A stretch of 64,000 bases of DNA, from the IMG/VR virus record IMGVR_UViG_3300044627_003499, positions 21,711-85,710 of that record; one strand, given 5' to 3'. Shown here piece by piece: positions 1-64,000 of this stretch; position 1 is the first letter of the stretch; each line of letters begins with the position of its first letter. The notes under the pieces were generated by a model. It searched no databases. It saw only the letters and a list, made by a program, of their open reading frames with translations, and was not told the origin of the DNA. Source of the stretch: a virus. The translations under genes were made by a program, and so were the position numbers.

Positions 1-511
1 CAGCCGTAAGTGTCGACTGAATGATTCCAGTGGCAGCCGTAAGTGTCTGGAAATTTCCTGTGGTGACGTTAGCGGTAATACCGGTGACAGTTGTCGCTTG
101 GATGTTATTGCCGGTGATCGTGGCGCCAGATACTCTGTCCGTAAATCGTCCGGACACAAAGTTTGCCATGGAGCCAGTGAAGGTTGTTCCACTGGTAGTG
201 CCGCTGACATTTAAATTGTTCTGGACGATAACACCGCTAAATGTTCCAAGGCCTGAACTTGTGACAGTGCTCAGGCTTGTCGCACCACTAACGGTTAAAC
301 CACCTTGAATTACAACATTGCCGCTGATTGTTTCGCCAGTGACGTTTGCATAGTATTGATCTAGGTAAGTACGGAACTGACTGAAGGTAATTTTTTTGTT
401 GCGCAGTACCGGGTCCACTTCAAAAACGTGGACCAGCGTCATGAGGTCTTCATCAACAATCGCGGTGCCGTCAATCGACGGAAACTCGCTGATCCTTCTA
501 TTGGTGGCCAC
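1..511 (-). CDS. tail fibre/virion structural protein, 5' part (runs off window start)
   Basis: Open frame from GTG at 511, not in the ORF track: MATNRRISEFPSIDGTAIVDEDLMTLVHVFEVDPVLRNKKITF..., followed by T/G/S/V-rich beta repeats typical of fibre proteins. Confidence 0.7.
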   Translation of the reverse strand, partial: MATNRRISEFPSIDGTAIVDEDLMTLVHVFEVDPVLRNKKITFSQFRTYLDQYYANVTGETISGNVVIQGGLTVSGATSLSTVTSSGLGTFSGVIVQNNLNVSGTTSGTTFTGSMANFVSGRFTDRVSGATITGNNIQATTVTGITANVTTGNFQTLTAATGIIQSTLTA

Positions 512-556
512 CTACTTATACTGCGCAGTATTATACCTAATTATAGTTCTCTTTGC

Positions 557-868
557 TCACTTAACCCTTACCTCAATCTTTGGCAGCAGGTTGGAAACAC
601 CGTGCCAAACAAATTGGATTCCTGTTACAATTCCACAAGAAATGAGAAATACAACCAGTAATTCTGCAACGGTAAGGTTGCGCCGAACATACATCACCTG
701 CGGCGGTTGCTGTTGAAAGCTCGCTTGCTGGGCCAAGGCTTGTTGGATGGCTAGTTCTTTTGCCCTTGCTTTCATTGCTGCAAGATTTTCAGGACTGATC
801 TCATTCATGAAATAGTCCTGACCATTGGGTTGACCCGGAAACTGACTAGGGGGAATTTGTTCTTCCAT
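557..868 (-). CDS. hypothetical membrane protein
   Basis: ORF from ATG 868 with a C-terminal hydrophobic segment (LLVVFLISCGIVTGIQFVW). Confidence 0.6.
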   Translation of the reverse strand: MEEQIPPSQFPGQPNGQDYFMNEISPENLAAMKARAKELAIQQALAQQASFQQQPPQVMYVRRNLTVAELLVVFLISCGIVTGIQFVWHGVSNLLPKIEVRVK

Positions 869-919
869 GATGCAAAACCTTTTCACACACACTAGCATCT
901 ATAGAGAGGATTTGTCACC

Positions 920-1345
920 ATGAACTACGGCTTACGAAAAGGTTTGGAGGATATTGCCACCGAACTCAAAGGTATTCGCAACATCCTTTCGTCAATGTGG
1001 CACAGTCGTTACGGAGAAGACGAGACAAATATCTTGAATCCCCAGATTTACGCAGATGAATACGTATCAACTGAGGAGTGTGCCAAGCGGTTGGGCGTAT
1101 CCGATCAAACGATCAGAAATTGGATTTCTATTGGGCGTAAGACTCCTGACAAAGGTTGGGTAGAAGGTGTTCACTACGTCAATATTTCGCCAGATCCCAA
1201 TCGTAAAGCGGTTATTCGCATCCCATGGAACCAGATGATCCAAGCATTCTGTAAGAATCGCCAAAGTGATCTTTGGGATTTTATTGGCAATACCGGTGCA
1301 CGGTCGACCAAATATAAAACAACCAACCCCGATCGTCTCGTATAA
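920..1345 (+). CDS. helix-turn-helix DNA-binding protein (excisionase/MerR-like)
   Basis: YVSTEECAKRLGVSDQTIRNWI HTH; GAGGA RBS upstream. Confidence 0.75.
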   Translation: MNYGLRKGLEDIATELKGIRNILSSMWHSRYGEDETNILNPQIYADEYVSTEECAKRLGVSDQTIRNWISIGRKTPDKGWVEGVHYVNISPDPNRKAVIRIPWNQMIQAFCKNRQSDLWDFIGNTGARSTKYKTTNPDRLV

Positions 1346-1812
1346 TGCCGCACAGATTTCACGGGATTAAAACTGAGGTTGTAACCCTGGTCAATTACAG
1401 GGAAGTATTGCCAGCATCACTTGCAGATCAAGTGGAGATGTTCTTGCCACCCGAAGGATCTTTCGATGACGGGTGCCTGCAAAGATACCTGGAAAACTTA
1501 AAAAATTATGAAGAAGAAGATGCGAACTTTGGTATGACACTTGCCAATCGTTTGCGTCTTGCGTTCCAGGACTTAACACCTGATACGATCTGCGGCAAAT
1601 TCCCGCAAGCCGAATTGCCACTTAAACGACGGCTACGTTGTGTGGCAGAATATCTGATCCGTTCAGGAGAATTTGAAAAACTGAAGGACGATACTGGACG
1701 CCTCGTAAAAAAACGCGGTATCCTGGGCAAGATGGTTGTCTTGTACAAACCAACCAATAAACTACTGGAAGCACTAATTAAGCAGGGGTTGATCAAAAAT
1801 GAGCCGTCGTGA
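1345..1812 (+). CDS. hypothetical protein
   Basis: 155-aa ORF translationally coupled (TAATG) to the upstream gene. Confidence 0.7.
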   Translation: MPHRFHGIKTEVVTLVNYREVLPASLADQVEMFLPPEGSFDDGCLQRYLENLKNYEEEDANFGMTLANRLRLAFQDLTPDTICGKFPQAELPLKRRLRCVAEYLIRSGEFEKLKDDTGRLVKKRGILGKMVVLYKPTNKLLEALIKQGLIKNEPS

Positions 1813-2185
1813 AAAATTGATCGCATCGGTGATCGGTCCTGAACTTGATCAAACGAAAGCCAAGATGCTTGATGCAACTATCAAGTTGATCCTTGGTGAC
1901 ATGGGGCAGCATTATTGCAAAATGTGGGAGCATGAAGGTCCAGGGGTGATGGTGTTTCAACCCGACAATTCCGACCGTTCGATGTTCTTCATGACGCTAA
2001 AAGAGATGCACTCAGCGCAAGAGGAGTGTGAACGCGGTAATGATGGTGATTTAGCTGAGACATTCAGGCGTATCCTCAGTGCCGCACAGAAGATTGATCC
2101 AGCGGAAAAAGCTGGTTACATCATCAATGATGCAGCGGGCATGCGTTATTTGGAAATCGACTATACCAAAGTGTCAGAAAACTGA
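1799..2185 (+). CDS. hypothetical protein
   Basis: 128-aa ORF within a tight operon. Confidence 0.7.
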   Translation: MSRREKLIASVIGPELDQTKAKMLDATIKLILGDMGQHYCKMWEHEGPGVMVFQPDNSDRSMFFMTLKEMHSAQEECERGNDGDLAETFRRILSAAQKIDPAEKAGYIINDAAGMRYLEIDYTKVSEN

Positions 2186-2772
2186 TGGCAATTGAAAACA
2201 TCAAGGCTCACGCAGAAGATCGTGAGTTAATCACAAGTTCTGACCTGGTTTCAGCAGCGCACGCCCTGATGGAGGGTATTGATCTTGATGTTGCCAGCTC
2301 GGATTTTGCAAATGAATACGTCGATGCCAAGAAGTATTTCACTCCATCTGACGATGGATTGAACTGCCAAACGTGGTACGGCAAGGTTTACGTCTTTCCT
2401 CCCAGCGGTGCATACTTCTGGGATAAGAAGAATGAACGTTGGAAGATGACACGGTCTTCTTCTCCAACTTTGACATCGTCACATGCGGTGTGGTTCCGAA
2501 AGCTTTACCGCAGCTGGTTAGCGAGAGAAGTAAGTCAGGGCTTGTACTTTACCAACTGCCCGGACATGATTCGTTACGAGTTTAAGATCTTTGATTTTCC
2601 CATCTGCATCTTGCGGACGCCACCGACGTTAACAGTTCGCAAGAGCACAGGTGTTGGCGTGCATAAAACGTGCACCTCACTATTGGTGTACCTGCCCCCC
2701 ATGGAAGATACGGGGAAAGCGATCGAACGTTTTAAGGATATTTACGAGCCAAGGGGGCACATTCTCTGTTAA
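2185..2772 (+). CDS. phage Dam-like N6-adenine DNA methyltransferase homologue with degenerate catalytic motif
   Basis: IDLDVASS..AN...YFT..DDGL...W.GKVYVFPPS matches the phage Dam layout, but NPPY is replaced by FPPS. Confidence 0.65.
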   Translation: MAIENIKAHAEDRELITSSDLVSAAHALMEGIDLDVASSDFANEYVDAKKYFTPSDDGLNCQTWYGKVYVFPPSGAYFWDKKNERWKMTRSSSPTLTSSHAVWFRKLYRSWLAREVSQGLYFTNCPDMIRYEFKIFDFPICILRTPPTLTVRKSTGVGVHKTCTSLLVYLPPMEDTGKAIERFKDIYEPRGHILC

Positions 2773-2804
2773 TTTCTCTAGAGTGAAAAGGATTAAAAGG
2801 AATT

Positions 2805-3392
2805 ATGAGCATCCTTGCCGACTGGGAAATTCGTGAGCAGGCCCTTGAACATGGGATGATTGATCCATTTGTGGATCATTTGGTAAGCAAGGAGAATGGA
2901 CGGAAGCTTCTCAGTTACGGCCTCAGTTCGTATGGATATGACATTCGCCTGTCACCTAGTCAGTGCCTGATTTTTGGCCGTGTACAAGCTGGGGATTGTG
3001 ACCCCAAGAATTTTGATCCCGACATTTTGAAGCCAGCGGATCTGCGGGAAGACGAACGTGGTCAATACTTCTTGCTGCCGCCGTACGGTTACTGTCTTGG
3101 GGTAGCGCACGAACGTTTGAAGCTCCCTGACAACATCAGTGTTGTAGCTGTTGGTAAATCTACGTATGCGCGGTCAGGGATCATGGTGAACATCACGCCT
3201 GCCGAAGCGGGATGGGAGGGTTACCTCACGCTTGAAATCAGTAACTGCACTGGTTTATTCAATCGCATTTATGCGAATGAGGGAATTACTCAGCTGTTGT
3301 TCCACACTGGCAGCCGTTGTGAAGTTACTTACCAGGACCGGAAAGGTAAGTATCAAGACCAACCAAAAACCGTTGTGTTCTCCCAAGTTTAG
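2805..3392 (+). CDS. dcd: dCTP deaminase
   Basis: SYGLSSYGYDIRL, GKSTYARSG, EAGWEGYLTLEISN and YANEGITQLLF motifs. Confidence 0.95.
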   Translation: MSILADWEIREQALEHGMIDPFVDHLVSKENGRKLLSYGLSSYGYDIRLSPSQCLIFGRVQAGDCDPKNFDPDILKPADLREDERGQYFLLPPYGYCLGVAHERLKLPDNISVVAVGKSTYARSGIMVNITPAEAGWEGYLTLEISNCTGLFNRIYANEGITQLLFHTGSRCEVTYQDRKGKYQDQPKTVVFSQV

Positions 3393-3760
3393 TATTGCTT
3401 ACCAAAGCTTGATCCAGGTTTACGGGCGTAGCCGGTACTTCCGGCTCGTCCGATTGTATCCCCCATACTTGGCAGTGCAACACCGTCCATTGTTGCTTCT
3501 GTTCTTGGTGTTTTACCTCGGATGGTTGGTTCAGCAATACCTGCTCTTTGTCGGTATGCCCCAGCGGTTTTGGCTGCCCTAAAGAACTTACCAACGCGGT
3601 CTTGATTATCGTTTAATGACTCAACAACTTGTCTTTCTTCTGACGGGAAACGACGTAAATCTGTATCGTACGCCTGTTCAGGATTAAGGTCAGTAACCTC
3701 AGCCCCTGACGTACCAGCGTCAGCCGTTGGATCGTAATTGGGGTCAAAGAATTTTGCCAT
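3389..3760 (-). CDS. hypothetical protein
   Basis: ORF, probable start MAKFFDPNY at 3760. Confidence 0.6.
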   Translation of the reverse strand: MAKFFDPNYDPTADAGTSGAEVTDLNPEQAYDTDLRRFPSEERQVVESLNDNQDRVGKFFRAAKTAGAYRQRAGIAEPTIRGKTPRTEATMDGVALPSMGDTIGRAGSTGYARKPGSSFGKQY

Positions 3761-3801
3761 AGTATCATTGTAGAAGCAATAAATCAACCAGGGTATTCGC
3801 C

Positions 3802-4143
3802 ATGCATGGCGTCGCAGGTTTCTTAGATAGCTTCATTCAAGACGAAGTAAAGTGCCGCTGCCTCAGCGAAGAAGATTTTGGTGCACCGCTCGACAATGAA
3901 GCGAATGATGTACCATTAATGGATATGTACAACCGAGGCTTGGTCGCATGTCAACAGGGGCGGGAAAGGAATCCACTGAATCTCGAGGGGCAACGGCCTG
4001 GAACGACGGGGTATATTCCGTCAATGGAGGAGGGCCTGCAGATGGGGGCATCACCGAAACCCAGGGCGTTAGTGCTGGACCTGGAGGGACCCAGCGAGGA
4101 GATGCTGGAGCAGTCACGCAAACGTCGTGGTTTGAGCCGGTAA
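3802..4143 (+). CDS. hypothetical protein
   Basis: 113-aa ORF with plausible composition; overlaps the DUF3310 frame. Confidence 0.55.
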   Translation: MHGVAGFLDSFIQDEVKCRCLSEEDFGAPLDNEANDVPLMDMYNRGLVACQQGRERNPLNLEGQRPGTTGYIPSMEEGLQMGASPKPRALVLDLEGPSEEMLEQSRKRRGLSR

Positions 4144-4430
4144 CAGACGATTCTGGCTGCAAGGACGGTATTTGTCCTGTGCCCTGGCTAACGAAAGAAA
4201 AAGCTCCGGTGCTCCAGGAGGATGTGGTTAACCATCCTTCTCATTACACCGATGGGGGCATCGAAACAATTGAAGCCATTGAGGCAGCTTTAACCACCGA
4301 AGAATTCCGTGGTTACTGCAAGGGCAACTGCATGAAGTATATCTGGCGTGAGAAGCATAAAGGCGGGACAGAATCACTGAAGAAGGCACAGTGGTACATC
4401 AACCGCCTTATTGATTTGGACGAAGCTTAA
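3948..4430 (+). CDS. DUF3310 (T7 gp1.7-like nucleotide kinase family) protein
   Basis: DVVNHPSHY..GGIETIEAI...GYCKGNCMKYIWR..HKGG.ESLKKAQWY signature; true start uncertain. Confidence 0.85.
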   Translation: MSTGAGKESTESRGATAWNDGVYSVNGGGPADGGITETQGVSAGPGGTQRGDAGAVTQTSWFEPVTDDSGCKDGICPVPWLTKEKAPVLQEDVVNHPSHYTDGGIETIEAIEAALTTEEFRGYCKGNCMKYIWREKHKGGTESLKKAQWYINRLIDLDEA

Positions 4431-4732
4431 AACGGTTGAAGCTCATCTTCGTCTTCGTCATCCTCGTCGTCGCCAATGCAAGCGGCGGCGAGTTCTGCTA
4501 ATTCCAAGTCGGTGGGAATGTCGAAGTCAATCGAGATGTTTTCTGCTGCGAGGATATCCTTGATGGCATACCACTCCATCAGGCGCTGGTGGTAGAGGTT
4601 CAGAAGTGCGTACAGCAATTCATCCCATGTCATCTCTTGCGCTGCAAGTTCTGCCTTGCGCATGGAGAACTGCAATTCCAACGGGAGTTCAAATTCCCTG
4701 GGCTCGACTGATCTCTCCATTCCAGCCTTCAT
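4427..4732 (-). CDS. nblA: NblA-like phycobilisome degradation adaptor with acidic tail
   Basis: ELPLELQFSMR...QEMTWDELLYALLNLYHQ...IKDIL aligns by eye with the NblA pattern L-x-LEQQF-x-R...M-S...L..LY.Q...(Y)..LL; alternative start at 4720. Confidence 0.6.
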   Translation of the reverse strand: MKAGMERSVEPREFELPLELQFSMRKAELAAQEMTWDELLYALLNLYHQRLMEWYAIKDILAAENISIDFDIPTDLELAELAAACIGDDEDDEDEDELQPF

Positions 4733-4756
4733 TTGCGTGTTGCAATTATTCTAATG

Positions 4757-5416
4757 CTAGCTGGCGGACAGAAGATCTGCTTCTTGGTCGTTAAAATCAA
4801 ACCAAAGGTTTTCATCAATTCTGAAGTTGTTTCCAAACTCTGCCAGGATGTATGGACTCATGAGTTCTTCCAAGCGTCGCACTGCTTTCACCTGATGGGG
4901 TGCTGCGGTGTAATTGCGGAATGCCGTCAACAATACTTCGGTAGAGGCCCAGGGATTTGCATCAACTCCTTGGAGGAACAAGTTGATTTCTTCTCGGCGT
5001 CGATCCAGGAGATTACCAACGACTTGATGATCAGCATTGAAGATCCACCGGCCCATTTCTCGCGTGGCACCGCAGTAATCTTCGTGCTCAATGCAATCGA
5101 TAATGGCGCTGTAAAGGAAGGGCTCCCAGCCGATGGAGTGAATAAAAGAAATCAAAGCTTGACGCATGCCGTCATCAAGGCCCAGGTTTTGCTTTAGCAG
5201 CTGGGTGTCAATGATATTTGTTTCGTGAAATAACAGCTCTAGTGCTTTTTGTGAACTGCAACGTTGACCACGTTTGACAGGAGAACCGTCAGGGTAAAAC
5301 TGTGTGCCGTAACCAATGGTGTACGGATCTTTCCCTGTGTGAGGATCTGCGAAAGCTTGTTCGTTAAAACCTTCGTATTTCCTGATCAGATTAAGCGCAG
5401 CAGAAAGATCCGACAT
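4757..5416 (-). CDS. endolysin, GH24 phage lysozyme with C-terminal extension
   Basis: LIRKYEGF...DP...YTIGYGT catalytic segment; ALISF..SIG; LLDRRREEINLF. Confidence 0.9.
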   Translation of the reverse strand: MSDLSAALNLIRKYEGFNEQAFADPHTGKDPYTIGYGTQFYPDGSPVKRGQRCSSQKALELLFHETNIIDTQLLKQNLGLDDGMRQALISFIHSIGWEPFLYSAIIDCIEHEDYCGATREMGRWIFNADHQVVGNLLDRRREEINLFLQGVDANPWASTEVLLTAFRNYTAAPHQVKAVRRLEELMSPYILAEFGNNFRIDENLWFDFNDQEADLLSAS

Positions 5417-5451
5417 AGGAGTAACATTAGTTACTCCCAATCATACACAAT

Positions 5452-5577
5452 TTACTTACCTTGGCCGCGTGTTTGTTTGCGTCCGTGATTAGGAAGTGAG
5501 TGTTGCCCCTGTCCTTGACGAGTCTTTTTAGGGCGGGATTCAATCTTGACGACTGAGCTGGACTTGGGTTTGGCCAT
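5452..5577 (-). CDS. small basic protein (41 aa)
   Basis: MAKPKSSSVVKIESRPKKTRQGQGQHSLPNHGRKQTRGQGK, read by eye; below the ORF-track length cutoff. Confidence 0.6.
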   Translation of the reverse strand: MAKPKSSSVVKIESRPKKTRQGQGQHSLPNHGRKQTRGQGK

Positions 5578-5595
5578 GGGAAACCAATGTGGTGC

Positions 5596-5895
5596 TCACC
5601 ATTTTACACGGTGGCTCCAGTAGCGTGCTGACATTTTGTCGGGACTTGAATCTTGTGCATTGTGACGTGCGTAATAAGACTTGCGACGTGCCTTGTCCTT
5701 TTCTGAAGTTGGGTTTTTACCTGCGCCTTCAACTCCTTGCTGTCCAAATCTGATAATTTTTTCTTCACCGTCTTTACATGCTTTTACAACATGAGACTTT
5801 GTGGCATGACCTGGAGTGCGCTGCGGTTTGTTGCAGGCCATTTTATCTTTTGCCAACTTGGCAGCACCAGCGGCTTTCTTGCGTTTGTCAGACAT
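5596..5895 (-). CDS. conserved basic phage protein
   Basis: KIIRFGQQG...RRKSYYARH...SARYWS..VKW pattern widespread in viral small proteins. Confidence 0.75.
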   Translation of the reverse strand: MSDKRKKAAGAAKLAKDKMACNKPQRTPGHATKSHVVKACKDGEEKIIRFGQQGVEGAGKNPTSEKDKARRKSYYARHNAQDSSPDKMSARYWSHRVKW

Positions 5896-8612
5896 CAGAA
5901 TCCTTTAAACATTGATGTAAATTCACCCAAGATTTGGCTACCTGTCTTTGATTTGTAGCTTGTTTCTTCATCATCCAATCCTAAGTTAAAGATACTTTTT
6001 TCTTTGGTGGTTGTCTCATCTGTTGTATCGGTGTCCTCATCACCAAAGAAACTTTGGATAGTACCAAGGGATGCGAATGGATCACTTAAGTCAAGTCCTT
6101 TTAACTGAAGGGCGCTGCCTGCGCCCGCCTTGGTGAGAAGCTGTTGCTCACTTCGGTCCGTATCGGGGAACAGATCAGTGTAAAACTCATCTTCTGTGCC
6201 CTTGTAACCAGCTTGTTGAAAGACTCTGTACATTTCTGTTTCTGATTTGATCGAGTCCGTTTTGTAGTCTTCGGGTCTTTCAATGTAATCAACACCCAAA
6301 ATTTTTTGAGTGGGCTTTTTACCTTTTTCATTCAGGTATTTGATCTGCTCTCTGATTTGTTGTGCGGAACCCGTACGTAATGTCTCTGCAACTAAGTCTT
6401 TAAATTCACCCAGGTTCCCCTGGAAATCCTTTAGGCCAACTGCATCTAGCGCTTTTTGCCAAGTAGCCTTATCCGTTGGGTCCAGGCCTTGCAACATCTC
6501 GTCGGCAAATTCTTCTGGCGTGATAAATTGACCAAAGATTGATCCTTGTTTTAATGCTTCTTCCTTAAGAGAAGGCAAGATTTTATTGTAAATTTCATCT
6601 TGTACTTTCCCTGCGTTTAATACGTCTTCCGCCGGGTCGTATCCCAATCCTTTTCCTTTTACCTGGAAATGCATTCGCGCAAATTGTTCTTTGTTATTTG
6701 GATCAATACCAAAGCGATATGCCTGGCTTGCCCAATATTCGTCACCGGCTTTTGCCTTTTCCCAATCATCTGCTACTACCTGGGACTGTTGAGAGTAAGC
6801 ATCAGTCCTAGCCTTGTCTCCAGTGGGATTGAAATAAAAGTCGGCGTTAAAGTAACGGTCGGGAGTATTTTGAACTTGAGCTAAAAACTGATCGGCACGC
6901 AAGTTGGCAACCTGACTAACAGCGTTCAGCATGTCCTGCGTTTGGAACGGGTTTTGCTCTTGTTGCCGAACATCAAGGTACTCCGTGAATTCACTGATTG
7001 AACGAGAGGTGTTAAAACGTGGGATCAAGTACTTGTCCATGAAATCCCTTGCAAACTGCGCTTCAACTTTGATGGTGTCTTTTGCTGCCTCGGTGCTGTA
7101 ACCAAGTTCAACTTCTTGTTCGTACTTCTTCTTTAGCTCCGTATCAAACCATTGTTGCCAGTTGTAGGTGGTGCTGTTGTTGACACCTGTTATGTTTTGA
7201 AGGCTTTTCTCCAGGGAATCCTGGGACGCCTTGCCGGATGTAAAAGAAAGAATGCCACCAACCCCAGAATCACCAAGGATGCTGTTACTGAGTTCTTTGT
7301 TGATGTCCATGATTTCTCCAAAGCCGGAGAAACCTTGCATAAGGCCAAGCATTTGTTCTTTTCCCTTGGCCTTCTTCATTTGCTCAATAGTGTCCTTTAA
7401 CACATTTTGAGTTAACGCACCAAATTTCTTTGCGTCTACTGTTGCCTTTTCACCAACGGCTTGGTTTACTGCATCTTCTAATTCCGTGACGCCATACCCA
7501 GCATTTAAGTTGTAAGCAAAACTTACTTGTTTGTCTTCTGGTCGTTGGGACAAACGGAACAGTGCGGCGAATTCATCAGGTTTCTCTGGGTTTAAGAACT
7601 TCTCTTTGCCCAGTGTTTTCCAGTATTGATCACCTGCTTTTGCTTTATCCCATTCAGCAGAAACCTCAGGTACTGCCAAGAGGCGTTCAGTTTGTGTGTC
7701 AGTATTAAGGCCTAGCTGGAGACTACGGGCAGCCTGAATGTCGGCATCGGTTGGCTTGCGTTCCAGGTATTGGTTTGCTGCTGTTGTTTGTTCTGCGGCA
7801 TTACCTCGCTTCCCAGCTGCTTTCCCTTGGGATGTGTAGTGTTGAAGGTAATAAGAGTTTTCAGAATATCTTTGGGTAATGTCAATATCATCATTAGCAA
7901 CGGCAGCTTTCCACTTTTGTTCTACATCTGGATTGATCGATTTGTAGTACTTTGGATCAAAGTCGCCGTACTGCGGTTTTGCCCCCAGGTTTGCATTCCA
8001 GGTTTGCAACTTTTCAGTTGAATAAAAAGCTTTGAAGTAATCCTCTAATTGCGATTTGGTTACATCACTAATACCCTGGAGCTTTCTAATCTGCTCCCTT
8101 TGTGTAACATAGTCTCCCCCTTGAGTTGAATTAGCGGTTGCAAGGACGGTGTTGTAAGCGTTGTTTTTGTTTGTGTTCTCAGTGTTTAAGGTTGTATTCT
8201 CTTGGTTTCTTTGGGTGTTTAAGTTGTTTGTTTGTTCATTATTTCTGTAAGTCGTTGCTGTACTTGCAGCTTTATCGCGCAATGCTTGAGTTGCTGACAA
8301 ATAAGTAAGACTGTCTAGTCCTCCAAACCTTGAGTTAATTGCTTGTCTAACGCTTTCATCACTAACGTTGTCCCTTGGTACCGACCCTGCGCTAATCCAA
8401 CCTGCCCCTGGCGACGAAGATTGCGCTGCTGTGTCGGCTACGACGGTAGAGTAATAAATTTGTCCCTTAACTGGACGGGGCACAGTTATTGTTTTTACCC
8501 AAAGATTTACCGTGCCCGAGTTCTCTAGGTTAGTTGGAAAATTAGTTTGGTAGTCTGTTTTTTCCTGTGCCAGATTCCACTTTTTATTTGTTGGATCGTA
8601 AGTTAATGCCAT
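5895..8612 (-). CDS. large putative virion (internal/ejection) protein
   Basis: 905-aa helical Q/D/K-rich ORF in the late block; internal repeat WxKAKAGDxYW. Confidence 0.65.
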   Translation of the reverse strand: MALTYDPTNKKWNLAQEKTDYQTNFPTNLENSGTVNLWVKTITVPRPVKGQIYYSTVVADTAAQSSSPGAGWISAGSVPRDNVSDESVRQAINSRFGGLDSLTYLSATQALRDKAASTATTYRNNEQTNNLNTQRNQENTTLNTENTNKNNAYNTVLATANSTQGGDYVTQREQIRKLQGISDVTKSQLEDYFKAFYSTEKLQTWNANLGAKPQYGDFDPKYYKSINPDVEQKWKAAVANDDIDITQRYSENSYYLQHYTSQGKAAGKRGNAAEQTTAANQYLERKPTDADIQAARSLQLGLNTDTQTERLLAVPEVSAEWDKAKAGDQYWKTLGKEKFLNPEKPDEFAALFRLSQRPEDKQVSFAYNLNAGYGVTELEDAVNQAVGEKATVDAKKFGALTQNVLKDTIEQMKKAKGKEQMLGLMQGFSGFGEIMDINKELSNSILGDSGVGGILSFTSGKASQDSLEKSLQNITGVNNSTTYNWQQWFDTELKKKYEQEVELGYSTEAAKDTIKVEAQFARDFMDKYLIPRFNTSRSISEFTEYLDVRQQEQNPFQTQDMLNAVSQVANLRADQFLAQVQNTPDRYFNADFYFNPTGDKARTDAYSQQSQVVADDWEKAKAGDEYWASQAYRFGIDPNNKEQFARMHFQVKGKGLGYDPAEDVLNAGKVQDEIYNKILPSLKEEALKQGSIFGQFITPEEFADEMLQGLDPTDKATWQKALDAVGLKDFQGNLGEFKDLVAETLRTGSAQQIREQIKYLNEKGKKPTQKILGVDYIERPEDYKTDSIKSETEMYRVFQQAGYKGTEDEFYTDLFPDTDRSEQQLLTKAGAGSALQLKGLDLSDPFASLGTIQSFFGDEDTDTTDETTTKEKSIFNLGLDDEETSYKSKTGSQILGEFTSMFKGF

Positions 8613-8983
8613 TATCCAGCAGCAAATGTATCTGGTACCGTCTCAATATTATAAGTAAACAGGTCGATAATTTCTTGGTGTATCCAGGCCTCAATCCTGT
8701 TCATCCTTACTTCGGTGTAGTACGTCTGCTGTGGATACCATTCTTCCATTTTTGAACTGGCTTTGTTTGCATTACATCTTTTGCAGCAAGGCAGAAGGTT
8801 GTTCCGATTACTGGAACCAGAACGAAACCTTGGGACAATGTGATCCAAGGATGTAGCTTGGTCCTCGCAATAACCACACTTGTGATCCCACGCATCGTAT
8901 ATGGATTGACGGTAACGTTTCTTGGCCAATTTAGGAGTTAATTCAAGGAGAAGGGAAAGGGGTTCCTGCTCACAGTTGAACAT
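8612..8983 (-). CDS. HNH endonuclease
   Basis: CGYC...SLDHIVPR..GSS...NLLPCCKRCNANK. Confidence 0.9.
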   Translation of the reverse strand: MFNCEQEPLSLLLELTPKLAKKRYRQSIYDAWDHKCGYCEDQATSLDHIVPRFRSGSSNRNNLLPCCKRCNANKASSKMEEWYPQQTYYTEVRMNRIEAWIHQEIIDLFTYNIETVPDTFAAG

Positions 8984-9118
8984 ACTCTTTTATTGCCGTT
9001 ACCTTATTCTAATTTCAGGACATATAGACCACTGTAAACAAAGAGATGAAATCTTACTTAAATCCATTGACAACCTGCTTGAGTCCCATAACGTACAGGG
9101 GCACGCACATGCCTTTTT

Positions 9119-9337
9119 ATGGCTAAGCATCCAGGTTGGGTCACGGTCCAACAAGCCGAAGAACTTCTCGGCATTGATAAAAAGACTCTCTTCAAGTACC
9201 GCGACGACGGCACACTGAAGCTTGGCCCCCACTACGCTGCCTTTTCTGATACACGTTCACGCGACACCTATCGTTGGAACGTAGCAACAGTACGTAAGCA
9301 TCTGAAAAAAATTGAAATGCAAACAGCTGCTGCCTGA
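9119..9337 (+). CDS. small HTH DNA-binding protein
   Basis: WVTVQQAEELLGIDKKTLFKYR HTH; TTGACA upstream at about 9067. Confidence 0.75.
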   Translation: MAKHPGWVTVQQAEELLGIDKKTLFKYRDDGTLKLGPHYAAFSDTRSRDTYRWNVATVRKHLKKIEMQTAAA

Positions 9338-9360
9338 AGTTAGACAAACACTGATCAAGT

Positions 9361-9386
9361 GCCCCGTCTTGTACGGGGCTTTTTTG
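9361..9386 (+). terminator. intrinsic terminator
   Basis: GCCCCGT-cttgt-ACGGGGC followed by a T-run, between convergent genes. Confidence 0.8.
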
Positions 9387-9387
9387 T

Positions 9388-9618
9388 CTACTCTTCTGGT
9401 GGAATGCCGTTTACATAACCAGACCAAGCAAGTCCCACGGCTTCAATGGTTGATAGCTCGCCAGATGCAAAAGGTAGGTGAACAACATCCCCGGCGTGAT
9501 AGATAGTAGGTCGTCCGCTTATTTGGAATTCACTAAAACCATACTTGCGAACATCATCTTGTTCTTGCGAGTAAATAAAGTTTGTATCTACGATGTCCCC
9601 AAAGTTTGGTGTCGTCAT
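9388..9618 (-). CDS. hypothetical protein
   Basis: 76-aa ORF coupled to the upstream gene. Confidence 0.6.
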   Translation of the reverse strand: MTTPNFGDIVDTNFIYSQEQDDVRKYGFSEFQISGRPTIYHAGDVVHLPFASGELSTIEAVGLAWSGYVNGIPPEE

Positions 9619-11177
9619 GATGAAGAAGGATTTTGACCTAAAGATGGTTTATAAGCGGTGCCATCTTTGTCATACATTGTAAAACCTCTCATCATCACAA
9701 AGTTGGCGGGAATATTGAACAGCTTTTGCATCATTGGCATCATCATTGGCGATTGACAGTTGTATGGGGGCACATCCATCATTGACAAAGATCTTCTTGA
9801 TAAATTTGCTGCAGTCAACTCCTGTTGATCATTTTCATTTTCGTCGACTAGCTTTTGCTCCCAAGCAACCATGCTTCCTTCTTCCACGGGGAAATCAGAT
9901 GGCTCTGGTGGGAAATTGCCTTCCGCAAACTTCATGGCATAAATGTGTTTACAATAACGCATCTCATCCAGTAAAGGAGTCCAGAAATCTGTGATGGATG
10001 TGATTTGTCCATTTGTTGCAGTGTAATCCTTATAGGAGGGCATACCTTCTGCCCTGGAACCAGGTATAGAGGGGTCCGCTGTACTTCTTAAGTAGGTGGC
10101 GCCAAACTCACGAAACACTCCAGCGAAATCCCTGGTGGCATCTGGATCTACCGTTGAAATTGTATTTACTTCAGGGGGAACCGTGTATTGAGATGTGGGC
10201 GCAATAATATCCATCTTGCGATCAACCGTTGCACTTGTCATTGCATTGTTATTTAGTTTTCCGTTTAATTTTGTTTTTTCATATCGCCCAGGCTTGATAG
10301 AGGCAATGCTTGTTCTTGGGAATATTCTTTTTGTTCCTTCGCTAAGGGTAGTCATAAATGCATAATCTCGATGCGTAAAATCTTGGCAAGAGCAACAGTA
10401 TCTTGCGCCGGTTATAAGGTATCTATTGGGAGTGGGACCCTTGGTTGCGGGTGTAACCAGTGTTGCGTCTGGTGTCGCTTCAACAGAACCCGACTTACGA
10501 AGCTTTAAGATTCCAGTGAATGGATATGTTTCTACAATTACTGCTTGAATGTAGCCGTATCGCTTTTGCGTTGTTGGATTGATTGTTTCCCTTGTAATAG
10601 GCGGCGCCCCAACAGTAATAACACGGTCCTCCAGGATCTCACCATTGATTGCCCTAAGGCCATTAGGAACGCCAGGAAGGGCTACGTAAAACGGTGGGGG
10701 TAGTGGATTGCTGGTACTCCAGTTTCCAGCTAGCTTAACGTACCAGTACGCGGCATCTTCCGTCACCATTTCAATGTAAAGCCTGGTGCCTGTCGTTTTA
10801 TCAACCAAGTTGTCACACCGTAAAGAGCCCGCCAATCTGGCACCGGCCCAGTGCATGCCAAACTCTTTGTTTGTAGTAGGAAACCCAACAAAGGTTCCAG
10901 GGATAGTCGGTTGTACTGCCGCAACAGAAGCAGGTGTTCCCGCTGGTACCGGAATTACATAGCTAAATGGATATTCATAGGAGTTGTCATAAAAAGAAGC
11001 AGTTGCAATTTCATATCCCCTGCGCCAACGAGACCACGCTGACTCTCTGTTTATAGCGCTTAAAGAGTTTGGAACAGAACCGGAAGAGAATTCAGTTGTA
11101 ATAGGTTTTAAACGAAAAGGATCCTTGTCATAAGACTTGACAAAAGACCCAAATTTGTCCCCACCTTTCGGGGCCAT
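9615..11177 (-). CDS. protein with split SWIM-type zinc finger
   Basis: YCCSCQDF ... YCKHIYAM halves separated by about 140 aa. Confidence 0.65.
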   Translation of the reverse strand: MAPKGGDKFGSFVKSYDKDPFRLKPITTEFSSGSVPNSLSAINRESAWSRWRRGYEIATASFYDNSYEYPFSYVIPVPAGTPASVAAVQPTIPGTFVGFPTTNKEFGMHWAGARLAGSLRCDNLVDKTTGTRLYIEMVTEDAAYWYVKLAGNWSTSNPLPPPFYVALPGVPNGLRAINGEILEDRVITVGAPPITRETINPTTQKRYGYIQAVIVETYPFTGILKLRKSGSVEATPDATLVTPATKGPTPNRYLITGARYCCSCQDFTHRDYAFMTTLSEGTKRIFPRTSIASIKPGRYEKTKLNGKLNNNAMTSATVDRKMDIIAPTSQYTVPPEVNTISTVDPDATRDFAGVFREFGATYLRSTADPSIPGSRAEGMPSYKDYTATNGQITSITDFWTPLLDEMRYCKHIYAMKFAEGNFPPEPSDFPVEEGSMVAWEQKLVDENENDQQELTAANLSRRSLSMMDVPPYNCQSPMMMPMMQKLFNIPANFVMMRGFTMYDKDGTAYKPSLGQNPSSS

Positions 11178-11180
11178 GGC

Positions 11181-11966
11181 TTAGAAGAAACCGCCTTGCG
11201 CAGCAACGTGTACACCTGGGATGTAACCAGAACTATTGGGACCATCAGGGAACACGCCAACGTAAACACGGTCGCCACGCTCAAGGTAAATTCCTTTGTT
11301 ACGTAGTGGAGCTGTAGTACCAAGGCCGTTGGTATTACCTGCGCTCACACTGGGAACTGCCAGTTGCGGCATCACATCCGAACAATCAACCACACCGCTG
11401 TTTGCGGGGATTGTTTTGGCGAATAACACTTTGTAGTCACCAGAGCCAGGGATTGGTGTGGTTGTGCCACGTGTCTGGTAAAAGACAAAGGTAGCAGCGG
11501 GTTGATTCCCGTATGCAATACCGTTGTACAAGAAACCAGACGTAGTGCCGCCCGAATAATTCAATGCACTATTGACGCCTGTCAGTGTGCCAGAACCGGT
11601 GTATGTGTAATAGCCGTAACCACTGTATGGTGCGCCAGCACCAGTGAGGGAACCTGTGGCGGATACAAAAACAATCTGTCCGCTAACCAGGGAGACTGGT
11701 GTTCCTGACGTTGTGGAATTTACTGTATAGTCGGGGCCGCGATAAAAATCGTTACGTGTGATCGTGATGGAATCAATGACACCGCCACTGTTATTGTCTT
11801 CGCTCAGTGACGCATCCATGTCCACCAGAATGGAGGGCGCTTGGCCACCTTGTACAAACAAAGTATTACTTGCTGCACTACCAACGGTTTGCGTTGTAAC
11901 ACGCACCGAATCAAATAAGGGCCTATCAACCAACAGTGGCTGCTTGTTTGTAGATGTCGAGCTCAA
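11181..11966 (-). CDS. putative virion structural protein
   Basis: 261-aa G/S/T-rich beta-type ORF in the late block. Confidence 0.6.
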   Translation of the reverse strand: MSSTSTNKQPLLVDRPLFDSVRVTTQTVGSAASNTLFVQGGQAPSILVDMDASLSEDNNSGGVIDSITITRNDFYRGPDYTVNSTTSGTPVSLVSGQIVFVSATGSLTGAGAPYSGYGYYTYTGSGTLTGVNSALNYSGGTTSGFLYNGIAYGNQPAATFVFYQTRGTTTPIPGSGDYKVLFAKTIPANSGVVDCSDVMPQLAVPSVSAGNTNGLGTTAPLRNKGIYLERGDRVYVGVFPDGPNSSGYIPGVHVAAQGGFF

Positions 11967-11998
11967 TTTCCCAATGCCGCTTTTTGTTAATTATAACG

Positions 11999-12265
11999 TC
12001 AACCACCCATGCCTGACATCGCCATAAAGGCTTGGAAATTTGCAGGTAATTTCATCTTAGATTCAACCAGGGCATTGGGATTGTTTTGCAATGCAAGGAA
12101 ACGACCGAACAGATTACCGTCTTCCGCTGGTTGAAATTTAAATTTCTTAGCGGCTAGGTAATCTGTTTCGGCTTGTGGCTCTGAGAGGAAGCTATCGCCA
12201 ATCCCAACTTTCAAGGCTTCGCTTGGAAGGTAATCATAGTCAGAGTATTTGTAAAAACGAGACAT
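11999..12265 (-). CDS. hypothetical protein
   Basis: 88-aa ORF co-oriented with the late genes. Confidence 0.55.
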   Translation of the reverse strand: MSRFYKYSDYDYLPSEALKVGIGDSFLSEPQAETDYLAAKKFKFQPAEDGNLFGRFLALQNNPNALVESKMKLPANFQAFMAMSGMGG

Positions 12266-12270
12266 TGTGA

Positions 12271-12933
12271 TTACTGAAGAAAGCCAAAGGGATTAAGCAG
12301 TCCCGACAAATCTGGAAGCAGTGATTTGAGCACTGTTTCTTTCATCGCGTCAGCGATAGAGTTCCTTTTGTTTAACTCTGGTTTTGCCGCTCCCTGTAAA
12401 GCAGAAGACAAAATTTCTTCTACAGAACGTTGGCCGCTAGCCATTTGTTGCGGAGCGGCAACAGGCGCAGGTTGAGTCAGTGGATCTCCCAGGGTTGTTT
12501 GTGCAGCCTTATAGAGGGAACCTCCAGATTTGAATTTAGGGATCGAGGAGGCAACGGAAGTGCCAAACGAATCTTTTGCTGTCAAAGAAACATTTGGATT
12601 GCCGCCAAGAATCGTGGCATACGCACGATCAATACCCATTTTTCCAGGCTGAAAACCACGGTCCCGTAAAAACCGCTCAACTGCAGGCATTTGTTCTGCA
12701 ATTGTGTAGTTACCAAGCTTGGATTTATCTAGGTACTTTGCGCGTTCCGGGCCGCCAAACTGAATTAGTCCGTAGTAATTACCACCGGCACCACCGTAAA
12801 CATTCGGGCGGAATCCAGACTCTTGGTGAATGAGCGCACCAAACTCGTACGGATCCAAGCCAAGCCGTTTTGCCGAAGAGAATACAGCTTGCCTGTCTTC
12901 TGGTTTTAGTGTTCCAACGCGTACTGGTGCCAT
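12271..12933 (-). CDS. lytic transglycosylase (SLT-like) domain virion protein
   Basis: LIHQESGF.P......YYGLIQFG, a catalytic ES plus GLxQ motif. Confidence 0.75.
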   Translation of the reverse strand: MAPVRVGTLKPEDRQAVFSSAKRLGLDPYEFGALIHQESGFRPNVYGGAGGNYYGLIQFGGPERAKYLDKSKLGNYTIAEQMPAVERFLRDRGFQPGKMGIDRAYATILGGNPNVSLTAKDSFGTSVASSIPKFKSGGSLYKAAQTTLGDPLTQPAPVAAPQQMASGQRSVEEILSSALQGAAKPELNKRNSIADAMKETVLKSLLPDLSGLLNPFGFLQ

Positions 12934-12946
12934 GGCTTTAGGTTTT

Positions 12947-13063
12947 TCAATCTCCTACCCAATTTGAACTTGCTCTGAGACCAGGGATAAATACTGTTTG
13001 AAGAACCAGTGTTGATGCCAGGTAGGTCAGGGTTCGTTTAACAAATTTTGGGCAGAGAATCAT
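12947..13063 (-). CDS. small hypothetical protein (38 aa)
   Basis: MILCPKFVKRTLTYLASTLVLQTVFIPGLRASSNWVGD, read by eye. Confidence 0.35.
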   Translation of the reverse strand: MILCPKFVKRTLTYLASTLVLQTVFIPGLRASSNWVGD

Positions 13064-13149
13064 GGGTTTAAAGCAACTACACTGGCCCCCGTGAATCAAA
13101 AGATTCGTGTCCAGTCGGCTGGGCTTACATGCTTTGCAATGCCAGGGTA

Positions 13150-14028
13150 TTACTTTTGTGTAGTGAAAATGGAGTCCTTGAACATTTCCAGGAGCCTTTG
13201 GGCCTCTGGCCCCTTAGGGTCAAACTTATCAACAGCGGACCCCATTGGTTGGATACCTGTTGCGCCTGCGTATGAGGCAGTGGGCATTTCTGAGGGGAAG
13301 CCTAGGGGGGCGCTCTGAAGTGTGGGGCCCTGACTGAAACCAGCATAAGGGGCTGCAGAGGCACCAGCGAAGGCATTCCTCGGCACAGTGGAAAGACCTA
13401 ATCCTTGGGCCACCTTGCCAGCATCATAAGAAGCAGGAGAAATAGGGGGCGTAGTTCCAAGGGGGGAGCTGGTGTCAAACGGTAAGTTCAACGGTGAACC
13501 CATCTGACCCGCACCAAGGGTACGTTGGATGACATCGTATCCTGACTGGCCAGGCTTGACTTTAGCTGCAAGTTTTGGATTGGCCTTAGCCCACATCTGC
13601 ATACCCATATCTTCTGCAGATTGTTCGGCAGCAGAACCGGGACCAAATTTAGCAGCTTCTTTGGTTGCAGCTTGATAACGCTGAAGCTCAGGGTCTTGAG
13701 CGGTTAGCTGGGCAACACGAGAAACTTCCTGTCGATAAGCACGTTCTGCTGCGGGAGAAAAAGTCCCCTGCGGAGCGCCAGTAGATGTTGAATAACCTGC
13801 GTTACCACCACTGCCACCACGATTTCCTAATCGTAACTCAGCATCACGATAAGACTCGCCAAATTTATCTTTAGGTGGAATACTGCCAACACGAGTAGTG
13901 CGTCGTGCCGCATCAGCAGTCAAACCAGCTCCGAGAAGAGAACCTAAGCCTGCTGCAAAACGTCCGACTTGAGCTACACCGCCAAGGGCGCGTGCACCTG
14001 CCAAGGCTGGTCCAAGTAATTGAATCAT
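13150..14028 (-). CDS. putative internal virion protein
   Basis: Ala/Gly/Pro-rich ORF of about 290 aa. Confidence 0.6.
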   Translation of the reverse strand: MIQLLGPALAGARALGGVAQVGRFAAGLGSLLGAGLTADAARRTTRVGSIPPKDKFGESYRDAELRLGNRGGSGGNAGYSTSTGAPQGTFSPAAERAYRQEVSRVAQLTAQDPELQRYQAATKEAAKFGPGSAAEQSAEDMGMQMWAKANPKLAAKVKPGQSGYDVIQRTLGAGQMGSPLNLPFDTSSPLGTTPPISPASYDAGKVAQGLGLSTVPRNAFAGASAAPYAGFSQGPTLQSAPLGFPSEMPTASYAGATGIQPMGSAVDKFDPKGPEAQRLLEMFKDSIFTTQK

Positions 14029-14489
14029 TAGCGCCAAACCTCATGTAAATAAATACGGGAACCAACTGCGGTGTCGGCAGGTCCAGGTAATGCCTGGATG
14101 AATTCAGCACCAGAGCGTTCGTAACGGTATCTGGCCTGGAACGGATCCTTGTAGTTTGGAACGTAAAGGATGCCGGCTAAACGGTTTGTTTCGTAGAGAT
14201 AAATCTCATCCCAAACCTTTAAGGCTTCTTTGGCATTGCTGGATCTAATGGTACGATCAACGTCACCAGCAATGCTTTCAAGGCGCGTGGAAGGAGAAGT
14301 AGCAACTTCAGTTTTCTTTTCAGCTGTGTCACAACGGCCCAACTGAATAGCGATCTTGTCGTAGAAATACGAATCCGGCACGGTATTCATTGCTTCTTCC
14401 AGGCGGGCGTAATCGCCAGCCGGAACAGAAACAGTAAAGTAACCGAGGTGGTAACGAACTCTACTTTTGTCGTAGTCGCTTAACTGCAC
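14028..14489 (-). CDS. putative head-tail adaptor protein
   Basis: LSDYDKSRVRYHLGY N-terminus and position downstream of the capsid genes. Confidence 0.5.
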   Translation of the reverse strand: MQLSDYDKSRVRYHLGYFTVSVPAGDYARLEEAMNTVPDSYFYDKIAIQLGRCDTAEKKTEVATSPSTRLESIAGDVDRTIRSSNAKEALKVWDEIYLYETNRLAGILYVPNYKDPFQARYRYERSGAEFIQALPGPADTAVGSRIYLHEVWR

Positions 14490-14528
14490 TTCTACGTGTC
14501 GTTGTCTTTCAATTATAAAAGCAAGTAA

Positions 14529-15266
14529 TCAACCAAACAGGCCATTAAGGTAATCTGATGTGGCGCTGGATTGACCCATAAGTAACGGATCGTTTGTTCT
14601 GTAAGAATCCAGGAATCCGATGGGGTTGAGTGCTTGTGAAATTAAACCTCCAACCAACTGTTCTTTGAGTGTGTCTTGTATTGTTTTCTTGGGTTTTTCT
14701 GGTTCTTTACCCTGCAACTGAGCACCGTACATAAATGCTTTAATGATGTCTTCAGCGCGAGAATCGGTGCCCCCTTGTGGTTGAGTCGGTGCTGCAGTTG
14801 GTGCAGTTGATGCAATAGCCCCGGCTTTGCCAAGGGATTTCATGTGTCCAAAACCAAGTTCGTATTTGTTATCCCCTGTGGTAAATGCTGCCAGATTGCC
14901 GTAACCACCTTGATTAGCAAGGGGCTTGTATGTACCAGAGCCTTCGAAATAAACCGGAGTTCCTTCTGGAAGAGCCCAATCTTCCCCCCGGTGAAACGAA
15001 CTAGCTCCCTTGGTTGGGGCACTACGCGGACCATACTTGGAAGTCAAGCTGATCCCAGCTTGTGGATTGAAATCGTATTTGCCTTCTTTGTTTTTAATCA
15101 GTGCTGGTACTCTTTGCTCGCCAACGCGAACGCCAGCTAAAGCAGAACGAATAGTAGAAGGGTCAATATACTGTCCAGTCGAAAGATCTTTCACATAAAC
15201 ATGCTTATGTGGGCCGGTTGACACCCCGGTAGAACCCACCTGTCCTAAGTATGTTATGCCTGCCAT
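14529..15266 (-). CDS. M23 family peptidase, circularly permuted
   Basis: GQVGSTGVSTGPHKH at the N-terminus precedes TSKYGPR...HRGED.ALPEGTPV...GGYGN...FGHM. Confidence 0.8.
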   Translation of the reverse strand: MAGITYLGQVGSTGVSTGPHKHVYVKDLSTGQYIDPSTIRSALAGVRVGEQRVPALIKNKEGKYDFNPQAGISLTSKYGPRSAPTKGASSFHRGEDWALPEGTPVYFEGSGTYKPLANQGGYGNLAAFTTGDNKYELGFGHMKSLGKAGAIASTAPTAAPTQPQGGTDSRAEDIIKAFMYGAQLQGKEPEKPKKTIQDTLKEQLVGGLISQALNPIGFLDSYRTNDPLLMGQSSATSDYLNGLFG

Positions 15267-15295
15267 GGTATCGTTTTATTCTTCATTGTAAGATT

Positions 15296-15320
15296 AAAAA
15301 ACCCCTGGTTTCCCAGGGGC
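15296..15320 (-). terminator. intrinsic terminator
   Basis: GCCCCTGG-gaaa-CCAGGGGT-TTTTT on the minus strand. Confidence 0.85.
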
Positions 15321-15333
15321 TTGGTGGAGATGG

Positions 15334-15363
15334 TTATACGCGAATTAAATCAGCAGCAAGTAC
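15334..15363 (-). pseudogene. orphan duplicate 3' end of the HhH gene (VLAADLIRV*)
   Basis: Encodes the same last 9 aa and stop as 15885-15914, with different synonymous codons. Confidence 0.85.
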
Positions 15364-15410
15364 GCCAATAAAACGTTTCAGGTGCTATAGTTTTATTTTG
15401 CTGCTTTGGA

Positions 15411-15854
15411 ATGAAAAGGATTAATCCGGATACGGGGCAGGCCTTTAAGCACGGGGATCGCCGAGAAGACGGCTTTATGTTCACTGGTTACAATTTTAAA
15501 AAAATAAAACAAGACGGCACTTTCCTGGAAGTATGGACAAGCCCTGAGCAAATAAACCACAAGAAAGCGTATGACAAAAAAAGAAGCCAACGCATTTCCA
15601 TAGAAAACAGAAATTGGATGAACGAGTTAAAGGTGAGCCAAGGTTGCGCCTGCTGCGGATACAAAGATCACCCAGAAGGCCTTGACTTTGATCATCTTTA
15701 TGATAAAAAATTTAACATCGGCAGGGGCGGCACGTTAAGCAAAAAAAGACTGGAGAAAGAAATTCAAAAATGCCAAGTTCTTTGTGGAACTTGTCATCAC
15801 ATAAAGACAAGAAATGAGCAAAAATTTAATGAACTAATGAAAAAGAGGGGTTGA
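15411..15854 (+). CDS. free-standing HNH homing endonuclease
   Basis: CACCGY...LDFDH...EIQKCQVLCGTCHHIKT; paralogue of 22244-22705. Confidence 0.85.
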   Translation: MKRINPDTGQAFKHGDRREDGFMFTGYNFKKIKQDGTFLEVWTSPEQINHKKAYDKKRSQRISIENRNWMNELKVSQGCACCGYKDHPEGLDFDHLYDKKFNIGRGGTLSKKRLEKEIQKCQVLCGTCHHIKTRNEQKFNELMKKRG

Positions 15855-15864
15855 AACCCCTCTT
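15843..15864. terminator. bidirectional hairpin terminator carried with the HNH cassette
   Basis: AAGAGGGG-ttgaaa-CCCCTCTT between convergent genes. Confidence 0.65.
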
Positions 15865-15884
15865 GTTTGAGTTATGCATTTAAA

Positions 15885-16295
15885 TTAAACCCTAATCAAA
15901 TCGGCCGCCAGGACCGCATTCCAATCAACACGCTTGATTTGCTTCAGCTGTTCAAGATTATTGAATCTTTCACCCGACAGAGACATCTGAAGGTCTTTAA
16001 TCTCACGTGCTGTTTTAAGACCAATTCCCTTAATGTGATCCGCAAGCATTTGTGCGGTAGCGGAATTGACATTTAAACGGTGATCTGGGGGAAAATCCCG
16101 TGGGTCCTCTTTGGCTGCTTTATCTTTGACTTGAAGAGTTTTTACCTTTTTGGTAGCTTCTTCATCTGGGATAAGTTCAGAGTTGTAAGCGGTGTAAAGG
16201 CGACCGTCCTGATCTTCGACCATGAACCAATCGCCATTATCAAACTCACTAACAACTTTGACGCGAGCGCCAGTTTTTTTGTGCTGGTAAAGCAT
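15885..16295 (-). CDS. helix-hairpin-helix (ComEA-like) DNA-binding protein
   Basis: LNVNSATAQML...IKGIGLKTA..I.......F..LEQL HhH motif. Confidence 0.75.
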   Translation of the reverse strand: MLYQHKKTGARVKVVSEFDNGDWFMVEDQDGRLYTAYNSELIPDEEATKKVKTLQVKDKAAKEDPRDFPPDHRLNVNSATAQMLADHIKGIGLKTAREIKDLQMSLSGERFNNLEQLKQIKRVDWNAVLAADLIRV

Positions 16296-16333
16296 GAGGA
16301 CCAGATGTTAATTCTGGTCCTAGTTTAGCTTAT

Positions 16334-17143
16334 TCAGCTGACAGTGCGGCCAAGCAGGTAAGCTTCGATGTCTTCGTAGCCAGGGGCAATGTCAGGCTGG
16401 ACGTAGCAGGTTTCCACAACCAGGTAACCAACACGACCGGCGGCGGCGTCACCGCTGGAGATGTAGAAACCACCGGAAGTTGTGGTGGAGTTTGCAGTTT
16501 CCTTAGCAAACACACGCAACGTGGTCGAGGCAGTAACCGGGTAGTTGACCACAGAACCAGAGACACCAGCGGCGCCAGTAGCGGTCAGGACGGCGTTGGT
16601 ACCATAACCGGCAGTGCCGCCAGCGAAGTAAATTTCGCCAGCTTGGAGACCGGAAACAGTGGAAGTCATGTTGGCTTGAATCACGCCTTCACCAACGCCA
16701 GAAGCGGCGACAGGTGCACCACCGTTGCTACGACCGAACGAAATGACGTTACCGGTAGCGGCATACACACCAGAGGCAACACGGCCATCACCCCAACCAG
16801 AGGCAACCGAAATTGCGGTGCGGTACACGTAAGCAGGCAGTGTGCTGCTACCAGAGATCACCATACCCGTGATGTCGGGACGAGTGTCATCCTGACGATA
16901 GGGCGACGGAACGATCACAGCAGCGGAGTTGACGCTACCAGCACCAGAGGTGGTTGTCACTGCGACATAACCACGCTGCTGGAAATAACGGTAACCAGGC
17001 AGAGCAAGGACCGAGGTGGGGCCACCAAGGGAGCTGTCGAGAGCAGTACCGGCTTCGACAATAGAGTCGATGTTCTTGTACCAGCCGTTCAGGGGTTCTG
17101 CCCAGTTGCCTGGGAAGATTTTTTTAGCGGACAAATAGGTCAT
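16334..17143 (-). CDS. putative capsid decoration/minor structural protein
   Basis: G/A/S/T-rich 269-aa ORF immediately downstream of the MCP, with strong codon bias. Confidence 0.6.
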   Translation of the reverse strand: MTYLSAKKIFPGNWAEPLNGWYKNIDSIVEAGTALDSSLGGPTSVLALPGYRYFQQRGYVAVTTTSGAGSVNSAAVIVPSPYRQDDTRPDITGMVISGSSTLPAYVYRTAISVASGWGDGRVASGVYAATGNVISFGRSNGGAPVAASGVGEGVIQANMTSTVSGLQAGEIYFAGGTAGYGTNAVLTATGAAGVSGSVVNYPVTASTTLRVFAKETANSTTTSGGFYISSGDAAAGRVGYLVVETCYVQPDIAPGYEDIEAYLLGRTVS

Positions 17144-17178
17144 TTATTTTTCCTTTTGTTAGTTGTTTACGTTATTGA

Positions 17179-18342
17179 TCAGATGTTACCGTCATCTTGC
17201 ACGAAGCTGAACGCGGTGGTCACGAAGTCCTTGTTCAGGATTTCAAAACCGGCGTACAGTTGCCAAATAAGAATGATGAAACGGCTGAAATCGTCGTTGT
17301 TGTTGATCAGAACTTGAGCGTTCGGACCACCGATGCCAACACCAATCGCTTGAGGACCGAAGAAGTAACCTTGAGCGGCTTCTTTCACGGCATAGGTAGA
17401 ACCACCGTCAAAGGAAGTGCTGATGCTCTTGATCGGGAAGTTGGTGGATTCGAAGAACTTAACGCCTTCAAACTGCACACCAGTAGGCATGACAGGTTCG
17501 CCAGCCAGGAAGTAGGCTTGACCAGCCTGGGGGCCTTGGTAGAAGCTAGCGTTGTTAGGCAGCATGGGGTTACCCATGTACATGCCTTGACCAGGATTAC
17601 CAGCGTAACGGGCGATCTCACGGAAGTCAGGGTCACGACGCAGGTGCATCATGAACGTGGGATCGCAAATACAACGATACAGACCATCGGCATAGGTCGG
17701 AACGTTGCGCTTGCGCAGGTCCTTAACAACGGTCAGCAGATCGGTACGCACCTGGAACTGCTGCAGGTCAGCGGTGTATTCAGTACCAGTGTAGGAAATA
17801 CGACCGGAAGCATCCTTGACCTTGTTACCAGCGAAGTAGTAACCGCCTTGAGTTGTGGAAGCAAGACCGTTGGCTTCAGCTTTGGACAGTTCATCAATGA
17901 ACACGCGGTCACGCCAGCGGCGATAGTCGTCAAGCAGCGTCAGGCTACCGATCGACTGGTGGAACATATTCAGGTTGCCGGTATCCAGCAGCATGCGCTG
18001 AGCGGTAACCAGAGTTTCGCGAGCAATCTTGAATGTGCTGGGCTGAGTCGGGTCGCCCGGATCCGCAGGACCGGTGTACTCCTTAAGCACCACCAGAACT
18101 TTCTCTTTGGTGATGTTACGGCTGTTAGCGGTACCGATCGTTTGGTCAGCAATACGCTCACGGCTATCCTTAGTACCAGGGGTACCCCAGAACTTGTAGC
18201 GGTCTAACTGAACGGTTTGACCAGGCTGACGTGTGAAGTCGTGGACAACCACGGGCTCCACAGCCATCTCAGCGATGTACGCAGGGTGAGGACGATAAAG
18301 TTCCGCACCTAAAATCTTTGGAAAGTCGTTATCAATAAACAC
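17179..18342 (-). CDS. major capsid protein (N4-gp56-like)
   Basis: 387 aa; PGQTVQLDRY, YRCICDP..M..LR.D.DF and FEGVKFFES patterns; strong SD GGAGG; position after portal and scaffold. Confidence 0.85.
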   Translation of the reverse strand: MFIDNDFPKILGAELYRPHPAYIAEMAVEPVVVHDFTRQPGQTVQLDRYKFWGTPGTKDSRERIADQTIGTANSRNITKEKVLVVLKEYTGPADPGDPTQPSTFKIARETLVTAQRMLLDTGNLNMFHQSIGSLTLLDDYRRWRDRVFIDELSKAEANGLASTTQGGYYFAGNKVKDASGRISYTGTEYTADLQQFQVRTDLLTVVKDLRKRNVPTYADGLYRCICDPTFMMHLRRDPDFREIARYAGNPGQGMYMGNPMLPNNASFYQGPQAGQAYFLAGEPVMPTGVQFEGVKFFESTNFPIKSISTSFDGGSTYAVKEAAQGYFFGPQAIGVGIGGPNAQVLINNNDDFSRFIILIWQLYAGFEILNKDFVTTAFSFVQDDGNI

Positions 18343-18461
18343 TTTGTTTTATCCTCCAGTGTCGCAGGAAGTGTGTTGTCAGGTGAAAGATTCAGACATG
18401 ATTATGTCTTATCTAACACAAATTTTAGCAGCCGATAATTTATTTAATTACCGGCATTAAA

Positions 18462-19448
18462 TCATTCCATTACAAATAATTTGTTTGCAACGGTCTGAGG
18501 CTGAGCTTGGTTCAGGACGCGCCAGGCATTCTGAGGATCGCGATTCATCATCTCGCCAAAAGTGCCCCAGAAATTCTCAGGTGCTTGCGGAGCAGCAGCT
18601 GTCGGGGGAGCAGGGAAGTTGCCAGCTTGGAACTGACCAATCGACTGAGTCGGATAACCGCGTGTCTCAAGTTCCTGCTCGTTTTCGTACACAGGGTACG
18701 GACCTTCAGGACCAAAGAACTTAAGCGTGTAATCGCTCAGGACATCGGGATTGGTAAGGATCTCGTTGTAGGCAAGATTCTCTTGGTGCTCGTTAACAGC
18801 GAAATTAGCGTAACCCTTGATGGTATCAGCTGCGCGGTTTCCCCACGCGACGGCGCTGTCCAGCATTTGCTCCAGGTTTAGAGCGTAGTTGTTCAGCACT
18901 GCCGGAGCTTCGATCCCGAACGCGTCCATCACGTACCGACTGTCCTGGCTCATTCCCAGGAGGTCCGCCATTTGAATTGCCGCCTCCTGCAAGGATTGAT
19001 TGGAGGAGGTTGGGGAATAGCTGGGCGAGTATGCCTGGTTGGGAGACCAAGTCTGCGGAGCCGATTGTTGCGTAGCTTGGCTGCTGTACTGTCCGTAATT
19101 GGCCGGGGTATACGCCGTCGTCGGCGGCGATGGTTGACCCTGGAACGGGGATTGGACTGGTGCGCTCAGCAGATTCACCACCTTGTTGAACGCCGATTCC
19201 CAGGGATTCCCCGCCGAGTCCACCGCCGGTTGGGATTGGGGGGCGTACTGAGTAGGGCTGGATTGGTAGCTGGGGGCTGCCTGAGGTACCGCTTGGGGGT
19301 AACTGGTACCCACCTGATACGCCACCGGAGCCGGAGCCTGGTAACTGGCCGGAGCTGCTTGCGGTGCTGCCACCACGTAGCTGCTCGGCGCGACGGCCGC
19401 TGGTGCTTGGCTCGTCTGTGGGATCGATTGGACGGTAGCGTCCTGCAT
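18462..19448 (-). CDS. capsid scaffolding protein
   Basis: Low-complexity P/Q/A/S-rich ORF between portal and MCP; AAGGAG SD upstream. Confidence 0.7.
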   Translation of the reverse strand: MQDATVQSIPQTSQAPAAVAPSSYVVAAPQAAPASYQAPAPVAYQVGTSYPQAVPQAAPSYQSSPTQYAPQSQPAVDSAGNPWESAFNKVVNLLSAPVQSPFQGQPSPPTTAYTPANYGQYSSQATQQSAPQTWSPNQAYSPSYSPTSSNQSLQEAAIQMADLLGMSQDSRYVMDAFGIEAPAVLNNYALNLEQMLDSAVAWGNRAADTIKGYANFAVNEHQENLAYNEILTNPDVLSDYTLKFFGPEGPYPVYENEQELETRGYPTQSIGQFQAGNFPAPPTAAAPQAPENFWGTFGEMMNRDPQNAWRVLNQAQPQTVANKLFVME

Positions 19449-21198
19449 AACTCATCTCCTTTTGTAAAGCTTCTAAAGTGCGATATAGATAGGGTGTTAA
19501 ATCTAATCGCGGGTCCGCAGCCATCGGTAAGTCCGGTGATTGCGGATGGGGAGTTTGCATCATTCCCCCCACAAGGCGAGCAAATTGAGAGTATGCACCC
19601 TGCAATTCATTCACCATTCTGAACGGAAACCCAGATAACATCTCGGCCCGTTCCTCATCCGTCTTGGACGGGAAGAGGTATTTCAGTGCCTCAATGCTAT
19701 CAACACCTAACTCTTGTAAGTTGCGCACCACGATGGAGTTGTTCAGTATGTCTTGAGTGGAATCCTCATACACAGGGCCAAGCCAACGCCACTGCATGGT
19801 CACATCGCCATCTGGAATTAAACCAGAAACACCGGGCGGGATCTGCTGCGTTTGAAGGCAAGCCATCATCAACTGCTTGACCTGATCATCAAATGCACTC
19901 ATGGCATCGTTGTACGCTGCCAAGTCTTCCGCACTAGATTCCTCTGGAAGATCCAGGGGTTTTTCTAATCCTGCAGCAGCGGCAAGCGTTTCTTTGAACA
20001 GACGTTCTTCTTGGTAGATAATTAGCTCAAAACAACGGCAAATGCCGTAAGTGTAAATAGCAATTGCCTTTTTCTTGGACGTGGCAGAAACACGACCAAA
20101 CAATGACTTGTACTCAGTTGCAGTCACGCCTGCAGAAATTGACAGTTCGTCAACGCCGCCCAGGGCAGTGCGAATTTCTTCTCGGTACTGACGTGCGAAA
20201 GAATTCTGGTCGCCAGTGATGGCATCAGGAACAATGTAACCAACACGGTCGTTTGGTTCCAGGTTTGCAATGACGCGTGGAACTCGGATCTGTCCGTCAA
20301 CACCACGGTGAATGGGATCAGCCTTGAAGCGGGATTGACTCAGTCCACTGGGGCCACTAAACCCAGAGTTGGCTGCGATAGAAGGACGCTGGACAACGTT
20401 CTCGCCACCGGCCTCCATCAAGTCAGTCTTAGGCCTAGATGAAAGAAGCGTAGGGTTACCAAAGAACTGCACGTTCTTACGCATGGTGCGAACCATTTCA
20501 TCATGCGTGCAGATGTGATTGGCTAACGCTTCAAATTCACCAACACCTTCAGTAGAGAAACCTTTGACGTTATGGAAAATTTCTACGCAAGGAATAAAGC
20601 CCAGCGTATTTATGAACGTTTTTGTTCTACCGAAATTTGCTTGGTAGTTGCTATCAAACGACAGCTCGCCTTCCGAGTGTGTTTCTTCAATCGTTTTGCG
20701 TTTGATTGAAAGGCGAATGTAACGCTTTGCACCGCCCTGCCCCATGGTGGCCGGACCACTTAAACTTGCGGAATCGATGTCCTGCTGGTAACCAAACCCG
20801 TTCTTGACCTTGTAGCTGTAGATGATTACAACTTCATCAAGCTCGCCATCAATGTTGTAATAGCTACGATATTCATGCTTACGAAAGTAGTAAAGACGAT
20901 AGTTATTCTGAGTTGGACGAATGTAAAAAAGACCTTGTCCATCACAAAGTGAATAATCCCAGATCGAATCGAAGCGGATGTCGAGAGAGTTGTATTTAAT
21001 TACACGATCAATAAAGTCTTTGCGCTGATTGCCAAAGTTATCCTGCACAGGAAAAAACTCGACACCCTGGCGGATGCCGAATAATTTCATCTGCGCTAGG
21101 TGTGAAGCTACGACGCCAGTGTCAATCATTGACCCGCCGTCTTTTTCAAGATACGAGTCAATAATTTCCTTGAGTCTAGACTTAGCGTCGACGGCCAT
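18826..21198 (-). CDS. portal protein
   Basis: 790 aa between terminase and scaffold; NTLGFIPCVEI motif; C-terminal about 200 aa overlaps the scaffold gene. Confidence 0.8.
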   Translation of the reverse strand: MAVDAKSRLKEIIDSYLEKDGGSMIDTGVVASHLAQMKLFGIRQGVEFFPVQDNFGNQRKDFIDRVIKYNSLDIRFDSIWDYSLCDGQGLFYIRPTQNNYRLYYFRKHEYRSYYNIDGELDEVVIIYSYKVKNGFGYQQDIDSASLSGPATMGQGGAKRYIRLSIKRKTIEETHSEGELSFDSNYQANFGRTKTFINTLGFIPCVEIFHNVKGFSTEGVGEFEALANHICTHDEMVRTMRKNVQFFGNPTLLSSRPKTDLMEAGGENVVQRPSIAANSGFSGPSGLSQSRFKADPIHRGVDGQIRVPRVIANLEPNDRVGYIVPDAITGDQNSFARQYREEIRTALGGVDELSISAGVTATEYKSLFGRVSATSKKKAIAIYTYGICRCFELIIYQEERLFKETLAAAAGLEKPLDLPEESSAEDLAAYNDAMSAFDDQVKQLMMACLQTQQIPPGVSGLIPDGDVTMQWRWLGPVYEDSTQDILNNSIVVRNLQELGVDSIEALKYLFPSKTDEERAEMLSGFPFRMVNELQGAYSQFARLVGGMMQTPHPQSPDLPMAADPRLDLTPYLYRTLEALQKEMSYAGRYRPIDPTDEPSTSGRRAEQLRGGSTASSSGQLPGSGSGGVSGGYQLPPSGTSGSPQLPIQPYSVRPPIPTGGGLGGESLGIGVQQGGESAERTSPIPVPGSTIAADDGVYPGQLRTVQQPSYATIGSADLVSQPGILAQLFPNLLQSILAGGGNSNGGPPGNEPGQSVRDGRVRDRSSGSAEQLRSKPGANAGQRRRVGKPRS

Positions 21199-21344
21199 TA
21201 ACTATTTTCCTTTTTCTTTGACTCAATCTTAGCAGCTTTTGCCTGCTTCTTAAGGTCTAACCATTTGCCAAAATACACCAGTTCGGCAGAGGAATAAAGC
21301 TCTGGATGATGCAGCGCTTGCTTTACAAGTTTTTTAGTTTTCAT
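21198..21344 (-). CDS. small basic protein (48 aa)
   Basis: MKTKKLVKQALHHPELYSSAELVYFGKWL..., coupled to the portal by TAATG. Confidence 0.6.
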   Translation of the reverse strand: MKTKKLVKQALHHPELYSSAELVYFGKWLDLKKQAKAAKIESKKKENS

Positions 21345-21353
21345 AGCGTTTCC

Positions 21354-21677
21354 TCACGAAACAAATTTGGAATTAAACCCAGCTTGGCCGAGCTGATAAG
21401 CGTCGACCATCCCCTGGATATTACCGATAGCGCCAGGTAAATTGCTGGAACCAAACGCCATAGGGAGCTGAGGGCCAGCTCCGGGCTTGATGCCGCGTCT
21501 CATTAGCTCGTCGTTGAGTTGTTGATTTTGTTGTGTACCGCCTTCATATAAACGACGCAGTTGTTCACCCGACCTACCACCCAACGCACCTGGTGTACGC
21601 CTAATATCAAAACTTGGGTTACCAGCAAGTAAATTACCGGGGGCCCCAGGGACGTTAGATTCTCCGCCGTAATACAT
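21354..21677 (-). CDS. hypothetical protein
   Basis: 107-aa Gly-rich ORF. Confidence 0.55.
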   Translation of the reverse strand: MYYGGESNVPGAPGNLLAGNPSFDIRRTPGALGGRSGEQLRRLYEGGTQQNQQLNDELMRRGIKPGAGPQLPMAFGSSNLPGAIGNIQGMVDAYQLGQAGFNSKFVS

Positions 21678-21701
21678 GTGACTATCTGGTTTTCCCTTAT
21701 T

Positions 21702-21884
21702 CTAGTCCTCTAAAACTTCGTAACCTGAAGCGTCATTTACCTTGGAAATTACGATACCTTCGCCGCGTACATCCCAATTTAAAACATCGCCTTCTTGCCA
21801 ACCCAACTCTTCGATCACTTCGTCGGGCAAAATAATGTATTGATCTCCGTTTTCGTCCTCTTGTACTTCAAGAATGTAGCTCAT
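21702..21884 (-). CDS. AbrB/MazE/SpoVT-type DNA-binding protein
   Basis: IILPDEVIEELGWQEGDVLNW swapped-hairpin motif. Confidence 0.75.
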   Translation of the reverse strand: MSYILEVQEDENGDQYIILPDEVIEELGWQEGDVLNWDVRGEGIVISKVNDASGYEVLED

Positions 21885-22153
21885 TTGGTCAAAAGCTTTT
21901 CCATCAGTTTATCAAGCTTATTATTGATCTCGCGAAAATTGTTGTGCATTTCTTGAATTTCCCTTAAGAAGTCCACCTTGAGCACGTAGTCCAGTGGCAT
22001 GCGGTTGACCTGGTCTTCCAAGAGGTCCACCCTTCGGTTTTGTGAATTAATTCTTTCGCCCAGGCGACTCATAAGCTTACTCATTACCCAGGAGCCACCT
22101 GTCGCAGCTGAGATCACTGCCGTAAGAGCAATAGCTAAATACTCTGGTCCCAC
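21881..22153 (-). CDS. membrane-anchored coiled-coil protein (possible holin/lysis protein)
   Basis: N-terminal hydrophobic helix followed by a coiled coil. Confidence 0.5.
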   Translation of the reverse strand: MGPEYLAIALTAVISAATGGSWVMSKLMSRLGERINSQNRRVDLLEDQVNRMPLDYVLKVDFLREIQEMHNNFREINNKLDKLMEKLLTK

Positions 22154-22182
22154 GAATCCAAGGTTTTTTAATATTCTAAGAG

Positions 22183-22243
22183 TCAGTAATCGAGGTGAAG
22201 CTGTCCTTTTCTTGCTAATCCGGTAACGAGCCAGACGAGAGCG
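22183..22243 (-). pseudogene. orphan duplicate 3' end of the terminase gene (ALVWLVTGLARKGQLHLDY*)
   Basis: Same last 19 aa and stop as the terminase at 22702-22761, with synonymous differences; starts directly after the HNH stop codon. Confidence 0.9.
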
Positions 22244-22705
22244 TTAAAGATTGTGTTTAATACAGAGCTTATTGAAAGCTTCTATATCATGCGTTTTGAT
22301 GCGATGACAGTTGGCGCATAAAACTTGGCATTTTAAAATTTCTTCTTTTATTGTTTCAATGTTTCTAGACGACATTCTTGAAACACCTTCAACTTTAGAG
22401 CTTGGATCAAGATGATCAAAGTCGAGGGCATAAGCACTTTCTTTGTAACCACAGCAAGCGCAACCTTGTTTTAGTTTTTCTTCATGAATAATTTTTATGT
22501 TTTTGCTATGGTTTTCTCTTACACTTTTTTTGTAGTATTCTTTGCGCTTTTCCCATGACTCTGGGGACAGCCAATTCATTTGATATGTACCATCTTTATT
22601 TATGCGTGATTTTCTTCTATAGGCAAGAAATATCCGGCCATCTGGACCAACTTCGCCATACTTCCAAGGCTCGCCTGTTTCTGGGTTTGTTCGTTCCATT
22701 TTCAA
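22244..22705 (-). CDS. free-standing HNH homing endonuclease
   Basis: CACCGY...LDFDH...EILKCQVLCANCHRIKT; AT-rich; paralogue of 15411-15854. Confidence 0.85.
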   Translation of the reverse strand: MKMERTNPETGEPWKYGEVGPDGRIFLAYRRKSRINKDGTYQMNWLSPESWEKRKEYYKKSVRENHSKNIKIIHEEKLKQGCACCGYKESAYALDFDHLDPSSKVEGVSRMSSRNIETIKEEILKCQVLCANCHRIKTHDIEAFNKLCIKHNL

Positions 22706-24231
22706 TAATCAAGATGTAACTGACCTTTTCGGGCAAGGCCTGTTACTAACCATACTAATGCATCAATACAATCGTCGTGACTACTTACGCCAAAGTTGGT
22801 AAGCTCTTCAAACATATTGGTGAAGTTACGAAAACGATTGAAGATGATCTTGCGGTCCTCAAACATTCCCATAATGCCACGGAAACGAGCCAACTTATCT
22901 GCCCTGAAACCTTTGACGGGATGCCAAATTAAATTGTAGAGGCCTTCATTGTTCAAGCAAACACGCTTGAAGTCTGCCTCCAGAGAAGCCTGATACTGTA
23001 CGGCCTCACTCCAAATATCACACGTTGAATAGCTGGGGTAATACAAACCGCTTTGTTCGTCTTTGGCAATCACTGACCAATCATTCAACAACTCCTTGAG
23101 GGCATCAAGTTTTTCAAGGTTACCCATGACGCGAATACGTCGGTAATCAATGATATGAATGCGGTCGCCAATGCGACCACCGAGAATCATAACTGTGTAA
23201 TCGTTTTTCTCTTTAGTGCCAGCGGAGAGGTCAACCCCAACCCCAAGGGCGTCAAACTCCGTTGCAATTTCCGCTTTTACAATTAACTCCGGAGCCAGCG
23301 AAAGTTCGTTCTGCCGGATGACTTGATTCATGTACTGGAACGAGAAAGCAATTGGTGCCTGCCGTTTTTTCTCCTTCAGGTAATCCAATGACCACATGTC
23401 TGGCCAATACGATTCCTCTTCGCCGGAAATGGGATTGTTTTGAATTGCTGAAAGGATAATCTGTTGCCAGTTGTTTTGTTCATTAAATGTTGTGGAGTGA
23501 ATGTCATCGTGTCTGAAGCGAGTACCAAGGCAGATTGCTCGTGCACCTTCAAACATGGTGGGTGCAATCACAGCATTCCAGTTGTCCTGCATCTGTTTCC
23601 TGATGTCAGGGTTGGCAATATCTGCGGCTGACTTGATGGCGTCATCAATCATGACCAAGTGCGAACGCTTGGAAGTCACCGAACCCTTGAGGCCTGCTGC
23701 GCAAAGCGTAAACTGTTCGTCGCCTGTTACGTCAATGCCAGCAAACTTGTGATCAATTGACCAGTACTCATTACTGGTGGCGTTCTTCAGAAGGCGAACT
23801 TTAGGGAAAACTTCTTGGTATCGTTTGCTTTCAATGATGCGTTTAATGGTGGAAGATTTGGAACGAGCGATGTCAACGGTGTAGGACAGATACAGAATCT
23901 GCAGTGGCAACCCTGCGTGCGTATGGATGCCAATGGCCCACGCCGTAAGCAGACCCAACACTGTGGACTTGGCAGAACCCCTGGGCGCCAGGAGATCCAC
24001 ATTGGGACCAGCGATCTTAATGAGGCAACTGCTGTCCTCCTCTGTGACGAAGTGTCGATGCCAGTTGAGGTGATGAGCAGCCGGTGGTTTATCTGCTACG
24101 TATTCACAGAAGAAGCCAAAATCTTCCTGGGCTTTCTTCAGTGCTTCTGCGTTACGTGGCTTGCGTATTTGCTGTCTGCGTGCGGCGGCTTGAGCATTGC
24201 GGCGGTAAGCAAGATGCGTATAGCTTGGCAC
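22702..24231 (-). CDS. terL: terminase large subunit
   Basis: Walker A APRGSAKS, Walker B VMIDD, GTRF..DD, nuclease GVDLS...DYT and HDDCIDAL motifs. Confidence 0.95.
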   Translation of the reverse strand: MPSYTHLAYRRNAQAAARRQQIRKPRNAEALKKAQEDFGFFCEYVADKPPAAHHLNWHRHFVTEEDSSCLIKIAGPNVDLLAPRGSAKSTVLGLLTAWAIGIHTHAGLPLQILYLSYTVDIARSKSSTIKRIIESKRYQEVFPKVRLLKNATSNEYWSIDHKFAGIDVTGDEQFTLCAAGLKGSVTSKRSHLVMIDDAIKSAADIANPDIRKQMQDNWNAVIAPTMFEGARAICLGTRFRHDDIHSTTFNEQNNWQQIILSAIQNNPISGEEESYWPDMWSLDYLKEKKRQAPIAFSFQYMNQVIRQNELSLAPELIVKAEIATEFDALGVGVDLSAGTKEKNDYTVMILGGRIGDRIHIIDYRRIRVMGNLEKLDALKELLNDWSVIAKDEQSGLYYPSYSTCDIWSEAVQYQASLEADFKRVCLNNEGLYNLIWHPVKGFRADKLARFRGIMGMFEDRKIIFNRFRNFTNMFEELTNFGVSSHDDCIDALVWLVTGLARKGQLHLDY

Positions 24232-24263
24232 AGCAGTAATTCAGAGTATTACTGAATACTACC

Positions 24264-24428
24264 TTACTTTTTGTCTTCTTGTTTTTTGGCCTTTTGCTTT
24301 TGATACTTACGTGCTTTTTCTAAAGCGGCCTTACGCTTTTCCTTGTCCGACATCTCAGTGCCGTCTTCTTTCTTTGCATCTTTTTTCTTAAGGTGCGCAA
24401 GAAACTGCGGAGGAACTTTACCAGCCAT
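24264..24428 (-). CDS. small Lys-rich protein (54 aa)
   Basis: MAGKVPPQFLAHLKKKDAKKEDGTEMSDKEKRKAALEKARKY..., read by eye. Confidence 0.6.
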   Translation of the reverse strand: MAGKVPPQFLAHLKKKDAKKEDGTEMSDKEKRKAALEKARKYQKQKAKKQEDKK

Positions 24429-24482
24429 TTAAATCAGTTATCTGTTAACAATGTTGTATTGCACTTTAATATTTTAAGGCAG

Positions 24483-25142
24483 TTATTCGTCAAGTTGCAT
24501 TTTTGCCCACACACTCATGGTCGCTTCTTCCAGGGGGATCTCGATGGGATCATCCTTGAAGACGGATAGGAGTTCACGAATGGCACGATCGGCACCAGCC
24601 ATTAACAGACCTTTGCGATCTTTCATGCCAGTGAATCGGTCAATTTGTTCGATGTGACCACGGATTTCTTTTTGCATTGACGCAATGCGGGCAACGCCTG
24701 CATCACGTTTAACATTGCCGTTCTCAACATCTTCACGGAGTTTGCGAACATCCTCCTGCATCTCGTCAATTTCATACAGAAGTTTTTGACGATGATCGGC
24801 CTTAGGGTAATTGTTTTGGACCCAAAGCTCACACGCAGTAATGCTACCTGTATACCGTAGGAACCGGGCATACAAGTAGACTTCGACTACGGAATAGTTG
24901 TTGCTAGCAAAAGAGCAAAATGTTTCCTGAGTTGACGCATCGAGATTGTCAACCCAGGAATCAAATAACTCAATATCGATAAGCTCGTTGGGCCTGCCCG
25001 TAATCCCGCTCTTCGTCGCGTTGCTTGAACTGCTGGCCTTGTTCGGCAGAGCTACGTTGTTCTTCTGCGCCCTTACCGATGGTTTCACGTTCTTGTTCAC
25101 CAGCAGTCTCCATTTTTTTCTTGGAAAATTCGTAAGCCACAC
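24483..25142 (-). CDS. helical protein, possible terminase small subunit; start uncertain
   Basis: Coiled-coil ORF upstream of terL; 5' part overlaps 24970-25218 in another frame. Confidence 0.5.
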   Translation of the reverse strand: MWLTNFPRKKWRLLVNKNVKPSVRAQKNNVALPNKASSSSNATKSGITGRPNELIDIELFDSWVDNLDASTQETFCSFASNNYSVVEVYLYARFLRYTGSITACELWVQNNYPKADHRQKLLYEIDEMQEDVRKLREDVENGNVKRDAGVARIASMQKEIRGHIEQIDRFTGMKDRKGLLMAGADRAIRELLSVFKDDPIEIPLEEATMSVWAKMQLDE

Positions 25143-25218
25143 CAGCAGCCTGGCGGTACTTGTCTAGATCAAACCAGTCGTCAACGTCTGTTTGACCAGA
25201 GGGTACACTGCTTGTCAT
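24970..25218 (-). CDS. hypothetical protein
   Basis: 82-aa ORF; WFDLDKYRQ resembles the upstream small protein. Confidence 0.6.
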   Translation of the reverse strand: MTSSVPSGQTDVDDWFDLDKYRQAAGVAYEFSKKKMETAGEQERETIGKGAEEQRSSAEQGQQFKQRDEERDYGQAQRAYRY

Positions 25219-25243
25219 GGCTTAGATAGTTTACAAGAAAAAA

Positions 25244-25420
25244 TCAGAAATTGGACATCATTGAAGCCAAACCTTGAGCATAAATGTCACGGCGGCTTTC
25301 AAGGGATTTTTGGCGCTGTTGACGACCCTTAGAACCTTCAAGCCGTTCAAGTAACTGCTCAAACTTGTTGATGTCAAAATAGTTGTCGTTAGGATCTTGA
25401 CCAGTAGGAGTGGCAGACAT
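25244..25420 (-). CDS. hypothetical protein (58 aa)
   Basis: MSATPTGQDPNDNYFDINKFEQLLERLEGSKGRQQRQKS..., read by eye. Confidence 0.6.
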   Translation of the reverse strand: MSATPTGQDPNDNYFDINKFEQLLERLEGSKGRQQRQKSLESRRDIYAQGLASMMSNF

Positions 25421-25476
25421 CTAAATATCTTGCGGACTAAAACGATTATAACAAGGGTAATTTAACTGGAAATAGA

Positions 25477-26370
25477 TTAGCTCCAGAAACCAGAAACAAG
25501 GTTTGATGCCACACTGCCAAAGGAATTAATCTTGGCAACTTCTTTGGAGCCTTCATTTTTCAACTTCTGGGTTTCTTTGTCGATCTCCCCTTGAAGGTTG
25601 GTCAACCCGGCGCTGTAAAGATACTTGCGGGTGTCACGTACGTTTTGTAGGTTCTCTTCAATTTCACTGGGAGTCCCCGTGAAGCTATCAGCAAAGTTTG
25701 GCAGCTGGACCCCAGCCCTTGCTTTGGTTGCGTCTGCGTAAGTAGGAAGAAAATTTTTGTCAAATTTAAAAGTACGTTGTCCTGTTTTCTTGCCAGCAGC
25801 GTCAGTCGCCTGCTTGCCATACATTGTGTCGTAGTAGTTATCAAGATAGCTATTGTTGAACTTATCTTGATACTCAGTACTCTTTGCAAGAGAATCTCGA
25901 AGATCTTGGACGGTACTGTAGTAGCCCTGATTAAAACGTTCCAGTGCTTCTGTTTTTTCTTCTTCTTTAGCCTCTCGACCCAATACTTCTTTATACGCAG
26001 ACGTAATGCCTGTGGCACGCCGACCAGGGAGGAGTTCTTTCGTATAGATATCCGTCAATCCGGCAACGTCTTGCTCCGGTGGAGAAAGATCATATTTGGA
26101 TGCATAATCACGTAATTGTGACGCTGCATCGTTGTACGAAATTAAACCCTGACGAAGTTGAGATTCAATTCCGGAACGCATTCCGGAGTATGCAGCTGCA
26201 CCAGATGATTTACGTGCCTCGGCGGCTGCTTTTTGTTCTGCTTTTTCCGTATCAGCACGCTGCTCTGCACGCGCCTCTCTTTCTTGCTGGTACTTTAAAT
26301 ACTCAGCAAAAGTATTGTCCCTTGGAATTTCAGGGGATTTGTATTCAACCCTAGTGCCGCCGCCACCCAT
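25477..26370 (-). CDS. putative internal virion protein
   Basis: 297-aa helical ORF in the late block. Confidence 0.6.
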   Translation of the reverse strand: MGGGGTRVEYKSPEIPRDNTFAEYLKYQQEREARAEQRADTEKAEQKAAAEARKSSGAAAYSGMRSGIESQLRQGLISYNDAASQLRDYASKYDLSPPEQDVAGLTDIYTKELLPGRRATGITSAYKEVLGREAKEEEKTEALERFNQGYYSTVQDLRDSLAKSTEYQDKFNNSYLDNYYDTMYGKQATDAAGKKTGQRTFKFDKNFLPTYADATKARAGVQLPNFADSFTGTPSEIEENLQNVRDTRKYLYSAGLTNLQGEIDKETQKLKNEGSKEVAKINSFGSVASNLVSGFWS

Positions 26371-26380
26371 GATTTAATCC

Positions 26381-26968
26381 TCAAACGAACGTTGTGCTCA
26401 AATTAGGTCTAGCAATGGGACCAAACATGCCAGCCATAACGGCTTCTTTTTCAGCCAGGGAACGATTTAACGCAGCCCTGTTTTCTCTTTGACTTTGCTC
26501 GCGTGCTTCAAGAGAATTTTCAAGGGCAAAACCACGGCGAGCACGATCAGATAAAGTAGCTGATTCCATTTCAGCAAGTGGGCCCCGTTCAAACTTCTTC
26601 GCAAACATCTGCCTGCCAAGTTCCAGGTCTGGCATCCAGGTGCCTTGTGCGGTGCGGCCTGCCATTTCCTGGGCAGCTTGGCCATATCCTTGTTCGCGGC
26701 CAAGCATCACCTGCCATTTGAGCTGGTCGGCCCCAAGCCTCATCTTTGCATTGGCAACTTGTGCTTGCGTATCAGCTGCTCTATTTGCGCCAAATAGAGA
26801 AGCAAGTGCGCTTCCGCCAGCCAAACCTAATGTAATCGGATCAAAAGCCATTTTTCCTCTTTTACTTACTCCTTTGCTTAAACTCCCTGTATTTTCACCA
26901 AAAGCAACTGGGGTAAACGAATTAAAGTTTGTGTTGCTAAAAGAAGAAAGATAGTTGGGAAATTCCAT
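26381..26968 (-). CDS. putative DNA pilot/ejection-type virion protein
   Basis: DPITLGLAGGSALASLFGA Gly/Ala segment followed by Q/A-rich helices. Confidence 0.55.
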   Translation of the reverse strand: MEFPNYLSSFSNTNFNSFTPVAFGENTGSLSKGVSKRGKMAFDPITLGLAGGSALASLFGANRAADTQAQVANAKMRLGADQLKWQVMLGREQGYGQAAQEMAGRTAQGTWMPDLELGRQMFAKKFERGPLAEMESATLSDRARRGFALENSLEAREQSQRENRAALNRSLAEKEAVMAGMFGPIARPNLSTTFV

Positions 26969-26992
26969 TTCTACAGTCTACTGTCATTCACA

Positions 26993-27418
26993 TTAGAAAT
27001 AACGATTCGGACTGAAGTTAAACGAACCGCGTTGATAGTTTGTCAACTGAGGAATGTTTGCAGCACCCTGGGACATCATTTGCGCAATATCAGCTGCACC
27101 TTGGGCTTGAATCCTGGAGGGAACAGAGTATGCGTTGATCAGCGTATTTGGTAAATCAAACAGGGCTTTGTATTTACCAGCTTCCCTCATGCGATCTTTG
27201 TCAAGTTCATTTGCAAGAGTTAAGCGTTTGCTGATTTCTTCTGTACTGTTTAAACGTTCCACTCGCTCCAGCAATCCTCCAAACAGCTCCGAGTCTGGAG
27301 ACCTTTCTGGATATAAACGCTTTAAAACAAAATCTTGCTGCTCAGGAGTTAAACCCTTAAGTTGATCAAGGTCACTTCTAAATTTTGTTAAATCAAAAGG
27401 TGATTGGGTCATGATCAA
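26993..27418 (-). CDS. hypothetical protein
   Basis: 141-aa ORF coupled to its neighbours. Confidence 0.6.
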   Translation of the reverse strand: MIMTQSPFDLTKFRSDLDQLKGLTPEQQDFVLKRLYPERSPDSELFGGLLERVERLNSTEEISKRLTLANELDKDRMREAGKYKALFDLPNTLINAYSVPSRIQAQGAADIAQMMSQGAANIPQLTNYQRGSFNFSPNRYF

Positions 27419-28431
27419 CCAGCCCTAAAGACGGAAGCAGCATAAGGATTAGAAGAAGCAAGAATATCGCGCACTGTTTGACCAGCCTGTTGCTGTGCAC
27501 CGCCTGCAAGTTGTGCAGCGTACATCTGACGGTTTAATGCGCCAGTGAGTTGACCAAGTTGTTGGTTGAGCTGCATTTGGTTCTGCATGTCAACGCCGCG
27601 ATACTGTTGATAAAGCGGAAGCATTTGTTCAGCAGTTTTGACGTTGCCACTACGAAGTGCTTCAGCTGCTTGAAGATCGCCCGTGGTAAGACCGGGGATG
27701 GCACCACCAAGAATCCCAGATTGTCCTGCTTCACGTTTTGCGCCAGTTACTGCTTCAACAGCTTTGGCAGCACCACCGGCAAGAGCTTTAGTCGCGCCGC
27801 CACCAATTGTGGCACCAATGATGGAACCAACGGGTCCGCCAACAGCACCACCAAGTAAACCACCAGCAACAGTACCGGCCGCACCAAGTACATCACCTTG
27901 TGCAAGAGCAAGGCCACCACCAATCAAGGGGCCGTATTTACCAGCGAGTGCTAATCCTGCACCACGTAAAGTTGTTCTACCGGTGTTCTGTAAAACAGAC
28001 TGACCCAACTGACTTGCCCTTGCTTGATCACGCATCCCGGCAAGGTTAATACCGGGTCCGCTATTTCCGCCAGGGGGGGATGCTGAAACGCCCGCACCTG
28101 TCACAGGAGGGCGTCCACTGCCGCCACCACCAGCTGCACCCATCGGAGGAATAGAAGAGGCGCCTCCTCCCGTCCCTGGGGCTGCATTTGCTCCGGCAGT
28201 TCCAAAAGTAGATCCGGTAACTTGCGCACCGCCACCACCGCCGCCCGTAATAGGAAACCCTTGACGAGTGCTACTTGCCCCACCACCAGTAACTTGAACA
28301 CCCGGCTGGGAAGCACCGCCCCCGCCAAGGTAATTCATGATTTGTTGAAGAAAGCCAGGGTCCTGTTGCATCCGACGTTGCAGGTCCCCTGGATCCATAG
28401 AAGCACCGCCGCTTCCTGTAACGTTTGCCAT
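27415..28431 (-). CDS. Gly-rich putative ejection/pilot protein
   Basis: Glycine-zipper GGLLGGAVGGPVGSIIGATIGG segment. Confidence 0.6.
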   Translation of the reverse strand: MANVTGSGGASMDPGDLQRRMQQDPGFLQQIMNYLGGGGASQPGVQVTGGGASSTRQGFPITGGGGGGAQVTGSTFGTAGANAAPGTGGGASSIPPMGAAGGGGSGRPPVTGAGVSASPPGGNSGPGINLAGMRDQARASQLGQSVLQNTGRTTLRGAGLALAGKYGPLIGGGLALAQGDVLGAAGTVAGGLLGGAVGGPVGSIIGATIGGGATKALAGGAAKAVEAVTGAKREAGQSGILGGAIPGLTTGDLQAAEALRSGNVKTAEQMLPLYQQYRGVDMQNQMQLNQQLGQLTGALNRQMYAAQLAGGAQQQAGQTVRDILASSNPYAASVFRAG

Positions 28432-28472
28432 TATTGGAATATTTGTTATTGCTAAATTCTATCACTGCTATT

Positions 28473-29501
28473 TCACTGAGGAGTGTAAGAAGAATACTCA
28501 GAAGTTGTAGGCAGTTGTGGTCGATTGCCTGCAGCAATTGCGGCATTGGTAAGATTGCCTGCCGCAACACCAGCCACTGAGCCACCTGCTGCTGCGGCAA
28601 TGGTTCCCAATAATTTCTTAACTGGTGAAGTACCTGGTCGATTCAAAGCAATAGCCGCCTGCCGTGCAGCAAGAGTACCTGCAGTAAAGCCGCCAACCAT
28701 TGGTAAGGTAACTGGAAATCCAAGCATGCGAACTTCGGGATTACCTTGTAGGTTTTCTGTGGTTCCTTTGATAATACCAAGACCAAGCAGGCCCTTATCG
28801 TTGTACAAGTAATTCATGTAGTTACCGTAACGCTGGGGAGTAAGACTTGGAATGTCTTGTTTTGCTGTTTCATATTTCAACGGATCACCAGTACGCCCTA
28901 AAAAGAAACGTTCAAACATTTCTTGAACAGGTTGTCCGGTTTGACGCCTATCCTCTGCGCCTTTTGGTGAATAAGATTGAGCGTACCCCTCAGGCCGAAA
29001 CTGCTCTTCTGGATTAGTAATGTCAAATGTGCCAGCGGCTGAAATAGCTGGAGCAGCAATTGCAAGTGCAGTGGCAGCACGAATTGTGGGGGAGGGAATT
29101 ACCTTTTCATTAATGCCTAAACCAACACCTGCCTGCGATACGGCAAGCGGGTGATTGTAACGCCACATGTAGGTACGTGTGCCGTCATTAGCGGCGTCCA
29201 CAACGAGACGTGAGGTATAAGCACCTAAGAACTGCGCTGGTGTGCCACGGAGGGTCACACCTTCTGCTGCTAACGATTGTTTAAAACGTGGATCAAGAAT
29301 ACTTTGGCCGTAACCAAGTCCCGATCCAACAGAAGATGCACCGGGTTTATATGCAGCATTTGCACCTCCTGCGCTGGTACCTGGGGCACTTTTTGTGTAC
29401 ACACCTTTTTGGCCAGCTTGAATTACATCGGCTTTACGTGCACCAAGTTTGATGTCTTCCCAGATGCTTCCAAGTTGTTGTACAAGATTTTCTTTCTTCA
29501 T
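28473..29501 (-). CDS. putative internal virion protein
   Basis: 342-aa ORF with Ala/Gly-rich hydrophobic segments. Confidence 0.6.
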   Translation of the reverse strand: MKKENLVQQLGSIWEDIKLGARKADVIQAGQKGVYTKSAPGTSAGGANAAYKPGASSVGSGLGYGQSILDPRFKQSLAAEGVTLRGTPAQFLGAYTSRLVVDAANDGTRTYMWRYNHPLAVSQAGVGLGINEKVIPSPTIRAATALAIAAPAISAAGTFDITNPEEQFRPEGYAQSYSPKGAEDRRQTGQPVQEMFERFFLGRTGDPLKYETAKQDIPSLTPQRYGNYMNYLYNDKGLLGLGIIKGTTENLQGNPEVRMLGFPVTLPMVGGFTAGTLAARQAAIALNRPGTSPVKKLLGTIAAAAGGSVAGVAAGNLTNAAIAAGNRPQLPTTSEYSSYTPQ

Positions 29502-30112
29502 TACATTGCCCCCCTGGTCAGTGCATATGGATCAATGGCGCCACGGAAAAGACTTGATTCGACGCCTTGCATTTGAAACATCGTCCCAGGTGATAATGCT
29601 TCTTGGCTTCCAGGATTCATTGCTTGGCGCTGCATTAATTGTTGTTCAGCAGTTGCCGTTTGATCCATTACAACTGGTTCTGCAGATAGCTGTTGAAGTT
29701 CCTGTTGAGATAAACCTGCAATTTGACTGGAAGCAAAAATAGGTTCCACAAGCATTGGTGCTGCAATCGATGTACCAATCATCAATGCAGACTGAGGACC
29801 ACTTGGTCGATATTCTTGATGGCTAACCTTGCTACCCGGTGGAGTAACGGTGTAGTATTTACCCGCAAGCTTGGGATTAATTTTACCAAGTTGCTTGGCC
29901 GCACCCGCACTTAACAGGGCATCGGCTGCGCCAACCGCAAGTCCTGCAACCGGATTGCCTGTAAACATTGCAGTGGATGCACCTGACCACAAACCGCCGA
30001 GCGCAGAATGTCCCAACAATTCTTTGCCGCCACCAGCGAGACGTTGCTGGATAACAGGGGCGTTTTTAACACCTTGCAATGCAGCCCCAATTCTTCCAGC
30101 TAGTCCCAACAT
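29501..30112 (-). CDS. putative internal virion protein
   Basis: 203-aa ORF, TAATG-coupled. Confidence 0.6.
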   Translation of the reverse strand: MLGLAGRIGAALQGVKNAPVIQQRLAGGGKELLGHSALGGLWSGASTAMFTGNPVAGLAVGAADALLSAGAAKQLGKINPKLAGKYYTVTPPGSKVSHQEYRPSGPQSALMIGTSIAAPMLVEPIFASSQIAGLSQQELQQLSAEPVVMDQTATAEQQLMQRQAMNPGSQEALSPGTMFQMQGVESSLFRGAIDPYALTRGAM

Positions 30113-30146
30113 TTTTATACTTCTTATTTGCTTATTTTACGATCAG

Positions 30147-30800
30147 TTATTTAAGTGTTTTGCCGGGGGAGGTATTTGTTTCAACTGATTCTTCGTCGAC
30201 AGTGTCCTCGCCTTCTTTTTCTTCTTCCTTGACCGGCATTGATTTCATGACGCCTTTACGATCAAGAAGTTGAGCAATTGACGGTTTATCCTTAACCTCG
30301 TTCTCCGCACGTTTTTCTGCCATTGCCATTAAGTATCCATTAGGATCCGGATTACGCATCCGTGGCATTGGATTCTTAGCGACCTTACTTGGATTTAGTG
30401 TTGGACTAAGTTTGTATGCTTCAATCCATTGAGGATTGAAGTCAGGTTGGTCCTGGGGGCGCTGCGCAGTTTTTGGTCGACCTTCTTCAAAATCGTAAGC
30501 AGTAGGACGATCAAACGTCCCTAGGCCAAACATGTCATATGCTTCGGTTACTTTGCTGTTGTCATCAAAGAATGGTGTATTACCAACAAAGTCAAGATCC
30601 GGGTTTAAGGTGATCTTACGCGTCATGGCACGACGCATTAAATCTTGTTGACCAAACCTTGATGGGTTCCAGGGATACTGGCCGGTTTCCGCTTCGGAGC
30701 GAAACAAGTCGTCAAAATCTAATCGTTTGGCAATTTCACCACGGCGATTAAATGGGTTTTGAATGTAACGACCTAGATCAAGCCTGTCATCTTTTGCCAT
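30147..30800 (-). CDS. hypothetical protein
   Basis: 217-aa ORF. Confidence 0.6.
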   Translation of the reverse strand: MAKDDRLDLGRYIQNPFNRRGEIAKRLDFDDLFRSEAETGQYPWNPSRFGQQDLMRRAMTRKITLNPDLDFVGNTPFFDDNSKVTEAYDMFGLGTFDRPTAYDFEEGRPKTAQRPQDQPDFNPQWIEAYKLSPTLNPSKVAKNPMPRMRNPDPNGYLMAMAEKRAENEVKDKPSIAQLLDRKGVMKSMPVKEEEKEGEDTVDEESVETNTSPGKTLK

Positions 30801-31024
30801 CAGCCTTCAGATTTCTTCTGGTCTTTTTTCTTCTTTAATCCTACCAACGTTTGGCGAAGCCGTGCTTGCTTCACCGTTTTTTCGTCGTACTTATCCGGAT
30901 TGGAAAGAACATTCTCCTGGAGCTGGGCAGAAGTAATGCCTTTCTTTTTGGCTTTAGCTGTAAAGGCGCCTTCTTTGATGTCAGCGCCTTGGATCCACTT
31001 TTTGTTTTTCTTTTTTTCAGCCAT
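30800..31024 (-). CDS. small basic conserved phage protein
   Basis: KKWIQGADIKEGAFTAKAKK...KQARLRQTL pattern. Confidence 0.65.
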   Translation of the reverse strand: MAEKKKNKKWIQGADIKEGAFTAKAKKKGITSAQLQENVLSNPDKYDEKTVKQARLRQTLVGLKKKKDQKKSEG

Positions 31025-31056
31025 TGTTTTAAGAGATTGTTTTAACTTTACCGAAA

Positions 31057-34000
31057 TTATCCTTGGTAAGTGCGAATTGGTCCACCGCGCCTATACGCAG
31101 ATCGCATAAGGTCATTCCTCCAATCTTCAGCACCAGGATCAATGCCATACGGTGGGATGTTGGTAACTTTACCACCACGGAAGCCTTCTGCTGTAACAAG
31201 TTTATCCATCCGTGGATAAGCAATGTTTTGTCCTTGAGTAGTAGTTTGAATAACCGGCTGTAAACCAGCGCCCATTACTACTTGTTCTGTCCAACCGCCA
31301 ATACGAGACAAACCTGGGGACTGCGTTAATGGACCAATTGGGGCAGGCTCTAATCCAGTCACAAAAAATTCTTGTGGCTCATTGCTGTAATAACGAGCTT
31401 TCTCGCCACGGCGAGTTAAATTCAAACTTTCAGAAGGGGCTCCAATGTCACGGCGGACACCAGGGGTAACACTTGTTGTTGGTTGAACAACCACGGTGCC
31501 GCCGGGCATATCACCAATGAACGGGCTTAAAGGAGTTAACGCACTACGCCCCGGTTGATATTGCGCATAAAGGGTACGTTTGCTGGGATCTTGACCAGGG
31601 AGGCCGAGCGTTGACTTAAGACGTAACGGAGACCTGCGCGATACTTGGGCTGATTCACCAGGATCAGGTAAAAGTTCTAATTGCCTTAATGGCGTTCTTG
31701 TTGGAGTTACAAACCTTTCCGGAGATGCAATAACTTTTGCTTGAAGACCGCCCGTCAAAGCGTCTGCCAAGAAAGCCTGGGCATTTGCTTCGACTTGAGT
31801 TGAAATTGCACGGTTTGCTCGAGTACCTGCAACGTTGTAAACAGTACCCAAGACATCGGGATTGTCTTGAGTTAAATAACGACCTGTTGGCGTTTTAATG
31901 GCGCCAGTAATGCGTGGTTGACGAATGACGCTATTTGCTTTGCTTTTGCCTGTAAAAATTACAGGGCCAGCAGCTTCGGCGGCAGCTCCTGTATAAACAT
32001 CAGCAGCTCCCAGGATTGGGCCAAGGTCTTCGTCAGTGGTATACCCAGTTCTAAGTTGAGTGACACTCGGAAGCACGGGGAGTGGCTCAGAAGGATCAAC
32101 AATCATTCCGCGCCTTAACGTTTCCATTGAACGAGCTACGTCTTGTGCAGGTCCAGAGGGAACCGTTGGGCGCAGATTACGAGCTTGCTGCAATACCTCT
32201 TGCGAGGCAGCAACAGCAGCCCTGGAGCGATCCAAAGCATCTAACTGTAAAGACGTAGGTTCTGCTCTTTTGGATGCCCTAGTACGCAAAACTTCAGACG
32301 CCATTCTGGCAAGTTCTTCATCAAATGCACTACCAAAAGTTTTTTCAGGATCAACAGATTGAACAGGCAAGTTTAATTGTTGAGTTGCGCCATATTTTGT
32401 ATATTTAGATGTTACAAGATTTTTTAGATATTGATTCATTGAGGCCTGCTGGCCCATTGTAATCAATTCCGTTAGGTCTTCATCGGAAGCTCTATTAAGT
32501 TCATTTAAAAGTTGTGCTTTTATTTTATATTCCGTACCTTGTTTTAACCTGGTTTTTAACCCTGTATCGGCAGAAACAAACTCACCAGCCGCATCTTGAT
32601 AAACAACATCGCCAGTAACACCAGGTTTACCACCACGCAAAGCTTTGCCGCGCATGGTGGTTTCAATTGGAACAGCGCCACCTGTCAATAAAGAATCAAT
32701 GTCTTCACCTAAATTTGTAGTTGGCGCATCGCGTAATTCAGCGCGTTGGCGAGCATTGTCAACAAGTTGTAATTGATCGTTTAATTCTTCTCTGTAAGTT
32801 TTGTTAAATTCTGCGGCAAATTGTTCGGGTGACAATTGCTCGCGTGGCAGTTGATTTTCATTCCTGATGTCAGCAAGAATTTGTTCGGCTTGCGCTTGAA
32901 GAGTTCTTGCTTTTTCTACACGATCTTGAACTTGTGCTGCTTGAATTTTATTCTCCGCAGAGTAATCAAAATCTGTATCAATTTCTTTTGCACGTAAATA
33001 TTGACGCGCTTGTTGTGCCAGGGGATCACCAATTTCTTCTTGGCTTAAAGCCCTGGGGGAAATACGAAAAGATTGTTTGTTTTGAAGATCAAGTACGTTT
33101 AATCCCCAATCTTCTGCCTGATCAACAGGAAGACCATCTGGAAGTTGTGCAGCAACTCGATTAATTGGAGCATCTGCTTCATATCCAATCATTTCAGATG
33201 GAGTTGCATTTTGAATCATGGCTTGACGGTCAGCTTCTGCCATGTCCTCCAGAAGGTCAACCCTGGACAGGTCAACATCCTCATTACGTTGAAGTTGTTG
33301 TTTTACTCGCCCTGTTTGTTGATCTTCTGCAGAGTAAACGGCATTAACTGATTGATCGGAAATTACCGCAGCAGTTGATTGTTGTTTTTCAACTTGCGTG
33401 GGAACATATCCAGATTGTTCCAGGCGTTCTTGTAGGAAGTTTTTAGGTGTAGCACGGAGTGGCTCTAAAACTTTTTCTTCTGCTGTATCACGAATTAAGT
33501 TACGGTACTCAGCTTGAGCTTTTGCCTGCATACTGCGGGCTTCTGACAGCTCTTCTGCTTTTTGTTGACGAACAAGCGACAATAACTCTGGATCTTGTGA
33601 CAAACGCTCTGCTGCATTGACACCAGTAATTTCACGTTGTGCAGAAGTGATGTCTGCAAAAGAACCTGGTTGACGACTGTAGTAAGTAGACGGTAATTCA
33701 GTTGCTTGACCTTGTAAACGTGACAAATCAGTCACAATCGGTCCGGTGACTGGGCGTACGGGTGTGGCACTGACGGGTACAGCGCTTAATGACGGGGAAG
33801 GAGCACCGGTTTGTGCAACTAATGAGGCAAGGTCGGTCTGAATTACCCCGGGCATCCGCTCAGCACGGGCTTCACGGGTGATTTGCTCCATGCGACGCAC
33901 TCGGTCGGCAGTGGAGCCAGGGGATGGTGGTGTTTGTGACCTTGTTACCTTTGGGTTCTCCGGCATTTGAGTTGCAGCCGCACGCCGCACCGCCTCATAG

Positions 34001-34191
34001 TTGGGTGCGCCAGGGCGTTTAGCTTCACGCGGAGGGGCCTGCTGGGCCATACGACCCCTTAAGTAGCGTGTTCCAGCAATACCGCCGGCTACAGCACCTG
34101 CTGCAAGGGCGGCTTTACCCAAAAAGTCAAGCAATCCACCTTCTTCTTGCTGCTGAGGTTGTTGATAGTACGCGTATTGCTCAGGAGTCAT
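31057..34191 (-). CDS. large putative internal virion protein
   Basis: 1044-aa low-complexity ORF with an N-terminal Ala/Gly hydrophobic helix. Confidence 0.65.
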   Translation of the reverse strand: MTPEQYAYYQQPQQQEEGGLLDFLGKAALAAGAVAGGIAGTRYLRGRMAQQAPPREAKRPGAPNYEAVRRAAATQMPENPKVTRSQTPPSPGSTADRVRRMEQITREARAERMPGVIQTDLASLVAQTGAPSPSLSAVPVSATPVRPVTGPIVTDLSRLQGQATELPSTYYSRQPGSFADITSAQREITGVNAAERLSQDPELLSLVRQQKAEELSEARSMQAKAQAEYRNLIRDTAEEKVLEPLRATPKNFLQERLEQSGYVPTQVEKQQSTAAVISDQSVNAVYSAEDQQTGRVKQQLQRNEDVDLSRVDLLEDMAEADRQAMIQNATPSEMIGYEADAPINRVAAQLPDGLPVDQAEDWGLNVLDLQNKQSFRISPRALSQEEIGDPLAQQARQYLRAKEIDTDFDYSAENKIQAAQVQDRVEKARTLQAQAEQILADIRNENQLPREQLSPEQFAAEFNKTYREELNDQLQLVDNARQRAELRDAPTTNLGEDIDSLLTGGAVPIETTMRGKALRGGKPGVTGDVVYQDAAGEFVSADTGLKTRLKQGTEYKIKAQLLNELNRASDEDLTELITMGQQASMNQYLKNLVTSKYTKYGATQQLNLPVQSVDPEKTFGSAFDEELARMASEVLRTRASKRAEPTSLQLDALDRSRAAVAASQEVLQQARNLRPTVPSGPAQDVARSMETLRRGMIVDPSEPLPVLPSVTQLRTGYTTDEDLGPILGAADVYTGAAAEAAGPVIFTGKSKANSVIRQPRITGAIKTPTGRYLTQDNPDVLGTVYNVAGTRANRAISTQVEANAQAFLADALTGGLQAKVIASPERFVTPTRTPLRQLELLPDPGESAQVSRRSPLRLKSTLGLPGQDPSKRTLYAQYQPGRSALTPLSPFIGDMPGGTVVVQPTTSVTPGVRRDIGAPSESLNLTRRGEKARYYSNEPQEFFVTGLEPAPIGPLTQSPGLSRIGGWTEQVVMGAGLQPVIQTTTQGQNIAYPRMDKLVTAEGFRGGKVTNIPPYGIDPGAEDWRNDLMRSAYRRGGPIRTYQG

Positions 34192-34299
34192 GTAATTAAA
34201 GGTTTATTGCCTGATTATTTGATATGTCAACATTCTATTGTTGACAAATCTAGAAAACATGGGCGCTATAGTGAAACAATAACGTATTTGATTCCAGGG

Positions 34300-34512
34300 A
34301 TGGACGCCGGTACACGCCAAAAACGGGTCGAAGCTCTTGAAGCAATTAAAGATAGGGCTCTTGGGATGGCTGAAAAGAATACTGATCCGTTTGAAGTGCG
34401 TGATTTTGTGACTTCAGCCAAAAAAGAACTGGCATATGAGTTGCCAGACGAAGAAGCATTCAAAAAAGCAATGAACGCAACCCTCGCGTACAAGCGTAAA
34501 AAGGAATCTTAG
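34300..34512 (+). CDS. hypothetical protein
   Basis: MDAGTRQKRVEALE... from ATG 34300, followed by a terminator. Confidence 0.6.
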   Translation: MDAGTRQKRVEALEAIKDRALGMAEKNTDPFEVRDFVTSAKKELAYELPDEEAFKKAMNATLAYKRKKES

Positions 34513-34536
34513 AAATATAAGGACTTTTAAATATCG

Positions 34537-34562
34537 GCCGGGGTAAATGACCCCGGCTTTTT
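34537..34562 (+). terminator. intrinsic terminator
   Basis: GCCGGGGT-aaatg-ACCCCGGC-TTTTT. Confidence 0.85.
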
Positions 34563-35029
34563 TGTCTAAAAATTTGGGATAAACCTTGTTTTACATGACA
34601 CAATCGCACTTTTACTTAAAAGAGGGGCCGTATAGACCCCAAAAAGGGACTAGATTTTCCTGACGCTTCTCCACCCACCCACCCGAATGCGATCACGGGG
34701 AGAAAAAAAAGAATGGCGGCGGTGGCAGTGAGAGTAGGAGGGGGTGCGGTGGCACCAATAATCCCCTAACTACGTTATAACGATAGTGTTATACCCGCTC
34801 ACTTCGTTCGCTAGTGCGACGAGCGGGCAAATATATACTGTCGTCCCTATCAAGCCTCAACCAACAGTAAGAACTAAGACATTCAGCTGATATAATCCCG
34901 TATCGCGCTGCGATATGCTTAGCTACACTCTCCTCCTGTTTTCAGGAAGAACTGTTGTCAATACTGGGTTTTCGGGGGTTGCGCATCCGTACAACGCAGA
35001 CATTCCATTGCAAACTTGAGGTCAACTCA

Positions 35030-35335
35030 ATGCTAACCAAAGAGATTCGCCGCGTCCGCTTGTCGGGTCGCGAATATCACGGCGTCACTTGCAACAAGCT
35101 TGCAGAGAAAGCCGCACAAGAAGCAAGGGCTAAAGGATGGCAGACCTGGACAATGTACAACCAATCAGACGTTTTGGACTGGGCTACCACGGTGGCACAG
35201 AAACCTGGAACCAACTGGTACATCATCGGTCAATGGATCGAGGATGACGAAGTTGTATACAAGGTCCAAGGCAAACGGCAGGACGTACTGAAACAGTGGC
35301 TCTGCTACACCAACGCCCTTGAACCAAACTACTGA
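35030..35335 (+). CDS. hypothetical early protein
   Basis: ATG 35030 preceded by an ACTCAA leader. Confidence 0.6.
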   Translation: MLTKEIRRVRLSGREYHGVTCNKLAEKAAQEARAKGWQTWTMYNQSDVLDWATTVAQKPGTNWYIIGQWIEDDEVVYKVQGKRQDVLKQWLCYTNALEPNY

Positions 35336-35398
35336 TCCGTACAAGCGGGTCCAGGGGTGCAAACCCCCTGGTAGTTATTGCCACACACTGAGTGTGGC
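35327..35398 (+). ncRNA. tRNA-mimic element 1 + hairpin module X
   Basis: AACTA/TAGTT outer stem, CCAGGGG-TGCAAAC-CCCCTGG T-arm, GCCACAC-actga-GTGTGGC. Confidence 0.65.
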
Positions 35399-35409
35399 TT
35401 CAGAGGACC

Positions 35410-35610
35410 ATGGGACTTCGCTCTTCACTCGGCAAAGCTGTAAGCGCTGGTTGGACTGTGTTCAACCATGAGATGGCTGCAGGTTTGGCCGAACATCAGA
35501 TCAATGCTGCTGCTGCTGCTGTTCAACGCAGAAACAAGCATATTGACAGCTTGATCACTGGTGACTACGGACGCTCAACTTCGAGCGGTCGAAAGATCAC
35601 CTTTAGCTAA
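35410..35610 (+). CDS. hypothetical early protein
   Basis: ORF between elements 1 and 2; GAGG SD. Confidence 0.6.
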   Translation: MGLRSSLGKAVSAGWTVFNHEMAAGLAEHQINAAAAAVQRRNKHIDSLITGDYGRSTSSGRKITFS

Positions 35611-35676
35611 CCCTGGTGGGTCAAGGGAGGTTCGATTCCTCCCTTAGTTATTGCCTCCAGCGGAGATAGGCACCGC
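35604..35676 (+). ncRNA. tRNA-mimic element 2 + pseudoknot module Y
   Basis: TAGCTAA/TTAGTTA 7-bp stem, GGGAGG-TTCGATT-CCTCCC canonical T-arm, TGCCT-ccaGCGGagat-AGGCA-CCGC. Confidence 0.7.
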
Positions 35677-35692
35677 ACAACAGGAGATTCCT

Positions 35693-35893
35693 GTGGCCAA
35701 GCGCGCAATTATTGTTCAATTTCAGGAAGATCATCCCGGCAATCCGGGGTGGTGGAGGTACAGCCGACCTGTGCTTCGGCACGTAACACAAGTACCAAAC
35801 AGCTCCACTATTAGGTGGCGATCATGCGGTTCACAGCCTTGCTTTGAGTGCCGTCAGGCACAAAAAGAGTGGGATCTGAAGTACAGCAGCTGA
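35693..35893 (+). CDS. hypothetical early protein
   Basis: GTG start with AGGAG SD, between elements 2 and 3. Confidence 0.55.
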   Translation: MAKRAIIVQFQEDHPGNPGWWRYSRPVLRHVTQVPNSSTIRWRSCGSQPCFECRQAQKEWDLKYSS

Positions 35894-35961
35894 TCCGTTA
35901 AAGCGGGTTGGGAGGTGCAAACCCTCCCACAGTTATTACCCCCAGCGGAGATGGGTACCGC
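35888..35961 (+). ncRNA. tRNA-mimic element 3 + module Y
   Basis: AGCTG/CAGTT, TGGGAGG-TGCAAAC-CCTCCCA, TACCC-ccaGCGGagat-GGGTA-CCGC. Confidence 0.65.
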
Positions 35962-35977
35962 ATGTTTTATCGTCATC

Positions 35978-36133
35978 ATGACAACTACATACCAGCAACT
36001 CCGTCAGTATTTTACTGAACAAGAGTTAGACAACGCAACAATTATTACGCGCCATATTCAACATAATTTTCCGCACATGACATATGCAGAAATCTACATC
36101 AATCTTCTGGTTCAGATGATTGCCGAACGTTAA
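35978..36133 (+). CDS. hypothetical early protein
   Basis: MTTTYQQLRQYF... between elements 3 and 4. Confidence 0.55.
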   Translation: MTTTYQQLRQYFTEQELDNATIITRHIQHNFPHMTYAEIYINLLVQMIAER

Positions 36134-36203
36134 GTACCGGGCGTGATGCCGGGGGATCGAATCCCCCCACTTAACACTTGCCTTCAGCGGAGATAGGCAC
36201 CGC
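36129..36203 (+). ncRNA. tRNA-mimic element 4 + module Y
   Basis: GTTAAGT/ACTTAAC perfect 7-bp stem, GGGGG-ATCGAAT-CCCCC, TGCCT-tcaGCGGagat-AGGCA-CCGC. Confidence 0.7.
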
Positions 36204-36219
36204 ACACATGGAGTTATCC

Positions 36220-36510
36220 ATGGATCTGACTACAGGTTGGAAACAACATACCAACGTACCTGGTGGTTATCACCTGGTTTACGTTGATGCTTTGGTTGGT
36301 GAGATATCCATTGTTACCGGACCGCAAGGTTCAGGACTAATGGCGTCTAACAATCCAGGGCAAGAACCCACGTATGAAGTGTGGTTTCCAGGTATGCGCA
36401 ATCCAACCGGCCATTTAACACTTGATGAGATTAAAGGAATCATCAAGTACATGCGCCAATGTGAAGAAGAACGCATATGGACAGCGTGTAGTGAATACGA
36501 GAACGATTGA
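36220..36510 (+). CDS. hypothetical early protein
   Basis: ATG 36220 with GGAG SD; ISIVTGP.G.GL...TYEVW. Confidence 0.6.
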   Translation: MDLTTGWKQHTNVPGGYHLVYVDALVGEISIVTGPQGSGLMASNNPGQEPTYEVWFPGMRNPTGHLTLDEIKGIIKYMRQCEEERIWTACSEYEND

Positions 36511-36573
36511 TCCGTAAAAGCGGGAGGCAGGGTGCAAACCCCTGCCCAGTTATTGCCACACACTAAGTGTGGC
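36505..36573 (+). ncRNA. tRNA-mimic element 5 + module X
   Basis: GGCAGGG-TGCAAAC-CCCTGCC, GCCACAC-actaa-GTGTGGC. Confidence 0.65.
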
Positions 36574-36588
36574 TCAACTTAACGCAAC

Positions 36589-36777
36589 ATGAGCCCAACT
36601 AAATTTATCGTAATCAGCGTATCCATCTGGATGGTAAGCATGGGTGCTATCAGCCCCATCATTATTCATCAGTTGGATAAAGCAACTGCCAAACAGTGTT
36701 TGACACATGATTGGCCCAAGACTGCACATCAGCTCCATATGGACTGGTGCGCCGCTAACAACTATCCCACTCACTGA
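36589..36777 (+). CDS. small membrane-anchored protein
   Basis: N-terminal hydrophobic helix, then QCLTHDWP...H..WC..N.Y, a cyanophage-type motif. Confidence 0.6.
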   Translation: MSPTKFIVISVSIWMVSMGAISPIIIHQLDKATAKQCLTHDWPKTAHQLHMDWCAANNYPTH

Positions 36778-36778
36778 C

Positions 36779-36976
36779 ATGTATTTCATCACACTTGACG
36801 GTAAACAGTACCGTCAGTACTCAGCCAACGAGTACGTCGATGCATTGGAAGATGCCGCACAATTGGACCACATCTACAACTCACCAGAGTTGAATGATGG
36901 CGTCCAGGGTACCCATGACATCAGACTTCTCATCCTTCCTGAGATGATGATGTCCGATGTTGAGATGGTCATCTGA
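36779..36976 (+). CDS. hypothetical early protein
   Basis: MYFITLDGKQY... from ATG 36779. Confidence 0.55.
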   Translation: MYFITLDGKQYRQYSANEYVDALEDAAQLDHIYNSPELNDGVQGTHDIRLLILPEMMMSDVEMVI

Positions 36977-37037
36977 CCAGGCGTGATGTCGGGGGATCAA
37001 ATCCCCCACTCAACAATTGCCACCCACTGAAGGTGGC
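36958..37037 (+). ncRNA. tRNA-mimic element 6 + module X
   Basis: TGTTGAG/CTCAACA stem, TGGTC-atct-GACCA arm, GGGGG-ATCAAAT-CCCCC, GCCACC-cactgaa-GGTGGC. Confidence 0.65.
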
Positions 37038-37054
37038 TTACAACTCAACTCAAC

Positions 37055-37243
37055 ATGACTGCACTCAACCTGCGTAAGAACACTGCTGAGCTTCTAAAGC
37101 TCTCTGCTAAAGCTATCGAGAATGCCAAGGCACCTAACATGTCTATTGTTGGTGCCAAGCTGATCGAGTATCGTATCCGTGCGGCGGCACTCATGATGCC
37201 GAACGACATGGCATTCGTTATCACACCTAAGGCTGACGCATGA
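37055..37243 (+). CDS. hypothetical early protein
   Basis: ORF after an ACTCAACTCAAC leader. Confidence 0.55.
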   Translation: MTALNLRKNTAELLKLSAKAIENAKAPNMSIVGAKLIEYRIRAAALMMPNDMAFVITPKADA

Positions 37244-37456
37244 CTAACAATCAACTTGCACAGCTAATGTCTTTAACAACCGACATGGCTGACTTAGTAC
37301 GTACTACAGGTGATGAAGATCTCTCTGAGATTTTCGATCAACTACTTGTGTACATCAATAAGTTAGAAGACTGACTTTTGACGTTTGCACTAAGGGGTTA
37401 CGGCCCTTTTCTGCAGACCTCATTGTCTGCATTCAATTCACACCACTTGGATTCAC

Positions 37457-37696
37457 ATGACTCCTAAAGCTGTTGAACATTTACTCACGCAGGACGCTCG
37501 CCTGCTTGCCAGGAGAGATGCACCTGTCATTGACCAAGATCTTGAGCAGCAGCGTCAAGCTGCACTCGAAATCTTTTTCAAATGGCAGGATCATGCCTGT
37601 CAATTTGAAGACGTCATACCATTCTGCGTGGTACTCCAACGCCAGGTGAATCTCAACCGAGATTTGCTACGTTGGGAACGCCAAAACGCAGACTGA
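37457..37696 (+). CDS. hypothetical protein
   Basis: 79-aa ORF. Confidence 0.6.
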   Translation: MTPKAVEHLLTQDARLLARRDAPVIDQDLEQQRQAALEIFFKWQDHACQFEDVIPFCVVLQRQVNLNRDLLRWERQNAD

Positions 37697-37790
37697 CTTC
37701 TGTACTTAACCTTCCGTTGATACGAATTCGTATCGGCGGTAGGTTTTCTACAGGACTCAACATCCTGTATCCCATTGTCAATTCAATTCC

Positions 37791-38171
37791 ATGCTGAGCA
37801 ACACCATCATTGGCAACATCACTTACATGGAGAAAGTTCTGCACGAGGGTCGCGAGTTCCTTGCGATCACCATGGCAGTTAACGACATGTACGACGGTGC
37901 TTGCAGAGTCCGGTTCAACAATTCCAACGGGTTGTTGACTGCATACAACAATGGCACACTCGTTGTTGGACACCAGCTCATCCTCAGTCAGTACGACGTG
38001 CGCATTAGCAGCATTCGTACGCACTACCTGAAGGATGGACTGATGCATCAACTCAAGTACCCTGAGCTTGCACTCACTCGAGTGAGGGCTATTATCGGTG
38101 CTGCACCCAGGCCTAAACCTGAGGTTGTGGCACCAACTATCGAACCAACTCTTGAAGAGATTGCGTTCTGA
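37791..38171 (+). CDS. small SSB-like (OB-fold) protein
   Basis: IIGNIT...ITMAVND beta pattern; acidic-aromatic C-terminus LEEIAF. Confidence 0.5.
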   Translation: MLSNTIIGNITYMEKVLHEGREFLAITMAVNDMYDGACRVRFNNSNGLLTAYNNGTLVVGHQLILSQYDVRISSIRTHYLKDGLMHQLKYPELALTRVRAIIGAAPRPKPEVVAPTIEPTLEEIAF

Positions 38172-38266
38172 CTCCTGCTGACTCCTGCATCAAGGGCCTT
38201 GGGTTACCAGGGCTTTTCTTGCAGGACTCAACATCCTGCTCAACATTTGCCCAACATCTTAATCAC

Positions 38267-38928
38267 ATGCCAATTACTATTGACAACCAAGAAATCCAGG
38301 ATGCACTGGAAGAGTTTGACATCCGTCCGACAGATTATTATCTGTCGTTTGACACCAATGTTGTTTACCTCGTTTGGTGTACGAACGGCATTAGAGCCAG
38401 TCGTCTCGTACACAACAACGGATGTATAGACATTGAAATCAAAGGAGTATGGCATGACGAAGTGCCGGAAGGTTTCATCCTTCCTGAATACGTATGTATT
38501 CGGTACATCCTTGCAACTAACTGACATGAAGCAAATTATCTCTCTCGGCAAAGGCCGATTTGTCCACGTTGATTCTTACGGTGCGTCTCATGAGACACGC
38601 CGTGGATCAATCATTGTGGCAGCCTTTGCCATGATCATCTCTGCACTCACTGTCGGTGCCGTACTTGGCATCGACATTACCTCACCCAACACCACCACAC
38701 AACATGGCTATACACATCGCACTGATCGTTGATCGCAGCGGTCGCTATGCCCACGTTTGGGGCGAAGCTCCAAGCTGGAGTAAGTTTTCCGACCAGCTCG
38801 AAGACCTTGGCGCAGAGGTGGTAGAAGAACAAACAGACGACTGGGAAGGCAGTACCAAAGATAAGATCGCTGAAGATTGCGTGGCAATCAACCAGCTTCT
38901 CAGCGGTACGGATTTCCTGCCCCTCTGA
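38267..38928 (+). CDS. three small hypothetical proteins (38267-38524, 38526-38732, 38704-38928)
   Basis: Tightly packed co-oriented ORFs. Confidence 0.5.
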
Positions 38929-39014
38929 TAGCGTCAACAGAACAGACCACACCACACCTGGTACTTGTCATGTGATAGGTACCAGGTACTCTATGCAAGC
39001 AACCAACTCAAACC

Positions 39015-39467
39015 ATGGAAGCACTCAGCCAACTTGACGTTCAAGCCCCTGATCACGTCAGTGTGATTACAAGGGAAGGCAAGGTCACCATCTCCGTTGT
39101 CAAAGACGGAACATCAGTGACTCTTGGATTCCCCATTAAAACTGCAGGGCTTGATACAACCCCCAGACCCCCGCTTCAGCCGCCAGCACCAAAGGTAATG
39201 GCTGTTAAGGAGACCCAGCATTCCACTGCAGTGCAGTTGGAAACATCTTATCTTTCTTTGAAAGGTAAGCACTCTCCCGTTGGCAACTGTAAGTTGACAC
39301 CACAGCAGGTACGTCAAATCAAACTGATACTGACGGATGAACGGTTCATGAAAGCATTTGGTTCTAGGCAACAAGCTTACGAAGCAATTGCCGCTAAGTT
39401 CAACGTCAGTTGCCACACGATCTCCAACATCCACAAAGGACTTGCTTGGAGGAACGTAAGTATCTAA
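39015..39467 (+). CDS. protein with C-terminal HTH (endonuclease-associated DNA-binding type)
   Basis: KLTPQQVRQIK...IAAKFNVSCHTISNIHKGLAW. Confidence 0.65.
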   Translation: MEALSQLDVQAPDHVSVITREGKVTISVVKDGTSVTLGFPIKTAGLDTTPRPPLQPPAPKVMAVKETQHSTAVQLETSYLSLKGKHSPVGNCKLTPQQVRQIKLILTDERFMKAFGSRQQAYEAIAAKFNVSCHTISNIHKGLAWRNVSI

Positions 39468-39496
39468 CACCGCAATAGTATATTTGTACTACGAAT

Positions 39497-39589
39497 GGAC
39501 CTGAGTACACGAAGTGTAGCGACACAATGTGTTCCTTTGTTTTCAATGGAATGCATTGTGTTACCACCTTCGGTGTCCTTAAACTGCTC
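39497..39589 (+). ncRNA. expanded copy of the recurrent pseudoknot motif
   Basis: GGAC-CT-GAGTA-[67-nt multi-hairpin insert]-GTCC-TTAAAC-TGCTC. Confidence 0.55.
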
Positions 39590-39612
39590 AACACACCACT
39601 GCAATTCACACG

Positions 39613-39816
39613 ATGAGAGACCCTGACTTCATTGATGAACAACGCAATGCTGATGCCCTTGACGCAATGGCTGATCGTGCATACGAATTGGAAGAAGCCA
39701 TGCGTGAAGCAGAACAAGATGGTTGGACAGGTGTTTTCAATGATGAGATATCAAATGAAGAACGTTACGCATGTGACCATTACAACGAGAGGTATGTAAT
39801 CAATGACTACCACTAA
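39613..39816 (+). CDS. small acidic hypothetical protein
   Basis: 67-aa ORF. Confidence 0.55.
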   Translation: MRDPDFIDEQRNADALDAMADRAYELEEAMREAEQDGWTGVFNDEISNEERYACDHYNERYVINDYH

Positions 39817-39897
39817 ACAAATCTGGGATGAAAGCCCAGTGCTACTAGGTATTGTCCTGGTATCAATCACAGTCACACTCATTGGAGATTTCATTAA

Positions 39898-40251
39898 ATG
39901 CCTACTGCAAATCCATTTGCCAAGACAGAATCAGCTCGTCGTTGGATCAGTAGTTACAACTGGACAACCGAGCTTGAAGACAAAGAACCAACTACGATCA
40001 CACTCCACGAATGCACCATGCATTACGGTGGACCAGAAGAAGGAGGATGGTATTGGGAATCAGGTTGGCCCATCAAAACAATCTGTGTCTTCTCCAAGAA
40101 GCAAGCCATCCGCGAAGCAATCGAACTCGAAGAGTACGCACTCGAAACCATTGGTGACAAGAAGGACAACCTTGGATGGCCCCAATGGTGTGTTAGTTTC
40201 TCCAACGAGTACGCCAAAGCGTACCCCGAAGAACGTCCGTACTACTGCTGA
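39898..40251 (+). CDS. hypothetical protein
   Basis: YGGPEEGGWYW...YPEERPYYC, a motif typical of a phage family. Confidence 0.65.
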   Translation: MPTANPFAKTESARRWISSYNWTTELEDKEPTTITLHECTMHYGGPEEGGWYWESGWPIKTICVFSKKQAIREAIELEEYALETIGDKKDNLGWPQWCVSFSNEYAKAYPEERPYYC

Positions 40252-40505
40252 TGTCAAATCAACTGGACCTGCCCAGGCTTGATCCCAAGATCAGGCTGAC
40301 AATCAACCAACGCAACATCTGGTTTTACTTTCTGAATCACAGGAAGAAGTACAAGAACTTACCTTGTTATGTACCAAAGCTTCCGATGCAGGAGACCAGG
40401 CGTCAAGACTATTACACAGCCTTGGAAAGGTTGGAGCAATACGGATTGATACGCGTGGACAGAACCAGTCGTAACTACACGGGCTGGATCATGCTTGATC
40501 CCTGA
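40251..40505 (+). CDS. winged-helix-like hypothetical protein
   Basis: LTINQRNIW...ALERLEQYGLIRVDR. Confidence 0.55.
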   Translation: MSNQLDLPRLDPKIRLTINQRNIWFYFLNHRKKYKNLPCYVPKLPMQETRRQDYYTALERLEQYGLIRVDRTSRNYTGWIMLDP

Positions 40506-40681
40506 CCAATATATAAGTTTTGCTTATATCTCATTCGCTATTTGCGAATAGCGAACAAAGGGTATTGCCAGATAACTACTGGCCTACCCCCCGAACCCCC
40601 CGCTGTTCAGTACCAGGGGGGATCCTTAGATGTACATACGTTATATCCATTTACTCCCACCATTCACTCATCAACTCAATC

Positions 40682-41014
40682 ATGGCTAGAACCAAGTCTT
40701 CACTTAGCAAAGGACAACCATCACCAGACTATCCCCAAGGTAAACACACAGTTACATTCACTGACCTTGAAGAAGATGACTGGTGGCTAATCACCAACAT
40801 GTTCAAAGGTCGTATTGAAATGATGTCCCATCGTTTGCTTGAGATTGAACGATCGAATGATCCTGATGTCATTCATAACACAGCTCCTTGGTACGAAGAA
40901 ACAATTGCAAGATTGATCACAAGACTTGAAGAGTTTGAAGACCAGATTAGTCCTGTGTATTTCAAACGTAAACGAGCAGAGCATGCTGCTCGTAACAAAC
41001 AACCTAACAAGTAA
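40682..41014 (+). CDS. hypothetical protein
   Basis: ATG 40682 after an AACTCAATC leader. Confidence 0.6.
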   Translation: MARTKSSLSKGQPSPDYPQGKHTVTFTDLEEDDWWLITNMFKGRIEMMSHRLLEIERSNDPDVIHNTAPWYEETIARLITRLEEFEDQISPVYFKRKRAEHAARNKQPNK

Positions 41015-41015
41015 T

Positions 41016-41047
41016 ACCTGGGCATCCGTAAGGTATAAGTCCCAGGT
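41016..41047 (+). ncRNA. CTGGGCAT...TRTAAGTCCCAG structured motif (other copies at 42175-42209 and, on the minus strand, 13118-13145)
   Basis: Conserved outer stem and internal loop with a variable inner hairpin; each copy lies directly after a TAA stop. Confidence 0.5.
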
Positions 41048-41076
41048 GTACACTCCATTCATTCATCAACTCAACC

Positions 41077-42654
41077 ATGGAACAATCACAGAAGTATCCA
41101 ACGATTGATTGGACTAAGAACGAATATTACCAAGTGCAACGTGCATTGGAGATCCTCCAACATGTTGTTGATCGTGAATCAAAACGTCACGAGATGAATC
41201 AACATCTCACACACAGCATGCTCAGCATGTTGGAAGATGAGATCATCCCAATGCTCAGTAACGAACTTGACTGTGACGGTGGACCAAGCGATGACGAAAT
41301 CTGCGGTGAACCACCGATGACGGCAGACGAAATGTACACTGCTGCATTGCTTCAGCACCAGGAGCTTCACTCCTAACCAAACATTAAGAGAATCTGTAAG
41401 TCTGCCTTGGATTTTACATTCAGGGTAGACTGACCCTGCTTAACTCATTCCGCAAAACACACATCAGATGTCCGACAAACCACGCATTCCCGACGCACTT
41501 GACATGCAACGTCTGCATGCCATGCAGCTCGTCGCCAAGATGAAAGAAGCTGCTGATAAACAAGGTGTCCAATTCATCGGGGGTTTTGTCACCCCCGATG
41601 GAGAAAAATTTGTAATGACCAATATGGATGAAGATGATCAACGTATGCTCATGCCTGAGGAACTCAAGTGACTAACCAACACCTAATCATCCCACCGCGG
41701 GAGCTACTGGATAAGTGGTTCAACTTACCGATGAGTACTCAGGAAATCTTCGTGGTTGCCGCCCAATGGGGCGCCGACCAGGAGCTAAAGGCGTGCGTCG
41801 GATGGCTTGACCGAAATGGTTACTTCGATTCTGCGCATGACCTCGGCGCCGCCCGCCGCTCTAAGCCGCCGAGCTTAAAGGAGCAAGGGTTGACAGCACT
41901 GAAACTACTGAAGCAACGAACTACAGATCCAAACATTATCGAACCGCTTAGCCAAGCAGTGGAGCAACTCGATGACTAAAGACAAATCACCAATCAACTT
42001 TGACAAGACAATTGCTGGCTTTAACATAACTGAGCACGGCGTTAAGTCTTATACCAAGTCAATTAAACTTGGTCCGTTCCAGGTTACACTCAACGCTCGT
42101 GGCTCTGGTGTCAGAGGATCTATCAGTATCCCTGGCACAGGCATAAGCAAACGTAACATCCAACTGTTCTAATAGCTGGGCATCACCACTACGGTGTGTA
42201 AGTCCCAGCATTTACCTTACGCTCAACTCAACATGGATTCACTCACACTATTTGATCGCATCAATCTTGCAAAGTGTGCACAGTTGCGGGCAGAAGCTCG
42301 CGTCTGTGACAACGACGGATTCCTTGCGGAGTATACCACTGCACGCATGTGGACTAAGTACCGATGCTACATCACCAAAACATATTCATTCGTGGAGTCT
42401 GACTGATGTCTGTCCTTGCAATCGAATCAACCATTATCGATGATGACTATGTCACAGTTGAAGCAATTGTCGATGACATGCGTTGCATCTATGCAGCGAC
42501 TTACTCAAGCCCTGCTGAGTACGCTCCGGCACTTTGCCGAGCTAGTTTCTTCTTGGGTGATGACACCATCCCTACTGATGAAGATGGCTTTTGCCGTTAT
42601 CTTGACGCATGCCAGCTTGAGTGGGAACCCATTGATCTAGGTAACGACGAATGA
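41077..42654 (+). CDS. cluster of small hypothetical proteins (41077-41376, 41468-41671, 41668-41979, 41972-42172, 42233-42406, 42406-42654)
   Basis: Co-oriented coupled ORFs; 41972-42172 resembles DUF4236 (KSIKLGPF...SISIPGTGIS). Confidence 0.55.
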
Positions 42655-42828
42655 TTGGATTCTCCATCGAATTTAAACGCTGGTACATCACAGTGCGTGG
42701 TCCCATGGGCAGGGTATATCTCTGCACTGGGTTTGCCAAACGCCTGCCAGTGTTTTTCTCACCACAACAATCAATTGCATTTGATGACTACATCAATGAT
42801 GATGAAGACTATGGTGTAAGGTAACACC

Positions 42829-42855
42829 ACGTCCTAGGCATGACGTTAAACTGCT
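42829..42855 (+). ncRNA. recurrent H-type pseudoknot motif (copies at 43759-43786, 52654-52680, 55585-55610, 59819-59846)
   Basis: CGTC-CY-RRGCA-T-GACG-TTAAAC-TGCT; GGTCA/TGACC compensatory variant at 59819. Confidence 0.7.
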
Positions 42856-42881
42856 CATCATTTTAATTCAATTGCACACCC

Positions 42882-43754
42882 ATGGACTTTAAAAGTATTA
42901 ATGCTGCTTTTGATATTGATAAAGTGAGGCACCGCGCTGCCATGCATTATCAAAAGTACAAGTCACCTTCAGGTTACCCAAACTGGTTAAAGATACTTGA
43001 CAAAGTTGACATAGCTCATAACGTAATTCATGAAGTCCAAAAGGAAATTGGTAGCTTTGGATTGACACGAGAGTTATCTCAAGAAGAGAATGCTGCCTTG
43101 GTTGTTACAGGCGCTATTGCATCATTGTCTCCACCTATTTGCGTGCATGAAAACATAATAGAAGCGCTTGCAAATACAGATGTTAAGCCAATGGAAACAC
43201 CTGAATATGCATTGCCGTTCTTTATATTTCTTTTGCCAAAAGATTTCAAGTTTACAACTAAACTACCTGACTACCAAGGTTTTGATTTAAATTTTTATGT
43301 AGCATTTGCTGCATGTATTCCTGACTGTGTGAAAGTAACTTACATAAGTGAAACTACTGTTTGTTATGGTTCATACCAATGGACTGAAATTATTACAGAA
43401 AAAGATGGAGCCAAGGAAGAAGATTACATCCTGGAAAAGTTCATGAAAAATCTGATACTTATGTATATGTATGAGCCCAAGTATTTGACAGAAGAAACCA
43501 TTAAGCTACCCACAAAGGGCAAAGGCTTTGGTTCTAGTGAAAAAGATAAGCCATTCCAAATGCGTTGGCTAGGTAAAAACTATAAGCAAGTACGACAAAC
43601 AATTGTATACAAAGACAATACTGTTGATCCAGATAACAAACGATCTGTCCGAGCACATTGGCGTCGTGGACATTGGCACACAGTATGCCATGGCCCCAAA
43701 CACAAACAACGCAAGCAACAGTGGTTTAAACCTGTGTTTGTTAATCAGGATTAA
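42882..43754 (+). CDS. hypothetical protein with C-terminal RAHWRRGHW motif
   Basis: 290-aa AT-rich ORF flanked by direct repeats. Confidence 0.7.
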   Translation: MDFKSINAAFDIDKVRHRAAMHYQKYKSPSGYPNWLKILDKVDIAHNVIHEVQKEIGSFGLTRELSQEENAALVVTGAIASLSPPICVHENIIEALANTDVKPMETPEYALPFFIFLLPKDFKFTTKLPDYQGFDLNFYVAFAACIPDCVKVTYISETTVCYGSYQWTEIITEKDGAKEEDYILEKFMKNLILMYMYEPKYLTEETIKLPTKGKGFGSSEKDKPFQMRWLGKNYKQVRQTIVYKDNTVDPDNKRSVRAHWRRGHWHTVCHGPKHKQRKQQWFKPVFVNQD

Positions 43755-43821
43755 CACCACGTCCCAAGCATGACGTTAAACTGCTTACACTTTACACTAC
43801 GAACTCAACCCTGAATTCACC

Positions 43822-45564
43822 ATGGAATTTCGTCTTCCGACCAATCTTCAGAACGAACTTATCCCTTACGATCCAACGCTCAAGAAGTTGGTACGTACTG
43901 AGAAGCAAGCCAAAACAACTACCAAGAAATCTAAATATCCACTTGGTAATCCACCACAGTTAATGCCATTGGATATTGTAAGAGAATCGTTGCAGCAAGA
44001 AGCAGTTGATACTATTAATGCATCAGCTGCTCCTGATAGGCACCATGAATTCAGGTTGCCTGTCGGTAACATTCCCAACGTAGAGTACGTTGTCCATGCA
44101 GTGATGTACCACTACGAAGGCGTATGGGTAGCAGCATGGCTGCCACCTAAAGGCAAGGAGAATGACTATGTATACGGCTACACTTACTGCTTTAAGGACA
44201 CAGCCGCTACCCGTAAGATGCTCGATTACCAGGTTAAAAATCACCTGGAACAATACACTATATCAGAAATTGGTCGCTCTAATTATTACTACAAGACCGA
44301 ATTAGTTACCAAGCAAAACATCATTGATGGTAATGATATAACCCGTTGGATGTATAGCGTTGGTAGCTGGAACGCAAAGGGTAGGAACATTGCATCAATG
44401 CTTGGGCGTTTTAGGGATGCACTTAAGAAAACAATTCCAACCTGGTCAGACGGTCGCGGTATCTTTGATCGCATTAAAACTTCTCGTAACCTATACAGCT
44501 TGCTTAGTGAAGATCGTAACTTGAATTGTAACTATTGGATCAAATATGAAAAAGATTTCGGGCAGACTAAAGAACAATGGTCTGCATCAGTTGCATCTTT
44601 GTTCCACATGATTGATTACTATGTAAATGTGCCTCACTATAATCCGCTCAGCGAATTTGTACGCGTTCGTCATATCCTTGATAAACCATTCTTCCGCAAG
44701 TGGATCCAAGATAAATGTAATGAGATTAATACAAAGTACCAAGATGAATCAGTAGATAGTATGGCTACAATCCGCAAGCCTTGGTTGTTAATCAAAGAGC
44801 TTGTCAAGGGTATTCATTATGTCCATTCAATCTGGGGTGATGCAGTTCCACTGGATTACTACCAGTCAAACATTGATAACTTGATGGGCATTGAATCTTG
44901 GAACGCTGTACCAACAATTGTTATTACGTGGCTAGCTAAACATATGCCAGTTGCTTCATTCTTCCAAATGCGTTGTAAGTATTACTTGGAACAGAAGGCT
45001 GCTCCACAACGTAGTTACGACTATGAGCATCAGCTTGGCATATATCAGTACCGATTCCGTGAATGGGAAGATACATGCAGCATGCTTAATCAAATCCTCA
45101 GCAACGACAAAACAATTGATCCGCCTAAGCGTTGGCGCATCACTGAATTCCATGACCATGTGCAAGCAGAAGCATGGAAGATTCAAAATCCCAATCACAA
45201 ACTTCCACAAGATCTATTCCCTGCACCAATCAAGGTGCAGCACGCTGATCAGAACTGGTCATTCTTCCAGCCATTTGACACCCATCAATTGGCACAGTGG
45301 GGCCAGGCCGTACGTAACTGCGTGGGTAATGCCAGCAGTTATGCCGAAAATGTACGCAAGAAACAACACTTCATTGTGTTGTGTATGGTCGATGGTGCAC
45401 CACGCTTTACCATCCAACTCGAAGTCAACATGGGACTTATGAGTGTCAAACAGATTGTTGGGATGCACAACTCCAGGCTGACGGAAGCAGACCGTGATCT
45501 GTACTCAGCAGCTTTCCGTCAGGCCTTGCAATCCCGCGAGAAACAGCTAAGCTCTAATAGCTGA
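43822..45564 (+). CDS. PcfJ-like domain protein
   Basis: C-terminal L..WG..VRNCVG...Y...V motif and FTIQL...VKQI.G..N. Confidence 0.75.
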   Translation: MEFRLPTNLQNELIPYDPTLKKLVRTEKQAKTTTKKSKYPLGNPPQLMPLDIVRESLQQEAVDTINASAAPDRHHEFRLPVGNIPNVEYVVHAVMYHYEGVWVAAWLPPKGKENDYVYGYTYCFKDTAATRKMLDYQVKNHLEQYTISEIGRSNYYYKTELVTKQNIIDGNDITRWMYSVGSWNAKGRNIASMLGRFRDALKKTIPTWSDGRGIFDRIKTSRNLYSLLSEDRNLNCNYWIKYEKDFGQTKEQWSASVASLFHMIDYYVNVPHYNPLSEFVRVRHILDKPFFRKWIQDKCNEINTKYQDESVDSMATIRKPWLLIKELVKGIHYVHSIWGDAVPLDYYQSNIDNLMGIESWNAVPTIVITWLAKHMPVASFFQMRCKYYLEQKAAPQRSYDYEHQLGIYQYRFREWEDTCSMLNQILSNDKTIDPPKRWRITEFHDHVQAEAWKIQNPNHKLPQDLFPAPIKVQHADQNWSFFQPFDTHQLAQWGQAVRNCVGNASSYAENVRKKQHFIVLCMVDGAPRFTIQLEVNMGLMSVKQIVGMHNSRLTEADRDLYSAAFRQALQSREKQLSSNS

Positions 45565-45612
45565 AGCCACAGCAGGGCCATCGTATTCTCGTTATAGGTG
45601 GCCCTTTCTCTA

Positions 45613-45840
45613 ATGCCTGATTACACTGACGATCAACTACTTGCCATGGCAATGGCAAACCTTGGTGAGTACATTCATGACAACTCACCGCATTACATTC
45701 TGATTGAAGAAGATCCTCGCAATGAGGATGACTACGACACGTGGGACTATGGCACTGAGCCATTACCACATGATCACACTTGGCAACACACATCAATTGA
45801 TGTGAGTGTAAGCCCAAGTGAGGGGGACATGGCGGAATAG
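45613..45840 (+). CDS. small acidic hypothetical protein
   Basis: ORF whose 3' end overlaps the tRNA. Confidence 0.45.
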   Translation: MPDYTDDQLLAMAMANLGEYIHDNSPHYILIEEDPRNEDDYDTWDYGTEPLPHDHTWQHTSIDVSVSPSEGDMAE

Positions 45841-45908
45841 GTAGACGCAACGGACTTAAAATCCGTAGGCCATTGGCTGTGAGAGTTCAAGTCTCTCTGT
45901 CCCTACCA
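45823..45908 (+). tRNA. trnL: tRNA-Leu(UAA), intronless, with encoded CCA
   Basis: GGGGACA/TGTCCCT acceptor, D-arm with GG, ACGGA-CTTAAAA-TCCGT anticodon arm, long variable arm, GAGAG-TTCAAGT-CTCTC T-arm, A-CCA. Confidence 0.95.
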
Positions 45909-45930
45909 ACCCACACAAGAGCTCAACACC

Positions 45931-46688
45931 ATGTCAATTTTTGCTTGCTTTAAGTACATCATCCCTGAGTTCCATGCATTCAGTGATGATGACAATCGTT
46001 ACAACCTTGGTGCAACATGGACTGCACAAGATGGACTTAAGGATTATCACAACCTTGAACTAAGGTATGTTCACAACTCAGAGCGGCTTGCGCTCCAGGG
46101 GGATCCACAGCCTGATGGATCATGGCGTTACGTGGAAGCCAACGGTTCCGTTCATACCATCTCACCTGAACGTGCCAAGCATTTCATGGAACAGACTCAT
46201 CAGCATGCCACGATCATGTGTGCCATGCTCGACAAGCTTAAAGAGTCAGGGGTTATGAACGAACCACTGGACACCCAAGCCAGCCCAGCTTAAACTCAGT
46301 ACCTACTCACTACCCTCCGTTACTAACAGCGGAAAGTTTACTCATGGACACACAACCTTCAAATGATTACATTGACCTTGACCTTGTTGACAAGGTGCTT
46401 GCATTAGTACCAGAGCAGGCATGGTCTTTAGTATTGACCGCTATTGTTAGCGGCATTGTTGATGAGATGCCATCGACTGTGCTCCAGGAATTGACTGGAG
46501 ATGTAGAAAGATTTGACCGTGCTGAAGAAATCTTAACTTCGTATTACAGTGGCACAGATCAACGCAATGCTTTAATCCAAGATGCATTCAAACTTATTGG
46601 TACAGAAAACACATTGCATCTTTTAGATGCAATGCAATTAAACAAGTATGTTGAATCTCTTGAACTTAACACTGAAACCAATGACTGA
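45931..46688 (+). CDS. two hypothetical proteins (45931-46293, 46344-46688)
   Basis: Co-oriented ORFs with plausible starts. Confidence 0.6.
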
Positions 46689-46905
46689 CCAACCGATATC
46701 CCCCGCCGCTCAGGCGGTTTACAGCGCAGTGCTTGAAATTTGCCCTGCGCCTGCCGATGAGATTGCCGCCGCCGCCCTGCGAGCTGCTGCTGATCAGGTG
46801 GTGCCGCTTCATATCTGTGGCACTAACGCGACCCGTGCTCAAACCCGCCTTGGAATACGCCACAAACTGCTCGCTCTCGCCGCCGAACTGGAGGGTACCA
46901 AATGA
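46681..46905 (+). CDS. small protein of the LSPAAQAV...LRAAA...AAELE family (paralogues 48315-48536, 48840-49163, 52342-52554)
   Basis: Shared N- and C-terminal motifs among four ORFs. Confidence 0.6.
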   Translation: MTDQPISPAAQAVYSAVLEICPAPADEIAAAALRAAADQVVPLHICGTNATRAQTRLGIRHKLLALAAELEGTK

Positions 46906-47603
46906 CTGACGCCATCATGCTTACCAAGAACACAGACCAACTTCGCCAACAAGTAGCAGCTCACGTCGCTGCTGACTCCATCACTCAAGGCGTTTACTGG
47001 GACGAAAGCAACAAACGCGGTTGCTTTATTGGGTGCTTGGCGCACTCTGAAGATCCAGGGATTAACGAGCAAACCTATGGCTTGCCTGTAATGGTGCAGC
47101 GTATTGCTGAGTCGATCTTTGAAGCGTTGTCTGACGATGAAGCCAAAGCATTTTTTGCTGCATTGCCTGATGCAGTGAGCTGCGATGGCAAAGACTTAAT
47201 CAAAGTCGGCTGGCAGTTCTTGGCTGCTGAGCTGCGGGCATTGCCTGAGCAACCTGCCGAGGTTCAGGTAGTTATTGATCCTGTTATTGCAGGTATAGAT
47301 CTGCTTGCCAGTGGTCAGGAATGGGCTGTTGCTGATGCTGCTGCTGTTGCTGATGCTGCTGCTGATGCTGATGCTGCTGCTTGGGCTGCTGATGCTGCTG
47401 CTAATGCTGCTCGTGCTGCTGCTGCTGCTGCTGCTGCTCGTGCTGATTGGGCTGCTGATGCTGCTGCTTGGGCTGCTGATGCTGCTGCTGCTGCTAATGG
47501 TGCTGTTTGGACTGCTGCTGCTGATGCTGCTCGTCGTCGGCAACGTGACACTCTGCTGGCTCTGATTAGCCAAGCGCCAGTGCTGGAGGTAAGTAATGAC
47601 TGA
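46902..47603 (+). CDS. hypothetical protein with Ala-rich repeat tract, copy 1
   Basis: GCFIGCLAH core; AAAWAADAAA repeats. Confidence 0.75.
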   Translation: MTDAIMLTKNTDQLRQQVAAHVAADSITQGVYWDESNKRGCFIGCLAHSEDPGINEQTYGLPVMVQRIAESIFEALSDDEAKAFFAALPDAVSCDGKDLIKVGWQFLAAELRALPEQPAEVQVVIDPVIAGIDLLASGQEWAVADAAAVADAAADADAAAWAADAAANAARAAAAAAAARADWAADAAAWAADAAAAANGAVWTAAADAARRRQRDTLLALISQAPVLEVSND

Positions 47604-48847
47604 CCAAGAACTGATAGAGCTTATGCCCGAGACCATGCGAGACGAGTTCAGCTATGCCGCCAGTGTTTGCAGCGATGCGACTGGCGGTAAAGTCAAGCCC
47701 GGCATCTTCCGTGTGGCGCTTAACACCGCTGCACTGGAGTATGCCCGTGCTGTGCTAAGCTCTGCCACTAAGCCGTCGCTACTGGAGCGGGAGGCTGCGC
47801 GATGAACACCATCACCCCACCGCCGGAGCTGGTGCAGCAGTGGATCAAGGAGTGTGACCGGCCAGACGATCCATGCTGGCAGGAGTATGAGCAAGACATC
47901 GCCATCCGCGCCGCCCAATGGGGTGCCGACCAGGAGCTGGAGGCGTGTTGTGAGTGGACCCAGGGGTATGCCGAATGTGGCGACTCACTTCGCGCCGCCC
48001 GCCGCCCCAAGCCCCCGAGCTTGAAGAAGCAGGCGCTTAAAGCAGTTAACGAAATGTCTGACTGCATGAGCGCAGGATTTGTACCGAAACGCAGCGATCT
48101 TGACGCTATCCGCCGCGCCCTGGAGGCGCTACCTGAATGAAGCCAGAGCATAAACGGGCTCTCCGTTGCTTTCTTCTTGAGAAACTCCGCGAGGCGACGT
48201 ATCTCCAGTTAAGCGAACTAGCCGAAACTCATGATTGCCAGCCGTTTGATATGGCTGTACAATTTGAGATTGAGGTTGGACGTATTGAAAAATTCTTTTG
48301 TTACCCGCACTACGATGACTGAACCTCTCTCCCCCGCTGCGCAATCAGTCCTAGATGCCTATTGGAAGAGTTCATGGGATCTTCCCTTGCAGCACGAAGA
48401 CCGTTACGCCATAGCCGCCGTCCTGCGAGCTGCTGCAAAACAAAGTACCTTTGCCGACGTAGCGGTAAATAAAACGATTGAGGTAGTCCCTGTTGACATT
48501 CTCCTCGCCATCGCCGCCGAGCTGGAGGGCCAATGAAACTCGAAATTAAACTCACCGACGAGCGCTACAGCCAGGGATCCGTTGACGAACCCGGCGAAAT
48601 GACCACCACCTGGGAGGCCGACATGGACGACTGTTCAGTTCATGCTTGGTTCAAGGTCTTTGAGAGCGTCCTTGGAGCCGCCGGCATGACCGAAAAGCTC
48701 ATCATGCGGGGCGCCTGTCAGCTTGCCTTCAATGAATACCGTGCAATCGAGGACATGGTGAAGCTAAGCAAGGACTACGACCTGGACTTTGCTGCCGAGC
48801 GGGAGGGTACCAGTTGTTCCACTTATCTAACAGATCCCAATGACTGA
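47596..48847 (+). CDS. cluster of small hypothetical proteins (47596-47805, 47802-48140, 48137-48322, 48315-48536, 48533-48847)
   Basis: ATGA-coupled ORFs; 47802 belongs to the AAQWGADQELEAC family. Confidence 0.6.
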
Positions 48848-49159
48848 CATCACCCCAAACGACCTCAGCCACCTCAGCGATGAGGCCTTCGAGGCCCTCT
48901 GCCCGCAGGGTTATCACGCCCCAGGACCGGAGCCATTATCACCCGCTGCTCAGGCGGTGCTGGATGCTATTAACAAAGAACTTGACGAAGCCCCTTGGGA
49001 TGTGAGTTTTTTGGCAGGTGTTAGTGCATCCGCCGCCCTGCGAGCTGCTGCTGATCAGGTGGTGCCAGCCACGGAGTACAAATCTTATCAAGTGCGCATG
49101 ATCGCTATGAATGTTCGCCACAAACTGCTCGCTCTCGCCGCCGAACTGGAGGGTACCAA

Positions 49160-49834
49160 ATGACTGACGCCATCATGCTTACCAAGAACACAGACCAACT
49201 TCGCCAACAAGTAGCAGCTCACGTCGCTGCTGACTCCATCACTCAAGGCGTTTACTGGGACGAAAGCAACAAACGCGGTTGCTTTATTGGGTGCTTGGCG
49301 CACTCTGAAGATCCAGGGATTAACGAGCAAACCTATGGCTTGCCTGTAATGGTGCAGCGTATTGCTGAGTCGATCTTTGAAGCGTTGTCTGACGATGAAG
49401 CCAAAGCATTTTTTGCTGCATTGCCTGATGCAGTGAGCTGCGATGGCAAAGACTTAATCAAAGTCGGCTGGCAGTTCTTGGCTGCTGAGCTGCGGGCATT
49501 GCCTGAGCAACCTGCCGAGGTTCAGGTAGTTATTGATCCTGTTATTGCAGGTATAGATCTGCTTGCCAGTGGTCAGGAATGGGCTGTTGCTGATGCTGCT
49601 GCTGTTGCTGATGCTGCTGCTGATGCTGATGCTGCTGCTTGGGTTGCTGATGCTGCTGCTTGGGCTGCTGATGCTGCTGCTAATGCTGCTCGTGCTGATT
49701 GGGCTGCTGCTGCTGCTCGTGCTGCTTGGGCTGCTGATGCTGCTGCTGCTGATGCTGATGCTCGTCGTCGGCAACGTGACACTCTGCTGGCTCTGATTAG
49801 CCAAACGCCAGTGCTGGAGGGTGGCAATGACTGA
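49160..49834 (+). CDS. hypothetical protein with Ala-rich repeat tract, copy 2
   Basis: Near-identical to 46902-47603 except in the repeat tract. Confidence 0.75.
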   Translation: MTDAIMLTKNTDQLRQQVAAHVAADSITQGVYWDESNKRGCFIGCLAHSEDPGINEQTYGLPVMVQRIAESIFEALSDDEAKAFFAALPDAVSCDGKDLIKVGWQFLAAELRALPEQPAEVQVVIDPVIAGIDLLASGQEWAVADAAAVADAAADADAAAWVADAAAWAADAAANAARADWAAAAARAAWAADAAAADADARRRQRDTLLALISQTPVLEGGND

Positions 49835-50282
49835 CCGCGAACTGATCGAACGCCTGCTGTTCCTCGCTGAAACGGCTGAGGACTACTTCATCTACTGCGA
49901 ACTGCGGGAGCTGGCTGCCGCCCTGGAGGCCCAGCCCGACCCGCAGGGGCTAATGCCCGAAGTAGATGACATTCTGCGTTTGGCTGAAATCATCCGTAGG
50001 GTTGACGGCAACCACGACAAAGGCGCTGCTGCGTTGGCGGAGGCAATACTGTCACACCCTGACTGCAGCTATGACAGCCCCGCCATTGAGCCCGAGCCGC
50101 AGGGGCCGAGCCTCGCCCATGAGGCATACGTCGCTTTTGTTCAAATCTGCAAGGGCAATTCGGATGACGCCGGCACCTATGAGGCTGACGAAGAACTTGT
50201 CAGACGCGCTCTTAAGCGGCTCAGTGATCTGGAGGTGGGCCGCCCCGCCATCGAGCCAGTGCCTGGGGCAAAAGGTGAATAA
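49827..50282 (+). CDS. mosaic hypothetical protein
   Basis: Repeated PEPQG and PAIEP linkers. Confidence 0.55.
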   Translation: MTDRELIERLLFLAETAEDYFIYCELRELAAALEAQPDPQGLMPEVDDILRLAEIIRRVDGNHDKGAAALAEAILSHPDCSYDSPAIEPEPQGPSLAHEAYVAFVQICKGNSDDAGTYEADEELVRRALKRLSDLEVGRPAIEPVPGAKGE

Positions 50283-50629
50283 TGAAGTGTCGCAAATGCA
50301 ATAGCAAGAACACACGTGTTATTTGCACTGATCACTTTGATACATTCACTAAGCGTTACTGCCGATGTTTTAATTGCAATTCAAAGTTTCGAACTGTTGA
50401 ATACTATGAAGAACGGAAGCCTGGCCCCCCGCCTGGCACACCAAGAACACGTAACATAACGCGTGGTGAGTCCCATGGTTCTGCAGTATTTCAAGAGAAG
50501 GACATCCGCATGATGCGCACTCTCTATCAACAAGGCACAACCTTGGTATCCATCGCAACTAAATACGGGACAAGTTCTTCTTACGTGTCACGCATTGTTA
50601 ACTACAAATCATGGAGCCACATTAAATGA
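50282..50629 (+). CDS. zinc-ribbon (NrdR N-terminal-like) plus HTH protein
   Basis: MKCRKC...TRV...RYCRCFNC..KFRTVE; C-terminal IATKYGTSSSYVSRIV. Confidence 0.7.
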   Translation: MKCRKCNSKNTRVICTDHFDTFTKRYCRCFNCNSKFRTVEYYEERKPGPPPGTPRTRNITRGESHGSAVFQEKDIRMMRTLYQQGTTLVSIATKYGTSSSYVSRIVNYKSWSHIK

Positions 50630-50922
50630 CCGCTGCTAAGTACGACTTCAACATTGGTGATCGTGTTGCCGAGCGTCCCAAGTCACATGGGTTGTTTGCT
50701 GTAAGTAAAGAGGCTGAAGAGATTGTTAAACGCAATAGGTCTCAAAGGTATGGCACCATCGTTGGCTATGACACACAGCTAAACAAAAGTGGTAAACGCA
50801 TGAATATGTTGCTTGTGCAATGGGATCACCTCAAGTCCCCAATGAAACATGCAAGGTGCAGGATCTGTCCCATTGATCAGCTTGCTACATTGACAAAACA
50901 AATCATTGTCCCAGGGGAATGA
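50626..50922 (+). CDS. hypothetical protein
   Basis: FNIGDRV SH3-like start. Confidence 0.6.
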   Translation: MTAAKYDFNIGDRVAERPKSHGLFAVSKEAEEIVKRNRSQRYGTIVGYDTQLNKSGKRMNMLLVQWDHLKSPMKHARCRICPIDQLATLTKQIIVPGE

Positions 50923-51575
50923 CCATGGATGTATCACTTGTTTGGGTCACGCCTCAAGCTGAAGAGTTGATCACACGCATGGCTCGGGTGTCAGCTCCAA
51001 AAAATCAAGGGAATATGGAGACTGCCCCTAAGTTGTTGCGTTATTTGATTACGCACCAGCATTGGAGCCCGTACGAAATGGCTAACATGTGCGTTGAAAT
51101 CAACACAACACGTGCAATATCTGCACAAGTTATTCGCCATCGTTCGTTTAGCTTTCAAGAATTTAGTCAGCGCTACGCAGATATCAATGAGCTTGGCTCA
51201 GCTGTTATCCCACACCTGCGTCGTCAAGACCACAGCAATAGACAAAACAGTATCGACGACTTGACATCGGAAGATGTTGCCAACTTCTATCGGCGCATTA
51301 GTCAACTCTTTGAGGATACTGAGCATCTCTATCGTGAGATGGTAAGTCATGGCATTGCCAAAGAGTGCGCCAGGAACATCTTGCCGATGGGTACGCAGAC
51401 TAAGATTTACATGAACGGTTCGCTCCGTTCGTGGATACATTACCTGCAGCTAAGAACTTCCAATGGGACCCAAGCAGAACACAAACAAATCGCAGAAGAA
51501 ATCAAACGAATCTTCTGTGCACAATTCCCAGTCATTGGAGAAGCTGTGTTCTCAGAAGATCCAGGGATTGCCTGA
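50919..51575 (+). CDS. thyX: FAD-dependent thymidylate synthase
   Basis: H.HWSPYE, RHRSFSFQEFSQRY, AKECAR.ILP and GSLRSWIHY motifs. Confidence 0.95.
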   Translation: MTMDVSLVWVTPQAEELITRMARVSAPKNQGNMETAPKLLRYLITHQHWSPYEMANMCVEINTTRAISAQVIRHRSFSFQEFSQRYADINELGSAVIPHLRRQDHSNRQNSIDDLTSEDVANFYRRISQLFEDTEHLYREMVSHGIAKECARNILPMGTQTKIYMNGSLRSWIHYLQLRTSNGTQAEHKQIAEEIKRIFCAQFPVIGEAVFSEDPGIA

Positions 51576-51791
51576 GGTTTCTTCTGGTAAGCCTGTTGAA
51601 TCAGACAACAACTTCAGCAGGTTGCTTTTTTAATTCCTTGATGGCACGCTTGGACTCTACATCCTTGCGTATTTGTTTTTTCTTTTGGTTTGCCAGGTAC
51701 ACAAGCAGTGCTTGATCCATTATTCTGTATCTGTTGTTACTGAAAGTTTACTCCAATTGATGTACACCATGTCGTTCACTGTGTAACACAA

Positions 51792-52554
51792 ATGACACCA
51801 AGCGAATACCACCGCCTCGCACGTTTTAATTGTTTGCAAGAGTATGATTGCTGCGCTAAACCAGATGACTTTATTGAAGTAACCGAATGGTACAACGGTG
51901 AAGGTTTTGATGTACACCTTAGTACCAGTGCTGGTGAACAGCGTATGTCACTTAGCTGGGGTGAGTACCAAGCATTGAAAACAACCCTTGGTGACTGGGC
52001 TGAAAACAATCTGGAGGATGAAAAATGACTAATCAACACCCCATCACCTTACCGCCAGCAATTCTGCAAAAATTACGCAGCACAACTCCAACTTCAGGTT
52101 GGCATCTTGATGCTTGGATTGCTGAGCAAGCCGCCCAATGGGGTGCCGACCAGGAGCTGGAGGCGTGTTGTGAGTGGGTCCAAGGTTATGCCGAATATGG
52201 CGACTCACTTCGCGCCGCCCGCCGCCCCAAGCCCCCGAGCTTGAAGGAACAGGCGCTTGAGGTATTTGAAGCCTTGATCCATGGCGATGCAAGTGGGCTT
52301 GACGTTGGAGTAATCCGCCGCGCCCTGGAGGCGCTACCTGAATGACTGAACTATCACCACAAGCGCAGGCGGTACTATATGGATTTCGTGCTGTGCCAAA
52401 TCTCATGGATGGGCCGTCTATTGCCGGTGCCCTGCGAGCTGCTGCAAAACAAAGTATCTTTGCCGACGTAGCGATAAATAAAACGATTGAGGTAGTCCCT
52501 GTTGACATCCTCCTCGCCATAGCCGTCGAGCTGGAGGGTGTGACCTCACGGTGA
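51792..52554 (+). CDS. three small hypothetical proteins (51792-52028, 52025-52345, 52342-52554)
   Basis: Coupled ORFs; the latter two reuse modules seen at 47.8-48.5 kb. Confidence 0.6.
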
Positions 52555-52618
52555 TCAAGCCGCAAGGTCATTCGTTTACCAGCCAGGGGAAGCAGCAGAA
52601 ACCCTGACTCCCTCGGGG

Positions 52619-52648
52619 TTGACGCTGCTCTGCTACACCCCATATAAT
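52619..52648 (+). promoter_or_regulatory. sigma70-type promoter
   Basis: TTGACG-N18-TATAAT; the predicted TSS coincides with the pseudoknot start at about 52654. Confidence 0.7.
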
Positions 52649-52701
52649 CATACACGTCCTAAGCATGACGTTAAACTGCTAGTCAACTCAACTCAACTAC
52701 C

Positions 52702-53469
52702 ATGAAACTTCTTAAGTTTTCTACCGGCAACGGCAAGCTCAAGAATCGTTTGATCTTCTCGCTGCCAGCGGGATACGCCTGCCCTCACGCAGGTGTGTGT
52801 AAGACCATGGCCGATCGTGCCACTGGTGCCATCATTGATCTGCCACAACACAACGGCACAACAGCAGATGAGTTCCGCTGCTTTGCTGCCATGGCAGAAG
52901 TCAGGCCAAACGTACGGGAGGCACGCTGGCACAACTGGGATCTGTTGCGTGGTGTTATGTATGGCAATGGAAACCAAGCGTTGTTGTTGCGTGATCTAAT
53001 TGACATGTCGCTTAGCATGCAACCACCAAAAGAACTGGTGCGTGTCCACGAGTCAGGAGATTTCTGGACTGAGAACTATCTCAAGGCATGGCTGATGGTT
53101 GCCAAGCAACGACCCAAGCAAAAGTTCTACGCTTATACCAAGTCCCTTGGGATGTGGTACAACCTTAAAGATTTGATACCATCCAACTTTTATCTCACCG
53201 CATCTTACGGTGGTACGTTGGATTACATGCTGCCCAAGTATCCAGACGTTTACACACGCATTGCGTATGTGGTGTACACGGAAGAGGAAGCAGCAGAGCG
53301 TGGACTTGAGATCGACCATGACGATAGCCACTGCCTTGGTGACAAGTCATTCGCACTCTTGGTTCACGGGTCCCAGAGGGCAGGTACTCCTGCATCTCAA
53401 GCGTTGTCTCAACGCAAGAAGGATGGGAAGTTTGTTGGGTACGGTAAATCAATGCAGAAAACATCCTGA
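52702..53469 (+). CDS. Gene product 88 (GP88) family protein
   Basis: FSLPAG..CP....C...CFA, VRVHESGDF and FYAYTKS motifs. Confidence 0.7.
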   Translation: MKLLKFSTGNGKLKNRLIFSLPAGYACPHAGVCKTMADRATGAIIDLPQHNGTTADEFRCFAAMAEVRPNVREARWHNWDLLRGVMYGNGNQALLLRDLIDMSLSMQPPKELVRVHESGDFWTENYLKAWLMVAKQRPKQKFYAYTKSLGMWYNLKDLIPSNFYLTASYGGTLDYMLPKYPDVYTRIAYVVYTEEEAAERGLEIDHDDSHCLGDKSFALLVHGSQRAGTPASQALSQRKKDGKFVGYGKSMQKTS

Positions 53470-53525
53470 ATATCTTGCATTGACAAATAGGTCTGATAAC
53501 ATCTGACAGTTATCTTCTTGTTCAG

Positions 53526-53759
53526 ATGAGCTACGTCATTGTCTCCTGGAAATCAGGGGCACCGCATGCGGTACATGCATGCAGCAAAACTAATTCTTTC
53601 CAGTTGGTTCCATTAGACTCTGACGTAGCTCTTACCAAGATTTTTTCGCATCCGTATCGTGCGGGTGCGCAACAAATTTTAAATTGGATTAACAAGAATG
53701 ATGACCAGCTCGCCCGTCAAGAACTCGATGTTTACGATGAAGCCCAGTTCCGCAAGTGA
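53526..53759 (+). CDS. hypothetical protein
   Basis: 77-aa ORF. Confidence 0.55.
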   Translation: MSYVIVSWKSGAPHAVHACSKTNSFQLVPLDSDVALTKIFSHPYRAGAQQILNWINKNDDQLARQELDVYDEAQFRK

Positions 53760-55563
53760 TACTTGGCTCGTATTCGATTGTGAAACGGACGGGTTGTACG
53801 ATCAGGCCACAGTTGTTCATTGCATTGTTATATATGACATCAATAGAAAACAAACTTTTACTTACGGGCCTGATCGTATTACTGATGCTCTTGCTCATTT
53901 GGCAACCGCTGATGTACTCCTTGGTCACAATGTAATCTTCTATGACATCCCTGTACTAACAAAGCTTTATCCTTCTTTTACGCACAATGCCAGGGTCATC
54001 GACACACTTGTGTGCACTCGATTGATCTGGCCAAAAGAATTACTCAATGATCTTGACACAGAACAATATCCGCAGGTTCCATCGAAACTGCGGGGATCAG
54101 CTTCTCTTAAGGCCTGGGGATGGCGCCTGGCCGATAACAAAATCAACTTCAAAGACTTCTCGCAATACTCTGAGGAAATGTTGGAGTACTGCGTCCAAGA
54201 CGTTGTCATTACTACCAGGCTTTGGCAAAAGATCGCAGACGAATACTATCCGCAATCAGCGCTCAAACTTGAGCATGACTTTGCTATCGCGATTAACCGA
54301 CAAATTAGATCAGGTATTCCTTTTGATGTTGATGCATCTCTTGATCTTGTGGATGAACTACGCACAAAGCAACAAGACATCGAGGCAAAGCTAAAAGAAA
54401 TCTTTCCGCCAATCAAACATGAAACAGTATTCATTCCAAAGGTCAACAACAAAGCCAGGGGTTATATCAAAGGTGAACCATTTGTCAAGGTTCATTATGA
54501 AGAATTTAATCCTGGCTCTCGTCAACAAATTGTTGATCGTCTACAAGAAAAGTACGGATGGGCTCCTGAAAAAACAACTGAGAAAGGCAATCCAATTCTT
54601 GATGACGATGTACTTGAATCACTTCCATATTCAGAGGCCCAGGTACTAGCTCAATACATGCTGGTCAAAAAACGTCTGGGACAAATCGTAGATGGCAACA
54701 ACGCTTGGAACAAGTTGGTTAATAACGACACTGGTCGCATGCACGGTGATGTTGTTACTAATGGTTGTATCACTGGCCGCTGCGCTCATCGCAACCCAAA
54801 CATGGGTCAAGTCCCTGCTGGTTACTCACCTTACGGTAAAGAATGCCGTTCTTTTTTTCATGCTCCTATGGGTTGGCAGCTACTTGGTATCGATGCCAAA
54901 GCGTTAGAGCTGCGTTGTCTTGCTGGATATCTAGCCATTTGGGATGGCGGTGAGTACGCCAAGCTTGTTGTTAATCCTGAATCAGATATCCATACAATCA
55001 ACCAGGAACTATTTGGCGTAGCTACCAGGGATATTTCCAAGCGTTTGCTTTATGGATTGTTGTATGGAGCTGGTGCACTAAAGGCTGGTACGATTGTGGA
55101 TCCGAATGAAAAAGATGAAACAGTTCTGCGTCAACTAGGAAGAACTGCAATCAATTCATTCATGAAAGGTGTACCTGCATTGCGTCACCTCAAAGAACAA
55201 ATTGAGAATACACTTGCAGAACGTACGTATTTGATTGGGCTCGACGGTCGTCATTTGTATTGTCGCTCAGCGTTTAAAGGATTGAATGTGCTGTTGCAAT
55301 CAGCAGGCGCAATCCTTATGAAGCAAGTTGTTATTACAATTCAAAACAACATTACCAATAACCTGGGCCTAGTGTATGGAGAAGACTGGGAACAAATGCT
55401 GATGATCCATGATGAAGTTCAGTTGGCTGCCAAGCCGGAACACATCTTAAAAATCCAGGAGCAAGCAATGGCTGCGTTCCCACAAGCACAGGAATTCTTT
55501 GGGTTCAGGTGTTTGATTGAAGGCGACTCTCGTGTAGGATCCAACTGGTCTGAGACGCATTAA
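53698..55563 (+). CDS. polA: family A DNA polymerase with 3'-5' exonuclease (T7-like)
   Basis: Exo FDCETDGL and GHNVIFYD; motif A DAKALELR; motif B RDISKRLLYGLLYG; motif C HDE; start uncertain. Confidence 0.95.
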   Translation: MMTSSPVKNSMFTMKPSSASDTWLVFDCETDGLYDQATVVHCIVIYDINRKQTFTYGPDRITDALAHLATADVLLGHNVIFYDIPVLTKLYPSFTHNARVIDTLVCTRLIWPKELLNDLDTEQYPQVPSKLRGSASLKAWGWRLADNKINFKDFSQYSEEMLEYCVQDVVITTRLWQKIADEYYPQSALKLEHDFAIAINRQIRSGIPFDVDASLDLVDELRTKQQDIEAKLKEIFPPIKHETVFIPKVNNKARGYIKGEPFVKVHYEEFNPGSRQQIVDRLQEKYGWAPEKTTEKGNPILDDDVLESLPYSEAQVLAQYMLVKKRLGQIVDGNNAWNKLVNNDTGRMHGDVVTNGCITGRCAHRNPNMGQVPAGYSPYGKECRSFFHAPMGWQLLGIDAKALELRCLAGYLAIWDGGEYAKLVVNPESDIHTINQELFGVATRDISKRLLYGLLYGAGALKAGTIVDPNEKDETVLRQLGRTAINSFMKGVPALRHLKEQIENTLAERTYLIGLDGRHLYCRSAFKGLNVLLQSAGAILMKQVVITIQNNITNNLGLVYGEDWEQMLMIHDEVQLAAKPEHILKIQEQAMAAFPQAQEFFGFRCLIEGDSRVGSNWSETH

Positions 55564-55632
55564 CCATTCATAAGAATGGGTGTCCGTCCTAGGCATGACG
55601 TTAAACTGCTGTAACACTATCCTTTTGATCCC

Positions 55633-56448
55633 ATGAACTTTTGTTGCATCTGCGCACAGCTGGGTGAAAACCCACGCGAAGTTTTTACCAGCGCATCCTC
55701 AACTGCAATTCGTTGCTCCGTCATCCTTCCTCCAGTTGGAAACAAAGCACCTACCACAATTGAATACAACATCTACGGAAAACAATCCGAGCGTTTCCAG
55801 CGACTGCATAAAGGAAACCTCGTCTACATTCACGGCGCCAAGCTACGTTATGATCTCGAATCCAAAACGTATTCGCTACATGGAGGAGTTGTTGCAGAGG
55901 TTACGGATACATTCCCAATCCTCAACTCAATCGTATTGACTGGTCGTTGTGTTAAAGACATTGATCAGTCTGATGCACGTGCATTTAAAACAATGGATGA
56001 TGGCTTGATGCTTGCTCATCAAAGCATCTCAGTTAATACAGGTAAAGGCCAAGCGGATCTGTTTAATTTCTATGCAATCAACAACGCAACAGACAAGTTT
56101 AATCAGGCAGAACTGCTGGTAAATTTCACCAGGAAAGGCACGGGCATTACAATCCACGGGCGGTTGATTACCGATCGTTTCAAAGATAAGAACACTCATG
56201 AGATTCGTAACATCTCCAAGATTCAGTTAATCAATATGACCTTGGCTCCCAAAGGGGCAGATGGTAGTGCGCCTAAGCCTGTAGCACCGCAAACAACTGT
56301 GGCATCGGCAGGTGAGGTAACATCCCTCTGGGGTGGCCGCACTGCTGAGGAGAACAATGATCCTTGGAACCAAGCATCAGGTGGCGGTCTGCCTGAAATC
56401 CCTGGTCAATACGGACAAGCCCCCAACCTCGACGAGATTCCTTTCTGA
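55633..56448 (+). CDS. ssb: single-stranded DNA-binding protein with two OB folds
   Basis: KGNLVYIHGAKL and KGTGITIHGRLIT halves; C-terminal DEIPF. Confidence 0.75.
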   Translation: MNFCCICAQLGENPREVFTSASSTAIRCSVILPPVGNKAPTTIEYNIYGKQSERFQRLHKGNLVYIHGAKLRYDLESKTYSLHGGVVAEVTDTFPILNSIVLTGRCVKDIDQSDARAFKTMDDGLMLAHQSISVNTGKGQADLFNFYAINNATDKFNQAELLVNFTRKGTGITIHGRLITDRFKDKNTHEIRNISKIQLINMTLAPKGADGSAPKPVAPQTTVASAGEVTSLWGGRTAEENNDPWNQASGGGLPEIPGQYGQAPNLDEIPF

Positions 56449-56672
56449 TGGCGATTCGGTTTTCCTACTCGGATGAAGATCTAAGTATTTCATTTGAGTC
56501 CCAAGCTGTTACTACGGATGAGGTGGTGTCTCACTTCATCCAGTTTCTTTCAGCAATGGGGTATGCCCGTGAAAGTATTCATGAGGCCATGCAAGAAATC
56601 GTTGATGAACACGACGATTACTTGAAGAATCTTGACAAAGAAAAAGCTCGGCTGCCTTTTGATGTAGACTGA
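56448..56672 (+). CDS. hypothetical protein
   Basis: VVSHFIQFLSAMGY motif. Confidence 0.6.
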   Translation: MAIRFSYSDEDLSISFESQAVTTDEVVSHFIQFLSAMGYARESIHEAMQEIVDEHDDYLKNLDKEKARLPFDVD

Positions 56673-56726
56673 GTCACGCCTTGGGATGGCGCTAAAAGCA
56701 TCCATCGTTCTACTACGAACTGAACT

Positions 56727-57833
56727 GTGACCCAAACACCGCTTGACATGATGAGTGAAGAATGGATGGATAACATCCAGGCTGAAGCTCAAACCGAACC
56801 ACCTTCTCTAAAAACTCTCAACAAAATGACTGTGAAAAAAACTTCTGCTCTTGCTACACGCGGTCTGGAATCTTTCAAGATGTTCCAGTCCAAAGAATTT
56901 GTATCGGGTTACCAGAACCTGGTCACTATCCAACCACTGAACAAGTCCAAGACTCGTGGTTGGTTTGTGCGTAAGTCTGATCTGGATACCTGCGGTTGGA
57001 CCGCAACTGAAGATCAGTTTGCCAAGGGTTCAGTTATTTGGAACTACAAGCAAACTTTTGGTATGGCTCCCAACACTTCAATTGAAGAAGGGTTGAATTT
57101 TGTTGAGCCTCGCCTTCAAGTGCTGTTGCGTTCTCCCCTGATGGTTGAAGAAACCTCTGGAATGCGCCAAGTGATTGGTTCGTTTGACAATCCGAATGTC
57201 AAAGAATTGTTTGAGGCTGACAAGATTGCATCCGATCTTGCCAACAGCAAAGGTGAAATGTACAAGCGCAAGTACAGCGTGCGTACCAAATACCTGGTGT
57301 ATGTACTGACCCAGGACAACAAGCGTGCCCATAAGATTCCTATGGTGCTGACGTTGAAAGGCCTGAATGGTACAGACGTTTCTGAAAAGATTCGTCTGTA
57401 TGAAAAGGAAATGTCCAAGTGCCTGAGCAAAGCACTGGACTCTGAAGTGCCCCTGGCATTCAATGAAAAGTTCTATGCCACTACGGTGTTCTGCCCTGTG
57501 CTGGCAAATGAAATGCGCGGTGCCAACAACGTTGAGATCTGCGCCATTGAATCCTTTGACATCCCTGATTACAGCTCCCAGGAAGATGCAGTCGAATCTT
57601 TGAATCGTCTGTCAATTCCTGATGAAGATCGGGAGTCAACCTGGAAGTATCAAGAGATGTTTCAGGACTACATCAACGTCCATGCCAAGCAGGACTCAGA
57701 CAAACTCGGTGGTGCCTATGGCATCAAGGAAGGTGTTGAGATTTTGCCTGTGTCCCGCACCATGGATCCAGTGGATGTCAAAGCTCTACCTTCTCGCGAT
57801 GAAATCACTGGTGAGGACAGCAGCCTTAGCTGA
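56727..57833 (+). CDS. cyanobacterial/cyanophage conserved protein (DUF5895-like), possible recombination/ssDNA protein
   Basis: PRLQVLLRSPL...YLVYVL..DNK..H.IP.VLTLKG pattern; lies in the replication cluster; may start at 56826. Confidence 0.5.
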   Translation: MTQTPLDMMSEEWMDNIQAEAQTEPPSLKTLNKMTVKKTSALATRGLESFKMFQSKEFVSGYQNLVTIQPLNKSKTRGWFVRKSDLDTCGWTATEDQFAKGSVIWNYKQTFGMAPNTSIEEGLNFVEPRLQVLLRSPLMVEETSGMRQVIGSFDNPNVKELFEADKIASDLANSKGEMYKRKYSVRTKYLVYVLTQDNKRAHKIPMVLTLKGLNGTDVSEKIRLYEKEMSKCLSKALDSEVPLAFNEKFYATTVFCPVLANEMRGANNVEICAIESFDIPDYSSQEDAVESLNRLSIPDEDRESTWKYQEMFQDYINVHAKQDSDKLGGAYGIKEGVEILPVSRTMDPVDVKALPSRDEITGEDSSLS

Positions 57834-58053
57834 TGGAATCAGTGGTGTCCTTGATCTTGCTTGAGTAATTCTCCTGCATTAGATCAAGGGCATCATTAAC
57901 TAAACCTTTGATAGCTATCTGCCGTGTTGTTGCAATCTTAGTTAACAGCACGGCAATTTCTTTTAACTCACTAAGTGATGTGCATTCATTTATTGTTCTA
58001 AACATTTTTTCTTGCCAAAACAAATCTTCTGCAGATGATTCGAATTTCAACAT
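57826..58053 (-). CDS. second, divergent NblA-like two-helix protein
   Basis: SAEDLFWQEKMFRTINECTSLSELKEIAVLLTKIATTRQIAIKGLV fits the phage NblA-like pattern; lone minus-strand gene. Confidence 0.4.
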   Translation of the reverse strand: MLKFESSAEDLFWQEKMFRTINECTSLSELKEIAVLLTKIATTRQIAIKGLVNDALDLMQENYSSKIKDTTDSIS

Positions 58054-58134
58054 GCGATTAAATCGTTTAGTTTTATTTTAACCATGTTATTTAAACTTAT
58101 TTGAAACCAATGGATTGTATTAAGGATTACCGCC

Positions 58135-58332
58135 ATGAAGCCTGAACACAAAGCTGTTCTAAAAGTCGGAGGTTCTTTTGGTCTACTTGGCGCAGTTTAT
58201 CTTGCTTTTGCGGGCACTCCTGTGTCATGGGCTGTCCTTGCTTACGGAACGTACCGTGTATCGCGGGCAGCGTACCAGGATGCCAAAGGCCGTGCTACCA
58301 TCCGGGAAGACGACAGCTGCTGGCACGTCTGA
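58135..58332 (+). CDS. small membrane protein
   Basis: Hydrophobic hairpin. Confidence 0.5.
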   Translation: MKPEHKAVLKVGGSFGLLGAVYLAFAGTPVSWAVLAYGTYRVSRAAYQDAKGRATIREDDSCWHV

Positions 58333-58356
58333 TCTAACTCAACCCTCAACTCAATC

Positions 58357-59304
58357 ATGACTACTCAAACTGTTCTTGAACTCAACGCTGCACAAGCCAG
58401 CATCTACACTCGTACTAACATTCGTCGTGCGTACCAGGATTTTGATGACTCCGAGATTGCTGGCATTGGTGTGCGAGGCGACAATTGTATTGTTGTGCGT
58501 CGCGATGGTAGTGAGCAGACTTATGACAGGCAGTTGATTAAGACTGCGTTTAACTCCTATACTCACCGTTTAAAAGATTTCTTCTCGTACCTTGGCCCTC
58601 ATTACCGTGGCCCTAGTGTATGGCGTAACAATGCTTACGTATTGTTTAAAGGATGGACCTACACTCATGCCCTTGGACACACAACATCCCATGCAAAACT
58701 CCAAGCCCACTGGGCAGACAAATTTATACACCTATCCGACCCCGTCAAACTCACCACGCTTCTCCAGTCGGACCAAACGGATCTGGGACATCTGGTTGCG
58801 CCGGATGGGATTTGGAATCCGTCTGGGCCAATTGACATGGAGTCTGACCTGGAGGAAAACGCCTCAAGCGTTCCGTCCAGCACTCGTGAACCTTACTGCT
58901 CATGTGGGTCCTTTCAGCGTCAACTTCTTAATGTTTCATTATTCCAGGAGGAAATACAGGGATTCAAACCCTGGTGCATTCATTTGACTTGGTTCCAGAA
59001 ATATAGGGAACTGCTTTGCAAACGTACTGAGATTCGTAATGCTGCACATAGTGGTGTGTCTGACAAGTGCGTGGCTTGGTGGTACGCACCTCCTGTTGAC
59101 TCCAACAGTGACGGACGTTTCGTATTGCTTCACACCAAGTCAGGTGCGCAAGCACCGCTTAGCCATTGGCGTACTTACAAACCACAGGAGGTCCTGACAC
59201 AGAACGATGCATGGGACCTGTTCTTCAATATGATGGAGGCGGGCTACATTCCATTCCCTGGAACCTCACTACCACAACTCAAGGAGGCCGTCAAGAAATC
59301 ATGA
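58357..59304 (+). CDS. SWIM zinc-finger protein
   Basis: YCSCGSF...WCIHL. Confidence 0.65.
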   Translation: MTTQTVLELNAAQASIYTRTNIRRAYQDFDDSEIAGIGVRGDNCIVVRRDGSEQTYDRQLIKTAFNSYTHRLKDFFSYLGPHYRGPSVWRNNAYVLFKGWTYTHALGHTTSHAKLQAHWADKFIHLSDPVKLTTLLQSDQTDLGHLVAPDGIWNPSGPIDMESDLEENASSVPSSTREPYCSCGSFQRQLLNVSLFQEEIQGFKPWCIHLTWFQKYRELLCKRTEIRNAAHSGVSDKCVAWWYAPPVDSNSDGRFVLLHTKSGAQAPLSHWRTYKPQEVLTQNDAWDLFFNMMEAGYIPFPGTSLPQLKEAVKKS

Positions 59305-59990
59305 ACTGGGTCAACAACCTACAAATTGAATACGTAGAAGAGCCTGATGGTTCCGGTACAATTGTTATTGAGTGGGATGAGAACGACTGCTCACTGGAAC
59401 AATGGATGTCATGGGGTGAAGAAAAACAAAAACAATTTATTCTTGATGCGCTTACTTTTGCTGTATCTGACGCACTAAACAACAATGAAACTTGATTCAT
59501 GCGGGTTACCAGAAGATCAATTCATTGAGATCTTTCAGAAGAAAGCCCAGTTCTTAGGCAAACTATTAACAACATTTCATCCAGGGACGCAGACCATCAT
59601 GGATGAGAAGATTGCCTGGGAGATGTTCCAGGAATGTGTCTATGCCGCTGAAGCAGAGGCACGGGACATTGTTGATCCTGAAGGCAAAGATGATCCTTAT
59701 GGTCCCAAGATGTTTATCTCCCGTGAGGATATGATGCTTGAGATTAAGTCTGTCAATGCCAAGGTTGAGTCATTAACTGATTACATTTCTATTCTGCTTA
59801 AAGCAGAGAAATGACGATGCGTCCTGGTCATGACGTTAAACTGACCTTAACCAAATCCATCAATCAACTCATGTTTGAATCCATCCTTGGCATTGTTCTT
59901 CCCGTCATTAAAGATTTGTTGTGGGCAGCGGCAAGCATGGCGCTGATTTATTTAATCAACAAGATTCAATCCAACTTCCAACACATTTGA
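59301..59990 (+). CDS. three small hypothetical proteins (59301-59495, 59485-59814, 59871-59990)
   Basis: Co-oriented ORFs. Confidence 0.55.
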
Positions 59991-59993
59991 ATT

Positions 59994-60695
59994 ATGACTC
60001 AAATCACATCAACTAAACTCAACGAGCTTAGTGTCATCAAACTTTACGAGCACTACAATGCTCTTGAAAAATCACTGCCTTTACTTACTCCTGAGTCCCA
60101 GGACTTGGCAAAAGCAGAGCTTGAGAGTTGCGCCAACCTACGGTCTGAAAAAATTGATCGTATCTATTACGCCATGGCGGCGCATGACGACGCCTTGGAA
60201 CGCATCAAGAAAGAAACTGAACTCATTACGCAAGCCAAGCGTCACCACGAATCCCAATTGCGGTCCCTCAAGGGGTTGTTAAACTGGCTGAAGCGGTCAC
60301 TGCCATTTGATACCAACAAAATCACTGGCCGCAACTATCAGTTTACACTTGTAAAGAAGAGGGAGTTAACGGTTGAAGTCTCGTCGGATCCAGACGTTTG
60401 GAGTTCTGAACACAGGCAGCTCTACTGCGTTGAAGAACAAGTCACCACAACTAAAGAAATTGTGCTACGTTCAATGTCAGGAGAAGTTCTTTCCACAAGA
60501 ACAGAACCTGTCACCAAAACTAAAGTACTCCCAAACCTCGATGCCATCCGCGACGCCTACCAAGCCGGACAACTTTTACCAAGTGGGGTCAAGGTCTGTC
60601 AAGAGTACAGCATCCGTTCTAAGCGAATCTATGTCGAGCCCCACGTGGAACTACAAGCATCCGAGTATCCAGGACAATTTCTACCTGAAGATTGA
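59994..60695 (+). CDS. Siphovirus Gp157-like (Gam-like) protein
   Basis: EKIDRI...IKKE...L...K...SLK..L coiled coil; PNLDAIRDA...G..LP.GV tail. Confidence 0.75.
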   Translation: MTQITSTKLNELSVIKLYEHYNALEKSLPLLTPESQDLAKAELESCANLRSEKIDRIYYAMAAHDDALERIKKETELITQAKRHHESQLRSLKGLLNWLKRSLPFDTNKITGRNYQFTLVKKRELTVEVSSDPDVWSSEHRQLYCVEEQVTTTKEIVLRSMSGEVLSTRTEPVTKTKVLPNLDAIRDAYQAGQLLPSGVKVCQEYSIRSKRIYVEPHVELQASEYPGQFLPED

Positions 60696-62453
60696 AGCGC
60701 CATCCAATGTGGATGATGCCAAGATCAAAATGAACTGCCATCAACACGCAGTAAAAGACTTTGATCTTCAGCTAGAAATGAATGATCTTGAGATCGATAT
60801 GCTCAAAGATCAGGATCAGGTACTGCCGTACAACGAAACGCGTGCGGATGAATTAGATCAAAAGAAACTTAAGTTGCTCCTCGGTAAGAGGTTTCATCAA
60901 AATGCTATGAATGCTTATTGGTATTACTTGGCTAAGATGGGTAAATAACTTAAGGCTATACGGGGTGTTCCATGGGGGGAGATTCAGTTCTCAATAGTTT
61001 GATTGCTGGTTTTACTCAGGATGGGACACCTCTTTCTGCGTTGATTGGTTCCAAGCAGGAGTTTGGAGTTGTCATCCTTACTGCCGCCATGCTTGCAAAT
61101 GAAAACCTTGCAGGCCAAATGACGGCAGAAGAAATGGTAGATGGTGCTATCAATTACTACAACGTAATCCAAGAACGTCTTGGTTACTACCAGCAACATC
61201 AAGCCCATTCACTGGAACGACTCATGAATAACTGATATAGTGACTGGGTCCTTCCAGTTATTGATGGAACCAGTTACTGTGCCAAAACTAACGGTGTCAT
61301 TTGCAATTGACATTGAAGTGGAGTATGACTCTTTCGGTGGTAAAACGCCGCAGGATATTGCAATTGCGCTCCAGGATGAGATTGATGATCTCCTCTACGA
61401 AGCAAGCCCCACTGTGTCTTCTGTATTCACTTCTATTACCGCACTGGATTCCAATGACTGACGACCTCGCAATCAAACTTAAAACTGCTGGGGCTTTTGA
61501 TACGCCTTGGCTCAAAGAACAACTCCGCAACTGGAATGTTATTGCTGAGCAAAAGAAAGCGGACTTTACTGAGCACATGTATGAGTGCTCTGGACGCCAG
61601 CACCCACAGCATCCCATGCACGGCCTCTACACCGGTCTGTGGGAAGCCTTCTGCTTGAATGAGGCAGGTCCGTACTGCCGGGAAAAGTACTTCCAGATGG
61701 TGGAAGCAGTGCGTCAATACGAAGCTGGTTTGCTGCCAGCGGTTGCGCTTGACACAGAACCCATGGTAGTTATATCTTAAGCTTTATATTGAACACAGCT
61801 GTTTCAAAGCACATCACAATGCGGGTGTGCTTTTTCTTTTATGGACCATCCCCACGAACCCATCAATGCCATCAAAGAATGGCAAGAGTGGTACCGCACT
61901 CACGCCGTTGTCGCTTCCATGGATGAACCTTTAATGTCTAAAGACTCGCGTGAAAATTTGCACGACACCTCCAAGGCTACGTATGAGATGCCAGACTGGC
62001 GGTCGTTCTACAAAGAACTTGCCGAAGTTAATATTGAACCTGCCGAGGTAGATAACAACATTTATCTACAGAAAGCAATCGAACACTTCAGTGACACTCT
62101 TTGTGAATTTATGTATGAATTAACTGGTGAACAGTTCTACAAAGCATTTTTGATTGCAGCTACAAATGTAGCCAAGAGTGCACAAGATGATTACCTCAAA
62201 TGCAAAACATTAGTTGATCTTATTGAAGGCAATGAAAAAACAAAAGCGAGTTGATTATCCAGCTTGGATATGCCACACGTGTGGCGTAAAGTATGGCGCC
62301 TGGTACAAGAACGGAACTTATATTGGGCCGGAGAATTGTTCTACACACCACATGGGAACTTGTGGTGTGTGTAATGAAGCCAATGTAAGTGTCACTGAGC
62401 CACGAGACTACGGCCACTTACGTGCTGAGTGGAGGCAAGAAAAATCAAATTAA
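60631..62453 (+). CDS. cluster of hypothetical proteins (60631-60948, 60972-61235, 61264-61461, 61454-61780, 61841-62254, 62232-62453)
   Basis: Co-oriented ORFs; the last carries CxxC...CxxC. Confidence 0.55.
61806..61835 (+). terminator. possible intrinsic terminator
   Basis: AAAGCACA...TGTGCTTTTT. Confidence 0.5.
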
Positions 62454-62484
62454 AAATCAAACAGCACGTAACTTTAAACAATAA

Positions 62485-62784
62485 TTATGTTGCAAACACC
62501 CTTGCCGGCTGTTCAGGCGAGACGACGTAGGCGTCCCACCCTTCAGGCAGCTCACCGACGTAGTTGACGTGCCAGCCGTCAAGCAGTACAGGCGGGGTGA
62601 TCACCTTGCCGGTCTCGGGGTCGTAGGTGCCGCCTTTGTAGATGGGGCCGATCACATCCAGGGCGTGCGTGTGGCTGGCGGTGAGCATCACGGTGTCGCC
62701 GTCTTCATTGGTGGTGGTAAGGCCAGCAGCATCCAGCGCAGCCATGCCGGTGGATTCGTCGGGGAAGCGGATGTAGTGCGTCAT
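62485..62784 (-). CDS. tail fibre-associated small protein
   Basis: ALDVIGPI...LDGWHVNY...P.RVFA, coupled downstream of the fibre gene. Confidence 0.65.
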   Translation of the reverse strand: MTHYIRFPDESTGMAALDAAGLTTTNEDGDTVMLTASHTHALDVIGPIYKGGTYDPETGKVITPPVLLDGWHVNYVGELPEGWDAYVVSPEQPARVFAT

Positions 62785-64000
62785 TGCGTGATCGCCTGCA
62801 AAGTGCTGTTGGCAAGGCGTTGGGGCCAGAAGGTGATGCGTTTTATGGTGCCGTTGAAGTATGAGCTGGATACAGTTTCAAAACCAATCCGAGCCGTAGT
62901 TACCAAAGGCATGGATCCAGTAGCACTGGTTGCAACCGTTGATCCTGCAAGAACCACCCCAAAATCATTTGCCTTGAATGCTGCGGCAGTTTTTCCTGAT
63001 TGGCCGGGGGTGTAAGCATTTGTTGTAGTTGAAACTGATGAAACGCCACCGCTAACAACGTTCAGTCGGATTGTCTTTGCGCCTGGCAGCCTGTACTGCA
63101 AACCGATGTAGTTGTTATTTGTGCCGTCGTCAAAGTACGCGGGATTGGGCCAATGGCTTCCTGTGCTTGGATCACACTTCCACTCCGCAAACACCGTCCC
63201 CTCATCCTGCCGGTACCAGGAGCTGAAGTTTGCCCCCGTGATGCTGGCAACGTCCGCGTTGCGGGTGGCTGCGGCGGTGGTGGTGGGGATGTAGCTGGTG
63301 GCAAAGGCGCCGGCTTCTAGTTGGGCGCCCCAGAGGTGAACAGTAGTGCCGTAAGTGGCTGGACTAAATCTATAAGGATAGGGGCGAACAAGAACACAGC
63401 CAACTGGTGTCGTGAATGTATATGTTACCCTTCGCCATTCCGTTGTTACCGGCGTAATGCTAGGCGCAATGTCTGCTGCAATAAATGCCCCGTTTGTATC
63501 ATCTCTTACGGCAAACCTAAAATCAGCCGCTGCCATTGTTCCTAGCTTGACGTAAAAGCTCCATGTGTAAGCAGTGGAAGCTAGGCAGGCTACTGCTTGG
63601 AAGATTGCAGGGGTGCCAGATACAGTCGTAAAAGTATCTGCCGTAAGAGTTCCATTTGGAGCAATTTGTGCATTAGGAGTGACCGTAGCGATTGAAGGGG
63701 CTGGTGGATTCCAAGTCGCATTATCAAACTCCTCACTCCGCAGCAGCAGGTTCGTCCTCTGCTCCTCCACCAGCAGGCCCAGGCTTTCGCCGGTCGTGGG
63801 GTTGTGGTCGAAGCGCGGGGCCGAGTTGGTTGCGCTGGTGGTGGGGATGTATTCACCCACGGTGGAGGCTTGCTCTAGTTGGGCGCCCCAGAGGAAGATG
63901 GTGCCTGTGCCGTTACCTTGATAGAAGCTGGAGGAAGCGGTTGCTGTTCTGATTTGAACTGTATTGCTGGCAGTCGCCGTAGCTGTCGCTGTCGCTGAAC
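62781..64000 (-). CDS. tail fibre/receptor-binding protein, 3' part (open to window end)
   Basis: Frame open from 64000; PRFDHNP..GESLGLLVEEQRTNLL; duplicated WGAQLE...YIPTT carbohydrate-binding modules. Confidence 0.85.
   Translation of the reverse strand, partial: SATATATATASNTVQIRTATASSSFYQGNGTGTIFLWGAQLEQASTVGEYIPTTSATNSAPRFDHNPTTGESLGLLVEEQRTNLLLRSEEFDNATWNPPAPSIATVTPNAQIAPNGTLTADTFTTVSGTPAIFQAVACLASTAYTWSFYVKLGTMAAADFRFAVRDDTNGAFIAADIAPSITPVTTEWRRVTYTFTTPVGCVLVRPYPYRFSPATYGTTVHLWGAQLEAGAFATSYIPTTTAAATRNADVASITGANFSSWYRQDEGTVFAEWKCDPSTGSHWPNPAYFDDGTNNNYIGLQYRLPGAKTIRLNVVSGGVSSVSTTTNAYTPGQSGKTAAAFKANDFGVVLAGSTVATSATGSMPLVTTARIGFETVSSSYFNGTIKRITFWPQRLANSTLQAITQ

Follow-up and report, generated by a model that had tools for sequence, protein, structure and literature searches.

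We found that, in the genome of an S-EIV1-like freshwater cyanophage, the 3′ end of the large terminase gene (terL) has in all probability (about 0.8) been occupied by a mobile cassette, which consists of a replacement terL tail and a free-standing HNH homing-endonuclease gene and is placed at the Asp490/Ala491 junction. At the level of sequence, our comparisons establish the architecture of the locus, the polymorphism of the insertion, the native origin of the tail copy stranded downstream of the HNH gene (hereafter the orphan tail) and the joint transfer of the active tail and the HNH gene between diverged genomes. All coordinates refer to the window, that is, the whole 64,000-nt stretch of viral DNA that was analyzed.

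Organization of the terL 3′ end

The complete terL gene spans 22702-24231 on the minus strand and encodes 509 aa in a single uninterrupted ORF. Its native body, codons 1-490 (22762-24231, minus strand; Pfam Terminase_6C, E 7.4e-9, residues 331-495), ends at the Asp of the HDDCID nuclease motif and has 96-97% nucleotide identity to HNH-less relatives. The C-terminus, ALVWLVTGLARKGQLHLDY, followed by TGA, is encoded at 22702-22761 (minus strand); tail comparison and third-position GC content (GC3) assign these 19 codons and their stop to the cassette, and we refer to them as the active tail. GC3 is 21% in the active tail and 30% in the HNH gene, vs. 53% in the terL body. The orphan tail (22183-22242, minus strand), another 19 codons plus TGA that are untranslated, begins 1 nt past the HNH stop and was recognized as native by its match to the tails of HNH-less relatives. 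A recount agreed with the initial annotation, which had reported that the same 19 codons plus stop are repeated on either side of the HNH gene, encoding an identical protein with 15 of 19 sense codons differing. Only TGG, AAA, CAG, GAT and the stop are unchanged; 19 of the 60 bases differ, and every change is synonymous. We infer that an exact repeat of 19 residues plus a stop within 64 kb is far beyond chance. In a six-frame 8-mer scan, the only other HNH-flanking peptide repeat among the matches listed was VLAADLIRV with its stop, considered below, and the remaining matches listed fell within DNA-level repeats or the shared HNH motif.

The HNH gene (22244-22699, minus strand; 151 aa) has a likely ATG start at 22697-22699, 2 nt past the terL stop, and a TAA stop at 22244-22246. 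It lies directly after terL and upstream of a probable portal gene, and is a separate ORF that is not in phase with terL, its own start and stop being outside the terL frame. The product matches PHROG 3106 (E 1e-30) and, barely above the cutoff (22.4 bits, cutoff 21.4), Pfam HNH (PF01844, rather than HNH_3). Residues C80, C83, H96, C128, C131 and H132 were invariant among eight relatives and dN/dS was 0.03-0.24; judged by these values, the HNH gene is under purifying selection and encodes a working protein. We detected neither a promoter nor a terminator of its own beyond the numbers seen in shuffled sequences (four promoter-like sites vs. 2.6 expected, and one terminator-like site vs. 1.0 expected). 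No Rfam family matched region 21500-24500 at E up to 1, and the HNH gene starts and stops out of frame with terL; on these two grounds an intron- or intein-borne endonuclease was rejected. The invasion of terL can therefore be considered splicing-free, as had been claimed at the outset, since the search for intron RNA was negative and terL ends at a stop of its own.

Recurrence and movement of the cassette

Two tails were present at the same D|A junction in 21 of 21 loci of the HNH clade for which both flanks were available, the window included (the others being L090, L091 and L103-L120; HNH identity 62-99%). A wider search found 482 HNH relatives, of which 80 were kept; two of these, L121 and L138, were dropped for flanks that were too short. 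An assembly artefact was rejected, as 20 further IMG/VR contigs have the layout and so do Logan contigs of four runs. Among 52 more distant HNH loci, only the repeats of L161 (score 59, with an internal stop) and L158 (score 43) were above the 95th percentile of the null (41). This null runs too high, since some of its pairings join two terL cassettes (maximum 95); neither repeat resembles a gene tail.

Two pairs of genomes indicate that the active tail and the HNH gene travel together. When L107 and L108 were compared in 60-nt bins, identity was 63-90% in the flanks (about 75% on average) vs. 87-95% (about 92%) in the active tail and HNH gene, and the steps in identity coincided with the cassette edges, both at the junction and at the orphan. 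Comparison of the window with L005 revealed 6 differences in 518 cassette bases vs. 44 in the 1,470 bases of the terL body (Fisher p 0.02) and 87 in 2,683 bases for all flanks (p 0.006), corresponding to a divergence of 1.2% vs. 3.0-3.2%. The window and L005, both of which bear the HNH gene, are not mutual nearest neighbors in terL, with 44 differences between them vs. 36 to the HNH-less L006 and L018. Distances in terL are star-like (36-62 differences per 1,470 nt), and by this measure the population is highly recombining.

We analyzed codons 2-3 of the tail, adjacent to the junction, where the two kinds of tail have distinct sequences. TTAGTA was found at these codons in 14 of 18 active tails, in none of the 18 orphans and in 3 of 56 distinct HNH-less tails, counts in which shared descent of the active tails inflates the association. 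The exceptions among the active tails are L106, L113 and L114, which are CTCGT-type, and L112, which has TTAATA. CTCGTY occupied the same codons in 9 of 18 orphans vs. 10 of 56 HNH-less tails (p 0.012). Selection on the tail is visible mainly at codons 2-3, and TTAGTA may be considered a candidate immunity mark.

In a highly recombining population with star-like terL distances, the cassette might be moved by ordinary phage recombination and not by its own nuclease, in which case the HNH gene would be hitch-hiking or would be kept for another benefit, such as degrading competitor DNA in co-infection; purifying selection on the HNH gene would be explicable by any useful function. We consider this improbable. 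The insertion point is identical at every one of the both-flank loci, the orphans are enriched for one allele type, and the active tails carry a conserved 6-nt difference beside the junction, all of which is as predicted by target-site specificity and self-immunity. Moreover, a fixed junction inside a codon-level repeat is not predicted by general recombination.

Sporadic presence of the HNH gene and a second case in the window

Of 597 terL relatives found, 80 were kept for comparison. The HNH gene was present in one of these and absent from 79, among them 16 close relatives with TerL 99% identical and one tail each; it was also absent from the isolate S-EIV1. The stretch is contained in lake-water metagenomes (22 runs listed, four examined). 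Cassette-bearing and cassette-skipping forms coexist in contigs of three lake metagenome runs, as judged from weak joints (sides of 28-33 nt, 90% likeness), and by the same weak, short-sided joints the cassette appears to be the minority form in the three lake samples.

A similar layout was found at 15334-15914. There, a 136-aa gene (15885-16295, minus strand) ends in a cassette-borne active tail, VLAADLIRV plus stop (15885-15914, minus strand), that differs in 7 of 9 codons from an orphan native tail encoding the same residues and stop (15334-15363, minus strand). Between the two lies a paralogous HNH gene encoding 147 aa (15411-15854, plus strand), 42-43% identical to the first by sequence comparison, absent from G001 and G002, and on the strand opposite to its host gene. 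This orphan agrees at 30 of 30 bases with the one tail that G001 has at its empty site. Two tails were present in 8 of 8 related loci, and natural empty sites exist. For a third HNH gene (G000 4073-4285, outside the window), the relatives were variable in content and no clear empty site was found among them.

These distributions bear on whether the HNH protein could be an accessory of terminase packaging, like HK97 gp74 or the GVE2-like HrdP, and not selfish, with the tail duplication being incidental. Its gene adjoins terL upstream of the probable portal gene, it matches PF01844 rather than HNH_3, and a conserved terL-portal HNH assigned to packaging is described for 89 of 89 Skunavirus genomes (PMC12724721). 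Such a role is nonetheless very unlikely, given that the gene is missing in nearly all of the terL relatives kept, including those with near-identical TerL, and that the near-identical, CheckV-complete genomes G001 and G002 imply normal packaging without it. Its apparent minority status in the lake samples, the paralogue that shows this layout at a gene unrelated to terL and the movement of the HNH gene as a block with the tail also stand against it, and a profile search of PDB sequences matched no solved HNH relative at E up to 1 (the sole match, at E 0.079, was irrelevant).

Origin of the two terL tails

As the initial annotation had predicted, the terL tail of HNH-less relatives matches the orphan and not the upstream codon version. 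In the 16 close relatives, the single tail shares 52-57 of 60 bases with the orphan vs. 41-42 of 60 with the active tail. Against five HNH-less relatives, there were about 0-9 mismatches per 100 nt in the terL body vs. 18-19 in the 60-nt tail. At the D|A junction, identity to HNH-less genomes falls sharply, and alignment of the window to empty alleles picks up again at 22247. This fall in identity, the common layout of the 21 loci and the block transfer support the proposal that the element inserted in terL while carrying a replacement tail. The foreign tract probably has its start 6 bases upstream of the active tail, at about 22767, judging from codons that read TGT ATT GAT in HNH-bearing genomes vs. 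TGT GTT GAC or ACG GTT GAT in HNH-less genomes.

The active tail had been described as synonymously recoded. While all of the differences are indeed synonymous, natural tails encoding an identical protein already show as many as 15 differences from the orphan in 60 bases, and a natural allele of foreign origin is the better description of the active tail. A search of IMG/VR for the exact 33-nt active allele returned no HNH-less contig and only two HNH-bearing contigs, and the HNH-less tails nearest to the active tail share 47-50 of 60 bases with it (50 in L073, 48 in L050). The tail of L066 also shares 48 of 60 bases with the active tail; this locus resembles a decayed cassette, as it retains, besides a tail of the immune type, about 25 nt from the beginning of the HNH gene together with an orphan tail.

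In the 18 distinct pairs of active and orphan tails, 220 codons differ at positions 2-19, of which 17 alter the residue and 203 are synonymous, a pattern indicating that both tails have evolved as coding sequence. That the tail was instead duplicated in place, with the HNH gene landing between copies that drifted within the lineage and with no foreign tail involved, is hard to credit. Both copies encode an identical protein, as such a history would have it, and the middle parts of the two tails of L107 are nearly identical, which could reflect either local origin or gene conversion. However, an untranslated copy should gain non-synonymous changes and indels, and the differences are synonymous throughout in the window and overwhelmingly so across the pairs. 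In addition, the orphan matches the tails still in use in HNH-less relatives, the active tail resembles the HNH gene and not terL in GC3, and the active tail and HNH gene are common to genomes so diverged in the terL body that its synonymous sites have reached saturation.

Saturation at synonymous sites marks the HNH clade as old, yet every orphan observed is undamaged as far as its stop codon; either re-homing must be frequent or the orphan must be under a constraint of some kind. Several relatives, though not the window, do have such a constraint, in that the HNH frame extends 19-40 nt into the orphan. Elsewhere the orphan follows the HNH stop after a gap of 0-1 nt or, in L116, after about 180 nt of extra DNA. 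A programmed +1 frameshift from the HNH stop into the orphan was rejected because spacing and frame vary among relatives. An orphan with a function of its own, whether through +1 shift translation at the HNH stop (CTT TAA C) or as a signal for the downstream gene, would fit the intactness of the orphans, the position of the window orphan in the +1 frame 1 nt past CTT-TAA-C and the entry of the HNH frame into some orphans, but is scarcely believable given that spacing and frame vary so widely with no conserved shift site, that the first orphan codon is altered in 10 of 18 pairs and that homing which re-creates orphans from living tails would also keep them intact.

Proposed mechanism and implications

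Under the mobile-cassette reading, the 19-codon tail of the cassette completes terL in frame, the HNH gene is translated right after the terL stop, from a start that is 2 nt off or overlapping, and the original tail has been displaced downstream to become the untranslated orphan. The HNH protein would then cut or nick empty alleles near the junction, those with CTCGTY at codons 2-3 being the likely target. During co-infection, repair would copy the cassette from an occupied genome, with homology provided on the left by the terL body and on the right by the orphan together with the DNA downstream of it. The occupied allele would be made resistant by the cassette tail, which typically has TTAGTA at codons 2-3. 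Both this resistance and the cleavage close to the HDD..D motif that the initial annotation predicted are inferences. The element would thus behave like an intron-borne homing gene, but with a spare 3′ gene end in place of splicing.

We give even odds to a broader interpretation, according to which this HNH family is specialized for invading essential phage genes within their final 9-20 codons and homes without splicing, with the junction bases TTAGTA (in place of CTCGTY) as the immunity determinant and the stranded native end as the right-hand homology arm, not junk. If this is true, gene-end replacement would be a general and overlooked fifth route for homing genes inside phage coding regions, the other four being introns, inteins, gene splitting and translational bypass. 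By overwriting the termini of essential phage genes with alleles from elsewhere, selfish nucleases can give rise to mosaic terL genes. The natural empty, occupied and decayed alleles, together with a candidate 6-nt mark, make target recognition and self-immunity directly testable, and the likely target adjoins the catalytic HDDxxD motif of the terminase nuclease. There is also a hazard for annotation, as short untranslated gene ends may lie behind HNH genes and phylogenies of terL that span the junction combine two histories.

Comparison with known systems

The Seg and Mob proteins of T4 are free-standing phage endonucleases that are variably present and carry out intronless homing beside essential conserved genes. 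They are thought to spread via double-strand-break repair and co-conversion of flanks, with immunity arising from differences in target sequence. In classical intronless homing, the element lies between genes and its neighbor is converted, with no duplicate left behind. The terL cassette differs in being inside the coding region and in keeping both a spare tail and the old tail.

Split, or fractured, phage genes are known to host homing genes (PMC2677866), and T4 gene 60 has a bypass element (bioRxiv 10.1101/2022.08.31.505936). Like these two and like group I introns and inteins, the terL cassette places a nuclease at a conserved site of an essential gene that is not destroyed; unlike them, it needs neither splicing at the RNA or protein level nor a split gene nor bypass by the ribosome. 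The GVE2-like HrdP of Skunavirus is similarly a small HNH protein encoded between terL and portal, but it is present in every genome of the group (PMC12724721), while the terL HNH gene occurs in only 1 of the 80 relatives kept and has a duplicated gene end on either side.

In our search of the literature, which covered sources other than subscription-only papers and supplements, we found no description of a phage endonuclease cassette with a duplicated gene end. Replacement of gene ends is well described in fungal mitochondria and, as far as we found, is apparently new in phages. Fungal mitochondrial mobile endonuclease ORFs (mORFs) form gene hybrids in Allomyces macrogynus atp6, Rhizopus atp9 and Mortierella cox2, and in atp6, atp9, cox2 and nad3 of Glomus sp., with the endonuclease ORF in phase with the host gene in Glomus atp6 and nad3, as reported (PMC3630166). 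The terL cassette has the same endonuclease ORF in the 3′ part of an essential gene, the same in-frame completion of the gene by an inserted foreign C-terminus, the same native C-terminus left downstream and closest to element-less relatives, and the same combination of high protein identity and low nucleotide identity. It differs in its phage host, in its HNH nuclease, in the nuclease being a separate ORF past the terL stop and not in phase, and in replacing a piece of just 19 codons (9 in the second case). The cassette thus links phage biology to a phenomenon so far documented in fungal mitochondria and, with respect to the fungal cases, adds many independent contigs in which the block can be seen moving between lineages.

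The HNH gene lies between two copies of the terL tail

The large terminase gene, terL (22702-24231, minus strand), encodes 509 aa with a Pfam Terminase_6C domain over residues 331-495, and is completed by an active tail (22702-22761, minus strand) reading ALVWLVTGLARKGQLHLDY and then TGA. It is followed by an HNH ORF of 151 aa (22244-22699, minus strand; Pfam HNH 22.4 bits, cutoff 21.4, PHROG 3106 E 1e-30), and one base past the HNH stop lies an untranslated orphan tail (22183-22242, minus strand) specifying a 19-residue sequence identical to that of the active tail, then TGA. The active and orphan copies differ at 19/60 bases and 15/19 sense codons, all differences being synonymous, and the initial annotation's report of a 19-codon-plus-stop repeat, recoded at 15 of 19 codons with identical protein, stands as written. 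The change starts approximately 6 nt before the 5′ end of the tail as first given, the window having ATT where HNH-less genomes have GTT. In the window the HNH ATG is two bases past the terL stop, and in relatives start and stop overlap as TAATG or TGATG, a spacing that suggests translational coupling of the HNH gene to terL.

HNH-less relatives carry the orphan's version of the tail

A terL search of IMG/VR returned 597 relatives, and among the best 80, which were kept, the HNH was present in only one (L005); the 79 HNH-less loci had one tail each, with the exception of L066. Sixteen HNH-less loci (L006-L021) encode TerL proteins that are 99% identical, and their single tails match the orphan at 52-57/60 bases and the active copy at only 41-42/60. 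It is thus the orphan's codon version, not the upstream one, that these relatives carry, as had been predicted from the window alone. When aligned to empty alleles, the window is continuous through terL to 22702 and picks up again at 22236-22247, and mismatches against five HNH-less relatives number ~0-9 per 100 nt within the terL body and climb to 18-19 within the 60-nt tail. At the level of sequence comparison, the orphan is shown to be the native terL tail.

Recurrence of the cassette and its transfer as a block

An HNH sequence search found 8 loci and an HNH-alignment search 482 relatives, 80 of them kept. In all 21 loci of the terL HNH clade with both flanks (the window, L090, L091 and L103-L120; HNH identity 62 to 99%), we observed the same architecture of terL body, tail, HNH and second tail, with a fixed junction after the Asp of HDDxxD. 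Individual loci show variations: the active tail of L106 (1426-1485) has residue changes beside the junction (ALVYTV in place of ALVWLV), and in L116 approximately 180 nt of extra DNA (1965-2146) separate HNH and orphan.

Comparison of L107 and L108, two loci of this clade, delimits the mobile unit. Their flanks are 63-90% identical in 60-nt bins (~75% on average) and their active tail plus HNH block 87-95%, and the steps in identity coincide exactly with the junction on one side and the orphan on the other; synonymous sites have reached saturation in the terL bodies (pS 0.78) but not in the HNH genes (pS 0.32). Similarly, the window and L005 differ at 6/518 bases in the cassette vs 44/1470 in the terL body (p 0.02) and 87/2683 in all flanks (p 0.006), and these two HNH-bearing phages are not mutually closest terL relatives. 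Within IMG/VR, the window's exact 33-nt active-tail allele is restricted to the two contigs that bear the HNH, and GC3 is 21% in the active tail and 30% in the HNH, compared with 53% in the terL body and 47% in the orphan. As judged from these comparisons, active tail and HNH were transferred as one block. The proposal that the element inserted inside terL together with a replacement tail is supported by the fixed junction, the native orphan and this block transfer.

In three of four lake-water runs compared (X7, X10 and X13), a cassette contig at depth 7-9 was found alongside contigs skipping the cassette (519-534 nt missing; depths 2.6 to 34.7), and X5 had the occupied form only. With short joint sides (28-33 nt) and likeness set to 90, these contigs agree weakly with contig-level polymorphism.

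Two loci may record cassette loss. L066 carries two terL tails 25 nt apart (5465-5609), in the order TTAGTA-type (active-type) tail, ~25 nt of HNH ORF start (MERLNP...) and orphan tail, and looks like a decayed cassette that retained the TTAGTA-type tail. In L025, which has one tail, TTAGTATGG makes up the 5′ portion and the 3′ portion is native-like; this tail looks chimeric, as loss of the cassette by recombination between two tails would give.

Nature of the recoding and a candidate immunity mark

Across 18 distinct active/orphan pairs (positions 2-19), 220 codons differ and only 17 of these change a residue, which indicates that both copies diverged while working as terL tails. The orphans have had too little time for decay, or decay is impossible. 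Since up to 15/60 bases already separate the orphan from natural tails encoding the identical protein, most of the recoding is ordinary divergence between lineages. The recoding that the initial annotation took to be cleavage-resistant is synonymous as claimed, and signs of selection are seen mainly at codons 2-3. There, TTAGTA occurs in 14/18 active tails, 0/18 orphans and 3/56 distinct HNH-less tails (one being the L066 remnant), and CTCGTY is enriched in orphans (9/18 vs 10/56, p 0.012), counts that are not independent because active tails share descent. The two tails of L107 hardly differ in their middle part yet are different at codons 2-3; L106, L112, L113 and L114 are exceptions to the pattern. 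TTAGTA does look selected and is a candidate immunity mark, while the orphan enrichment makes CTCGTY a candidate part of the preferred target.

The nuclease itself appears to be maintained. Among 8 relatives its Cys and His columns show no variation, and comparisons with unsaturated synonymous sites give dN/dS of 0.03-0.24, evidence from sequence that selection acts on the HNH gene. A sequence search found no solved relative of the protein.

A second cassette and other HNH copies

A second cassette (15334-15914), which replaces the end of another gene, contains a paralogous HNH (15411-15854, plus strand) that is 42-43% identical to the terL HNH. This HNH is oriented opposite to the host gene (15885-16295, minus strand; 136 aa) and is flanked by that gene's active end, VLAADLIRV*, and by an orphan copy of it (15334-15363, minus strand); the two copies differ in 7/9 codons. 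The related genomes G001 and G002 are without this 520-nt block, and the single tail at the empty site of G001 equals the orphan at 30/30 bases. Both tails were present in 8/8 loci related to the second cassette (L122-L129). A GC-rich hairpin lies between the stops of the paralogous HNH and the 136-aa gene.

Outside the window, the same genome has a third, shorter HNH (G000:C1:4073-4285; L004:1495-1743, minus strand) of 82 aa, 36% identical over the motif and convergent with a 202-aa gene, as well as a 162-aa HNH-like ORF at L004:375-863. No empty site was confirmed at the third HNH, where content varies among relatives. In L091, a second HNH of the same family (4907-5338; 48% identical) lies farther downstream, with the small genes that follow terL on one side and the portal gene on the other, and the family thus has insertion sites beyond the two in the window.

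Genomic setting

The window comprises bases 21711-85710 of an 85.7-kb IMG/VR record rated complete by CheckV, and the stretch is present in lake-water metagenomes. Synechococcus phage S-EIV1 (KJ410740), from a high-arctic lake, is the only phage-collection record matching the terL region (72% query coverage, 73.6% identity). Its terL (L001:3050-5590) encodes 846 aa vs 509 in the window, with a block of approximately 337 aa inserted after ...KRSHL; its first residue is Cys, and its end, ...HN, is followed by Cys. The block resembles an intein located in the ATPase region, and the terL of the isolate would then host a selfish element of another type. Two genes downstream of the orphan, a 60-aa protein (21702-21884, minus strand) with a MazE_antitoxin/AbrB-like Pfam domain (E 3.7e-8) is conserved in relatives. 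Long DNA-level repeats at ~41750-55610 are common to several places, with runs of identical 8-mers in all frames (e.g., 46774-47340 vs 49035-49600 and 47910-48500 vs 52130-52510), and are probably paralogous genes.

Proposed mechanism and comparison with known systems

An intron- or intein-borne nuclease was rejected for the window's terL HNH, as terL is a single unbroken ORF and nothing in Rfam matched at E up to 1 across 21500-24500. A packaging HNH of the kind conserved between terL and portal in Skunavirus (PMC12724721) is ruled out by near-identical phages lacking the HNH. We instead propose that, during co-infection, the HNH would cut empty alleles near the junction, and that an occupied genome would serve as template for repair of the break, homology being provided on the left by the terL body and on the right by the orphan together with the DNA downstream of it. 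Thanks to the imported tail, terL would stay whole, and because this tail differs at the target, the occupied allele would escape cutting. Every homing event could strand a fresh native tail, and repeated stranding would explain young-looking orphans despite an old HNH clade.

The terL case is genuine and amply represented in nature: a homing-endonuclease cassette that substitutes for the end of an essential gene. The comparative evidence for it is unusually clear, and the target and immunity hypothesis is directly testable. In the main texts of openly available articles we found no phage description of this layout. The same layout is seen in fungal mitochondria, where mobile endonuclease ORFs form gene hybrids of atp6, atp9, cox2 and nad3, with an inserted C-terminus plus a native C*-terminus closest to element-free relatives (PMC3630166, which cites the Allomyces atp6 case). 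Unlike the fungal case, the cassette resides in a phage genome, its nuclease is of the HNH type and has an ORF of its own, inverted in one instance, and only a very short piece is replaced. The terL cassette is a variant of known gene-end-replacing homing elements, not a new kind.
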